Shown here: one piece after another, positions 1 through 32,000 of the stretch
How positions within the stretch are numbered: the stretch's first letter is position 1
Layout: every line of letters starts with the position of its first letter
From: Acaryochloris thomasi RCC1774
GTDB taxonomy: Bacteria > Cyanobacteriota > Cyanobacteriia > Thermosynechococcales > Thermosynechococcaceae
NCBI RefSeq assembly: GCF_003231495.1
Contig: NZ_PQWO01000005.1
Coordinates: 240,001 to 272,000, forward strand
Length of the DNA: 32,000 nucleotides
Direction of reading: 5' to 3'
Made by a program: the position numbers and the translations under genes
The notes under the pieces: model-generated
The model's input: the letters and a program-made list of their open reading frames with translations, nothing else
Database searches by the model: none
What the model was told of the DNA's origin: nothing

Positions 1-2
1 AC

Positions 3-182
3 CGAGTCATTGGTCTGATTCGCTCTCAATTGACGAATAAAGATGTCACCATTCAGTATGGTGGCTCCGTTAAACCGGGCAATGTGGACGAAATAATGGC
101 CCAGCCCGAGATTGACGGAGCGTTAGTCGGCGGTGGTAGCTTGACCGGCGATAGTTTCGCCAGAATTGTTAATCACCAGTAG
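3..182 (+). CDS. tpiA: Triosephosphate isomerase, C-terminal fragment (5' end lies upstream of the window)
   Basis: Frame 3 reads [59 protein letters not shown] and stops at TAG 180-182. 'IQYGGSV' and 'DGALVGG.SL' are conserved C-terminal TIM motifs. Confidence 0.85.
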
Positions 183-213
183 TCTGCTGATCGATCCTGG
201 TTAAGAAGGCTGG

Positions 214-870
214 TTAAGAAGGATCCATCTGTAGTCCCTGCAGAACGGCAGGTAACTGCTTATTATTCTGCTGCCAAAGCGCTTCCTTAAGCAAAATTCG
301 ATGCTTTTTGAGGCGGGTCAAACGGCCTTCTTGCTCAAATTGCTTCAGTAGACGGGTGGCCGTTACGCGTGTGATGCCTGTGATGTCAGCGAGAAGCTGG
401 TGAGTGAGCCGTAAATCTAGCATTTTTCCCTGTTCGACATCGCGGCCGAAGCGGGCAGCTAGCCACTGCAAAAATTTCAAAAGCCTTAAGGGCGCGCGCT
501 TATAGCCAATAATACTGAGGAATTCTTCCATGCAGCGAATCTGGAAGTACATGGCGTCTTGAACATTGTTTTGGGTTGGCGATACTGCCTGAACTTCTAC
601 TGCCGTTAAGCATTCCATCTGGAAGGGCTTAATTTGAGAGAGGGGGCGTCCGACGATATCGCCGTCACCCCACACGCCTAGCGTGATTAGGTCACCTTCA
701 TCATTCCAGGTGAGTGTGCGGACAAAGCCCTCGTCAATGCGCCATAGATTTTCAGCAGATGGCGGCAAAATGTCTCCTTGCTTGAAGGCAAGATCATGAT
801 TGAGGCTGGAAGATACTGGCATAAGGCAAAACCCTTCTTGAGAGTGATGCTGAGGTGTGCATTGTTTCAC
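214..870 (-). CDS. Crp/Fnr-family transcriptional regulator (cNMP-binding-like domain plus C-terminal HTH)
   Basis: 218-aa ORF. The N-terminal beta-roll-like region contains 'GDIVGRPLS'. The C-terminal HTH is 'LTHQLLADITGITRVTATRLLKQFEQEGRL', typical of Crp/Fnr. The true start may be the internal Met at 822 (MPVSSSL...), because a CRP-like palindrome overlaps the longer start. Confidence 0.8.
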   Translation of the reverse strand: MKQCTPQHHSQEGFCLMPVSSSLNHDLAFKQGDILPPSAENLWRIDEGFVRTLTWNDEGDLITLGVWGDGDIVGRPLSQIKPFQMECLTAVEVQAVSPTQNNVQDAMYFQIRCMEEFLSIIGYKRAPLRLLKFLQWLAARFGRDVEQGKMLDLRLTHQLLADITGITRVTATRLLKQFEQEGRLTRLKKHRILLKEALWQQNNKQLPAVLQGLQMDPS

Positions 871-871
871 A
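856..871. promoter_or_regulatory. CRP-type palindrome TGTGC-N6-TCACA next to the Crp-family gene
   Basis: Sequence is TGTGC ATTGTT TCACA, which matches the TGTGA-N6-TCACA consensus at 9 of 10 half-site positions. A further TCACA lies at 880-884. The site is about 40 nt upstream of the alternative ATG at 822. Confidence 0.35.
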
Positions 872-1083
872 ACTGAGCGTCACATGTTCCTAACTAGCTT
901 TGTGCACGTTTTCCTCAATGAGATCGGTACAGATTCGAGAAGGTCCTTGTAGAATCAACCTCGAGAGAGAATAACTGCTCAATATCTCAAGAGACTACTC
1001 CGCATAGATGAAGATGTAGTGAAAGTGGTTGACAATGTGCCGTAAGCTCTTGGTGAAAAAGATTTATGGTGGGACGGGCAGCC

Positions 1084-1135
1084 AAAAATACCGATAGCCG
1101 TGGGAGGTCGATGACGCCACAACTATCGGTATTTT
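1084..1135 (-). terminator. Putative intrinsic terminator downstream of the peroxiredoxin gene
   Basis: Perfect 10-bp arms ATACCGATAG (1088-1097) and CTATCGGTAT (1123-1132), with an inner GTGG/CCAC pair. An A-run flanks one side and a T-run the other, so on the minus strand the stem is followed by TTTTT. It lies about 40 nt after the stop at 1176. The loop is long, which lowers confidence. Confidence 0.5.
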
Positions 1136-1175
1136 AAGAGTGAGAAAACTTGCGGTGCTTTCTTCTGGTCTGGTG

Positions 1176-1781
1176 TTAGACGGTGGCGAAGTAATCTTTT
1201 GATTTGACGGGATCGGGGTTCATCGTTTGCGCCCCTGGGGTCCACCCTGCAGGACAGACTTCGTCAGGATTGGCTTGGACGTGCTGAATGGCCTGTAAAA
1301 TGCGGAGAGTTTCGTCTACGCTGCGCCCAAATGCAAGATTGTTGACGGTTGCGTATTGAATGACACCGTCTTTGTCGATGATGAACAAGCCTCTGAGGGC
1401 AACACCGGCTTCAGGTTCCAGAACGTTATAGGCCGTGCTGATTTCTTTTTTGATGTCAGAAATGAGGGGATAGTTGAGGTCACCGACGCCACCAGATTTG
1501 CGATCGGTTTGAATCCAGGCTAGATGAGAGAACTCACTGTCAACGGAAATTCCGAGCACTTCTGTGTTCAGGGACTTAAATTCTTCGTAGCGATCGCTGA
1601 ACGCGGTGATCTCTGTGGGGCAAACAAAAGTGAAGTCTAAGGGATAGAAAAAGACAACAACATACTTGTTGCCACGGTAGCTCGACAGCTTAACATCTTG
1701 AAACTCCTGGTCGTATACTGCCGTGGCGGTAAAGTCAGGGGCGGTCTGACCGACCCGTAGGCACCCATTGTCTTCAGTCAT
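1176..1781 (-). CDS. Typical 2-Cys peroxiredoxin (AhpC/BAS1 type)
   Basis: 201 aa. The peroxidatic Cys motif is '[14 protein letters not shown]' and the resolving Cys motif is 'EVCPAGW'. '[11 protein letters not shown]' is also present. Confidence 0.95.
1590..1597. repeat. HIP1 (highly iterated palindrome GCGATCGC); representative copy of at least 16 in the window
   Basis: Perfect copies start at 1590, 2665, 4497, 5162, 6707, 10635, 13153, 15994, 16566, 19827, 20638, 21419, 23297, 23443, 25628 and 28494. I found them by eye, so the count is a minimum. Confidence 0.9.
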
Positions 1782-1884
1782 AAATCAGTTACTCCTTACA
1801 GGATGGAATAGATCTGCGCTCACCACACCTCAGTCACAGAGATGGAGCCAAACGCTGAAACCATCATACTGTTAATAAACGGTT

Positions 1885-1918
1885 ACATTACGCCTGAGTT
1901 GTGCTGAGACGTAATGCT
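1885..1918 (-). terminator. Imperfect hairpin downstream of the NDH-2 gene (possible terminator)
   Basis: Arms ACATTACGCCTGAG and CTGAGACGTAATGC pair at 11 of 14 positions (14th pair 1885/1918 is A-T) around the loop TTGTG. On the minus strand the hairpin is followed by AACCGTTTATT, which is not a clean T-run. Confidence 0.3.
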
Positions 1919-1949
1919 AGGTCAAATACCGCTGTTTGAAGGAGCGTTT

Positions 1950-3140
1950 CTAGCTAGAGATTTCAGATAAGAGGGGCTTGAAGAGCCAGTTGAGGCCGAC
2001 CTTGAGCTGATGCTCTAGGGTTGGCATGCGATAGAGATAGATCAGTCGCCTAGCAACGTAGGCGAGGGGGCCATCTAGCTGGAGGCCAAAACCAGATAAT
2101 GCTGCGGTTTCTCGCCCCAGGGTCAGCATTTCGCCGAGGTGGTTGTACTGAAAATCAAGGAGGGGGCGATGGGTCAAGGAGGCCCAGATATTCCAGGCTG
2201 CACAGTCAGCCTGCTGAAGGGCCGCTTGCGCTGTACTCGCAATTTTCTTCCCGTTTGGATCGCGGCAGTCGGCTAGATCGCCGAGGGCATATATGTTGGG
2301 ATTATCTGAAACCTGGAGGGTTAGGTTCGTCATAATTTGCCCCTGATCGTTGTGAGACAGAGGCAGGGCTTGAATGGTCTGGGCAACGGCATTGCCGACG
2401 GTCCACAGCACTAAATCTACGTCGAGGGTATCAATCTGTCCTTTGAACTCTAAAGAAATCTGATCGGCAGTGATATCTTTGATGTCTGTTTCTTGATCTA
2501 GCCAGATACTGCGGCGTTCTAGTGCTTTTTGAGCCGCTTCTCGGTTGGCGGGATCAGCCGTCTCTAATATCTGTTGGCCGCGATCAATGAGGCGGAGGCG
2601 ACCGCGCTCTCCGAGGCGGTCTGCTATTTTGCAAGCCAGCTCAACACCGCTGGGGCCAGCTCCTGCGATCGCAACTCGAATCTTCTCCATGTCTGTGGCT
2701 TCAAGCTGGCGCAGTTTTTCTTCTAGCGCATAGGCATCGGCAATGGTACGAAAGGCGAAGGCATGCTCGGCAGCTCCAGATACCTGATCTTTTGGGGTTT
2801 CTCCCCCCAGCGCCAGGACGAGTCGATCATAGTTCAGCGTTGCTCCTTGATTGAGAGCTACGGTGGATGTGGCTAAATCAATCTTTTCGACATCGCCTTG
2901 GACAAAGCGGACGTTGGTATTCGCTAGAAGTTCGGTAAACGGTGGCGCAATTTCCCAGGTCTGGAGTTCTTCGGTCACCAATTCGTACAGAAACGGAGTG
3001 AAGAGAAAGTGGTCGTTTTGGTCAACGAGCGTAATCTCAGGCTGGGCAGAGGACCAGGGAAGCTGACTGAGCCGCAGGGCCGTGAACAGGCCACCGAAGC
3101 CGCCGCCAAGAATGCAAATTTTTTGAGGTGTTTGTGTCAT
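1950..3140 (-). CDS. Type II NAD(P)H dehydrogenase (NDH-2; size and N-terminus resemble cyanobacterial NdbB)
   Basis: 396 aa with two Rossmann dinucleotide motifs, 'ICILGGGFGGLFTA' and 'VAIAGAGPSGVELA', plus 'YALGDLA' near the C-terminus. Confidence 0.85.
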   Translation of the reverse strand: MTQTPQKICILGGGFGGLFTALRLSQLPWSSAQPEITLVDQNDHFLFTPFLYELVTEELQTWEIAPPFTELLANTNVRFVQGDVEKIDLATSTVALNQGATLNYDRLVLALGGETPKDQVSGAAEHAFAFRTIADAYALEEKLRQLEATDMEKIRVAIAGAGPSGVELACKIADRLGERGRLRLIDRGQQILETADPANREAAQKALERRSIWLDQETDIKDITADQISLEFKGQIDTLDVDLVLWTVGNAVAQTIQALPLSHNDQGQIMTNLTLQVSDNPNIYALGDLADCRDPNGKKIASTAQAALQQADCAAWNIWASLTHRPLLDFQYNHLGEMLTLGRETAALSGFGLQLDGPLAYVARRLIYLYRMPTLEHQLKVGLNWLFKPLLSEISS

Positions 3141-3345
3141 GAGGGTAGGGATTCAGTCATCCGCCGTAGTGTGGAAGCTACTGATCAGGATAACAACTTG
3201 CTTCCACCTCGACTTTCGCCTGCATGGTGCTTAGTTGGATCCCCCTAGCGACTTTTTTCTATGAGGAGGGATACGGGCGAGAACTAGATTTCAAGATTAT
3301 TTGTAATACAGGCTGAAAGAGAGCTGTATGGCCGCAGTCTCGTCC

Positions 3346-3822
3346 TCACAGTAGCTGGCGCTCAACAAACATCTCTGTTACTGACCAGAGGCCATTATTG
3401 GCACGGAGCTTGCAGCGAACAGGGGCAGAGTCATATGTCAAAACTGGAATACCCAGAACAGTCGCCATTGATTGAGTATCAATAATGGCTGCAAACTCTT
3501 CGTTAGTGTCTTCAGTAATGCTGTATAAATTGACGGTTAAGCATGGATATGCTCCCCATGGTAGGGAATTGAAGACGGATCTCTGAACCTCCAAATATTC
3601 ACTTTTAGTAGATACACCGAATAGATCTCCCTGATAGCTGGCTGATATCACAGAAGCCAGTATCTTAAGATCTTTGGTGTCGTAGGCTTTCTTGAATCTT
3701 TGGAAGGTCAACAGGACATTGCGAGGTAGATGTGGGGGCGTTGCTTGTTCCTCATGCCATATTTTTAACCAGTTGTAACCTTGCTGAACGGTGGAAACGA
3801 GTAGGCCAGTTTCTAGCATCAC
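3346..3822 (-). CDS. Hypothetical protein (possibly NTF2/SnoaL-like fold)
   Basis: 158-aa ORF that fills the gap between neighbouring genes. I recognise no diagnostic motif. The fold suggestion rests only on size and a 'FKKAYDTKDLKILASVIS' type helix. Confidence 0.5.
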   Translation of the reverse strand: MMLETGLLVSTVQQGYNWLKIWHEEQATPPHLPRNVLLTFQRFKKAYDTKDLKILASVISASYQGDLFGVSTKSEYLEVQRSVFNSLPWGAYPCLTVNLYSITEDTNEEFAAIIDTQSMATVLGIPVLTYDSAPVRCKLRANNGLWSVTEMFVERQLL

Positions 3823-3951
3823 AATTCTGCGCTATGGAAGTTGATTTAATGATGCCCATGGCAGCCGAATCACTGGACAATCCTTTCGTCTTGCTTTTGA
3901 GAGCTTCCACGCAAGGAATCCAGTACAATCAAATCCTGCGATAGAGAAAAT

Positions 3952-4857
3952 TTGGGAAAGCCTGTGGTCGTTAAGCCGGACTGGTTAAGAGTGAAAGCCC
4001 CGCAATGGGAGCGAGTGGGCAGCGTCAAAGATATTCTGCGAGACCTAGAGCTGAACACGGTCTGCGAAGAGGCCTCCTGTCCTAACATTGGCGAGTGTTT
4101 TCACCACGGGACAGCGACCTTTTTGATTATGGGACCGGCCTGTACCCGTGCCTGTCCCTACTGCGACATTGATTTTGAAAAGAAGCCTCAGGTGCTTGAT
4201 CCCACTGAGCCTGATCGCTTGGCTGAGGCCGTGCGGCGGATGGGGTTAAACCATGTGGTGATCACTTCTGTAAATCGTGATGATTTACCCGATGGTGGAG
4301 CCTCGCAGTTTGTGCGCTGTATTGAGCAGATTCGAGAAATATCTGCAGGGACAACGATTGAGGTGCTGATCCCCGATTTATGCGGGAACTGGCAGGCGCT
4401 GGAGACAATCCTGCGGGCTGAGCCAGATGTGCTTAACCACAATACAGAGACGGTGCCGCGTCTTTATAAACGTACCCGGCCTCAGGGAGACTACTTGCGA
4501 TCGCTTGATCTCCTAAAACGCGCCCGTCAGCTTGCCCCCTGGGTTTATACAAAATCCGGCATTATGGTGGGCCTGAGCGAAACAGACGCAGAGGTGCGGG
4601 CGGTAATGCGCGATCTACGCGAGGTGGACTGCGATATTCTCACGATTGGTCAATACCTGCAGCCCACGGCCAAACACCTTGGCGTCGATAGCTTTGTGCA
4701 TCCTGACCAGTTTGCTGCTTGGGAATCAGCGGGGCAAGAACTAGGGTTTTTGCAGATTGTTGCTTCCCCCCTGACCCGCAGTTCTTATCATGCTGAGCAG
4801 GTCAAAGCGCTAATGGAGCAATATCCGCGTCCTCGGCCTCCAGCCATCGGGGGGTAG
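3952..4857 (+). CDS. lipA: Lipoyl synthase
   Basis: The auxiliary cluster motif is '[12 protein letters not shown]' and the radical-SAM motif is 'CTRACPYC'. 'RSSYHA' lies near the C-terminus. 301 aa. Confidence 0.95.
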
Positions 4858-4899
4858 GTTTTATACATATATACAAGGTTGAATAGCCCAAGACCGGCT

Positions 4900-5274
<375 letters not shown>

Positions 5275-5421
5275 CTACCTTTGTTTAGGCTGGTTTGGTT
5301 TGAGCTAGAAGCAGTACTATGAAAGGGAGTTTAGACCTGTACTTTTACTTTACAGGTATAAATTCTGGGATCTCGAAAATTAAAAATTCTGCATTTCAGT
5401 ACTAGATAGGACGAAAGTAAG

Positions 5422-6165
5422 ATGATGCACTCTGCCCTGCAGCTCGCGTTTGCCCAAAGCAGTGCCCTCAAAATTATCAGTGGTCTCAATAACTTTGATC
5501 ATGAGCGAGTGGCTGCGGTTGTCAGAGCTGCAGATCAAGGCGGCGCAACGTTTGTTGATACCGCCGCAGATGCTGACCTGATTCAGCTGGTGCGTCAGCA
5601 AACCCAGCTTCCTATCTGTGTATCCGCTGTTGAAACGAAGCTGTTTGTGATGGCTGTTGAGGCCGGTGCCGATCTTATTGAGATTGGTAACTTCGATAGT
5701 TTCTATGCTCAGGGACGCCAGTTTAGTTCTGTTGAGGTGTTGGCGCTGACCCGAGAGGTGCGATCTCATCTCCCCCATGTCGCTCTATCGGTGACTGTGC
5801 CCCACATTTTGGAGCTAGATCAGCAGGTCCAGCTGGCTGTTGATCTCGTCGCAGCTGGTGCTGACATCATTCAGACTGAAGGGGGAACTAGTAGCGAGCC
5901 TGTCCATGCTGGAACGCTAGGGCTGATTGAAAAAGCGGCCCCAACCCTAGCCGCCGCCTCTGAAATTTCTAAAGCCGTTTCTGTGCCGGTCATGTGTGCC
6001 TCAGGTTTGTCCGATGTGACCGCTCCCTTGGCAATTGCGGCCGGTGCCCAAGGGATTGGTGTGGGATCTGCCGTCAATCAGCTCAATAGTGAACTGGCGA
6101 TGATTGCCGCTGTCCGCAGTTTAGTAGAAGCACTACAGCCTGCCCGTCTGACACGCACAGTATAA
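5422..6165 (+). CDS. ycf23: Ycf23-like protein (DUF561 TIM-barrel family)
   Basis: 'ALKIISGLNNFD', 'GGATFVDTAADADL', 'LPICVSAVE' and 'GADLIEIGNFDSFY' match my recollection of cyanobacterial and plastid Ycf23. 247 aa. Confidence 0.75.
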   Translation: MMHSALQLAFAQSSALKIISGLNNFDHERVAAVVRAADQGGATFVDTAADADLIQLVRQQTQLPICVSAVETKLFVMAVEAGADLIEIGNFDSFYAQGRQFSSVEVLALTREVRSHLPHVALSVTVPHILELDQQVQLAVDLVAAGADIIQTEGGTSSEPVHAGTLGLIEKAAPTLAAASEISKAVSVPVMCASGLSDVTAPLAIAAGAQGIGVGSAVNQLNSELAMIAAVRSLVEALQPARLTRTV

Positions 6166-6358
6166 GCACTGGCTACTTGCTGGCCTCGGCTGGCAGTGCG
6201 TTGATCAATGCAGCTCTGCTATCAAGTCGGGTGGCCAGTGCCCCCCAGCCTTCGGCTTCGAGAAGCTCCAAAGCCCTCCTTTCTTCGGAGGAGGATTGAG
6301 AGACAGCGCAGCAGCATTGCTCATGCAAAAAACGAGCCAATAATATGGAGCCAAAACA

Positions 6359-8905
6359 ATGAGAGCCGTACTCATGGCCGGTGGCGAGGGAACTCGGTTG
6401 CGCCCATTGACCTGCGACCTCCCGAAGCCAATGGTCCCGATTCTCAATCGCCCCATTGCCGAGCACATTGTTAATCTGCTCAAGCGTCACCAAATCTACG
6501 AAATCATCGCCACACTGTTTTATCTGCCCGATGTGATGCGCGACTACTTTCGAGATGGGTCTCAGTTTGGTGTTCAGATGACCTATGCGGTTGAAGAAGC
6601 TCAGCCCCTGGGCACCGCTGGCTGCGTTAAAAACATCTCAGCCCTGTTGACGGATACCTTCTTAGTCATTAGCGGAGACTGTATCACTGACTTTAATTTA
6701 AGTGATGCGATCGCATTCCATAAAGAGCGAGGCTCCAAGGCAACCCTCGTGCTTGCTCGGGTTCCTAACCCCATGGAGTTCGGCGTTGTGATCACCGATG
6801 AGCAACAGCGCATCTGCCGATTTCTAGAGAAACCTTCCAGCAGCGAAATCTTTTCTGACACCGTTAATACCGGCATCTATATTTTAGAGCCGGATGTTCT
6901 CAATTACCTGCCCACTGATGAAGCCACTGACTTCTCCCATGATTTGTTTCCTCTGCTTCTAGAGAAAGGCGAACCTCTATATGGCTACGTTGCAGAGGGC
7001 TATTGGTGTGATGTCGGGAGTCTTGAGTCCTATCGAGAGGCCCAATATGATGCTCTCCATCGGGCCGTGCAGCTCAACTTTGCCTATCCAGAAACGGCTG
7101 CGGGGATTTGGATGGGGCAAAATAACTACATTGATCCACTCGCTCAGCTCAATCCACCTGTGCTGATGGGTGATAACTGCCGAATTGGCCCTCGTACCAA
7201 CCTTGAACCTGGCACCGTGATTGGCGATAACGTCATTATTGGTGCTGATGCTGATCTCAAGCGTCCGATTCTTTGGAACGGTGTTTCCGTCGGTGATGAG
7301 GCACATCTACGGGCCTGCACGCTGACGAGGGGGACACGGGTTGATCGGCGGGCGCATGTATTGGAAGGTGCTGTCGTGGGTGCCCTGTCAGCCATTGGTG
7401 AAGAAGCCCAGGTCAGCTCAGGGGTTCGGATATGGCCTAGTAAAAGGGTAGAACCCGGCGCTACGCTAAATATCAACTTGATTTGGGGCAATACTGCCCG
7501 CCGCAATCTTTTTGGGCAGAGAGGGGTGGCGGGCTTAGCCAACGTGGACTTCACCCCTGAGTTCGCGGTCAAATTGGGGGCGGCCTATGCTTCTACGTTG
7601 AAGGCTGGCTCTCAAGTGGTGATCTCGCGCGACCAGCGCAGCATCTCTCGGATGGTCTCACGGTCCTTGGTCTCGGGTTTAATGTCTGTGGGCGTAAATG
7701 TTCAGAATCTAGAGGCCACCGCCTTACCCATCTCGCGTTGCGTGGTGCGTACCCTCGATGTCACGGGCGGGATCCACGTTCGTATTCACCCTGACCGGTC
7801 TGACTACATCTTGATTGAGTTTTTTGATAAGCAGGGCATCAATGTCTCGAAAGGGAAAGAAAAAAAGATCGAAGGGGCTTACTTCAAAGAAGATTTTCGC
7901 CGCGCACCCATCGACGAAATTGGCAGGATTACCTACCCCAGTCAGATTCCCGAACTCTATGCCACTGACTTTGAAAAGCACCTGAATACCGACGCGATTC
8001 GTGAAGGTAACTTCAAGGTCGTCATTGACTATGTCTATGCGGTTTCGGGGGCTGTTCTGCCTCAGTTCTTGAATAAGTTTGGCTGTGACGTCGTGGTTCT
8101 CAACGCCAGCCTCCGAGAAACAAACCCCTCGCCTGAAGAACGGGCCGAACTATTGGAGCAATTAGGGCCGGTTGTCGAAGCTCTCAAGGCTCACATCGGA
8201 GTTCAGGTGGCCGCGAATGGGGAACAATTGATTTTAGTTGATGAGACCGGTAGCGCCATTGAGGGTGAGCAGCTCACGGCTCTGATGGTGGAAATTATCT
8301 TAACGGCTCATTCACGGGGAACTGTCGTGGTGCCGGTCAATGTCTCTAGTGCCGTTGATTTAGTTGCCCGACGGCACGATGCTAGAGTCATTCGCACGAA
8401 GGTCAATCCCACCGCCCTGATGGAAGCCTGCCGCGAGAATCCTGACGTGGTGTTGGGTGGTAGTGCCGAAAGCGGCTTTATTTTTCCGCAGCTTCATCCG
8501 GGGTTTGATGCCATGTTTTCCATTGCGAAGCTTATTGAGATGCTGCGGCTGCAGTCTCAACCCCTCGGGCAACTCAGAGCGGATTTGCCTCAAGTTTTCC
8601 ACCGTGCTCAGGATGTACGCTGTCCGTGGATTTGCAAGGGGGCGTTAATGCGTCATCTGATTGAAACACATCCGCCAGAATTGCTGGAACTGCTGGATGG
8701 GGTGAAGATCATTCAGCCGCAGACTGATAACTGGGTGCTAATTTTGCCAGATGCTAGTGAACCTTTGGTGCACCTGTATGCCAATGGCTCTGACCGCGAA
8801 TGGGTTGATTCAAGGCTGGCTGACTATTGCCAGCGTGTCCAAGATTTCATCGTTTGTGATCCAGATACTGAGATAGCCTCCGACAAGGTGGCTTCTGGTG
8901 TTTAG
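6359..8905 (+). CDS. Sugar-phosphate nucleotidyltransferase (mannose-1-P guanylyltransferase-like) fused to left-handed beta-helix repeats and a phosphohexomutase-like C-terminal module
   Basis: 848 aa. The N-terminus '[18 protein letters not shown]' is the NTP-transferase signature. Hexapeptide-repeat-like sequence spans about aa 270-370. The C-terminal half aligns to PGM/PMM domain architecture, but its catalytic motifs are degenerate (see findings). Confidence 0.85.
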
Positions 8906-9013
8906 GGGATCAAGCGATGCCTGCTGTCTGAAGCACTATAGTAGTATTGAGTACGGATTCTGGAGCAGGGTTGCTGCTGAGTCATTCACTAAAGGGACGA
9001 AGAGGGTCTAGCG

Positions 9014-9469
9014 ATGAATAGCTGTGTACTGATGGGTGAGATTATCAAAGCGCCAGAGCTGCGATTTACCCAAGACGGTCAAACTGCGATTGCAGAGATG
9101 ACGGTCCAGTTTCCAGCCATTCGTGCTGAAGATCCGATGGAGACGGTGAAGGTGGTGAGCTGGGGCAATATGGCGCAGCAGGTCCAAGAACAGTATCAGC
9201 AGGGCGACCAAGTTGTGATCGAGGGCCGTCTGACCATGAACAGCATTGACCGACCCGAAGGCTTTAAAGAGAAGGTTGCCGAGGTCACGGCTTCAAGAAT
9301 TCATCCTATGTCAATGAATGCTGTGACCACATCGGTGCCCAGTATGCCAACGACTGCTAGCCAAGGGCGTTCAGCACCTCCCGCAGTTGCTCAAACAGCG
9401 CCGCCGCAGGCTGCACCTCAAGCTGCGCCGCCAGTGGAAGAGCCGAACTATGATGATATTCCCTTCTAA
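9014..9469 (+). CDS. ssb: Single-stranded DNA-binding protein
   Basis: The OB-fold N-terminus is 'MNSCVLMGEIIKAPELRFTQDGQ'. It is followed by a Pro/Ala/Gln-rich linker and the canonical acidic tip 'DDIPF'. 151 aa. Confidence 0.92.
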   Translation: MNSCVLMGEIIKAPELRFTQDGQTAIAEMTVQFPAIRAEDPMETVKVVSWGNMAQQVQEQYQQGDQVVIEGRLTMNSIDRPEGFKEKVAEVTASRIHPMSMNAVTTSVPSMPTTASQGRSAPPAVAQTAPPQAAPQAAPPVEEPNYDDIPF

Positions 9470-9523
9470 ACCTTGTCCAAGGTTCACTCTGTGGGTGCAT
9501 TCCACTTTTGCAAATAGTTCTTG

Positions 9524-10804
9524 TCAAGTTCCGTTAGGCTGAGCGCGCTGACCAATATCGCGTCGGTAATAGCTCTCTTGAAACTGAATGGGTGATAGCG
9601 CTTTGTAGGATTTCTGAAGGGCATCCTCGAAGGTTTTTCCTACAGCGGTGACGGCCAATACTCTGCCGCCGCTGGTGATCAAGGTCTGCTCTTGTAGCTG
9701 AGTGCCTGCATGAAAGACGACTGCTCCGGTGGCTTCGGCTTCATCTAATCCTGTGATCGGGTAGTGCTTTTGGTAGGGACCTGGATAGCCTCCGGAGGCC
9801 ATGACAACACAGGCTGCAAATCCTATTTTCCATTCAATTTTGGGCATCTGAGCGAGCTTTTGCTCTGCGCAGGCGTTTAATAAGTCTGCAAGGGGCGTCT
9901 CTAAAAGTGGCAGGACTGCTTGTGTCTCTGGATCTCCGAATCGGCAGTTGAACTCAATCACCTTTGGCTGACCGTCAGGCGTAATGATTAAACCGGCATA
10001 TAGTACGCCGCGATAGTCGATCTGACGGCTTTTGAGGGCCTCAAGCGTTGGCTCTAGAACATCGGATTTAATTTGCTGAAGCAGTGACTCTGTGACCCAA
10101 GGGACGGGGGCATAGGCTCCCATTCCGCCTGTGTTGGGGCCGGTGTCACCTTCGCCAATAGGCTTGTGGTCTTGAGCTGGGAGGAGCGGTCGGATGGTTT
10201 GCCCATCAGTGAGGGCAAGAACGGAGACTTCTTGTCCGGTTAGGTACTCTTCGATCAGGATCTGAGATTCTGGCCCGAATTTCCCGGCAAAGACTTCGTT
10301 GATGGCGTCTAGAGCTGCTTCTAGAGTTAGGGCAACGGTGACGCCTTTTCCGGCGGCAAGACCATCGGCTTTAACGACAATGGGTGCGCCCTGTTCTTTG
10401 ACGTAGGCTGTGGCTGATGCTGCATCTGTGAAGGTGGCAGCTTTTGCGGTGGGGATGCCCGCCGATTCCATGAGGGCTTTGGCCCAGGATTTGCTGGACT
10501 CAATTTGGGCACCGGCTTGAGTGGGACCGAAGACGGCGATGCCTTGTTCATGCAAGGTGTCAGTGAGACCTGCCGCGAGGGGGAGTTCGGGACCAATGAC
10601 GACTAGGGCGATGTTTTTCTGTTTGGTGAAAGTTGCGATCGCATCAAAATCATCTGCATCAAGCGTCAAGTTCTCACAGTTTTTCAGCGCTGCCGTGCCA
10701 CCATTACCGGGAAGGCAGAACACCTGGTTAACCCTCGACGACTGCAGTAGCTTCCAGGCCAATGCATGTTCTCGACCGCCGCTGCCGACCACTAAAATCT
10801 TCAC
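9524..10804 (-). CDS. purD: Phosphoribosylamine-glycine ligase
   Basis: 'MKILVVGSGGREHALAWKL', 'VVKADGLAAGKGV' and 'EFNCRFGDPE' are PurD/ATP-grasp signatures. 426 aa. Confidence 0.95.
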   Translation of the reverse strand: MKILVVGSGGREHALAWKLLQSSRVNQVFCLPGNGGTAALKNCENLTLDADDFDAIATFTKQKNIALVVIGPELPLAAGLTDTLHEQGIAVFGPTQAGAQIESSKSWAKALMESAGIPTAKAATFTDAASATAYVKEQGAPIVVKADGLAAGKGVTVALTLEAALDAINEVFAGKFGPESQILIEEYLTGQEVSVLALTDGQTIRPLLPAQDHKPIGEGDTGPNTGGMGAYAPVPWVTESLLQQIKSDVLEPTLEALKSRQIDYRGVLYAGLIITPDGQPKVIEFNCRFGDPETQAVLPLLETPLADLLNACAEQKLAQMPKIEWKIGFAACVVMASGGYPGPYQKHYPITGLDEAEATGAVVFHAGTQLQEQTLITSGGRVLAVTAVGKTFEDALQKSYKALSPIQFQESYYRRDIGQRAQPNGT

Positions 10805-10963
10805 AAAACGCTCTCAATTGACGGTAAGACGGATTTCCTTCCTTTCTGGGGAGGAAATTGCCAAAATTGTGTAATGTAGAATACAAGTTGATTTTTGAAG
10901 ATCAGCCCATACTACTAAGCATAATCAAATCATATCTTTTATCCCCGTGGGGTTCGGAGGACA

Positions 10964-11800
10964 ATGTCTCTCTTCACCGGTTGTGCGCAATCGTTCCAGA
11001 AAATCGTGCGTCCCTGCCTTTTAGGCATTCCAATTGTTCTGTTAACAGCAGTTGTCGCGCGGCAATCCAGTCAGGTTCGTCACAGCTCAATACCAGACAG
11101 CCACAGCACTGAAGAGCATCAGCATCATGAGGCTGCTCATCAAGGCACCGGAGACATTCCCCACGAATTATCTTACGAGTTTTCTAAGCGCAATCATCCC
11201 CTTCTGTCTTTGCCGCCGAACCTTAAGCTAGAGCCAGCACTGCAGGAAATGATTCAGCAAACCGCAGCCCGTGAAGCAGCTCACCCCCGCGGAGTACCCG
11301 TTTTCAAGGCCGGTATCTCTGCCGAGTTTGGGATGCGACGCAACCCTTTCGGTAAAGGGCTGCACTTCCATGAGGGAATTGATCTGGTTCGCCCTCACGG
11401 AACGCCCGTTTATTCCACTGCCGATGGCATGGTGAAGCGCGCCAAGTCTTCTCGCATTAATGGCAACTATGTCGTCGTTGATCATGGCTACGGCAATAAA
11501 ACCCTCTATGCTCATCTGAGTCGGTATGTTGTCGCCCGCAATATGAAAGTCAAGCGCGGTCAGCTATTGGGGTATATCGGCAGTACGGGACGCTCCACTG
11601 GGCCCCACCTGCATTATGGTCTCTATCATCAAAACGAGCCAATCAACCCCTACGCCTATATGTACGATCTGCAGCCTACGCTGGCCGATGCCACCTACGC
11701 TTGCGGACGGTTTGTGCCTAAGAGCGTTGGGTCTGATTCTGTTCGATTGGCGCTCAGTCGAACCTGCACTCAGCCCGATATTCAGTCGCAGTTCGATTAA
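10964..11800 (+). CDS. M23 (LytM-type) metallopeptidase with N-terminal signal/anchor
   Basis: The HxxxD motif is 'FHEGIDL' and the HxH motif is 'GPHLHYGL'. 'GYIGSTGRSTGPHLH' is also present. The N-terminus is hydrophobic (LLGIPIVLLTAVVA). Confidence 0.9.
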   Translation: MSLFTGCAQSFQKIVRPCLLGIPIVLLTAVVARQSSQVRHSSIPDSHSTEEHQHHEAAHQGTGDIPHELSYEFSKRNHPLLSLPPNLKLEPALQEMIQQTAAREAAHPRGVPVFKAGISAEFGMRRNPFGKGLHFHEGIDLVRPHGTPVYSTADGMVKRAKSSRINGNYVVVDHGYGNKTLYAHLSRYVVARNMKVKRGQLLGYIGSTGRSTGPHLHYGLYHQNEPINPYAYMYDLQPTLADATYACGRFVPKSVGSDSVRLALSRTCTQPDIQSQFD

Positions 11801-11811
11801 TTGACGTAGGT

Positions 11812-13539
11812 TTGTTGCCCCGATTGCGCGTTTATAAAGCCTTAAGCTACATGGCTTGCGCCCTAGCTCTAGGGTCGCTCGTTTCGCTCGATGCTGCTGT
11901 CGCGCAGTCTACGCACAGTCAGCAAGGTATGGTGGCGTCTGCCCATCCGCTCGCGAGTCAGGCGGGTTTGTCGATGCTGCAACAGGGGGGGAACGCCGTT
12001 GATGCAGCTGTTGCAACGACATTAGCAATTTCAGTGGTGGAACCGTTCTCTGCCGGAATCGGGGGCGGCGGTTTTTTGCTGCTGCGATTGGCTGAGACGA
12101 ACGAGATTAGGGCGTTAGACTTTCGGGAAAAGGCTCCGCTCCAAGCAAACCGCGATCTTTATCTCGATCCTGAAGGACAGGTGCAGCCAGGAGCTAGCAC
12201 CAATGGTCATCTTGCGGTTGCTGTTCCTGGTACTGTCGCTGGGTTGTTTGAGATTCATCAAAAGTACGGAACGCTGTCCTGGTCGCAGGTGGTACGGCCT
12301 TCTATCTTCTTGGCTTCACAGGGGTTTACCGTTAGCAGTCGCCTCTCAAAAGCGATTCAGCGTCGCCAAGAGACCTTCCGTAAAAATCCGGCGGCGCGTC
12401 AGATTTTTCTGCCTCAGGATCAAGTCCCCCAAGCGGGTGATTTGTTGGTGCAGCGAGATTTGGCGCAAACGCTGAGATCGCTAGGGAAAGATCCGCAGAG
12501 CTTTTATACGGGCAAGATTGCGATGAACATTGCGGAGGATATGTCTCGCAACGGTGGCCTCGTGACGCTCAAAGATTTGAAATCCTATCGACCCACCTGG
12601 CGTGATCCTGTCTGTGGTCTATTCCAGCAGGCTCGAGTGTGCTCAATGCCCCCACCTTCTTCTGGTGGTGTTCATTTGTTGCAAATGTTGCAGATGGTCG
12701 AGAATCAAGATTTTCAGGATCGCTGGCATCATCCAGATATTCTGCATGTTTTGATAGAGGCGATGAAGATTGCCTATGCTGACCGAGCGACCTATCTCGG
12801 TGATCCTGATTTTGTCTCAGTGCCGACGGCGGAGTTGACGAGTCCAGCCTATACCCACCGGCGGCGACAAGAAATCCAGCTTCAGCGGGCGCGTTCAGCC
12901 TCTGAGGTCAAGGCTGCTGACCCTAGGGTTCTCGATTCGATTCGCCAGCAACAAGAGTCTAATGATACGAGCCATCTAACGGTCGTCGATAAAGATCGCA
13001 ATGCCGTTAGCCTCACGTTTACGATCAATCTTGGGTTTGGGGCGGGCGTTGTGGCTGAGGGGACCGGGATTGTTCTCAATAATGAGATGGATGATTTCGC
13101 GGCTGCTCCTGGAATTCCCAACGCTTTTGGACTGGTGGGGGGGGAGGCAAATGCGATCGCACCGGGTAAAATCCCGCTCTCTAGCATGACTCCAACCATT
13201 GTCACCGAGGGGGGCAAGCTCCGGTTGGCTGCCGGTGCTCCAGGCGGCAGCACCATTATCACGACGGTCCTGCAAATCTTGCTGAATGTGCTGGTGTATG
13301 GCCAAGATGCAGAGCAGGCGGTCACCTCGCCGAGACTGCATCACCAGTGGCGACCGGAAGCGCTGATGATAGAGCGTTGGGGCTTTGATTATGCCACGGT
13401 GCAGGACTTGCAGGACCGAGGCCACTCAATTCGCATGGGCTCAGGGTGGGGCAATGCCAATCTAATTTTGGTCAAGCCAGATGGCAGTTTAGAAGGTGCT
13501 GCAGATCCGAGAGGGGAAGGGACAGCATTTGGTCATTAA
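11812..13539 (+). CDS. ggt: Gamma-glutamyltranspeptidase
   Basis: The autoprocessing and catalytic Thr context is 'NDTSHLTVVDKDRNAVSLTFTIN'. 'PPSSGG' and 'GAPGGSTIITTVLQ' are also present, as is a signal-like N-terminus. The track start at 11812 is TTG. The Met in 'SYMACALALG' is an alternative start. Confidence 0.92.
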   Translation: MLPRLRVYKALSYMACALALGSLVSLDAAVAQSTHSQQGMVASAHPLASQAGLSMLQQGGNAVDAAVATTLAISVVEPFSAGIGGGGFLLLRLAETNEIRALDFREKAPLQANRDLYLDPEGQVQPGASTNGHLAVAVPGTVAGLFEIHQKYGTLSWSQVVRPSIFLASQGFTVSSRLSKAIQRRQETFRKNPAARQIFLPQDQVPQAGDLLVQRDLAQTLRSLGKDPQSFYTGKIAMNIAEDMSRNGGLVTLKDLKSYRPTWRDPVCGLFQQARVCSMPPPSSGGVHLLQMLQMVENQDFQDRWHHPDILHVLIEAMKIAYADRATYLGDPDFVSVPTAELTSPAYTHRRRQEIQLQRARSASEVKAADPRVLDSIRQQQESNDTSHLTVVDKDRNAVSLTFTINLGFGAGVVAEGTGIVLNNEMDDFAAAPGIPNAFGLVGGEANAIAPGKIPLSSMTPTIVTEGGKLRLAAGAPGGSTIITTVLQILLNVLVYGQDAEQAVTSPRLHHQWRPEALMIERWGFDYATVQDLQDRGHSIRMGSGWGNANLILVKPDGSLEGAADPRGEGTAFGH

Positions 13540-13559
13540 TGTATAAATACGGCAGCTTT

Positions 13560-15323
13560 CTATTGTATAAACGGCTGGAGATCAAAGCTGTATAACGCTC
13601 CGTGTTGACCAGACCAAGTCGCCGCAATTAGCTGAGATTGATGGGATGCGATCTCACTCACAACGTCTTGATTGCCCACAGGTAAATTCAGGTGTCTGAG
13701 CAAATCTCCTGACTCGTTAATTAAGGCAACGCCCCCCGTTTGATTTGCCAATAAATAGCCCCAAGGCGTCGCAACACCAAAGGTCGGAGACAGCGGTAGA
13801 GCAATCTGCTTGATCCGCAGCGGGTTGAGGGTGATCCAAAAACTGGCCTCAGCCGCTAGGGCCAAAACTTGATAGGGATGCGTCTGACTTTGAATTAGCT
13901 GGTGTATTGGTCGAGGCAGTCGGCAATAGTCAAACGTATTGCCTCGGCGGTTGAATAGCCGCAAGCACACCCCTTGAGCTTCAGGAATTGCCATGATGCC
14001 ACGGCGATCATCCAGCGTTAGCCAGTGAGTTGGCGATCCGGCCACGCTGCATCGGGGCTGCAGCGTTGGTAAGCGCAGAATCTGGCATTGGCCCCCTAGA
14101 CGACTGCTTTCAGTCGCGACCCCCAACCATTCTCCGCCCGATTCGACTGTCATCTTTAATGATTCAGACTGCCAAGTGCCTAAAGTGTGAACGGAGCTGT
14201 CTTGAGCTGCCTCATTTTCAGACGCTTTGGGTCGCCAGCAGAGTGCGTGAGCAGTGGCTCGCTGTGTTCTAATAAAAAGTCCCTGGGGGCTGCTCCACAT
14301 TTGCATAACCCGTCCCTGAGTTATGGGGTACTGTGTGGGTTCATCAAAGCCTGCGGGTGTAATGGATTGGCAAGTAACCTGTGAATCTAGGCCACAGTAG
14401 AGTTGATCCGCATCTGTTGCGAGGGCCAAAACAGTCGCAGCTAAAGCTGTTGTATGCAGGACCGGCAGTTCTGAAGGTGGTGAAATTGGAGTGGGGCGTT
14501 CTTCCGCCGCCGCTGCTAGGCGGAGAAGCTTCAGCATTGACTGGGCAGAGTCGAAGCGTTTCTGAGGTAGCTTTTGCGTCGCTTGTCGAATAATATCGCT
14601 TACAACCGTCGGGATGGTGTCAGGAATCTCGAGGAATTGATTGAGATGGGCCGTCATCAGATCGCCCGGCGTGCCGGAAAAGGGACGATGTCCGAGCACT
14701 AGCTCATAGAGCAGTACGCCCGCGGCATAAAAATCGGAGGCTGGAGAGTAGCTGCTGTAAAATCGCTCGGGAGCCATGTAGGCTGGGGAGCCGGTGTCGC
14801 CTCGTCGAGTTTCAGAGTCTGGTTCAGCCAGCAGTCGAGCGACGCCAAAGTCAGAGAGATGAGCCATCCAGCCAGTGGCCGTCAACGTCAGCAAGACATT
14901 CTCTGGTTTCAGGTCGCAATGGACAATTCCGCGTTGATGGGCATGGGCAAGACCCTCTACGACGTCAATCACAAGCTGAAGAGATTGTTTGAGATTTAGT
15001 TGCCCAGGCGTATCGATGAGCTGTCGCAGCGTTCCACCTTCACAGTAGTCCATGACCAGGTAGCGACCCGACTTACTGTATTCGAGAGTATGAAACGCAA
15101 CGATGTTTGGGTGCTGCAAGCTCGCCAGCAGGTTGAGTTCATGCAGGAATCGTGGTGTTGTTAACCGGCTATTATCTAGCTGCTTGAGCGCGACAATCTT
15201 TCCTGTCTGGCGGTGGATGCCGCAGAACACTCGACCAAATTGGCCTTGGCCGATGGGTCCTAAAACGCGATATTTTGGACCGGCAATATTTTTATCTATG
15301 GTGCCTAGCGGGCAAGTTTTCAT
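13560..15323 (-). CDS. spkG: Hanks-type Ser/Thr protein kinase with a C-terminal domain of about 300 aa and unknown function. It occupies the position of Synechocystis slr0152 (SpkG).
   Basis: The Gly loop is 'GQGQFGRV' and the Lys motif is 'VALKQL'. The catalytic loop is 'HCDLKPENVL', followed by 'SDFG' and 'SPAYMAPE'. The orthology call rests on synteny as the last gene of the pap-like operon, not on a search. Confidence 0.85.
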   Translation of the reverse strand: MKTCPLGTIDKNIAGPKYRVLGPIGQGQFGRVFCGIHRQTGKIVALKQLDNSRLTTPRFLHELNLLASLQHPNIVAFHTLEYSKSGRYLVMDYCEGGTLRQLIDTPGQLNLKQSLQLVIDVVEGLAHAHQRGIVHCDLKPENVLLTLTATGWMAHLSDFGVARLLAEPDSETRRGDTGSPAYMAPERFYSSYSPASDFYAAGVLLYELVLGHRPFSGTPGDLMTAHLNQFLEIPDTIPTVVSDIIRQATQKLPQKRFDSAQSMLKLLRLAAAAEERPTPISPPSELPVLHTTALAATVLALATDADQLYCGLDSQVTCQSITPAGFDEPTQYPITQGRVMQMWSSPQGLFIRTQRATAHALCWRPKASENEAAQDSSVHTLGTWQSESLKMTVESGGEWLGVATESSRLGGQCQILRLPTLQPRCSVAGSPTHWLTLDDRRGIMAIPEAQGVCLRLFNRRGNTFDYCRLPRPIHQLIQSQTHPYQVLALAAEASFWITLNPLRIKQIALPLSPTFGVATPWGYLLANQTGGVALINESGDLLRHLNLPVGNQDVVSEIASHQSQLIAATWSGQHGALYSFDLQPFIQ

Positions 15324-15371
15324 TATTCAGGTTTGAGTTGATTCGTTGCCCGCTAGAGCAAGGTCTGCGGC

Positions 15372-16313
15372 TTAATCGAACAAGCTACCAATCACGAGGG
15401 GCTCGTCGCTCTGACTTTCAGATGGCGCTTCGGGCTCCATCTCAACGGCGGCAGGCGCGAGTTCATGCTGCTCTTGGCTCAAGCTCATGGCTTCATCATA
15501 ATGCTCTAAATCACCTGCTTCAAAGTAAAGCTTAGCGGCGATGCGCAAATCGGCCACGGCGTGCTTCTTCTCGTCAATTGTGCCTCGCAGTGCACCCCGC
15601 TGAAAATAAGCGTCTGCATAGTCGGGATCTAGGGCAATGGCTTGGGAGTAATCGTCAATGGCAATGCGCTGGTCGTCTAGGCGACAAAGGCTTCCTCTGA
15701 CCAATCCCCTGCGATAGTAAAGGGTTGCATCTCTGGGCGTCGCGCGGATGATTTGGGTAAATAAATCAATTTGGTGGAGCTGCTCTAAAGCAGTGGCTAG
15801 GCTCTGTTCTTTCTCTCTGAGACTATCAGAGTCTGCCTGCAGTTCTTCCGTTTTCTTGACCAGTGCGACTTCGTGCTCTTCGAGGATCTCTAGCTTTTCG
15901 TTCATGGTCTCCAACGCGTTTTGTTGGGCCTGATTTTGCTTGGTGATGGCTTCGATGCTGAGCTGTTTGTCTTCGTCCTGCTGGGTAAGCGTTGCGATCG
16001 CATCTTTACGCTTTTGACCGTTTTGAGTCAGGGTTTCAATCTGAGCCTTCCGTTCTTGATCCTGCTGTGAGATCTGGGCAATCATCAGTTGACGCACCTG
16101 CCCCGCAGACTCAGTGAGACGGCGGCGGTTTGCCAAATGAAGCGTGGCCGTGAGCGACAGCGGAATGGACGCAAAGACGACTTGGTTGGTCACTGCCGAG
16201 GCAATGGCGCCACCCACAGAGCCCACCACTGAGATCATCTCGACATGGTTAAGCCAGTGGGACCGTTTGGCCTCTGCTTGAGCATTCAATAGGTGTTGCA
16301 TAATCTTGTTCAA
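15372..16313 (-). CDS. Membrane-anchored coiled-coil/TPR protein (slr0151-like position)
   Basis: 313 aa. A hydrophobic stretch spans aa 25-60 (ISVVGSVGGAIASAVTNQVVFASIPLSL). A Gln-rich coiled coil with units of about 14 aa spans aa 83-180. TPR-like repeats span aa 193-275 ('AIALDPDYADAYFQRG'). The tail is acidic. Confidence 0.85.
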   Translation of the reverse strand: MNKIMQHLLNAQAEAKRSHWLNHVEMISVVGSVGGAIASAVTNQVVFASIPLSLTATLHLANRRRLTESAGQVRQLMIAQISQQDQERKAQIETLTQNGQKRKDAIATLTQQDEDKQLSIEAITKQNQAQQNALETMNEKLEILEEHEVALVKKTEELQADSDSLREKEQSLATALEQLHQIDLFTQIIRATPRDATLYYRRGLVRGSLCRLDDQRIAIDDYSQAIALDPDYADAYFQRGALRGTIDEKKHAVADLRIAAKLYFEAGDLEHYDEAMSLSQEQHELAPAAVEMEPEAPSESQSDEPLVIGSLFD

Positions 16314-16337
16314 TCCCTTGAAAAGTTGATAAAGGTT

Positions 16338-16805
16338 TTAGCTCAACAGCGCTTGGCTGAGCTGGAGGGCTGGCGTCATTTGCTTAGCTTCTTCTGGTGT
16401 GAGCTGTTGCTCCATGACCTTGGGCGTCACTTGGCTCACGATTTGTGAGGTCTGCTGGTCTTGGAAAGCGTTGATGAGGGTGCGTTGCCAGAGCAGCATG
16501 CTGTCCCGCAGGCGGTCGAGGTCGCTAACCAGCATGGCGGCGGCAGAGCTTTTGAGCAGATGTTTGCGATCGCGACGGCAGGTTTCGACCATGTCCCGAG
16601 TGCCCTTATGGAAAACGCGGGCATTCTTTTCCAAAGCCTTCTCCTCGATCTGATCCATGATCTGCTCTTCAGCATCCCGAATCTTTTCGTAGGCGCTGAT
16701 GCGATGATCGGCAGACTCTAGATAGTCCTTGATAAACTGGAGTTCTGTAGCGGTGGCAAAGCGTCCATCTGCATCCAGACTGACCCGTGCAAGTTGTGTC
16801 AACAT
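16338..16805 (-). CDS. Phycobiliprotein-fold (PF00502-like) protein, not a canonical phycobilisome subunit (slr0149-like position)
   Basis: 155 aa. 'DADGRFATATELQFIKDYLESADHRISAYEKI' aligns by eye with allophycocyanin alpha '[32 protein letters not shown]'. 'ETCRRD' aligns with the chromophore-Cys motif 'TCLRD'. Confidence 0.8.
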   Translation of the reverse strand: MLTQLARVSLDADGRFATATELQFIKDYLESADHRISAYEKIRDAEEQIMDQIEEKALEKNARVFHKGTRDMVETCRRDRKHLLKSSAAAMLVSDLDRLRDSMLLWQRTLINAFQDQQTSQIVSQVTPKVMEQQLTPEEAKQMTPALQLSQALLS

Positions 16806-16834
16806 AATTCAAGATCCCCTTACGAATGTGGTGC

Positions 16835-17317
16835 CTATACGGCTTGTGACTGATTAAGATACTGCGAGACTTCAGAGCGCGTATCTTCAAGCTGGCTAAT
16901 CATTGACCGCGTGATCAATTTGCCTTCCTCTACTAAGACCTGACCATTGAGCGGATGGAGAATATTTTGTTCAGCCCGTCGGCCAATCAAATCTTCGACA
17001 TCAGCCATATCGCTGAGGTACATCCCCGACGGTAGCTCGATGACCACGCCTTCGCCCAGAACGCGTGTTTGGCAGGCGAGACGTGACATGCGATTGCAGG
17101 TGGTGATCACCTCTAAAGATCGCTGCTCACGACGGTTCATGGGCGACAAGCTCTCCATGCCGTCTTTGATGTAGACGTGACAGGTGGCGCACATGCCACG
17201 GCCCCCGCATTCATGCAGCACCTTGAGATCGTGCTGCAATAACCCCGACAACAAATTATCGTTCGTTGCGATTGCGGTCTCCTGATTGATAGGGTCCAGC
17301 TTGACAAGCTTCGCCAC
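16835..17317 (-). CDS. 2Fe-2S ferredoxin with a C-terminal extension of about 60 aa (slr0148/Fed5-like position)
   Basis: 160 aa. The Cys ligand pattern is C37-x5-C43-x2-C46...C82 ('ECGGRGMCATCHV' ... 'LACQ'), which is adrenodoxin-like spacing. The extension covers aa 100-160. Confidence 0.88.
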   Translation of the reverse strand: MAKLVKLDPINQETAIATNDNLLSGLLQHDLKVLHECGGRGMCATCHVYIKDGMESLSPMNRREQRSLEVITTCNRMSRLACQTRVLGEGVVIELPSGMYLSDMADVEDLIGRRAEQNILHPLNGQVLVEEGKLITRSMISQLEDTRSEVSQYLNQSQAV

Positions 17318-17386
17318 CTTAGATGCTCCTTTTACATGAGTAGTGAGTGAAAGAGGCCCTTGATGGGCCTTTAGACGGGTTTAACC

Positions 17387-18802
17387 CTACGCCCCTAGAT
17401 TTTCTAGCTCATCAAGACCGGCAAGACGCTCGAGATCTGCGAGTTCAGCTAGATTGCCCAGTGCTTCCAGAGAATCTGGAGAGAGATCGGACTCCTGTGA
17501 CTCGTCCTGTGGCTCTGCCACCATTTCTGGCATAGAGACATCAGATGCCTCTTCAGTCATGCTGCCCAGCTGTTCTAATTCAACGGGCGCGGCTGTGTCT
17601 GTGATTTCTCCAGACATCTCCTGTGGCTCTTCCGTCATCTCCGGTGCAGAGATATCAGTGGCCTCTTCTGTGATGGCGTCAGGCTGTTCTGCCTCGGCAG
17701 GCGCGGCTGTGTCCGCGATTTCCTCAGATATGTCTGTGGAAAAGTCTAGACTGTCGAGATCGGGTAGGTCTGCCAGCATTTCTGATGCTTCTACCGAATC
17801 TAGTGTGGGTGGCTCTTCTGTGGCCGCCTCCGGCTCAGCTGGTGCAGGCATCTCAGCCATCTCTATGGCTGTCTCCGGCTCTGGCATGAAGCTTTCTGCA
17901 GCGGCAATGACTGGTTCTTCGATGGCGGCGATCTCAGCGGGTGCTTCTGCCTCAGCCATAGATGAGGGGACCATATCTGCTTCTGCCATCTCGACCGAGT
18001 CCTCTGGCTCCGGCATTAGGCTCTCTGCTGCGGCATCAGGCATCTCGGCGGGTGTCTCGATGCTCTCCATCGATGCCTCAGGCATCAGGCTCTCGGGTGA
18101 TGGCTCGGATGCGGGCTCAGAAATCTCAGCTTGATCGAGTCCTAGGCGCATCATGATCGTGTCATGGTCCTGCTGCTCTTCAATGCCGGTTTCCGCTACT
18201 TTCAGTCGTTCTTCTAGACCTAAGATAAAGGTATTCTCAGGTGCACCCATCGATTCACAGGTGGTTTGCACGCAGTGCAGTTCCTGGCCGGTGAGCTGAC
18301 TAAAAAACGTGCTGAGTAGGCCCGCTTCTGCATGACAGGTGGGACGTTCTGCGGGACTCTCGTCGCTCTGCTGAACTGCAGCAAAGGCAGAATTTTCCAC
18401 TGTTGCGATAATGAAGCCTTGGGCATAGTGTTTGAACTCTAGGTTCAAATTGCCCCAGCCATAGGTTTTCCAGCACTGCTTGAGGCACTGGAGAAACTCC
18501 ACCATCTCCATTTCAGCCAAGGGCTTGTCATAGTAGGTGCTGATCTCTTCAGCGAAGCGGCGATAAAAATATTTGCCCCACCAATGTCCGCACTGGAACA
18601 TGACGAGTCCTGCAGATGGACCCACTTCCTCTCTTAGGCTGCTGTAGAGCGCCTGCAGTAGAGTGTCGGGAAGGGCAATGAGCCGGTTGCCCTGGCGATT
18701 TTCGAGCAGACCTAGCTCAAAGTCTCCCTGTACGTAGGCATCGGGGGCAAAATAATTGCCGGGTAAACGGTCTTTGTTAAGTAATTCAGCAACTGCAATC
18801 AT
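17387..18802 (-). CDS. V4R (4-vinyl-reductase-type) domain protein with a repetitive acidic tail of about 250 aa (slr0147-like position)
   Basis: 471 aa. The first 205 aa or so carry the V4R hallmark 'TCHAEAGLLSTFFSQLTGQELHCVQTTCESMGAPENTF'. Residues 222-471 are Glu/Asp/Pro/Ala/Met-rich with internal repeats. Confidence 0.88.
   Translation of the reverse strand: MIAVAELLNKDRLPGNYFAPDAYVQGDFELGLLENRQGNRLIALPDTLLQALYSSLREEVGPSAGLVMFQCGHWWGKYFYRRFAEEISTYYDKPLAEMEMVEFLQCLKQCWKTYGWGNLNLEFKHYAQGFIIATVENSAFAAVQQSDESPAERPTCHAEAGLLSTFFSQLTGQELHCVQTTCESMGAPENTFILGLEERLKVAETGIEEQQDHDTIMMRLGLDQAEISEPASEPSPESLMPEASMESIETPAEMPDAAAESLMPEPEDSVEMAEADMVPSSMAEAEAPAEIAAIEEPVIAAAESFMPEPETAIEMAEMPAPAEPEAATEEPPTLDSVEASEMLADLPDLDSLDFSTDISEEIADTAAPAEAEQPDAITEEATDISAPEMTEEPQEMSGEITDTAAPVELEQLGSMTEEASDVSMPEMVAEPQDESQESDLSPDSLEALGNLAELADLERLAGLDELENLGA
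17501..17728 (-). repeat. Tandem 114-bp (38-aa) coding repeat, two copies, inside the acidic tail
   Basis: SEEIADTAAPAEAEQPDAITEEATDISAPEMTEEPQEM is followed by SGEITDTAAPVELEQLGSMTEEASDVSMPEMVAEPQDE. At DNA level, GGCGCGGCTGT starts at both 17586 and 17700, a spacing of 114 bp. Confidence 0.85.
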
Positions 18803-18829
18803 GATGGTGTTTTGTTCTCCGGTATGGGA

Positions 18830-19309
18830 TTAGCCTGCGGTCACGAGGTCGTTACCCACCAGGATCTGCTGGGTTTGAGTTAGATAAGGCTGGATTAAAG
18901 TCCACTGATGGGCAGACAGGACTTCTTTGAGGCGAGCTTCAAGGAGTTGGCTGAGCTGATATTCGAGATCTACAAGCTGATGGGCCTGTACGACATCGGT
19001 GAGCCATTCCAGGAGTCGGTGTCGCAGGAATTCTGGGTTGTTGCTCAGCATCGCCATCGCGCTGTAGCGAAGGGCTGAGATCCAGTGCTGTAGAGCTTTT
19101 TCTTGACGCTGAGCATTTTCGCTAGGGCAGGTGGCCTCAAGCTGATCGGCAATCGGTTGCCAGATCTGTTGTTCTTTGTCTCGCAGCAGTTCATAGGTCT
19201 GCAGCCGCTGCTCTAGAGCGCTGACGTGCTGTTTAAAGTCAGTGATCTCAGCGTTTGTGAGGTAATGGTCTTCTGCGTCCTGCAGAAATTGTTGGAAGTC
19301 AGAGTGCAT
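18830..19309 (-). CDS. Second phycobiliprotein-fold protein, lacking the canonical chromophore Cys (slr0146-like position)
   Basis: 159 aa. 'AEDHYLTNAEITDFKQHVSALEQRLQTYELL' matches the N-terminal helix pattern of phycobiliproteins. The position equivalent to C-x-R-D reads 'KALQHW'. Confidence 0.75.
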   Translation of the reverse strand: MHSDFQQFLQDAEDHYLTNAEITDFKQHVSALEQRLQTYELLRDKEQQIWQPIADQLEATCPSENAQRQEKALQHWISALRYSAMAMLSNNPEFLRHRLLEWLTDVVQAHQLVDLEYQLSQLLEARLKEVLSAHQWTLIQPYLTQTQQILVGNDLVTAG

Positions 19310-19317
19310 AATGGCCC

Positions 19318-19743
19318 CTAAAATAAATCAGAGAAGTCAGAGAGATTTAAGTCACTGCTGTCAACGGGTGGGTCGACGGCGTTGAGTTTGGGGACTGCCG
19401 CAATTTCAGGCTGGGCTTCCCAAACAAATAGGTTGAAAAATTTGTTGACGGGTAGGGTCGCGTTCAAGGCGATGGAACTGATGACACTGGAACTGATAAC
19501 AGTCTGGGTTGGGTTGGTTGGGTTGGCTGCTTTGGGTGCCTTGACGGGCTGCAGTTTGCCATTCCAGTTGCTGTGACTCAGAAAGTCTTGGACGGTTTGA
19601 CTCTGCCAAGATTGAGGTGCGTGCTGTCGGGGTGTGTGCTGTCGGGGTGTGTTTCGGGCTGGGGCTTTGGGTAATGTTTTGCCCTGCCAGTTGCACTGCC
19701 GGAGGAACTCTTGAACGGTGGAAAATTGCCAGTCACGGCTCAT
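19318..19743 (-). CDS. Small protein with a repeated W..TVQ(E/D)FL...NW.GK motif (slr0145-like position)
   Basis: 141 aa. 'WQFSTVQEFLRQCNWQGK' and 'WQSQTVQDFLSHSNWNGK' are separated by a Pro/Arg/Gln linker that contains the tandem PRQHTPRQHA. The C-terminus is acidic ('DLNLSDFSDLF'). The start overlaps the upstream stop in an ATGA arrangement (19740-19743). Confidence 0.7.
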   Translation of the reverse strand: MSRDWQFSTVQEFLRQCNWQGKTLPKAPARNTPRQHTPRQHAPQSWQSQTVQDFLSHSNWNGKLQPVKAPKAANPTNPTQTVISSSVISSIALNATLPVNKFFNLFVWEAQPEIAAVPKLNAVDPPVDSSDLNLSDFSDLF

Positions 19744-20453
19744 GACAGGTATTCTCCGTTGTGCAGACGCTTTTCAATGTCGCGCATGCTGGCACCTTCG
19801 TTTTGCCAAAAAGTAGCGGCGTCGATGCGATCGCGTTTGCCTAAAAGAAACTTGCAGTAAGTTTCGCCCATGGCGTAGCACTGTAGCTCGATACAGCTCA
19901 TGTCTTTTTGGACTAAGTTGCTAAAGAACCCTGCAAACAAACCGGCATAGATATGGCAGACGGGCTTACCCACATCTCCCAAGGTGCGGGCCACGGCAGA
20001 GTCAAAAATATTGATGAACATGAATCCATTTTTCTGGTCGCTGAGATCCACATCCCAGTTGCCCCAGCCTTGGCTTGTAAACGGCCACCACCAGGCTTCT
20101 AGAGCAAAGGATGGATTGCACTGCCGCAAACCCATGCCATAGTCTTTTTCAAACCAGCTCTGGAAGAAGGCGGCATCACGCTCTCCCCAAGCTTTACCAA
20201 TGTTGTACATGATAACGCTGGAGGCACTCCCAACTTCTTGCTCTAGCCCTTCAATTAAAGCTAGAATAAAGTCCTCGCTCGCTAAAATATTGCGAGACTC
20301 GTGCCAGTCATTAATTGTCCCCTGCTCTGGCTGGAAGGTGAAGAAGTCTGAAAAGCTGTAGTGATTCCGCTTGGATGGATATCTTTGCTTGTGTGATACC
20401 GGCTGGTCGAGACTCACCCCAAGAGGGGCTACTTCAGTGGGTGTAAAAACCAT
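19740..20453 (-). CDS. V4R (4-vinyl-reductase-type) domain protein, first gene of the operon (slr0144-like position)
   Basis: 237 aa. 'VCHIYAGLFAGFFSNLVQKDMSCIELQCYAMGETYCKFLL' is the typical V4R C-terminal Cys/Gly pattern. Confidence 0.88.
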   Translation of the reverse strand: MVFTPTEVAPLGVSLDQPVSHKQRYPSKRNHYSFSDFFTFQPEQGTINDWHESRNILASEDFILALIEGLEQEVGSASSVIMYNIGKAWGERDAAFFQSWFEKDYGMGLRQCNPSFALEAWWWPFTSQGWGNWDVDLSDQKNGFMFINIFDSAVARTLGDVGKPVCHIYAGLFAGFFSNLVQKDMSCIELQCYAMGETYCKFLLGKRDRIDAATFWQNEGASMRDIEKRLHNGEYLS

Positions 20454-20473
20454 CTGTCACTGATCCTATTGTC

Positions 20474-20498
20474 CTAAGTAAACTGATGCTTTACTTAG
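20474..20498 (-). promoter_or_regulatory. Perfect 9-bp dyad/hairpin in the leader of the V4R operon
   Basis: Arms CTAAGTAAA (20474-20482) and TTTACTTAG (20490-20498) flank a 7-nt loop. The element ends 20 nt upstream of the start codon at 20453 and just upstream of an AGGA. Confidence 0.4.
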
Positions 20499-20531
20499 CA
20501 TTCCCACTTCAAAGGCAATCTCTTAGCTTTG

Positions 20532-20549
20532 TCGCAAAGGAATTTGCGA
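20532..20549. promoter_or_regulatory. Perfect palindrome TCGCAAA-GGAA-TTTGCGA in the operon's upstream region
   Basis: The arms are 7 bp with a 4-bp spacer. TTATAC-N8-TTATAC direct repeats lie about 30 bp away, at 20581-20600. The binding factor is unknown. Confidence 0.3.
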
Positions 20550-20761
20550 ATTTATAAGAATACTCAATGTATATTGTGTTTTATACGCTGTACGTTATAC
20601 ACAGAATCCCCTGTCCGCTTGGGTTCCGTTTGTTCTTGCGATCGCAGGTGGACAAAACAAAATCTGATTAACTGTGAGCTTCATCCTTCTTAGATTCTCG
20701 TTTTAATGGCGCAGGTGCCGTTCCGCTGAGGCGTCTTGAAGCCCCTGGGATGCTCTCCCTG

Positions 20762-21664
20762 TTATTGCTGCTGAGCCAGAATCAGCTTCAGTATGATCTG
20801 CAGATCGGCCAGCCGTTCAAGCGTAGTGTCAGACCAGTTCGGGTCCGGCTGAGGGGAATGTAGGTAAAGGGTTCCCCAGAGCTGCTGTTCTGCCAGAATT
20901 GGCACCACCACCAGCGCTCTTGTTTGTAGCGCTTGGAGATTATCCCAGAGTGCTGGGGGTGCAGGATCCTTCGTCAGGCTCAATTGATCAAGGGCTAATA
21001 TCTCTCCCTGCTGCAGCCTGTGCTGCCAATCTGGCTGCAAGGCTAAATCAAAGTTGGATGGATTTTCGAGGGACGGAAGTGCTGCTGATTCAACCCATCG
21101 TGAAGTCTGCTGCTGCCAAAGATGAATACGATGGGTCAACGTGACGGACTGCAGAGCATTGACTAATTGCTGAAGCTGTTCCCACAACTCTTGGTCATGA
21201 TTATGGAGACTTTGGCTCAGGCACTGGGTCCAGCCCTCTAGTTTGCTGCACGTGGCCTCGGCGGTGATCAGAGCTTGGTGGGTCGCCAACAGCCTCCGGA
21301 CTCGCTCTGAAAGAACGGGCCAATTAATCGGCTTGGTAATGTAGTCGGTGGCCCCGACAGCAAAGGCCTGATCGACGGAGGCTTGATCATCCAGCACCGT
21401 GAGAATCAGCAGCGGAACGCGATCGCCCCCTGGTAGCTGACGGAGACGCTGACAGCAGTTGAAGCCATCCATTCCTGGCATGACGGCATCCATTAGCACT
21501 AAATTAGGCTGACTGATCCGATATTCTGCCAGCCCCTGCTCGCCATCTTTGGCTTCCACCACTTGATAGCCTTCTGTTGACATGGCGAGATTCAAGAGTC
21601 CACGGGTAGAGCGATCGTCGTCAATAATCAGAACGACGGGAGAGGCTGGGGCTGGCGCGGTCAT
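20762..21664 (-). CDS. Response regulator, REC plus C-terminal GAF-like domain
   Basis: 300 aa. REC motifs are 'VVLIIDDD', 'LVLMDAVMPGMDG' and 'ATDYITKPI'. The C-terminal 150 aa or so have a GAF-like pattern ('ALVVVPILAEQQLWGTLYLHS...WSDTTLERLADL'). Confidence 0.88.
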   Translation of the reverse strand: MTAPAPASPVVLIIDDDRSTRGLLNLAMSTEGYQVVEAKDGEQGLAEYRISQPNLVLMDAVMPGMDGFNCCQRLRQLPGGDRVPLLILTVLDDQASVDQAFAVGATDYITKPINWPVLSERVRRLLATHQALITAEATCSKLEGWTQCLSQSLHNHDQELWEQLQQLVNALQSVTLTHRIHLWQQQTSRWVESAALPSLENPSNFDLALQPDWQHRLQQGEILALDQLSLTKDPAPPALWDNLQALQTRALVVVPILAEQQLWGTLYLHSPQPDPNWSDTTLERLADLQIILKLILAQQQ

Positions 21665-21675
21665 GCTTCGTTTCC

Positions 21676-25131
<3,456 letters not shown>

Positions 25132-25146
25132 TGAGTGATCGGATCT

Positions 25147-27429
25147 CTATGAACATGGGCTAGCGGGCCGCAGGGTCGAGACGGGCTGCAGGACTGTGGA
25201 CTGTAGCTGGGATTTCAGCTCGGAAGGGAGTCTGCATTCTCCGCTCAGACAGTCTACTAGTCGCTGATTCGCTTGATAGTACTGTTGAAGCTGTCCTTGT
25301 CCCTTGGGCGGCCAGTTGAGGTGACGATGCTCAGTGAGCCAGGCCTGGAAGCTTTCAACCCATTGGAGCCCATCGGTCTGCCACCAGTTCTGGAGATTTA
25401 TTTCACCCATGGCGGGGTCAGGAAGTTTTTCTTTGAGGGCTTGCCAGCTTTGGCGCAGTGGTGTTTCAAAGGTAAACCGCTGTTCTAGGTCCAACGCGAA
25501 GCTGAAGTTGAGAATTTCTTTGAGACTAGATCCTTTCACTAATGGCAAGCTGAGGTTGAAGGCCCGCACGAAGGCCAGGTCTAGGGCCAAGGCGTCAGGC
25601 AGGTCATTGGCAAGGGTTGGATCAAGTGCGATCGCAAGGTTCAGATCCCGATCAAACAGCAGACTGAAGTAGAATGCCCTCACTGCCGCTGGCTTGCAGT
25701 CGAGCTCTAGCCCACTTACCTTGCGATCGAGTCCAGCGAGAAACTTTTGCAAGGATTCTGTGTGGGCCAAGCCTTGAATTTGAGCCTGGATTTGCTGTAC
25801 CAGATCGGTCGCATCCGGCAGCATGCTGCTGGTGAGCAGCAGTACCTCACGCCACTGAGCATCACAGACATGGGTCGCTAAGTGCGCCAACGCTTGCTGG
25901 CGAGATGCTGGAGGCGTCGCTACAATTTTGCGAGCGGCGAGATATTCCTGAAAGGTCAAATGCGAGAATGAATAGACATCTCGGGCTCGCTCAACCAGCA
26001 AGCCGTGCTGCAGAACAATGGAGCCCAGTACAGCCTCACTAGCTTGCCAAAGCACCTCTGGATCTGAGCTAACGTCGGCAAAACTGGATAGATACCCGGC
26101 AATAATCCGTAGGACATCCTGTTTCTCAAAATAGAAATGGCCCTGCTCAAAGGTCGTTGCGGCAATCTGCCCCATTAGCGTGATTTTTTGCGCCCGCGAG
26201 AGCTGTTGATAGGTCGTGTCTCGATGGATGCCTCGGGCCTGATCCCAGCGACCCAGCAGAATATCTAAAGCCGCTTTGTAAAGCTTTGCGCGATTGCTGG
26301 GAAAGGAAGACCGCTCCTGAAAAACAGAACAGACCAAGCTGAGCAACAGTGGACTGACCACTAATTCTCGAATCGGCTGATTCTCATGCTGCTGGAGCTG
26401 CTCGAAAAACTGGGTGGCTTTAGAGAGTCCTGCTGTCTTTGAATTCTGGGCCGTCGCGACGAAATAGCGACGGGCAAAGGCTTCAATTTGGGCCTGATTG
26501 AAGTCTGCTAGCTCAACGTAGGTGAACCCACGAAAGTAATAGGATTGGGCGGCAATCCGGCAGGTGACAATGATCTGGCATTGATAGTACTGATCGGCAA
26601 AGTCTTGAATTTGGTGAATGAGACTTTGGCTGTTCTCTTGAGCCACCTCATCAAGGCCATCCAGCAGAATCAGTACACGGCCCTGCTGTAGCAACCGTTC
26701 GAGTTGCTCATCTGCAAGGCCGCTGCCGTTCCAGACCCGGCTGATGTAATCGACAATGCTGAAATCATCTTGGGCGGTGCGCGTCAGCATCCGCAGCGGG
26801 ATAAAAATGGGAATGCATTCCGGTCGTAGACGGTTGCCTTGGCACTCAAGGGCAATGTGCTGTAAAAAAGTAGTCTTACCGGCTCCAGGTTTACCCACAA
26901 TCACTAGCTTTGAGTGGGCCTTAATGGTTTCTGCACCCTGCGTTAAATCGTCATGGACCGGCATAAATCGGGTGGATTCCGTTGCGGTCTGTAGCTCAGA
27001 AATCTCTAGCCAGCGCTGGTGGGTCAGTTGGGGCAACGTTTGAATGCCGGTATAGATCTCACTGAGCTGCAGCGTATGAGTTACGTCTAGCGAAGACTGC
27101 AGGATGCCACACTGGGCCTGTAGTTGACCTTGCTGATAAGTTCGCAGTCTTTGAACCCATTCGTCTAACTCTTGCGCCGTGGAGGTTGCTCTGAGGTCGT
27201 CGGGGCTAGGAAGGCCTGCAATCTCCTGCCATTCCAGGTCCAGCTGAAAGCAAAGATCAATAAAAATATGTCGCTCAATGGGTTTCCCGGTGAAAAATTT
27301 CCAAATGGGTTGCCGGGTCTGGACGCTTACCTGGGCAGCTAAATACTCCTGAGTCCACCCAAGGCGTTGAAAGGCCTGTTTGGCTTTGATGGCACCGACA
27401 GGTGTGGCAAAAAGCGATCGTTTTGCCAT
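25147..27429 (-). CDS. STAND NTPase: N-terminal XRE-like HTH, NACHT domain and C-terminal helical region, with no WD40/TPR repeats
   Basis: 760 aa. The HTH is 'GWTQEYLAAQVSVQTRQPIWKFFTGKPIERHIFIDLCFQLDLEWQEI'. Walker A is 'GKPGAGKTT' (26869-26895) and Walker B is 'VLILLDGLDEV'. The C-terminal 'LQQYYQANQRLVDCLSGEC' resembles the helical module that I recall preceding repeat arrays in other cyanobacterial NACHT proteins. Confidence 0.88.
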   Translation of the reverse strand: MAKRSLFATPVGAIKAKQAFQRLGWTQEYLAAQVSVQTRQPIWKFFTGKPIERHIFIDLCFQLDLEWQEIAGLPSPDDLRATSTAQELDEWVQRLRTYQQGQLQAQCGILQSSLDVTHTLQLSEIYTGIQTLPQLTHQRWLEISELQTATESTRFMPVHDDLTQGAETIKAHSKLVIVGKPGAGKTTFLQHIALECQGNRLRPECIPIFIPLRMLTRTAQDDFSIVDYISRVWNGSGLADEQLERLLQQGRVLILLDGLDEVAQENSQSLIHQIQDFADQYYQCQIIVTCRIAAQSYYFRGFTYVELADFNQAQIEAFARRYFVATAQNSKTAGLSKATQFFEQLQQHENQPIRELVVSPLLLSLVCSVFQERSSFPSNRAKLYKAALDILLGRWDQARGIHRDTTYQQLSRAQKITLMGQIAATTFEQGHFYFEKQDVLRIIAGYLSSFADVSSDPEVLWQASEAVLGSIVLQHGLLVERARDVYSFSHLTFQEYLAARKIVATPPASRQQALAHLATHVCDAQWREVLLLTSSMLPDATDLVQQIQAQIQGLAHTESLQKFLAGLDRKVSGLELDCKPAAVRAFYFSLLFDRDLNLAIALDPTLANDLPDALALDLAFVRAFNLSLPLVKGSSLKEILNFSFALDLEQRFTFETPLRQSWQALKEKLPDPAMGEINLQNWWQTDGLQWVESFQAWLTEHRHLNWPPKGQGQLQQYYQANQRLVDCLSGECRLPSELKSQLQSTVLQPVSTLRPASPCS

Positions 27430-27791
27430 AAATTCCTACTCCTATGGACCGATGGCTATGTGAGCCTTTTTTCTGAGACTGAATATGATCGGGTTCTCAA
27501 GACCCAACGGTAGGGTACCCAAAATTCTCCTAATTCGATCTCTCGTTTTGTCAGATTAACGTCAAAAAAGTCAGCCCAAAGCTTTAGGGGTTGCTTTAAA
27601 AGTGTCGGATCATGATGTTGAGTACCCAATGATTCCCCTAGCTCTCTTAGAAAGATGCTAACAGCCTCTAAATTCCTTTTGAGAAGGTAAAACTATAGAT
27701 CTCTAAATACTTTGATTCTAACTTTAGTCTGTTCATGCAGTCTCTGAAAGGCTATCAGCATTTGCTGTTCTGCTGCAGGTCAGTTAAAACA

Positions 27792-29126
27792 CTAGCCGAC
27801 TAGCAGAGACTCCTCTGGGTAATGTACTTTTCTTGGTTTCGGGTCTCCTAAAATGACCGTCATCAAAAGCAGAATCCCTACTCGACCCATGTACATCGTG
27901 AGGACTAACAGCAGCTTTGCTGTCGCAGATAAGCTGGTGGTGATGCCTGTCGACAAACCCACGGTGGCGAAGGCTGAGACCACTTCAAACAAAATCTGAA
28001 TAAAGCCAATCTCTGGATCAGTGAACGCAATCAGGGTGGTAATAATGACCACCGCTGTGATTGAGCCCAGAAAAACCCCAATGGCTTTTAAAATCATTGA
28101 GATGGGAATTTCACGTTCGTACATACAAACATCTTCACGACCTTGAAGAATGGCTCGGGTTGCGCCTGCCAAAATCCGTAATGTTGTTGTTTTGACGCCG
28201 CCGCCTGTTCCGCCGGGGCTGGCTCCGACAAACATTAGGGCAATGGTCATGAATAAACCGGCGGTGCTCATCTTGCCCACGTCAATGGAGTTGAATCCTG
28301 CAGTTCTCGCGGTCATGGACTGGAACCAAGCGGCTAAAACCTGTTGTTTGAGATTAAGCGACCCTAGAGTCGCTGGATTCCGAATTTCTGTGAGAAAAAA
28401 GGCGACGGTGCCCATGCTGAGCAATACGACGGTAGTGCTGATGACGACCCGAAAGTTAAGGGAAAAAATCATGCGCTCTGCTTTGCCAGAGATGCGATCG
28501 CGTCCCCAGAGATAAGCCTCGAACAGCGTCTCGTAACCAATACCGCCAAAAATCACAAGGGCAGGCACCACCAAATGCATCAGCCATGAAGACTGATAGC
28601 CCGTCAAGCTATCAGAGAAGAGGCTAAAGCCTGCATTGTTCCAAGCGCTCACGCTATGGAATAGCGAGAGCCAAAGGCCTTGGGACCAGCCATAGTTGGG
28701 TACAAAAACCCACAGCATCGCGAACAGTCCCGTCAGCTCAAATAGGATAATAGTAGAAATGATCGACTGAACCAGTCGAGCGCTTCCCTGCATTTTGCGC
28801 CGATCAAGGGATTGCTGAAGCGCAATTTTATCTCGCAGGCCAAACTTGCGACCTAGAAGCAATAGTAAGAAAGTGGTGGACATCATGTAGCCCAATCCCC
28901 CGACCTGAATCAGGGCCAGAATAATCCCTTGCCCCCAACGGGAAAAGTAGGTGCCGGTGTCCACAACGATGTGGCCGGTTACACAGACGGCTGACGTTGC
29001 CGTAAACAGTGCGACCAGCGGATCATTCCATTGCCCACTGGTCGTGGAAAAGGGCAGCAGCAGTAATAGGGTGCCTACCACAATGAGAGCTAAAAACCCC
29101 AGACAAATCGTGCGAGAGACGGTCAT
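27792..29126 (-). CDS. ktrB: TrkH/KtrB-family K+ transporter membrane subunit
   Basis: 444 aa and polytopic. Repeated pore-loop glycine motifs are present ('TATSAVCVTG', 'QVGGLGY', 'NNAGFS', 'RTAGFNS', 'ATVGLSTG'). No ktrA/trkA gene is adjacent. Confidence 0.85.
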   Translation of the reverse strand: MTVSRTICLGFLALIVVGTLLLLLPFSTTSGQWNDPLVALFTATSAVCVTGHIVVDTGTYFSRWGQGIILALIQVGGLGYMMSTTFLLLLLGRKFGLRDKIALQQSLDRRKMQGSARLVQSIISTIILFELTGLFAMLWVFVPNYGWSQGLWLSLFHSVSAWNNAGFSLFSDSLTGYQSSWLMHLVVPALVIFGGIGYETLFEAYLWGRDRISGKAERMIFSLNFRVVISTTVVLLSMGTVAFFLTEIRNPATLGSLNLKQQVLAAWFQSMTARTAGFNSIDVGKMSTAGLFMTIALMFVGASPGGTGGGVKTTTLRILAGATRAILQGREDVCMYEREIPISMILKAIGVFLGSITAVVIITTLIAFTDPEIGFIQILFEVVSAFATVGLSTGITTSLSATAKLLLVLTMYMGRVGILLLMTVILGDPKPRKVHYPEESLLVG

Positions 29127-29191
29127 TGGTTGTTAACTACCCCTTGCCAGAGAATGTCCCATTTGGGTGTCGTAATTCAAAGAGCGCTCCT

Positions 29192-30382
29192 TTATGGGGT
29201 TCGATAGCGAATACCAGCGCCATCAAGACGCTCTAGTGCCTCGGCAAGGCGATCATCTCCAGCAATCAAGCTGACGCGCACATAGCCTTCGCCACCGGAG
29301 CCAAAAGCATTCCCCGGCGTGACGACAATGCCGGTTTGCTCAATGAGCTGCAGCGCAAAGTCAGTGGATCCCATCCCCACAGGGCAAGGAATCCAAAGAT
29401 ACATCGTGGCCTGGGTTTTTGGAATTTGCCACCCCAATTTTCCTAGACCTGCGATCAAAAAATCTCGTCGGTTGCGGTAGCGATCTTGCACCCACTGGAG
29501 ATGACTGTCGGGTAAGTTAAGGGCTGTTTCAGCAGCAGATTGAATAACCGAGAAAATGCCGTAGTCAAGGTTTGTTTTGAGGGTCCGTAGCCCCTGAATA
29601 ATATGGCGATTCCCAACCACAAATCCGACGCGCCAACCGGCCATGTTGTAGGTTTTGGAGAGGGTATGAAATTCAACTCCAATATCTTTCCCTCCCGGAA
29701 TTTCTAGGAGACTGACGGGTTGATAGCCGTCGAAGGAAAGCTCGGCATAGCAGAGATCATGGACTAGTAAAATGTTGTACTCGCGGGCAAAGGCCACCAT
29801 CTCTTCAAAAAAGGAGCGGGGTGCCACGGCCGTTGTGGGATTCGAGGGATAATTAAAGTAGAGAATCTTTGCACGACGCGCGATATCTTCAGGAATAGCG
29901 TTGAGATCGATGAGCCAATCGTTCTCTGGCTTTAGCAATAGCTCGTATAAATCGGCCCCGGCCAGGGCGGGGCCACGAAAGTGAGGGGGGTAAGCGGGAT
30001 TGGGAACTAGAACAACGTCTCCAGGATTGACGTAGGCCAGCGCTAAATGGGTTAGTCCTTCTTTGGAACCTAGCAGCGGCAGCGCTTCACCGTCTGCGTC
30101 AAGCTCGACACCGTAGCGTCGTCGGTACCAGTCTGTGATCGTGTTGCGAAAGCTGGCGGTGCCTTCGAAGGGAGGGTAACCGTGGTACTCCGGGGTTTTG
30201 AAGGCTGATATCGCAGCATCAATCACCGGCTGGGGCGCAGAGCCATCGGGGTTGCCCATCCCCAAATCAATCAGATCAATCCCCTGCAGACGCGCTTGAG
30301 TTTTCAGTTCATCTAGGCGGGCAAAGACGTAAGGCGGTAAGGCACTGAGTCGTTCTGCAGGCGCAATCCAGTCTAGGCTCAT
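29192..30382 (-). CDS. PLP-dependent class I/II aminotransferase (AlaA/DapC-like; substrate not assignable)
   Basis: 396 aa. The PLP-Lys context is 'LSKTYNMAGWRVGF'. 'NYPSNPT' and 'LGMGNPD' are also present. Confidence 0.88.
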   Translation of the reverse strand: MSLDWIAPAERLSALPPYVFARLDELKTQARLQGIDLIDLGMGNPDGSAPQPVIDAAISAFKTPEYHGYPPFEGTASFRNTITDWYRRRYGVELDADGEALPLLGSKEGLTHLALAYVNPGDVVLVPNPAYPPHFRGPALAGADLYELLLKPENDWLIDLNAIPEDIARRAKILYFNYPSNPTTAVAPRSFFEEMVAFAREYNILLVHDLCYAELSFDGYQPVSLLEIPGGKDIGVEFHTLSKTYNMAGWRVGFVVGNRHIIQGLRTLKTNLDYGIFSVIQSAAETALNLPDSHLQWVQDRYRNRRDFLIAGLGKLGWQIPKTQATMYLWIPCPVGMGSTDFALQLIEQTGIVVTPGNAFGSGGEGYVRVSLIAGDDRLAEALERLDGAGIRYRTP

Positions 30383-31524
30383 GGGCAGTCCTCGTTCAGC
30401 CCGTTCATCTGCTGAGTACAGGAAACACGACCAGGGATAGGGGCTGTCGTGGAGACCATTGCAGCCATTAATTGATCGGGCACAACGGTAAAGGGCAAAT
30501 GATGAAGATCGGACTGAGGGGCACAGGCCACGTCTGCGGACTGCATCAAAACTTGCAGAGAGACCTCCGCCATCCCCAGATCTGCGAGCGTTGTGGGCAG
30601 GCCAATCTGTCGATAAAACGCTAAAAGCTGGTGTCGCGCCGTCATTGCCAATTGGCTTCCCTGGAGCATTTCTTCGAGTCGAAGCTGCACCAGAATACCA
30701 TAGGCAACTTTTTCCCCATGCAAACTGCCTTTGTGGTGAGGTAAATGGGTCAAGCCGTTATGAACTGCGTGGGCAGCAACTGTTCGACATTGAGCGCCGC
30801 CCAGCCCGCCGATCACGCCCGCCATTAACACTGAGGCATCAACTACCTGACACCAGATATCGCTGCCGGGACTGGCCAGTGCCTCTGCTGATTTTTGCAG
30901 CAAAATATCGCGCAGAACGCGGGCCTGCTGTACGGCAGCAATCACCAAAGTATCTTGAGACTGACCGCTGCTGACGGAGGCTTCATACCACTTGGCTAGA
31001 GCATCTCCGATTCCGGCGACCAGGGTTCGTTGGGGTGCGCTTTCAATCAGCTGGTAGTCAAGAATTAAGAGATTGGGACATTGGGAGAGTGAGACATCGT
31101 ACTCGAAGGTTCCGTTGTCGGAGTAAAGGTTAGAGAGTGCTGTCCAAGCGGCGCAGGTCGCGGCAGAGGTGGGGATGGTCACTACAGGAAGCCGGCAGTG
31201 ATAGCCCACCCACTTGGCTGCGTCTAGGGCTTTACCGCCGCCTGCGCCAATGACTAGGTCGGCCTGATGTGCTTGGACTGCTGAACAGAGTTTTTCTAAG
31301 CTCGCCTCACTGCAGTCTGGGGCGTAGGACGCTTCTTCCCAGCTCAGATGTGCGAGTGCTGTTTGCAATGACGACCGCACTTGATCGAGACCGTGGTTCC
31401 CTCCAATCACGAGGGGGCGTTGACCTAGGGATGAAACCTCAACGCAGCTCTCAAGGATTCCTTTTCCCCGCAGAATCTGAGAGGGGGCAATCGCAGTGGT
31501 TCGGGGACGCGTGACTTGTACCAT
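30379..31524 (-). CDS. Glycerol-dehydrogenase-like (GldA/Fe-ADH superfamily) oxidoreductase
   Basis: 'GAGGGKALDAAK' is the NAD-binding loop and 'HAVHNGLTHLPHHKGSLHGEKVAYG' carries the metal-binding His residues. I prefer the start at Met 31524 (MVQVTRPRT...) over the track start at 31611, which overlaps the upstream ORF. The stop overlaps the aminotransferase start in an ATGA arrangement (30379-30382). Confidence 0.82.
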   Translation of the reverse strand: MVQVTRPRTTAIAPSQILRGKGILESCVEVSSLGQRPLVIGGNHGLDQVRSSLQTALAHLSWEEASYAPDCSEASLEKLCSAVQAHQADLVIGAGGGKALDAAKWVGYHCRLPVVTIPTSAATCAAWTALSNLYSDNGTFEYDVSLSQCPNLLILDYQLIESAPQRTLVAGIGDALAKWYEASVSSGQSQDTLVIAAVQQARVLRDILLQKSAEALASPGSDIWCQVVDASVLMAGVIGGLGGAQCRTVAAHAVHNGLTHLPHHKGSLHGEKVAYGILVQLRLEEMLQGSQLAMTARHQLLAFYRQIGLPTTLADLGMAEVSLQVLMQSADVACAPQSDLHHLPFTVVPDQLMAAMVSTTAPIPGRVSCTQQMNGLNEDCP

Positions 31525-31561
31525 GATCAAAATGAGGGACTGAAACGAGTTTGAAAACCGG

Positions 31562-32000
31562 TTAAGAGTCGTTACTGGCAACCTGTGGAAGCTGAGCGAG
31601 TCGCTCGTCAAATATTTCCACGTTCATATTCTCATCTTCACGAACGGAGAGCGATCGTTTGACTTGGCCTAGGACAACAATTTCTGAGACGCCAGGGTGA
31701 GGATGGATTAAGGCACGTGCTCGAATCGTGAGCTGATCAGCGCCCTGCGAGGTGCGTCCAGGGGAGAATAGATTGCTGGCAGCCTGCTGTAGAGTTGCCT
31801 CCAACTGAGGCTTCGTAATCTCAGACGGCACCACAATTACGGCCTGCGGTCCGGCGGAGTCATAGATTAAGGAGTACCGGACCGCTCCTGGAATTGCGGT
31901 GCGCGTCAGTGGTACTAGGCTGAGGGCAAATAGCCCTGCGGTTAATACACCTAAAAATCCGGTGGCGCCCACGATACGAAAGCGGAAGCCCCACTTAAAC
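31562..32000 (-). CDS. Hypothetical membrane-anchored protein; the reading frame stays open to the window edge
   Basis: The frame is open from 31999 down to the stop at 31562. The track start at 31972 is GTG. The N-terminal region is hydrophobic (GFLGVLTAGLFALSLVPL). I recognise no motif. Confidence 0.5.
   Translation of the reverse strand, partial: FKWGFRFRIVGATGFLGVLTAGLFALSLVPLTRTAIPGAVRYSLIYDSAGPQAVIVVPSEITKPQLEATLQQAASNLFSPGRTSQGADQLTIRARALIHPHPGVSEIVVLGQVKRSLSVREDENMNVEIFDERLAQLPQVASNDS

Follow-up and report, generated by a model that had tools for sequence, protein, structure and literature searches.

The photosystem II (PSII) assembly protein, or pap, operon (slr0144-slr0152) of Synechocystis sp. 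PCC 6803 was reportedly described by Wegener et al. in 2008. It comprises a clade-A V4R protein (V4R-A), a small protein, a globin, a clade-B V4R protein (V4R-B), the adrenodoxin-type ferredoxin Fed5, a second globin, the plant-type ferredoxin Fed4 (slr0150), a TPR protein and the kinase SpkG, encoded with tight spacing on one strand. The products of slr0144-slr0149 physically interact at the thylakoid (PMC9880817), while the TPR protein Slr0151 is an intrinsic membrane protein contacting D1/CP43 (PMC4853703). Loss of the operon reduces PSII activity, and SpkG is required for Fed5 phosphorylation (PMC11863333). Related clusters have been sorted into types e, e', e'' and e* (Cassier-Chauvat & Chauvat 2014), and those around the 'apcA' genes of Acaryochloris marina, a related lineage in which more than one copy per genome is possible, were equated with slr0144-0152 (Partensky et al. 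2018, PMC6002478). The latter study also noted in A. thomasi RCC1774 an slr0149-like gene, without slr0150, flanked by slr0144-0148 and slr0151-0152 homologs. Besides, the Fe-S/V4R-A/V4R-B/globin core derives from the pre-PcyA bilin-biosynthesis clusters, which share the Fe-S protein, both V4R clades and globin(s) (Rockwell, Martin & Lagarias 2023, PMC10151467).

We analyzed a 32,000-nt stretch of the A. thomasi RCC1774 genome (GCF_003231495.1, NZ_PQWO01000005.1:240001-272000; hereafter the window), in which a pap-type operon equivalent to slr0144-slr0152 had been predicted. Eight ORFs (g1 to g8, from 20453 to 13560), all on the minus strand like every feature described below, agree with the original prediction in coordinates and spacing: the g1/g2 junction, TCATGAGC, is an ATGA overlap, and the subsequent gaps measure 8, 27, 69, 29, 24 and 48 nt. 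The expected succession of V4R, repeat protein, globin, V4R, 2Fe-2S, globin, TPR and Ser/Thr kinase was likewise recovered, with Pfam returning the V4R (PF02830), phycobilisome (PF00502) and 2Fe-2S assignments and finding no match for the 141-aa g2. As reciprocal-best-hit reference we used a Synechocystis sp. LKSZ1-type species, complemented by literature anchors for PCC 6803. All eight products had reciprocal one-to-one BLASTP matches, in the same order, in its nine-gene cluster: 61% identity for g1 (against a 241-aa V4R protein), 30% for g2 (against the product of a 125-aa gene at the same position), 47% for g3 (168 aa), 57% for g4, 73% for g5 (a 160-aa Fer2 protein), 47% for g6 (167 aa), 33-35% for g7 (a 313-aa TPR protein) and 37% for g8. 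Most of 80 loci, drawn from different orders of cyanobacteria, keep the gene order, and its recurrence in dozens of independent genomes exceeds chance. Judged by its sequence, the eight-gene region is the pap/slr0144-slr0152 cluster, and with a kinase and no fed4 it corresponds exactly to type e''. The A. marina locus L008 also shows this order, at identities of only 35-76%, yet it differs from the window in having a V4R-B without a tail and no kinase gene within reach.

Spacing and synteny suggest that the eight genes are co-transcribed. Gaps within the cluster are at most 69 nt, compared with 308 nt upstream of g1, and no terminator-like site was detected in any internal gap. Since the mapped Synechocystis transcription unit comprises slr0144-slr0151 (PMC4195498), the kinase gene may nevertheless have its own promoter. 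Directly upstream of g1, inside the AT-rich 308-nt intergenic region (20454-20761), lies a 57-nt leader (20454-20510) that is near-identical in the window and loci L001, L003 and L005 and was not found in more distant loci. The remaining spacer shows no conservation between the window/L001 and L003/L005 pairs, and a consensus promoter scan gave nothing above chance.

Of the two V4R proteins, g1 (19740-20453; 237 aa; PF02830, 1.6e-22) is the V4R-A (Slr0144 equivalent) and is highly conserved among 69 orthologs, whereas g4 (17387-18802; 471 aa; Slr0147 equivalent) combines a V4R-B core (residues 1-221, 18140-18802; PF02830, 1.3e-13) with an acidic tail. An AlphaFold model of V4R-B (pLDDT 75) came closest to the sensor domains of MopR, PoxR and DmpR (PDB 5KBE, 5FRU and 6IY8; Foldseek E ~1e-8), despite only 16-19% sequence identity between these and the V4R proteins, and also resembled the MJ1460 V4R protein, Bet3 and H-NOX; ligand pockets are a feature of all these folds. 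The MopR/PoxR/DmpR sensors bind small hydrophobic ligands, as the fold predicts for V4R-A and V4R-B, but the window proteins stand alone, without the AAA+ or DNA-binding output domains of the former. The V4R-A residues C166-x22-E189-x2-C192-x7-C200 (19854-19958) match, residue for residue, the Cys/Glu/Cys/Cys tetrad of the PoxR and MopR phenol-sensor domains, shared with DmpR, and all four are invariant in the 69 orthologs. This tetrad we take to be the zinc ligands in the PoxR/MopR structures, and alignment thus marks a putative zinc site in V4R-A. V4R-B instead has C156/Q179/C182/N190, with Gln and Asn at two positions, and all four residues are again invariant. The retention of the tetrad in V4R-A and not in V4R-B is a minor new observation.

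The tail of about 250 residues foreseen on the second V4R protein measures 250 residues (17390-18139). By composition it is disordered and acidic, with 73 Asp/Glu against a single Lys/Arg (E 21%, A 17%, P 11%, S 10%). V4R-B is ~220 aa long in nearly all other loci, the LKSZ1-type reference included, and the best 120 of 608 homologs are almost all 218-234 aa (59-87% identical). Among 81 loci (80 plus the window), only the window, L001 (827 aa in total), L003 and L005 encode a tailed form, which also occurs in 15 metagenome or MAG proteins. The tail is therefore restricted to a clade of few close relatives, and of the two lineage-specific differences originally claimed it is the only one. That it lacks a function, being a neutral low-complexity expansion or a read-through artifact of a lost stop codon, seems to us rather unlikely. 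The sequence is indeed of low complexity, its length varies widely in close relatives (~50 to ~600 residues in proteins of 275-827 aa), all other V4R-B proteins manage without it, and two MAGs carry a tail-less paralogous cluster beside the tailed one. However, at least four independent genomes, along with several metagenomes, keep the frame open over 250-600 codons, with a consistently acidic composition and basic residues almost nil. Moreover, a motif recurring inside the tails, SL(E/D)AL.(N/S)LAEL(P/A)DLE, is kept as SLEAL.NLAELPDLE, and in many cases duplicated, in proteins whose overall identity is only 51-73%. In this clade the tail would form a disordered arm of strong negative charge in which Leu/acidic motifs are repeated, most likely an additional interaction or solubility module.

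The globins g3 (18830-19309; 159 aa; Slr0146 equivalent; PF00502, 9.4e-11) and g6 (16338-16805; 155 aa; Slr0149 equivalent, a cyanobacterial BBAG; PF00502, 1.5e-15) are both phycobiliprotein-like. g3 lacks the bilin cysteine, whose position is occupied by Ala, Ser or Val in 71 of 75 orthologs. g6 scored far under the cutoff of the ApcA/ApcB equivalog models (32 versus 270), and its CRRD (16569-16580) lines up, as a putative bilin-attachment motif, with the 'CLRD' that binds the chromophore in allophycocyanin alpha. CxRD is the bilin site of phycobiliproteins and is also found in BBAGs, among which BBAG-1 and BBAG-3 carry it and bind bilins (Rockwell et al. 2023, PMC10151467). The view that no ligand had been assigned to these proteins is thus outdated, although what has been demonstrated for related BBAGs is, for the cyanobacterial members, predicted from motif and ancestry (PMC10151467). 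Across 63 g6 orthologs the Cys is present in 41, the Arg in 41 and the Asp in all 63; with the bilin Cys missing in about one-third, covalent bilin binding cannot be a family requirement. Compared to the pre-PcyA clusters, the window has two globins, one of them without the Cys, and added TPR and kinase genes, and neither the cluster nor the window encodes a heme oxygenase or ferredoxin-dependent bilin reductase.

The Fed5/Slr0148 equivalent g5 (16835-17317; GTG start; 160 aa; PF00111, 2.9e-10) is an adrenodoxin/ISC-type [2Fe-2S] ferredoxin with the adrenodoxin-type ligand spacing C37-x5-C43-x2-C46-x35-C82, an extension of ~60 aa C-terminal to the ferredoxin domain, and E. coli Fdx and putidaredoxin as best PDB matches. 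Of a second ferredoxin, tblastn detected no trace between g6 and the TPR gene or elsewhere in the window, as originally stated. Its absence is not lineage-specific, however: among 45 comparable loci only 9 have a plant-type ferredoxin at the slr0150 position, and in this the window resembles most cluster-bearing cyanobacteria rather than Synechocystis. The form with kinase and without fed4 was already catalogued in 2014 as e'' (PMC4284462) and was reported from Acaryochloris in 2018 (PMC6002478).

g8, the SpkG/Slr0152 equivalent (13560-15323; 587 aa), consists of a kinase domain (residues 1-285, 14469-15323; Pkinase, 2.5e-52), 57% identical to that of the reference, and a C-terminal domain of ~300 aa (13563-14468), which shares 25-27% identity with the C-terminus of the reference kinase. 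The catalytic motifs GQGQFGRV, VALK, HCDLKPEN, DFG and APE are intact; with Cys replacing the HRD Arg, g8 classifies by motif as a non-RD kinase, a minor new observation. The C-terminal domain had no Pfam or PDB sequence match, weak sub-threshold hits being beta-propellers, and a poor single-sequence model (pLDDT 41) rendered it all-beta. In 16 loci the kinases are short (267-307 aa) and lack a g8-type C-terminal domain.

The small disordered repeat protein g2 (19318-19743; Slr0145 equivalent), with two copies of V.(E/D)F(F/L)....NW.G, belongs to a family of 140 representatives among 1.84 billion proteins. It ends in DLF (19321-19329), and family members end in LF in 127 of 140 cases and in [LMI]F in 135. 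Among the orthologs at the locus, the window's included, these counts are 58 and 62 of 65, irrespective of the presence of the TPR or kinase gene. The Slr0151 equivalent g7 (15372-16313; TTG start; 313 aa; TPR_11, 1.9e-10) is a membrane-anchored coiled-coil/TPR protein laid out like Slr0151, with an N-terminal hydrophobic anchor, a coiled coil, two TPRs and a C-terminal LF. Its hydrophobic segment (approximately residues 24-58) precedes HLANRRR, the counterpart of 'HLFNRKQ' at residue 62 of PCC 6803 Slr0151, which ends in NLFG (decoded from a primer and the reverse primer, respectively; PMC4853703). g7 itself ends in SLFD (15375-15386), and 48 of 50 orthologs have LF, IF or FL within the last eight residues. 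A near-invariant C-terminal LF peptide is hence common to the Slr0145 and Slr0151 families, another minor new observation; the peptides of the two proteins probably dock at a common site.

This shared ending bears on whether the cluster acts as a unit. It is possible, if not our favored reading, that the core of six genes, from V4R-A through the second globin, represents a relic module for handling or sensing bilins, without a direct role in PSII; it would store, buffer or sense phycocyanobilin or biliverdin, while the TPR and kinase genes carry the PSII function. The descent of the core from pre-PcyA bilin clusters and the CxRD motif kept in g6 would fit, and the PSII and PSI phenotypes may stem from slr0150-0152, which are often absent next to the core (Rockwell et al., PMC10151467). 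Among the loci compared here, those with the Oscillatoriales-type arrangement have no TPR gene, and Acaryochloris and other loci no kinase gene. Yet core and TPR gene still adjoin in most loci, with the kinase gene next in many, the reported substrate of the kinase is the core ferredoxin (PMC11863333), and Slr0144-Slr0149 were detected both in PSII preparations and at the thylakoid (PMC9880817, PMC4853703). The same LF peptide on core protein g2 and on the TPR protein suggests one shared assembly. Far less probable is a chlorophyll-precursor module in which the V4R proteins serve as BchJ-like biosynthesis enzymes or carriers acting on the 8-vinyl group. The V4R domain takes its name from BchJ and may, according to the literature, interact with chlorophyll precursors, and g1 weakly matches the BchJ model TIGR02019 (4.7e-05), but the score is only 23 bits, below the cutoff of 74, and the match covers just the 60-residue V4R core. 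In addition, the nearest structural matches are sensors and carriers of ligands rather than reductases, Pfam returned no nucleotide- or flavin-binding domain, and the ancestry of the cluster ties it to bilins, not chlorophyll (PMC10151467).

We favor a single complex at PSII; the earlier proposal of a pigment- or redox-handling complex under phospho-control fits the literature in general terms. V4R-A and V4R-B may heterodimerize into a hydrophobic-ligand-binding module of the PoxR/MopR sensor fold, with a structural zinc site in V4R-A and a degenerate one in V4R-B. Together with the two globins, of which g6 could attach a bilin through Cys76 of its CRRD and g3 could not, they would hold or sense a tetrapyrrole, whether linear or cyclic. 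The ferredoxin would act as redox partner, its activity set through phosphorylation by the non-RD kinase, and the complex would be anchored, via the TPR protein, to membrane-located intermediates of PSII assembly and repair. The LF peptides and acidic tail may contribute as outlined above. Taken together, we consider it likely that the region is a pap ortholog with an SpkG-type kinase and without Fed4 that works in this manner. For A. thomasi, this makes the region an ordinary copy of a known cyanobacterial cluster, with the acidic tail of V4R-B as its sole unusual feature.

The eight genes predicted on the minus strand of the Acaryochloris thomasi window (20453–13560) were recovered as open reading frames at those positions. 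The first two overlap at TCATGAGC, an ATGA stop/start junction, and the later gaps measure 8, 27, 69, 29, 24 and 48 nt, in agreement with the original prediction. Its domain assignments were likewise all returned by Pfam, namely V4R (PF02830) in the first product (V4R-A, 237 aa, 1.6e-22) and the fourth (V4R-B, 471 aa, 1.3e-13), the phycobilisome protein domain (PF00502) in two globins of 159 aa (9.4e-11) and 155 aa (1.5e-15), the 2Fe-2S domain Fer2 (PF00111) in a 160-aa ferredoxin, TPR_11 in a 313-aa protein (1.9e-10) and Pkinase in a 587-aa kinase (2.5e-52). The 141-aa small protein encoded second had no Pfam match, and NCBIfam assigned none of the eight products to a named equivalog.

The presumed kinship with slr0144–slr0152, the photosystem II (PSII) cluster "pap" of Synechocystis sp. 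PCC 6803, held as well. With an alignment of V4R-B homologues as query, one genome per species was scanned and the best 80 of 443 matching places were kept; in most of these, tblastn found the order V4R-A, small protein, globin, V4R-B, ferredoxin, globin, TPR protein and kinase, including loci from Thermosynechococcus, Acaryochloris, Pleurocapsales, Chroococcales, Chroococcidiopsidales and others. The reference for reciprocal comparison, standing in for PCC 6803, which was neither among these 80 loci nor among the 120 Fed4 homologues listed, was a nine-gene locus (L081) of complete slr0144–slr0152-type layout, whose plant-type ferredoxin Fed4 (Slr0150) is identical to that of Synechocystis sp. 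LKSZ1 and whose products measure, in order, 241, 125, 168, 221, 160, 167, 103, 313 and 627 aa. Each of the eight proteins of the window matched its positional equivalent reciprocally and one-to-one, with identities from the first to the eighth of 61, 30, 47, 57, 73, 47, 33–35 and 37%. Both paralogous pairs were cleanly resolved: the V4R proteins were 61% and 57% identical to their own counterparts (reciprocal best matches) versus 24–29% to the opposite paralogue, and the globins 47% each versus 24–27%. Clusters of Acaryochloris marina MBIC11017, whose genome also supplied one of our loci (L008), have been described as slr0144-0152 homologues by Partensky et al. (PMC6002478). The closest relatives were a protein from a metagenome-assembled genome (MAG; 94% identity) and comparison locus L001 (87%). 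The region is a cluster of the pap/slr0144–slr0152 type, i.e. of a system already known and named, and represents no new kind of system.

Departures from the common layout were seen in Oscillatoriales-type loci (Microcoleus, Tychonema, Kamptonema and relatives; L040, L049, L056, L057, L059, L064, L068, L070–L074, L076, L077, L079 and L080), in which the ferredoxin–globin pair is inverted relative to the remaining genes, tblastn detected no TPR gene and a long kinase gene lies directly next. Besides, L016, a contig that bears the label "Candidatus Gracilibacteria bacterium SU_1_2", contains a complete cluster of the cyanobacterial type, including a Fed4-type ferredoxin and the kinase; this contig is probably cyanobacterial and mis-binned.

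Two features had been put forward as lineage-specific differences, of which the acidic tail of V4R-B proved real and rare, whereas the lack of a second ferredoxin turned out to be the common state. The 24-nt interval between the 155-aa globin gene and the TPR gene contains no ferredoxin-like sequence, and nine cluster-linked plant-type ferredoxins used as tblastn queries had no match within the 32-kb window. Among the 45 loci that could be judged from the best 80 of 443, a plant-type ferredoxin (∼105 aa) occupies the slr0150 place in nine and is absent from 36, so the absence of Fed4 does not exclude membership of the pap type. Cassier-Chauvat and Chauvat 2014 (PMC4284462) had defined clusters with the kinase and without fed4 as cluster e'', and Partensky et al. 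2018 (PMC6002478) found homologues of slr0144-0148 and slr0151-0152 beside an slr0149 homologue in Acaryochloris, with slr0150 absent. The fed4-less variant is already catalogued, and the window adds a further example.

The tail of V4R-B comprises 250 residues, with 73 Asp/Glu and a single Lys/Arg. Among the best 80 of 443 loci and the nine-gene reference, only L001 (827 aa), L003 (441 aa) and L005 (432 aa) encode a tailed V4R-B besides the 471-aa protein of the window. With the full 471-aa protein as query, the low-complexity tail dominated the search, and the 15 matches were all extended proteins (275–501 aa) from close relatives, i.e. Thermosynechococcaceae MAGs and "Cyanobacteria bacterium P01_A01_bin.17" (94%). 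A search with the core revealed a strongly conserved family, in which the best 120 of 608 homologues share 59–87% identity with the query and, with few exceptions, measure 218–234 aa. Two Thermosynechococcaceae MAGs carry two cluster copies each, on different contigs, one tail-less (L002 and L004; V4R-B of 227–231 aa) and one tailed (L003 and L005; 432–441 aa). The window groups with the tailed copies, its V4R-A being 86–92% identical to theirs versus 80–82% for the tail-less ones. In L002, no kinase gene was found downstream of the TPR gene within the rest of the locus. The plus strand opposite the tail-coding region of the window contains a 226-aa Ser/Ala/Gly-rich open reading frame (17454–18134), which most likely reflects the low-complexity sequence rather than a gene.

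A structural model of the V4R-B core, built from a 25-sequence alignment (pLDDT 75, its first 42 residues unconfident), had as its nearest folds the MopR, PoxR and DmpR domains that sense phenol (Foldseek E ∼1e-8), followed by the V4R protein MJ1460, Bet3/TRAPPC3 and H-NOX domains. The folds nearest to it all have an inner pocket that accommodates a hydrophobic ligand; a V4R-B profile had no match among PDB sequences. Across the V4R core, a direct alignment of V4R-A with PoxR and MopR shows that it shares, at identical spacing, their Cys-Glu-Cys-Cys tetrad (C166, E189, C192 and C200), which we take to be zinc-binding in these sensors. The tetrad is invariant in 69 of 69 V4R-A orthologues, whereas in V4R-B the four places are taken without exception by Cys, Gln, Cys and Asn, making the V4R pair asymmetric. 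Judged from sequence, the putative zinc tetrad is thus intact in V4R-A and degenerate in V4R-B. The aromatic sensors hence share their fold with the V4R-B model and their tetrad with V4R-A but not V4R-B, and no AAA+ or HTH output domain of the kind they carry was found by Pfam in the V4R proteins of the cluster. The likeness is one of fold only and does not amount to family membership.

The ferredoxin has the adrenodoxin/ISC-type ligand spacing C-x5-C-x2-C-x35-C, matches Fdx and putidaredoxin in the PDB and carries a conserved 60-residue extension; its 73%-identical counterpart in the reference is likewise a 160-aa Fer2 protein, and Fed5 (Slr0148) has been described as adrenodoxin-like (PMC4284462). 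In the TPR protein, HLANRRR closes the hydrophobic anchor and the C-terminus reads GSLFD. Published cloning primers for slr0151 of PCC 6803 decode to HLFNRKQ (residue 62) and to a C-terminal TAANLFG (PMC4853703), so that the two proteins agree both in the junction motif HL.NR and in the C-terminal SLF/NLF.

All catalytic motifs are present in the kinase, yet its catalytic loop reads HCDLKPEN, with HCD instead of HRD (Cys136; 14919–14921, minus strand), which makes it a non-RD kinase. The kinase of the nine-gene reference is also of the HCD type (IHCDIKPEN), and SpkG-type (Slr0152) kinases appear to be non-RD kinases. This may bear on the lack of in-vitro verification of SpkG activity (PMC11863333). 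The 300-residue C-terminal domain had no Pfam or PDB sequence match and belongs to no recognisable family; a single-sequence model was all-beta and poor (pLDDT 41), and we suspect a beta-propeller. Across the loci, the cluster kinase occurs in a long form (∼590–690 aa, in one case 516 aa) with the C-terminal domain as in the window, and in a short form of 267–307 aa consisting of the kinase domain alone (16 loci: L007, L010, L014, L019, L021, L022, L029, L030, L032, L033, L037, L038, L047, L050, L052 and L069).

The family of the 141-aa protein (Slr0145) is small and confined to this cluster, with 140 representatives among 1.84 billion proteins. Each member consists of one to five 12-residue repeats, V.(E/D)FF....NW.G, with proline-rich linkers between them, and 127 of the 140 end in LF. 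An LF also lies within the last few residues of 48 of 50 orthologues of the TPR protein (Slr0151), and likewise of the PCC 6803 protein, as seen from the primers (PMC4853703). A C-terminal LF peptide is, as far as these alignments indicate, near-invariant in both families, a shared feature that seems to be unreported. We considered the TPR domain and the C-terminal domain of the kinase as sole receptor of the Slr0145-type LF end; however, this end is kept in loci lacking the TPR gene, and also where the kinase or just its C-terminal domain is missing, so that neither can be the only receptor. We infer that the LF ends of the two families may be docking peptides for one common site.

As to transcription as one unit, the indications are indirect: the genes lie on a single strand with gaps of at most 69 nt versus an AT-rich spacer of 308 nt upstream of the first gene, and no terminator-like site was found in the internal gaps. 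Promoter and terminator scans gave chance-level results, and scans for Rfam families and tRNAs found no match. In Synechocystis, transcription unit TU2264 spans slr0144–slr0151 (PMC4195498). Directly upstream of the V4R-A start codon, a 57-nt block (20454–20510, minus strand) is almost identical in the window and the other tailed clusters (L001, L003 and L005); the remaining spacer shows no conservation from the window/L001 pair to the L003/L005 pair, and only the last ∼15 nt of the block are common to the tail-less paralogous clusters L002 and L004. The block has no match in Rfam; it might act as a control element, either close to the promoter or within the 5'-UTR.

On the downstream side, 20 nt separate the stop codon of the kinase from the end of a gamma-glutamyltranspeptidase gene in convergent orientation. 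Directly upstream lies a minus-strand trio (20762–27429) encoding a REC-GAF response regulator (300 aa), a hybrid histidine kinase and a NACHT NTPase; the hybrid kinase (1151 aa) has an N-terminal FHA domain and the layout FHA-GAF-HisKA-HATPase-REC-Hpt. We rejected the FHA hybrid kinase as a conserved partner of the cluster, given that the trio adjoins it, besides the window, only in the closest-relative locus L001; an unrelated FHA-GGDEF-EAL gene is next to the cluster of the nine-gene reference, and no FHA-domain neighbour was seen elsewhere. FHA domains bind phosphothreonine, so cross-talk between the hybrid kinase and the Ser/Thr kinase of the operon is conceivable.

In Synechocystis, Slr0144–Slr0149 co-fractionate and co-purify (PMC9880817), Slr0151 is an intrinsic membrane TPR protein involved in PSII assembly and repair (PMC4853703) and, according to the Synechocystis literature, also in D1–CP43 association, phosphorylation of ferredoxin 5 requires SpkG (PMC11863333), and loss of the operon lowers PSII activity. 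In the window, a tetrapyrrole-derived ligand is probably held or sensed by the asymmetric V4R pair together with the two globins; the adrenodoxin-type ferredoxin would serve as a redox partner under control of the kinase, with the TPR protein as membrane anchor of the assembly and, in this clade, the disordered acidic arm of V4R-B as an extra interaction surface. A more specific proposal, to which we give a low probability, is that the fast-evolving operon proteins are joined by short linear motifs, i.e. by LF docking of the Slr0145 (DLF) and Slr0151 (LF) families and by a multivalent, strongly acidic V4R-B arm. The LF ends of both families would then dock on one conserved receptor, be it the core complex or a photosystem assembly intermediate, and the Leu/acidic repeats of the arm would shift tethering, for example to phycobilisome linkers, the stromal face of PSII or another basic surface.

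[quoted passage not shown] Bilin binding itself has been demonstrated for BBAG-1, -2 and -3 only (PMC10151467). In the 155-aa globin, C76-R-R-D79 (CRRD) aligns with the chromophore-binding CLRD of allophycocyanin alpha (ApcA); across 63 orthologues, Asp is present in all and Cys in 41, with Trp in 16 and Tyr in four instead, i.e. the CxRD motif is optional in this family. The 159-aa globin has ALQH at this place, and its family is without the bilin Cys. Neither globin is a light-harvesting antenna subunit, as both score far below the NCBIfam cutoffs for ApcA (at best 32 versus 270 bits) and ApcB (at best 24 versus 228 bits). Other readings have to be weighed against the assembly outlined above. 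The core could be a bilin module with no tie to PSII. A chlorophyll-related function like that of BchJ (bacteriochlorophyll 4-vinyl reductase, TIGR02019) would draw on the V4R domain; the match is confined to the 60-residue V4R core and reaches 23 bits versus a cutoff of 74, and we rejected BchJ itself as an assignment. The V4R-B tail, for its part, might be non-functional. Homologous tails are otherwise divergent, and a motif, SL(E/D)AL.(N/S)LAEL(P/A)DLE, recurs in them and is often duplicated; the DNA of the tail region contains only short, weak tandem arrays, so that it did not arise by recent perfect tandem expansion.

The link to bilins was already published in 2023, and what is new here is the clade-restricted tail together with some comparative details; the window alone makes the pap mechanism no more testable than Synechocystis already does. 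The co-occurrence, within one genome, of a tailed cluster and a tail-less paralogue represents a natural experiment, and the tail, the LF peptide common to two otherwise divergent proteins, the V4R-A versus V4R-B tetrad and the long and short kinase forms offer targets for mutagenesis and pull-down experiments. If true, short-linear-motif docking would open a new and testable way into the mechanism of the pap cluster, which is widespread in cyanobacteria and tied both to the assembly and repair of PSII and to the way in which bilin metabolism arose in evolution.

What the first reader, a model, noticed from the sequence alone, without database searches (positions are those of the whole stretch)
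16338..19309. Alpha/beta-like pair of non-canonical phycobiliprotein-fold proteins; one keeps the chromophore C-x-R-D motif and one has lost it
Two small genes (16338-16805 and 18830-19309) align by eye with the phycobiliprotein globin-like fold. The shared features are the N-terminal '(D/E)..R(F/Y)...(E)(L/I)..(I/F)K' helix pair and the central helix.

- The 155-aa protein has 'ETC76RRD' (Cys codon at 16578-16580). This lies exactly where allophycocyanin and phycocyanin have the bilin-attachment 'TC81LRD'/'KC84ARD'.
- The 159-aa paralogue reads 'KALQHW' at that position, so Cys is replaced by Ala, Arg by Gln and Asp by His.

Canonical phycobiliproteins work as alpha-beta heterodimers. A pair in which only one member could bind bilin covalently, encoded next to V4R proteins and a ferredoxin rather than next to linker or lyase genes, suggests a bilin sensor or carrier rather than an antenna.
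Basis: partly seen in the sequence, partly recalled or inferred. Interest (0 to 1): 0.62.

Follow-up and report, generated by a model that had tools for sequence, protein, structure and literature searches.

The report
Known phycobiliprotein-like pair in pap operon
The two small genes really do encode phycobiliprotein-fold proteins, one with and one without the bilin-attachment motif. They match Slr0149 and Slr0146 of the already described cyanobacterial slr0144-slr0152 ("pap") operon, so this is a correct reading of a known system whose biochemical job is still unsolved.

Summary

- **Fold.** Both minus-strand ORFs (155 aa at 16338-16805, 159 aa at 18830-19309) pass Pfam PF00502. Their AlphaFold models superpose on allophycocyanin subunits.
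- **Motif.** Cys76-Arg78-Asp79 of the 155-aa protein aligns with the ApcA Cys81 C-x-R-D motif. The 159-aa paralogue has Ala72-Gln74-His75 at those columns.
- **Not new.** The eight co-directional genes are V4R, 141-aa protein, PBP-like, V4R, 2Fe-2S ferredoxin, PBP-like, TPR and Ser/Thr kinase. This reproduces the Synechocystis slr0144-slr0152 operon without fed4 (slr0150).
- **Prior literature.** It already calls these proteins apcA-like and apcB-like (2014), phycobiliprotein-related (2018) and "cyanobacterial BBAGs" carrying the CXRD motif (Rockwell et al. 2023). In Synechocystis, Slr0149-GFP co-purifies Slr0146 and both V4R proteins.
- **What I added, from 76 related loci.**
  - The gene order is strongly conserved.
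  - The Cys is present in about 76-79% of Slr0149-type proteins, while Arg-Asp is nearly invariant.
  - In 11 of 40 paired comparisons neither protein has the Cys.
  - Seven loci lack the Slr0149-type gene.
  - Thermosynechococcus has two Slr0149-type copies and no Slr0146-type copy.

A non-antenna, bilin-handling role is plausible, but bilin binding by any cyanobacterial member is untested in the papers I could read. Interest is low to moderate.

The parts
19740..20453 (-). V4R-domain protein, 237 aa (Slr0144-type, 'V4Ra'); first gene of the operon
   Evidence: Pfam V4R, 79.7 bits. It holds the same first position in related loci.
19318..19743 (-). 141-aa protein with no Pfam family (Slr0145 position). 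Its start overlaps the V4Ra stop by 4 nt.
   Evidence: No Pfam hit. phmmer homologues sit in the same slot in most related loci.
18830..19309 (-). 159-aa phycobiliprotein-fold protein without the C-x-R-D motif (Slr0146-type, 'apcB-like', 'PBPb')
   Evidence: PF00502, 42.3 bits. AlphaFold pLDDT 86.9. Foldseek matches phycobiliprotein subunits. 79 homologues found.
19085..19096 (-). Codons for Ala72-Leu73-Gln74-His75, the columns equivalent to C-x-R-D
   Evidence: Family pattern at these columns: A/S/C, L, K/R/Q, H/N/Q.
17387..18802 (-). V4R-domain protein, 471 aa (Slr0147-type, 'V4Rb'). The N-terminal ~215 aa are the conserved part; a long acidic Pro/Glu/Ala-rich tail follows.
   Evidence: Pfam V4R, 51.2 bits, at residues 148-195. 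Sequence. Orthologues elsewhere are about 220 aa.
16835..17317 (-). 2Fe-2S ferredoxin, 160 aa (Slr0148/Fed5-type, adrenodoxin/ISC-like)
   Evidence: Pfam Fer2, 40.4 bits. NCBIfam fdx_isc, 53.6 bits, below its cut-off. 160-aa orthologue in Stanieria.
16338..16805 (-). 155-aa phycobiliprotein-fold protein with C-x-R-D (Slr0149-type, 'apcA-like', cyanobacterial BBAG, 'PBPa')
   Evidence: PF00502, 57.9 bits. AlphaFold pLDDT 91.5. Foldseek TM up to 0.87 to allophycocyanin chains. 54% identical to the Acaryochloris marina 'ApcA' proteins that PMC6002478 equates with slr0149.
16569..16580 (-). Codons for Cys76-Arg77-Arg78-Asp79, the putative bilin attachment and contact motif
   Evidence: Conservation: Cys 84/107, Arg78 104/107, Asp79 107/107.
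15372..16313 (-). TPR protein with a coiled-coil N-terminal half, 313 aa (Slr0151-type)
   Evidence: Pfam TPR_11 and TPR_17. Conserved position in related loci.
13560..15323 (-). Ser/Thr protein kinase, 587 aa (Slr0152/SpkG position)
   Evidence: Pfam Pkinase, 178 bits. Conserved position in related loci.

Best explanation
**What it is.** The two genes match Synechocystis slr0149 (155 aa, with C-x-R-D) and slr0146 (159 aa, without it). They sit in an eight-gene, co-directional copy of the slr0144-slr0152 'pap' operon that lacks fed4 (slr0150). Both proteins are non-antenna paralogues of phycobiliproteins. Rockwell, Martin and Lagarias (2023) named this lineage cyanobacterial bilin biosynthesis-associated globins (BBAGs). 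They traced it to bacterial clusters of heme oxygenase, pre-PcyA bilin reductase, an Fe-S protein, two V4R proteins and a BBAG.

**How it most likely works (inferred).**
- The 155-aa protein takes up a phytobilin, probably phycocyanobilin, in the pocket on helix E. Asp79 and Arg78 contact the pyrrole nitrogens and a propionate. [quoted passage not shown]
- The 159-aa protein cannot attach bilin at that site. It serves as a phycobiliprotein-like partner, possibly holding a ligand non-covalently through its Lys/Arg/Gln and His/Asn/Gln residues.
- Both associate with the two V4R proteins, and probably with the adrenodoxin-type ferredoxin, in one complex.
- That complex buffers, hands over or reports tetrapyrrole or bilin status during photosystem assembly and repair. 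The downstream TPR protein and Ser/Thr kinase provide the link to photosystem II and the regulation.

**Shown versus inferred.** Shown here: fold, motif alignment, operon synteny and family conservation. Shown elsewhere: co-purification in Synechocystis, and bilin binding by non-cyanobacterial BBAGs. Inferred: bilin binding by this protein, heterodimer geometry and physiological role.

**Confidence.** The figure given (0.7) blends about 0.95 for the identity with about 0.4 for the mechanism.
For: **Fold and motif.**

**Operon.**
- Eight genes lie on one strand, from a 4-nt overlap to gaps of at most 69 nt.
- Stanieria PCC 7437 has V4R, 122 aa, PBP, V4R, Fer2, PBP, Fer2, TPR, kinase.
- The same order recurs across the 76 related loci examined.
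- Cassier-Chauvat and Chauvat (PMC4284462) list this as 'cluster e': 4VRa, apcb-like, 4VRb, fed, apca-like, fed, TPR. Cluster e' adds the kinase, and e'' is e' without fed4, which is this window.

**Link to slr0149.**
- The 155-aa protein is 54% identical (E 3e-46) to the Acaryochloris marina 'ApcA' proteins.
- PMC6002478 identifies those proteins as slr0149 homologues sitting in the slr0144-0152 context.

**BBAG concept.**
- PMC10151467 describes the concept, the CXRD motif in some cyanobacterial BBAGs, lyase-independent bilin binding by BBAG-1 and BBAG-3, and quantum yields of 3-7%.
- A Deltaproteobacteria relative (TNE49175.1, motif CTRD) lies in a cluster of Fer2, V4R, 156-aa protein, PBP, V4R, ParA-like protein, kinase, 166-aa protein and heme oxygenase.

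**Complex.** Slr0149-GFP pulls down Slr0146 (7 PSM), Slr0144 (6) and Slr0147 (6) (PMC9880817 Table S6).

**Conservation.**
- Asp79 is invariant and Arg78 is present in 104 of 107 homologues.
- Both families keep a basic residue at Cys+9: Lys/Arg85, and Arg81 in 79 of 79.
- An acidic residue lies in helix X in both families. I recall these as the Arg93/Asp13 alpha-beta interface pair of phycobiliproteins (my knowledge, not tested here).
Against: - No experiment that I could read shows bilin on any cyanobacterial BBAG.
- Cys76 is replaced by Trp, Ala or Ser in 20 of 107 homologues, and by other residues in 3 more. In 11 of 40 paired comparisons neither protein has the Cys. Covalent attachment is therefore dispensable in many lineages.
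- The pair is not obligatory. Seven of 43 complete loci lack the Slr0149-type gene. Thermosynechococcus has two Slr0149-type genes and no Slr0146-type gene.
- Co-purification does not prove a direct alpha-beta-type dimer. I could not run a heterodimer model.
- In Synechocystis the operon and its ferredoxins are dispensable (PMC4284462). Its link to photosystem II may come from the adjacent slr0150-0152 genes (PMC10151467).
- I could not retrieve the Synechocystis protein sequences. The match to slr0146 and slr0149 rests on synteny and on a transitive link through Acaryochloris.
Confidence: 0.7

Rival explanations
1. The proteins are apoprotein scaffolds. They keep the phycobiliprotein fold but carry no tetrapyrrole in vivo. 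They act purely as structural or regulatory adaptors within the V4R, ferredoxin, TPR and kinase assembly-factor complex.
For: - The Cys is absent from 21% of Slr0149-type proteins and from about 90% of Slr0146-type proteins.
- Neither member has the Cys in 11 of 40 paired comparisons.
- No chromophore has been reported for Slr0149 or Slr0146 in the papers read.
Against: - Asp79 is invariant and Arg78 nearly invariant even in Cys-less members. This is hard to explain without a ligand in the pocket.
Confidence: 0.2
2. One or both proteins bind a cyclic tetrapyrrole (heme, or a chlorophyll precursor) rather than a bilin. The His or Asn that replaces Asp in the 159-aa protein would contact the metal, and the V4R partners would deliver the pigment.
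For: - The globin-like fold.
- His75 sits at the Asp87-equivalent position over the centre of the pocket.
- V4R domains are inferred to bind chlorophyll precursors (PMC13326532).
- The operon has been linked to photosystem assembly.
Against: - His75 is present in only 52% of 201 family members and His110 in 62%. The two are uncorrelated (65/59/40/37), so there is no conserved axial ligand and no bis-His site.
- The 155-aa family keeps the bilin-type R-D pair.
Confidence: 0.08
3. They are genuine light-harvesting allophycocyanin subunits, as several database records name them, and they assemble into a phycobilisome core.
For: - Source names include 'allophycocyanin' and 'allophycocyanin subunit alpha ApcA'.
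- The best PDB sequence and fold matches are ApcA, ApcD and ApcB.
Against: - NCBIfam equivalog scores are 32 bits or less, against cut-offs of 225-275.
- Identity to solved phycobiliproteins is only 13-23%.
- The paralogue has no attachment Cys.
- The operon holds V4R, ferredoxin, TPR and kinase genes and no linker or lyase genes.
- PMC6002478 argues that the 'apcA' annotation is erroneous.
- BBAG relatives fluoresce weakly.
Confidence: 0.02

Closest known systems
Synechocystis sp. PCC 6803 Slr0149 and Slr0146 in the slr0144-slr0152 'pap' operon (Wegener et al. 2008; Cassier-Chauvat and Chauvat 2014, 'cluster e')
   Same: - Same gene order and strand: V4R, small protein, PBP-like, V4R, adrenodoxin-type ferredoxin, PBP-like, TPR, Ser/Thr kinase.
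- Same protein sizes as the Stanieria copy of the full operon.
- One 'apcA-like' and one 'apcB-like' protein.
   Different: - No fed4 (slr0150) gene between the 155-aa gene and the TPR gene; this is the published variant e''.
- The second V4R protein carries an acidic tail of about 250 residues.
- The kinase is 587 aa, against 268 aa in Stanieria.
Bilin biosynthesis-associated globins BBAG-1 and BBAG-3 of heterotrophic bacteria (Rockwell, Martin and Lagarias 2023; Protein Sci 2026, PMC13446030)
   Same: - Phycobiliprotein/globin fold and the CXRD motif.
- Clustering with two V4R proteins and an Fe-S protein.
- Expected lyase-independent bilin binding and weak fluorescence.
   Different: - This cluster has no heme oxygenase and no pre-PcyA reductase.
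- It has a second, Cys-less paralogue, plus TPR and kinase genes.
- Bilin binding has not been tested for the cyanobacterial branch.
Allophycocyanin alpha and beta subunits (ApcA, ApcB, ApcD, ApcF)
   Same: - Whole-chain fold including the N-terminal X-Y helical hairpin (TM up to 0.87).
- C-x-R-D on helix E in the 155-aa protein.
- The LR[Y] motif nine to ten residues further along.
   Different: - 13-23% identity.
- The loop before helix E is 4 residues shorter.
- No linker or lyase gene context.
- The partner lacks the Cys.
- Scores are far below the equivalog cut-offs.

Membership tests
Phycobiliprotein fold superfamily (Pfam PF00502) | Sequence match above the Pfam gathering score | tested here: met
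   57.9 and 42.3 bits against a cut-off of 22.2.
Phycobiliprotein fold superfamily (Pfam PF00502) | Globin-like helical fold with the N-terminal X-Y hairpin, superposable on solved phycobiliproteins | tested here: met
   AlphaFold pLDDT 91.5 and 86.9. Foldseek TM 0.66-0.87 for the 155-aa model and 0.53-0.67 for the 159-aa model, over nearly the full chain.
Phycobiliprotein fold superfamily (Pfam PF00502) | Cys of C-x-R-D on helix E aligned with Cys81/84 | tested here: met
   Met for the 155-aa protein. Not met for the 159-aa protein, which has Ala72 there.
Light-harvesting allophycocyanin, phycocyanin or phycoerythrin subunit | Score at or above an NCBIfam equivalog cut-off (ApcA 270, ApcB 228, CpeA 225, CpeB 275) | tested here: not met
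   Best scores are 32.1 bits (155 aa) and 21.3 bits (159 aa).
Light-harvesting allophycocyanin, phycocyanin or phycoerythrin subunit | Genomic association with partner subunit, linker or lyase genes | tested here: not met
   The neighbours are V4R, Fer2, TPR, kinase and two-component genes.
Cyanobacterial BBAG / slr0144-slr0149 core cluster (Rockwell et al. 2023) | Globin or phycobiliprotein paralogue encoded together with two distinct V4R proteins and an Fe-S protein | tested here: met
   The arrangement is conserved across related loci.
Cyanobacterial BBAG / slr0144-slr0149 core cluster (Rockwell et al. 2023) | Phylogenetic placement in the cyanobacterial BBAG clade, apart from light-harvesting phycobiliproteins | tested here: inconclusive
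- Indirect support: 54% identity to the Acaryochloris 'ApcA' proteins that PMC6002478 equates with slr0149.
- The family-B profile finds only 357 proteins at E <= 0.001 among 1.84 billion cluster representatives.
- The more distant matches include a Deltaproteobacteria protein from a cluster that also holds heme oxygenase, V4R and Fer2 genes.
Cyanobacterial BBAG / slr0144-slr0149 core cluster (Rockwell et al. 2023) | Binds a bilin | not testable with these tools
   Needs reconstitution. In the papers read, only BBAG-1, BBAG-2 and BBAG-3 were tested.
slr0144-slr0152 'pap' operon | Full gene order with the TPR (Slr0151) and Ser/Thr kinase (Slr0152) genes downstream | tested here: met
   It matches published cluster e''. 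fed4 is absent, and only 24 nt separate the 155-aa gene from the TPR gene.
slr0144-slr0152 'pap' operon | Physical complex of the PBP-like and V4R proteins | not testable with these tools
   Shown for Synechocystis by AP-MS; not testable for this organism.

The most novel reading that the evidence does not exclude
The Cys-less 159-aa protein is not a dead copy. It would be a conserved non-covalent tetrapyrrole-binding partner using its Lys/Arg/Gln-His/Asn/Gln-Trp motif. Together with the bilin-binding 155-aa protein, the two V4R proteins and the adrenodoxin-type ferredoxin, it would form a hand-off or sensing device. That device would couple phycocyanobilin or tetrapyrrole availability to photosystem II assembly and repair through the adjacent TPR protein and SpkG-type kinase. 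It would be a surviving, repurposed remnant of the ancestral bilin-synthesis machine.
Probability: 0.15. Interest if true: 0.6.

Novelty: already known. Interest (0 to 1): 0.25.

Why it matters
This operon is one of the more conserved 'unknown function' clusters tied to photosystem biogenesis in cyanobacteria. According to Rockwell et al. [quoted passage not shown]

Direct evidence that the Slr0149-type protein binds bilin, and an answer to what the Cys-less partner does, would clarify two questions. One is how phycobiliproteins arose. The other is how bilin or tetrapyrrole status is linked to photosystem assembly.

This window adds no new kind of system. It supplies one more copy. My survey of related loci adds family-level facts:
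- The Cys is dispensable, while Arg-Asp is nearly invariant.
- The pairing of the two proteins is frequent but not obligatory.

These facts can guide the choice of proteins for such experiments.

Tried and rejected
- **Bis-His heme site in the 159-aa family.** Rejected. His75 is 52% and His110 62% conserved among 201 sequences, and the two are uncorrelated.
- **Compensation.** I tested whether Slr0146-type proteins gain the Cys when Slr0149-type proteins lose it. They do not: 0 of 11 such pairs.
- **Alternative conserved Cys in the 159-aa protein.** Cys61 of this window is Phe in most homologues. Column 83 is Cys in 46% of the family but Ser in this window.
- **Genome-collection scans.** The scan with the family-A alignment failed because no stretch was conserved enough. 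The single-protein scan found only 2 close loci. I therefore could not fetch Synechocystis PCC 6803 itself, and synteny came from the look-up of encoding contigs and the metagenome scan instead.
- **Wegener et al. 2008.** The paper is not held in the library.
- **Asp13/Arg93 salt bridge.** A literature search for this phycobiliprotein interface pair returned nothing. That point rests on my own recollection.
- **Promoter and terminator scan of 13000-21000.** Nothing above shuffled expectation.
- **Deltaproteobacterial cluster.** Its 156-aa neighbour is not Slr0146-like (hhalign probability 0.1). Its 588-aa kinase matches the window's kinase only over the catalytic domain (32% identity).


Full report
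**1. The observation**

Both ORFs are present on the minus strand exactly as described: 16338-16805 (155 aa) and 18830-19309 (159 aa).

Family and fold:
- Each matches Pfam PF00502 (Phycobilisome protein) well above the gathering score of 22.2. The scores are 57.9 bits (E 1.5e-15) and 42.3 bits (E 9.4e-11), each over nearly the whole profile.
- Sequence search of the PDB gives allophycocyanin alpha chains as best hits for the 155-aa protein (E 2e-5).
- For the 159-aa protein the best PDB hits are ApcF and far-red ApcA (E 0.007-0.01).
- AlphaFold2 models built on family alignments are confident: pLDDT 91.5, pTM 0.84 and pLDDT 86.9, pTM 0.81.
- The 50 matches listed by Foldseek for each model are all phycobiliprotein structures. 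TM is 0.66-0.87 for the 155-aa model and 0.53-0.67 for the 159-aa model. The alignments span the whole chain, including the N-terminal helical hairpin.

The motif:
- The Cys76 codon is at 16580-16578, within 'VETCRRDR'.
- phmmer places 'ETCRRD' on ApcA 'ATCLRD'.
- In the paralogue, 'EKALQHWI' lies at 19102-19079.
- The alignment to ApcF and a profile-profile alignment of the two families (probability 99.1, E 8e-19) both put Ala72/Gln74/His75 opposite Cys/Arg/Asp.

**2. What it is**

The two genes sit in a run of eight co-directional genes with spacing from a 4-nt overlap to a 69-nt gap:

| Coordinates | Product |
|---|---|
| 19740-20453 | V4R protein, 237 aa |
| 19318-19743 | 141-aa protein, no Pfam family |
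| 18830-19309 | PBP-like protein, 159 aa |
| 17387-18802 | V4R protein, 471 aa, with a long acidic tail |
| 16835-17317 | 2Fe-2S ferredoxin, 160 aa |
| 16338-16805 | PBP-like protein, 155 aa |
| 15372-16313 | TPR protein, 313 aa |
| 13560-15323 | Ser/Thr kinase, 587 aa |

This is the gene order of the Synechocystis PCC 6803 slr0144-slr0152 operon, minus slr0150.
- Cassier-Chauvat and Chauvat (PMC4284462) describe it as 'cluster e'. It contains a 4-vinyl reductase-like protein, a protein with homology to allophycocyanin beta, a second 4-vinyl reductase, a ferredoxin, a protein similar to allophycocyanin alpha, a second ferredoxin and a TPR protein. Cluster e' adds the kinase. Cluster e'' is e' without fed4, which is the arrangement seen here.
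- Stanieria PCC 7437 carries the full nine-gene version with near-identical protein sizes.
- The 155-aa protein is 54% identical (E 3e-46) to the Acaryochloris marina 'ApcA' proteins. Partensky et al. (PMC6002478) showed these to be slr0149 homologues lying among slr0144-0148 and slr0151-0152 homologues, not true ApcA.
- I could not fetch the Synechocystis sequences themselves. The scan of the genome collection returned only two close relatives. The match therefore rests on synteny and this transitive link.

**3. What the literature already says**

- Wegener et al. 2008 named the operon 'pap' (photosystem II assembly proteins). I know this paper only through citations, because it is not held in the library.
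- Xu et al. (PMC9880817) describe Slr0144-Slr0149 as carrying putative bilin-binding, V4R and 2Fe-2S domains. In their Table S6, Slr0149-GFP co-purifies Slr0146 (7 PSM), Slr0144 (6) and Slr0147 (6).
- Rockwell, Martin and Lagarias (PMC10151467) designate slr0149-type proteins 'cyanobacterial BBAGs'.
  - They state that some of these carry the phycobiliprotein CXRD motif.
  - They show that BBAG-1 and BBAG-3 bind several bilins in E. coli without lyases.
  - These proteins have quantum yields of only 3-7% and are photoinert.
  - The authors say the function of cyanobacterial BBAGs is unknown and non-essential.
  - They note BBAG duplications within clusters.
- A 2026 follow-up (PMC13446030) characterises BBAG-3 further, but again no cyanobacterial member.

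The fold, the motif, the V4R/ferredoxin context and the 'not an antenna' idea are therefore all in print.

**4. What I could add**

I fetched 76 related loci (L001-L076) and classified their ORFs against the eight proteins of this window.

- **Gene order.** V4Ra, small protein, PBPb, V4Rb, ferredoxin, PBPa, TPR, kinase is strongly conserved.
- **Family A (Slr0149-type).** Among 107 homologues, Asp79 is invariant and Arg78 is present in 104. Cys76 is present in 84, replaced mainly by Trp (10), Ala (7) or Ser (3). In the metagenomic loci the counts are 35 Cys, 10 Trp and 1 Tyr.
- **Family B (Slr0146-type).** Among 201 non-identical sequences:
  - The Cys-equivalent column is Ala 85, Ser 54, Cys 20, Val 17.
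  - The Arg-equivalent column is Lys 114, Arg 32, Gln 21.
  - The Asp-equivalent column is His 105, Asn 46, Gln 24.
  - The next residue is Trp in 157.
  
  The family motif is thus a degenerate [A/S/C]-L-[K/R/Q]-[H/N/Q]-W. It still offers a basic and a hydrogen-bonding side chain to the pocket.
- **Paired states.** Of 40 A/B comparisons on shared contigs, 26 have the Cys in A only, 3 in both and 11 in neither. None has it in B only, so the second protein does not compensate.
- **Pairing is not universal.**
  - In 43 loci the PBPa slot is bracketed by both the ferredoxin and the TPR gene.
  - Thirty-six of them have the gene and 7 lack it. For 6 of the 7, tblastn finds no PBPa-like sequence anywhere in the locus. 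In L012 it detects only the PBPb paralogue.
  - Thermosynechococcus NK55a has a reduced cluster of one V4R gene and two A-type genes, both with C-x-R-D, and no B-type gene.
- **Possible interface residues.**
  - Both families keep a basic residue nine positions after the Cys column: Lys/Arg85 in A, and Arg81 in 79 of 79 in B.
  - Both also keep acidic residues in the first helix.
  - From memory, these correspond to the Arg93/Asp13 pair of the phycobiliprotein alpha-beta interface. I could not confirm this in the literature library.
- **Size and reach of family B.**
  - A full-library profile search finds only 357 proteins at E <= 0.001 among 1.84 billion cluster representatives, and 62 at E <= 1e-30.
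  - Below the family proper is a third group that scores about equally against both family profiles and carries [C/G]-x-[R/Y/Q]-D...LRY.
  - This group includes Thermostichus proteins and a Deltaproteobacteria MAG protein.
  - The Deltaproteobacteria protein lies in a locus with Fer2, V4R, a 156-aa protein, the PBP-like protein, V4R, a ParA-like protein, a 588-aa kinase, a 166-aa protein and heme oxygenase. This is the kind of BBAG cluster that Rockwell et al. describe.

**5. How it most likely works**

Shown:
- Two phycobiliprotein-fold paralogues are encoded in one operon with two V4R proteins and an adrenodoxin/ISC-type ferredoxin.
- The A-type protein has an intact bilin-contact triad.
- In Synechocystis the counterparts co-purify.

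Inferred:
- The 155-aa protein binds a phytobilin, probably phycocyanobilin, autocatalytically at Cys76. Arg78 and Asp79 make the contacts, as they do in phycobiliproteins and as found for BBAG-1 and BBAG-3.
- The 159-aa protein cannot attach bilin at that site. It acts as a phycobiliprotein-like partner, with or without a non-covalent ligand.
- The complex buffers, transfers or reports tetrapyrrole or bilin status during photosystem assembly and repair. The TPR protein and the kinase link it to photosystem II and to regulation.

I put the identity at about 0.95 and this mechanism at about 0.4.

Rivals:
- Chromophore-free scaffolds (0.2). This is favoured by the dispensable Cys and disfavoured by the invariant Asp.
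- Cyclic-tetrapyrrole binders (0.08). The bis-His idea failed, because His75 and His110 are poorly conserved and uncorrelated.
- True antenna subunits (0.02). This is excluded by NCBIfam scores of 32 bits or less against cut-offs of 225-275 and by the gene context.

**6. Verdict**

However, the object is the known slr0144-slr0152 operon with its known phycobiliprotein-like pair. Near-identical proteins (97% and 94%) are already deposited from a MAG, annotated as 'allophycocyanin' and 'phycobilisome protein'.

- Novelty: already known.
- Interest: 0.25. It is kept above the floor because no cyanobacterial member has been shown to bind bilin and the Cys-less partner is unstudied. The family-level statistics above could direct that experiment.

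Noticed in passing
window 17387-18802 (-), residues ~215-471: The second V4R protein carries an acidic Pro/Glu/Ala-rich, internally repetitive C-terminal tail of about 250 residues. Orthologues are about 220 aa in Stanieria and most metagenomic loci. In the related locus L002 the same gene is even longer (4936-7419, about 827 aa). The extension therefore appears lineage-specific.
   Followed up: partly
window 19318-19743 (-): The 141-aa protein in the Slr0145 position has no Pfam or NCBIfam family. It contains two copies of a 'TVQ(E/D)FL...NW.GK' motif separated by a Pro/Gln-rich stretch. Homologues sit in the same slot in most related loci.
   Followed up: partly
L019-L022, L024, L025, L027 (metagenomic loci): In the loci that have lost the Slr0149-type gene (ferredoxin directly followed by TPR), the Slr0146-type protein has also lost the otherwise conserved Trp76 and His/Asn75 (motif V/I-L-R-Q-A/S/G). 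This hints that these residues matter only when the partner is present. The loci look closely related, so it may be a single evolutionary event.
   Followed up: partly
L003 / L004 (Thermosynechococcus sp. NK55a, CP006735.1) 6701-8471: A reduced cluster holds one V4R gene followed by two Slr0149-type genes, both with C-x-R-D. It has no Slr0146-type gene and no second V4R, ferredoxin, TPR or kinase gene nearby.
   Followed up: partly
L077 (Deltaproteobacteria-type contig, Logan SRR8389941_918) 6091-12888: - **Cluster.** A non-cyanobacterial cluster encodes Fer2, V4R, a 156-aa protein, a PBP-like protein (CTRD motif), V4R, a ParA-like ATPase, a 588-aa Ser/Thr kinase, a 166-aa protein and heme oxygenase.
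- **Kinase.** The kinase is almost the same length as the window's 587-aa kinase. It aligns only over the catalytic domain (32% identity), so a kinase may be an older companion of this cluster than assumed.
- **Upstream gene.** The 255-aa protein upstream has no Pfam hit and could be a divergent bilin reductase.
   Followed up: partly
window 20762-27429 (-): Three genes lie directly upstream on the same strand: a response regulator with a C-terminal GAF domain (300 aa), a 1151-aa hybrid histidine kinase (FHA, GAF, HisKA-HATPase, REC, Hpt) and a 760-aa NACHT NTPase. A 308-nt gap separates the response-regulator gene from the first V4R gene. I did not check whether this signalling module is conserved next to the operon elsewhere.
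   Followed up: no
L057 6001-7506; protein P0247 (426 aa): Some Slr0146-type proteins are much longer, about 500 and 426 aa. They have the phycobiliprotein-like domain at the N-terminus followed by an uncharacterised extension.
   Followed up: no
L006 / L007 4522-5627 and 7755-8860: Some loci carry two tandem Slr0149-type genes, one with Trp and Lys in place of Cys and Arg (RWRKD) and one with the Cys (ICQRD). This suggests subfunctionalisation after duplication.
   Followed up: no

Follow-up and report, generated by a model that had tools for sequence, protein, structure and literature searches.

MalT of E. coli and AfsR/SARP of Streptomyces are P-loop STAND NTPases, in which a nucleotide-dependent switch governs an attached DNA-binding domain; the same logic would apply to a NACHT protein encoded by the DNA analysed here, a 32-kb stretch from Acaryochloris thomasi RCC1774 (the window), where the gene module under study is chromosomal.

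The reference module consists of XssS (sll5060), XssR (sll5059) and XssQ (slr5058), which are encoded on plasmid pSYSM of Synechocystis sp. PCC 6803 and control the gene cluster for synechan, a sulfated exopolysaccharide (Maeda et al. 2021, eLife, PMC8205485). XssQ was characterised as a STAND protein with the HTH at its N-terminus, activating the sulfated-exopolysaccharide genes via AAGTTxxAC boxes; DNA containing AAGTTxxAC was shifted by XssQ in EMSA, and by epistasis the pathway runs from XssS through XssR to XssQ (PMC8205485). In the heterologous host S. elongatus XssQ and XssR are sufficient, and the Xss triplet was reported to be widely conserved (PMC13125312).

Three co-directional genes on the minus strand of the window, taken from the ORF list, code for an HTH-NACHT protein, a kinase and a regulator, and they probably represent an XssS/XssR/XssQ-type signalling module working through the pathway outlined in the last section; the probability of this reading is put at about 0.75. 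To the sequence-only reading, no characterised example of a NACHT NTPase coupled to a phosphorelay was known; XssS/XssR/XssQ is such a system (PMC8205485; PMC13125312), and the three window proteins are collinear, full-length homologues of its components.

Organization of the gene triplet

The genes, their junctions and the flanking intergenic regions are the following:

25147-27429, minus strand: XssQ-like STAND transcription factor gene (ORF, 760 aa, ATG start)
21676-25131, minus strand: XssS-like hybrid histidine kinase gene (ORF, 1151 aa, GTG start)
20762-21664, minus strand: XssR-like response regulator gene (ORF, 300 aa, ATG start)
25132-25146, minus strand: 15-nt spacer from the NACHT stop to the kinase GTG (direct sequence reading)
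21665-21675, minus strand: 11-nt purine-rich spacer, ggaaacgaagc, from the kinase stop to the regulator ATG (direct sequence reading)
27430-27791, minus strand: intergenic stretch 5' of the module, presumed promoter region (L001 alignment, motif searches)
20454-20761, minus strand: 308-bp gap from the regulator to the first V4R gene (L001 alignment, motif searches)

The NACHT gene ends with a TAG codon (25149-25147), followed by the kinase GTG at 25131, with an alternative in-frame ATG at 25122; the kinase gene ends with TGA (21678-21676), followed by the regulator ATG at 21664. Scanning of both junctions (15 and 11 nt) revealed no terminator-like or promoter-like sites, and the sequence suggests that all three genes most likely form one operon, in the order xssQ-like, xssS-like, xssR-like. 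The ORF list bore out the coordinates and strands, and direct reading the spacers, of this close packing as described earlier, and the position of the module, 308 bp upstream of the V4R operon and on the same strand, was likewise confirmed.

Upstream of the module, alignment with the locus of a close relative (L001) identified a conserved block at 27499-27524 (TTTTGGGTACCCTACCGTTGGGTCTT), which occurs in these two loci only. Alignment with L001 also revealed that the 308-bp gap holds a separate conserved block resembling a promoter (20563-20579 plus flanks); a conserved 5' leader is also contained in this gap, beyond which an array of V4R, phycobiliprotein-like, ferredoxin, TPR and Ser-Thr-kinase genes is located.

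Architecture of the three proteins and likeness to Xss

Domains are listed below, all on the minus strand, with Pfam calls above the curated cut-offs unless indicated.

HTH-NACHT protein:
aa 1-72, nt 27214-27429: XRE-type HTH (structure model and structural matches)
aa 175-324, nt 26458-26907: NACHT NTPase domain (Pfam NACHT, 75 bits)
aa 658-749, nt 25183-25458: NCH2 C-terminal helical domain (Pfam NCH2, 69 bits)

Kinase:
aa 35-108, nt 24808-25029: FHA (Pfam, 49 bits)
about aa 140-265: PAS-like region (Pfam PAS, E 0.064, below cut-off)
about aa 265-425: first GAF (Pfam, GAF x2, 82 bits)
aa 444-586: second GAF (Pfam, GAF x2, 82 bits)
aa 622-687: HisKA, H-box His632 (Pfam, 79 bits)
aa 734-868: HATPase_c (Pfam, 96 bits)
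aa 904-1016: REC, Asp952 (Pfam, 88 bits)
aa 1062-1124: HPt, His1095 (Pfam Hpt, 41 bits)

Regulator:
aa 11-122: REC, Asp59 (Pfam, 90 bits)
aa 163-286: GAF-like C-terminal domain (Pfam GAF, 49 bits)

The HTH-NACHT protein also contains helical and winged-helix domains, a Walker A motif (GKPGAGKT, residue 179) and a Walker B motif (LILLDGLDE, residue 253), while its NB-ARC score in Pfam lies below the cut-off (22.7 vs 23.5 bits). The XRE-like HTH proposed in the sequence-only reading has no Pfam match, even at E<=10, and a profile search against PDB sequences gave a marginal match to HipB (E 0.23); however, residues 1-76 were modelled by AlphaFold2 with a mean pLDDT of 90, and the top structural matches, as nearly all those listed, are cro/C1 (XRE) HTH proteins with TM 0.58-0.72, including HipB, C.BclI, C.AhdI, CylR2, the 434 and lambda repressors, SinR and MBF1. 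The full-length model matches NLRC4, NOD2 and NLRP3 (E 5e-12); models thus support the fold of the HTH as well as an NLR-like fold of the NACHT. The recognition helix, TRQPIWKFF in the window, is near-invariant across the family, being essentially that of orthologues with perfect boxes and nearly identical to that of XssQ.

The HTH model and the activator homologue agree with the earlier view, which favoured a STAND transcription factor over a cell-killing NLR for the NACHT protein. The proposed likeness to MalT and AfsR holds for the switch logic and not for family membership, the fold being that of an NLRC4/NOD2-like NACHT; indeed, STAND clade and domains differ, the HTH is XRE-type and N-terminal, whereas MalT has a C-terminal LuxR-type HTH and AfsR a SARP domain, and, unlike these proteins, the window protein has no TPR or SUPR sensor repeats.

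The NACHT, FHA, GAF, HisKA, REC and HPt assignments made from the letters were all recovered above cut-offs; the candidate PAS region scored below the cut-off and gave E 1.7 with a PAS sensor in the PDB. The canonical S-T-N-G motif of the FHA is replaced by S-A-A-G and S-S-A-G in the window and L001, a change that could weaken phospho-threonine binding. The regulator was correctly described as having a GAF output instead of a DNA-binding domain; domain analysis revealed no DNA-binding domain in it.

Sequence comparison with the Synechocystis proteins showed that the NACHT protein is collinear with XssQ (40% identity, 759 aligned columns), that the kinase resembles XssS across the region spanning the second GAF to the first receiver (45% identity, E 1e-169) and, separately, at the REC-HPt end (41% identity, E 4e-57), and that the regulator is 36% identical to XssR over its full length (E 8e-53). 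Pfam architectures match those of XssQ, XssR and XssS except at the kinase N-terminus: an XRE-HTH, NACHT and NCH2 output, a REC and GAF-like regulator devoid of a DNA-binding domain (XssR itself scores REC and GAF), a GAF-HisKA-HATPase-REC-HPt kinase core and gene adjacency are common to both modules. Conversely, the window kinase starts with an FHA, a PAS-like region and an extra GAF and has one receiver, whereas XssS starts with PAS-PAS and has two (PAS-PAS-GAF-...-REC-REC-HPt); the signal sensed and the sign of regulation may therefore not be those of XssS. The window genes are chromosomal and all run in one direction as Q-S-R; those of Synechocystis lie on a plasmid, where Q converges with R-S.

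Conserved linkage, operator boxes and probable target genes

The linkage was surveyed in 80 loci of NACHT orthologues, using the other genes of the same loci as background. A two-component gene is directly adjacent to the NACHT orthologue in 43 loci (upstream same-strand 16, upstream divergent 18, downstream same-strand 7, both sides 1, convergent 1), compared with 27 of 769 other genes (3.5%). REC-GAF regulators occur in 23 loci, HPt-containing kinases in 31 and FHA-kinases in 14; the REC-GAF regulator and the GAF-HK-REC-HPt kinase are recurrent partners through four rearranged gene orders, across cyanobacterial orders. The co-occurrence anticipated for these partners was therefore observed, while that with an slr0144-like operon was limited to one of the 80 loci. 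In about 20 loci with sufficient flanking sequence, no two-component gene adjoins the NACHT orthologue, though two of these, L019 and L034, carry the kinase nearby. These data, drawn from gene arrangement, support the view of the three genes as one functional unit; the family is however large, with 5624 matches at E<=1e-10, and because of this paralogy function may have diverged.

The Pleurocapsales modules (Waterburya agarophytonicola, L017; Xenococcaceae, L010/L056) comprise full-length orthologues of all three proteins, kinase FHA included, with the same tight, operon-like junctions; FHA-kinases beside NACHT orthologues in this group share 44-46% identity with the window kinase over residues 8-1146. 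The order is kinase, regulator, NACHT, whereas NACHT comes first in the window, and a divergent GT2 gene preceded by tandem boxes lies beside these modules, joined in most of them by a small REC gene.

Tandem AAGTTATAC boxes are located between divergent GT2 and FHA-kinase genes in six loci (L015, L017, L023, L028, L030 and L056), and box pairs at 11-12 bp spacing were observed 13 times vs 1.3 +/- 0.85 in simulations; motif searching recovered the published boxes in the Synechocystis xss promoters. Of 108 genes flanking the NACHT orthologues, 9 encode family-2 glycosyltransferases, more than any other family, and GT1/GT4 and polysaccharide-synthesis proteins are also represented. Unlike the Pleurocapsales and Xss modules, the window has no such boxes: its whole length contains 0 AAGTTNNAC sites vs 3 expected by chance and no tandem box, and motif searches found no XssQ-type box either upstream of the module (27430-27791) or in the 308-bp gap. 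The 32 kb also lack xss-like genes, sulfotransferase genes and orthologues of the GT2 gene, and the module, unlike Xss, does not lie beside sulfotransferase, glycosyltransferase or Wzx/Wzy genes. No target genes were thus identified there; glycosyltransferase or exopolysaccharide genes outside the window are the most likely targets.

Alternative readings and proposed pathway

According to the sequence-only reading, the module may be a sensory and regulatory layer dedicated to the adjacent slr0144-0152-like operon; in that case, the FHA could read phosphorylation by the SpkG-like kinase of the operon itself. The operon follows the module on the same strand, the arrangement is kept in L001, and the Ser/Thr kinase gene that ends the operon (13560-15323) could provide the phospho-threonine ligand; nevertheless, this role is unlikely. 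The single locus in which V4R adjoins the module is the 83%-identical L001, the other 79 having no V4R matches, and the FHA-kinase modules of Pleurocapsales and of other Acaryochloris have neither a V4R operon nor a consistent Ser/Thr kinase nearby. The gap carries its own promoter-like block without an XssQ-type box, and the window lacks such boxes although its recognition helix is that of box-associated orthologues. Moreover, Synechocystis carries the slr0144-0152 operon on its chromosome and the Xss regulators on pSYSM, and deletion of xssQ or xssS changed slr0144, slr0147, slr0148 and slr0152 transcripts by only 0.9-1.5-fold. Thus, the adjacent V4R operon is probably not a target.

Far less credible is an anti-phage or conflict NLR (bNACHT/Avs-like), with the two-component genes as accessory sensors or unrelated neighbours. 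The NACHT module is akin to those of bacterial NLR-like defence proteins, being common to bNACHT, EruA and PADLOC PDC-S60 in partial matches (PDC-S60, 1.3e-14; NCBIfam EruA, 53 bits; DS8), and the closest folds are the NLRs named above; however, defence-family scores are far under the cut-offs (EruA 53 vs 1000 bits, DS8 26 vs 790 bits), and the effector position, unlike in anti-phage NACHT proteins, is occupied by a predicted DNA-binding HTH, with no nuclease, protease or toxin. The characterised homologue XssQ is a transcriptional activator, and the surrounding genes, which are of housekeeping, glycosyltransferase and two-component types, do not make up a defence island. An equally improbable explanation is that an orphan NACHT regulator and an independent two-component pair are adjacent by chance: cyanobacteria have many two-component genes, and the loci without an adjacent one would fit, but the frequency of adjacency over background and the recurrence of the same partner types in rearranged orders argue against it, as does the pathway genetically proven in Synechocystis (PMC8205485).

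In the preferred reading, that of an Xss-type module, homology, conserved linkage and conserved boxes lead us to infer that the window proteins work like Xss. The order kinase, regulator, NACHT, targets is the genetic (epistasis) order of Synechocystis and does not come from the window module (PMC8205485). The cytoplasmic hybrid kinase would sense its input via the FHA, PAS-like and GAF-GAF region, the FHA, absent from the characterised XssS, being a presumed phospho-threonine input. Autophosphorylation on His632 would be followed by relay to Asp952, His1095 of the HPt and Asp59 of the REC-GAF regulator, which the kinase may also dephosphorylate. The regulator, itself devoid of a DNA-binding domain, would in turn control the HTH-NACHT STAND ATPase as the DNA-binding output. 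By STAND analogy, nucleotide-dependent activation or oligomerisation would enable the XRE-type HTH to recognise AAGTTA(G/T)AC-type boxes, which often occur as tandem copies with 11-12 bp spacing, and to switch on the target promoters. The triplet is a relative of the characterised Xss switch; the parts of it not previously described are the FHA input and the target genes.

The gene trio and its products

The module consists of three minus-strand genes.

Genes of the module (positions in the whole stretch)
25147-27429, minus strand: NACHT protein gene, ORF of 760 aa
21676-25131, minus strand: kinase gene, ORF of 1151 aa, GTG start
20762-21664, minus strand: regulator gene, ORF of 300 aa

The sequence-only reading had described three co-directional ORFs packed almost end to end, and their positions were exactly borne out by the ORFs and by direct reading of the junctions. 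The TAG stop of the NACHT gene is followed, after 15 nt (25132-25146), by the kinase GTG at 25131 (an ATG in the same frame lies at 25122); the kinase gene closes with a TGA stop, which an 11-nt spacer, ggaaacgaagc (21665-21675), separates from the regulator ATG at 21664. A consensus scan identified no promoter- or terminator-like site at either junction, and nothing above chance across 20300-27900. Thus, the placement of the ORFs, the junctions as read and the absence of such sites at them confirm the observation; operon-like spacing accompanies an intact P-loop, intact phosphorelay residues and an HTH fold.

The NACHT protein is 100% identical to the hypothetical protein C1752_02102 of A. 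thomasi RCC1774. Both NACHT (75 bits) and NCH2 were found above the curated Pfam cut-offs, and Walker A (GKPGAGKT, residue 179) and Walker B (LILLDGLDE, residue 253) are intact. The full-length model (mean pLDDT 75) matched NLRC4, NOD2 and NLRP3 in Foldseek at E 5e-12 to 1e-8 over 550-610 columns; because of these matches the protein is, as modelled, a genuine NLR-type NACHT whose C-terminus is all-helical, without a repeat sensor, displaying the Walker motifs and the NBD-HD1-WHD-HD2 fold of NACHT-clade STAND proteins. It is unlike STAND factors of the MalT/AfsR type, in which the NTPase is of the MalT or NB-ARC type, DNA is bound by a LuxR or SARP domain and TPR/SUPR repeats serve as sensors: NB-ARC scored 22.7 bits, below the 23.5-bit cut-off, Pfam matches to LuxR, SARP and TPR were absent, and the nearest fold is that of the animal NLR NACHT.

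Residues 1-76 are the best-conserved stretch in the alignment of the NACHT family. The isolated N-terminus gave no Pfam match to an HTH even at E<=10, so that the HTH call depends on the structure model, in which these 76 residues form a five-helix bundle with a mean pLDDT of 90. Nearly all of the top Foldseek matches listed are cro/C1 (XRE) HTH proteins (TM 0.58-0.72, with weak E values of 1e-2), comprising HipB, C.BclI, C.AhdI, CylR2, the 434 and lambda repressors, SinR and MBF1; at the sequence level, the HipB match is marginal (E 0.23, profile search). The model thus has an XRE fold with the HTH at helices 2-3, and DNA binding is predicted.

In the kinase, FHA, two GAF, HisKA, HATPase_c, REC and Hpt domains were all identified above the curated Pfam cut-offs, as were REC and GAF in the regulator; the phospho-acceptors His632, Asp952 and His1095 of the kinase and Asp59 of the regulator are intact. 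The PAS assignment is weaker (Pfam E 0.064, 13.7 bits, under the 22.6-bit cut-off; PAS sensor 3ewk in the PDB, E 1.7), and the PAS-like region is conserved among FHA-kinases. The FHA domain (24808-25029) reaches 49 bits against a cut-off of 20.7 and keeps GR at residues 37-38 and SRQH (SxxH) at residues 52-55. The canonical Ser-x-Asn-Gly is replaced by S-A-A-G, with loss of the Asn, and by S-S-A-G in L001, the locus of a close relative, the motif being S-T-N-G in all other orthologues; this change may reflect a weakened or altered recognition of phospho-threonine in the lineage of the window and L001. On the whole, the domain assignments of the sequence-only reading were upheld: NACHT by the Pfam score and the NLR-like fold match, the XRE-like HTH by the confident model and its structural matches, with Pfam silent, and the FHA, GAF, phosphorelay-core and REC-GAF domains by the HMM searches.

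Relationship to the Xss regulators of Synechocystis

In Synechocystis PCC 6803, three regulators on plasmid pSYSM govern the genes for synechan, a sulfated exopolysaccharide (Maeda et al. 2021, PMC8205485): the histidine kinase XssS (sll5060), the response regulator XssR (sll5059) and XssQ (slr5058), which the authors termed "a new type of STAND protein" owing to its N-terminal HTH. Deletion of xssS leads to overproduction, and deletion of xssR or xssQ to a null phenotype; xssQ overexpression bypasses the loss of xssR, but xssR overexpression does not bypass the loss of xssQ. This epistasis places XssS as a negative regulator of XssR, XssR as a positive regulator of XssQ, and XssQ as the activator of the genes (PMC8205485). 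XssQ shifts DNA containing AAGTTxxAC, which occurs either as a single copy or in tandem ahead of the regulated genes (PMC8205485). XssQ and XssR were later reported to be sufficient in Synechococcus elongatus, in a 2026 study that called the xssQ-xssR-xssS triplet widely conserved (PMC13125312), and a 2025 paper described four xssQ homologues beside two-component genes in Anabaena. The hierarchy leading from kinase to regulator, STAND factor and target transcription is known solely from Synechocystis genetics (PMC8205485, PMC13125312).

All three window proteins resemble these regulators. The NACHT protein is collinear with XssQ (40% identity over 759 aligned columns), both carrying NACHT and NCH2 in Pfam; the regulator matches XssR over its full length (36% identity, E 8e-53), both consisting of REC and GAF without a DNA-binding domain. 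The kinase and XssS share 45% identity in a segment that starts at the second GAF, spans the kinase core and includes the first receiver (E 1e-169); a second match, of 41%, covers the REC-HPt end. XssS is a PAS-PAS-GAF-HisKA-HATPase-REC-REC-HPt protein devoid of FHA, whereas the window kinase has one REC instead of two, and the N-terminal sensors, FHA/PAS-like/GAF in the window kinase and PAS-PAS in XssS, are not homologous. As in the Xss system, the three genes are adjacent, with gaps of 15 and 11 nt. Thus, the window holds XssQ-, XssR- and XssS-type proteins in adjacent genes; it lacks a sulfated-EPS cluster beside the module and AAGTTxxAC boxes upstream of its genes. The sequence-only reading knew of no characterised system in which a NACHT NTPase is coupled to an FHA-gated phosphorelay; the coupling of such an NTPase to a phosphorelay has been published and dissected since 2021, in XssS/XssR/XssQ (PMC8205485).

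By analogy, the window proteins would operate as in the Synechocystis Xss pathway. The target of the REC-GAF regulator would be the NACHT protein, whose helical C-terminal half it would most plausibly contact directly, because neither protein has another obvious partner surface; NTP-dependent activation or oligomerisation would then license DNA binding by the NACHT protein, as in other STAND proteins, and the FHA domain would provide a phospho-threonine-dependent input to the kinase. The control exerted by the kinase is negative in Synechocystis (PMC8205485), a sign that need not hold for the window kinase.

Linkage and operator boxes in other loci

An alignment of 23 full-length NACHT orthologues served as the query for collecting 80 loci from contigs that represent one genome per species; with a single exception, these are cyanobacterial by label or evidently so. 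Their neighbouring genes were scored by tblastn with the window proteins and by domain HMMs built from them. The NACHT gene is directly contiguous with a two-component gene in 43/80 loci, the background among the remaining genes of these loci being 27/769 (3.5%); in L019 and L034, the kinase lies nearby but escaped the contiguity rule. Because of this enrichment, adjacency by chance is excluded, and the co-occurrence that the sequence-only reading had asked about is substantiated. The partners are of specific types: a REC-GAF regulator (23 loci), an HPt-containing hybrid kinase (31) and an FHA-kinase (14). The one-strand order NACHT-kinase-regulator is found in the window, in L001 and in the Scytonema/Tolypothrix group, the order kinase-regulator-NACHT, also on one strand, in Pleurocapsales and the other Acaryochloris, and the arrangement is divergent in 18 loci and convergent in one. 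A linkage that outlasts the shuffling of gene order is a classic signature of a functional unit.

Some loci depart from the common layouts. In L018, one XssQ-like gene lies between two paralogous hybrid kinases (HK-REC-REC-HPt), one divergent and the other downstream on the same strand, and a REC-GAF regulator is present as well. The contig of L049, labelled as a Candidatus Gracilibacteria MAG, carries a cyanobacterial-type XssQ homologue (53% identity) split in two ORFs, together with tandem AAGTTAGAC boxes and weak sulfotransferase-like and flippase-like matches; it is probably cyanobacterial DNA that was mis-binned, the gene being frameshifted or a pseudogene. In four loci from Acaryochloris sp. 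MAGs (L025, L027, L033, L058), the XssQ-like gene is preceded by an FHA-PAS-like-HisKA/HATPase kinase without receiver or HPt and by a 231-233-aa REC protein without a recognised output domain, and the kinase gene has a tandem Xss-type box upstream. The FHA-PAS-like head thus recurs in two kinase types, each of which pairs with the NACHT factor.

[quoted passage not shown] Across the fetched loci, single AAGTTNNAC sites are not significantly enriched (239 versus 208 +/- 95 for permuted motifs), and the enrichment is limited to the tandem arrangement: 13 tandem sites spaced 11-12 bp apart and having at most one mismatch were observed against 1.3 +/- 0.85 in Markov simulations; at spacings of 10-24 bp, the counts were 35 against 13 +/- 4.

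In six Pleurocapsales loci (L015, L017, L023, L028, L030, L056), a tandem AAGTTATAC pair, 11-12 bp apart, occupies the intergenic region upstream of an FHA-kinase gene whose product is orthologous to the window kinase over its full length. In the loci with an available flank, this region is divergent and the boxes face a gene of 344-379 aa that encodes a family-2 glycosyltransferase (GT2; Pfam E 1e-42) and shows 75-89% conservation from locus to locus. About 20-25 nt beyond the pair lies ...CAGAC(G)CGATCGCA, which includes the cyanobacterial HIP1 palindrome GCGATCGC, in a strongly conserved architecture, and the GT2 gene is followed, in most of the six loci, by a small gene for a stand-alone REC protein. 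In L027 and L033, from Acaryochloris IP29b, it is the FHA-PAS-kinase gene that the boxes precede. Among 108 module-flanking genes surveyed with Pfam, GT2 was the commonest family (nine members), with GT1/GT4 and polysaccharide-synthesis proteins recurrent; this census and the boxes beside the GT2 gene extend the family-wide association with glycan genes to the FHA subtype. Close xss homologues were found in only four of the loci (L054, L029, L015, L070).

Genomic surroundings in A. thomasi and biological meaning

The module neighbours in the window are TrkH, an aminotransferase, Fe-ADH and, beyond a 308-bp gap downstream, the V4R operon.

Genes of the slr0144-0152-like array (V4R operon)
19740-20453, minus strand: V4R protein
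19318-19743, minus strand: protein of unknown family
18830-19309, minus strand: phycobiliprotein-like protein
17387-18802, minus strand: long V4R protein, 471 aa
16835-17317, minus strand: 2Fe-2S ferredoxin
16338-16805, minus strand: phycobiliprotein-like protein
15372-16313, minus strand: TPR protein
13560-15323, minus strand: Ser/Thr kinase of 587 aa in SpkG-like position

The region 13560-20453 is a complete slr0144-0152-like set, in which no second ferredoxin (slr0150 equivalent) was seen.

No exact AAGTTNNAC site occurs in the window (3.0 expected by chance), and tandem pairs with one mismatch overall or none are lacking as well; a single tandem pair with two mismatches, no more than chance would give, falls within a coding region. 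Inspection by eye picked out a one-mismatch half-site, AAGTTAGAA, some 290 bp ahead of the NACHT gene; it was discarded, its partner having three mismatches and the segment being absent from L001. None of the 15 Xss biosynthesis proteins matches the window (tblastn, E<=1e-8), and a homologue of the Pleurocapsales GT2 is lacking there. The recognition helix of the window protein (TRQPIWKFF) is nevertheless essentially identical, by sequence comparison, to that of L017/L028 (TRQPVWKFF), which have perfect boxes, and close to that of XssQ (TRNSVWKFL). The simplest reading of a module that keeps this helix, in a window with neither a box nor an Xss or GT2 homologue, is that its targets would lie elsewhere in the A. 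thomasi genome. The sole glycan-related gene seen in the window (6359-8905, plus strand) codes for an 848-aa protein in which a nucleotidyl-transferase (with hexapeptide repeats) is fused to phosphoglucomutase/phosphomannomutase domains I-III, a sugar-nucleotide supply enzyme located 12 kb from the module and having no Xss-type box.

Two intergenic blocks are perfectly conserved with L001: TTTTGGGTACCCTACCGTTGGGTCTT at 27499-27524, upstream of the NACHT gene, holding the palindrome GGGTACCC and a TTGGGT direct repeat, and ACACAATATACATTGAG... at 20563-20579, in the 308-bp gap. Both are unlike the XssQ box and absent upstream of other NACHT orthologues, and may be operators for other regulators. 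A k-mer enrichment analysis revealed no convincing motif common to the upstream regions of all NACHT orthologues, the GGGTACCC block being confined to the window and L001.

The sequence-only reading had proposed the module as the dedicated regulatory layer of the V4R operon, and the FHA domain does pair attractively with the SpkG-like kinase at the operon end. The comparison does not support this link, which is now considered unlikely: among the 80 loci, a V4R operon next to the module is seen again in L001 alone (NACHT proteins 83% identical), the other 79 giving no V4R match, and the 308-bp gap is devoid of an Xss-type box. Since the gap has its own block and leader, both conserved with L001, it suggests a separate V4R-operon promoter. 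In Synechocystis, slr0144-0152 and the Xss regulators are on different replicons, as judged from locus tags, and slr0144, slr0147, slr0148 and slr0152 have deletion-mutant/wild-type ratios of 0.9-1.5 in the xssQ and xssS deletion strains (published RNA-seq table); the ratios of regulated xss genes are 0.002-0.06 (qPCR source data). Moreover, the window FHA has lost the Asn of the canonical motif, and an association of FHA-kinases with a nearby Ser/Thr kinase, sought in the other loci, was rejected, as no consistent neighbour of this kind was found.

A defence function of the NACHT protein (bNACHT/Avs-like) is likewise unlikely. Searches against anti-phage NACHT systems gave matches to the NTPase core, with no full-length match above a family cut-off: EruA scored 53 bits against a 1000-bit cut-off and DS8 26 against 790 (NCBIfam), and the PADLOC PDC-S60 match is partial, covering the NTPase core only. 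The "effector" position is held by the HTH, and the characterised homologue is a transcriptional activator.

The preferred reading thus remains that of an Xss-type module. A more specific proposal, in which an FHA-bearing kinase subtype (Acaryochloris, Pleurocapsales) would be fed by Ser/Thr-kinase signalling, phospho-threonine binding by FHA gating the His-Asp phosphorelay towards the NACHT STAND factor, and in which the A. thomasi module would have been recruited beside the slr0144-0152-like operon, is quite improbable; if true, it would link NLR-like control of transcription to photosystem-related assembly genes or to their kinase. In the literature searched, the FHA-input kinase subtype (14/80 loci), the tandem box kept upstream of the GT2 gene in Pleurocapsales and the presence of the module in places without a polysaccharide cluster were not found described; these three points are useful but incremental additions.

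The combination of a bacterial NLR-type ATPase and a phosphorelay, exotic as it looks, is one instance of an already characterised regulatory design with a wide distribution among cyanobacteria, and the fitting annotation is XssQ/XssS/XssR-like, rather than "hypothetical NACHT protein" or defence gene. The tandem AAGTTA(G/T)AC box and the near-invariant HTH, conserved across cyanobacterial orders, offer a usable route to regulon prediction, and the module can sit apart from polysaccharide clusters. Xss-type systems are tractable bacterial models for the activation of an NLR-like ATPase by a response regulator that has no DNA-binding domain.
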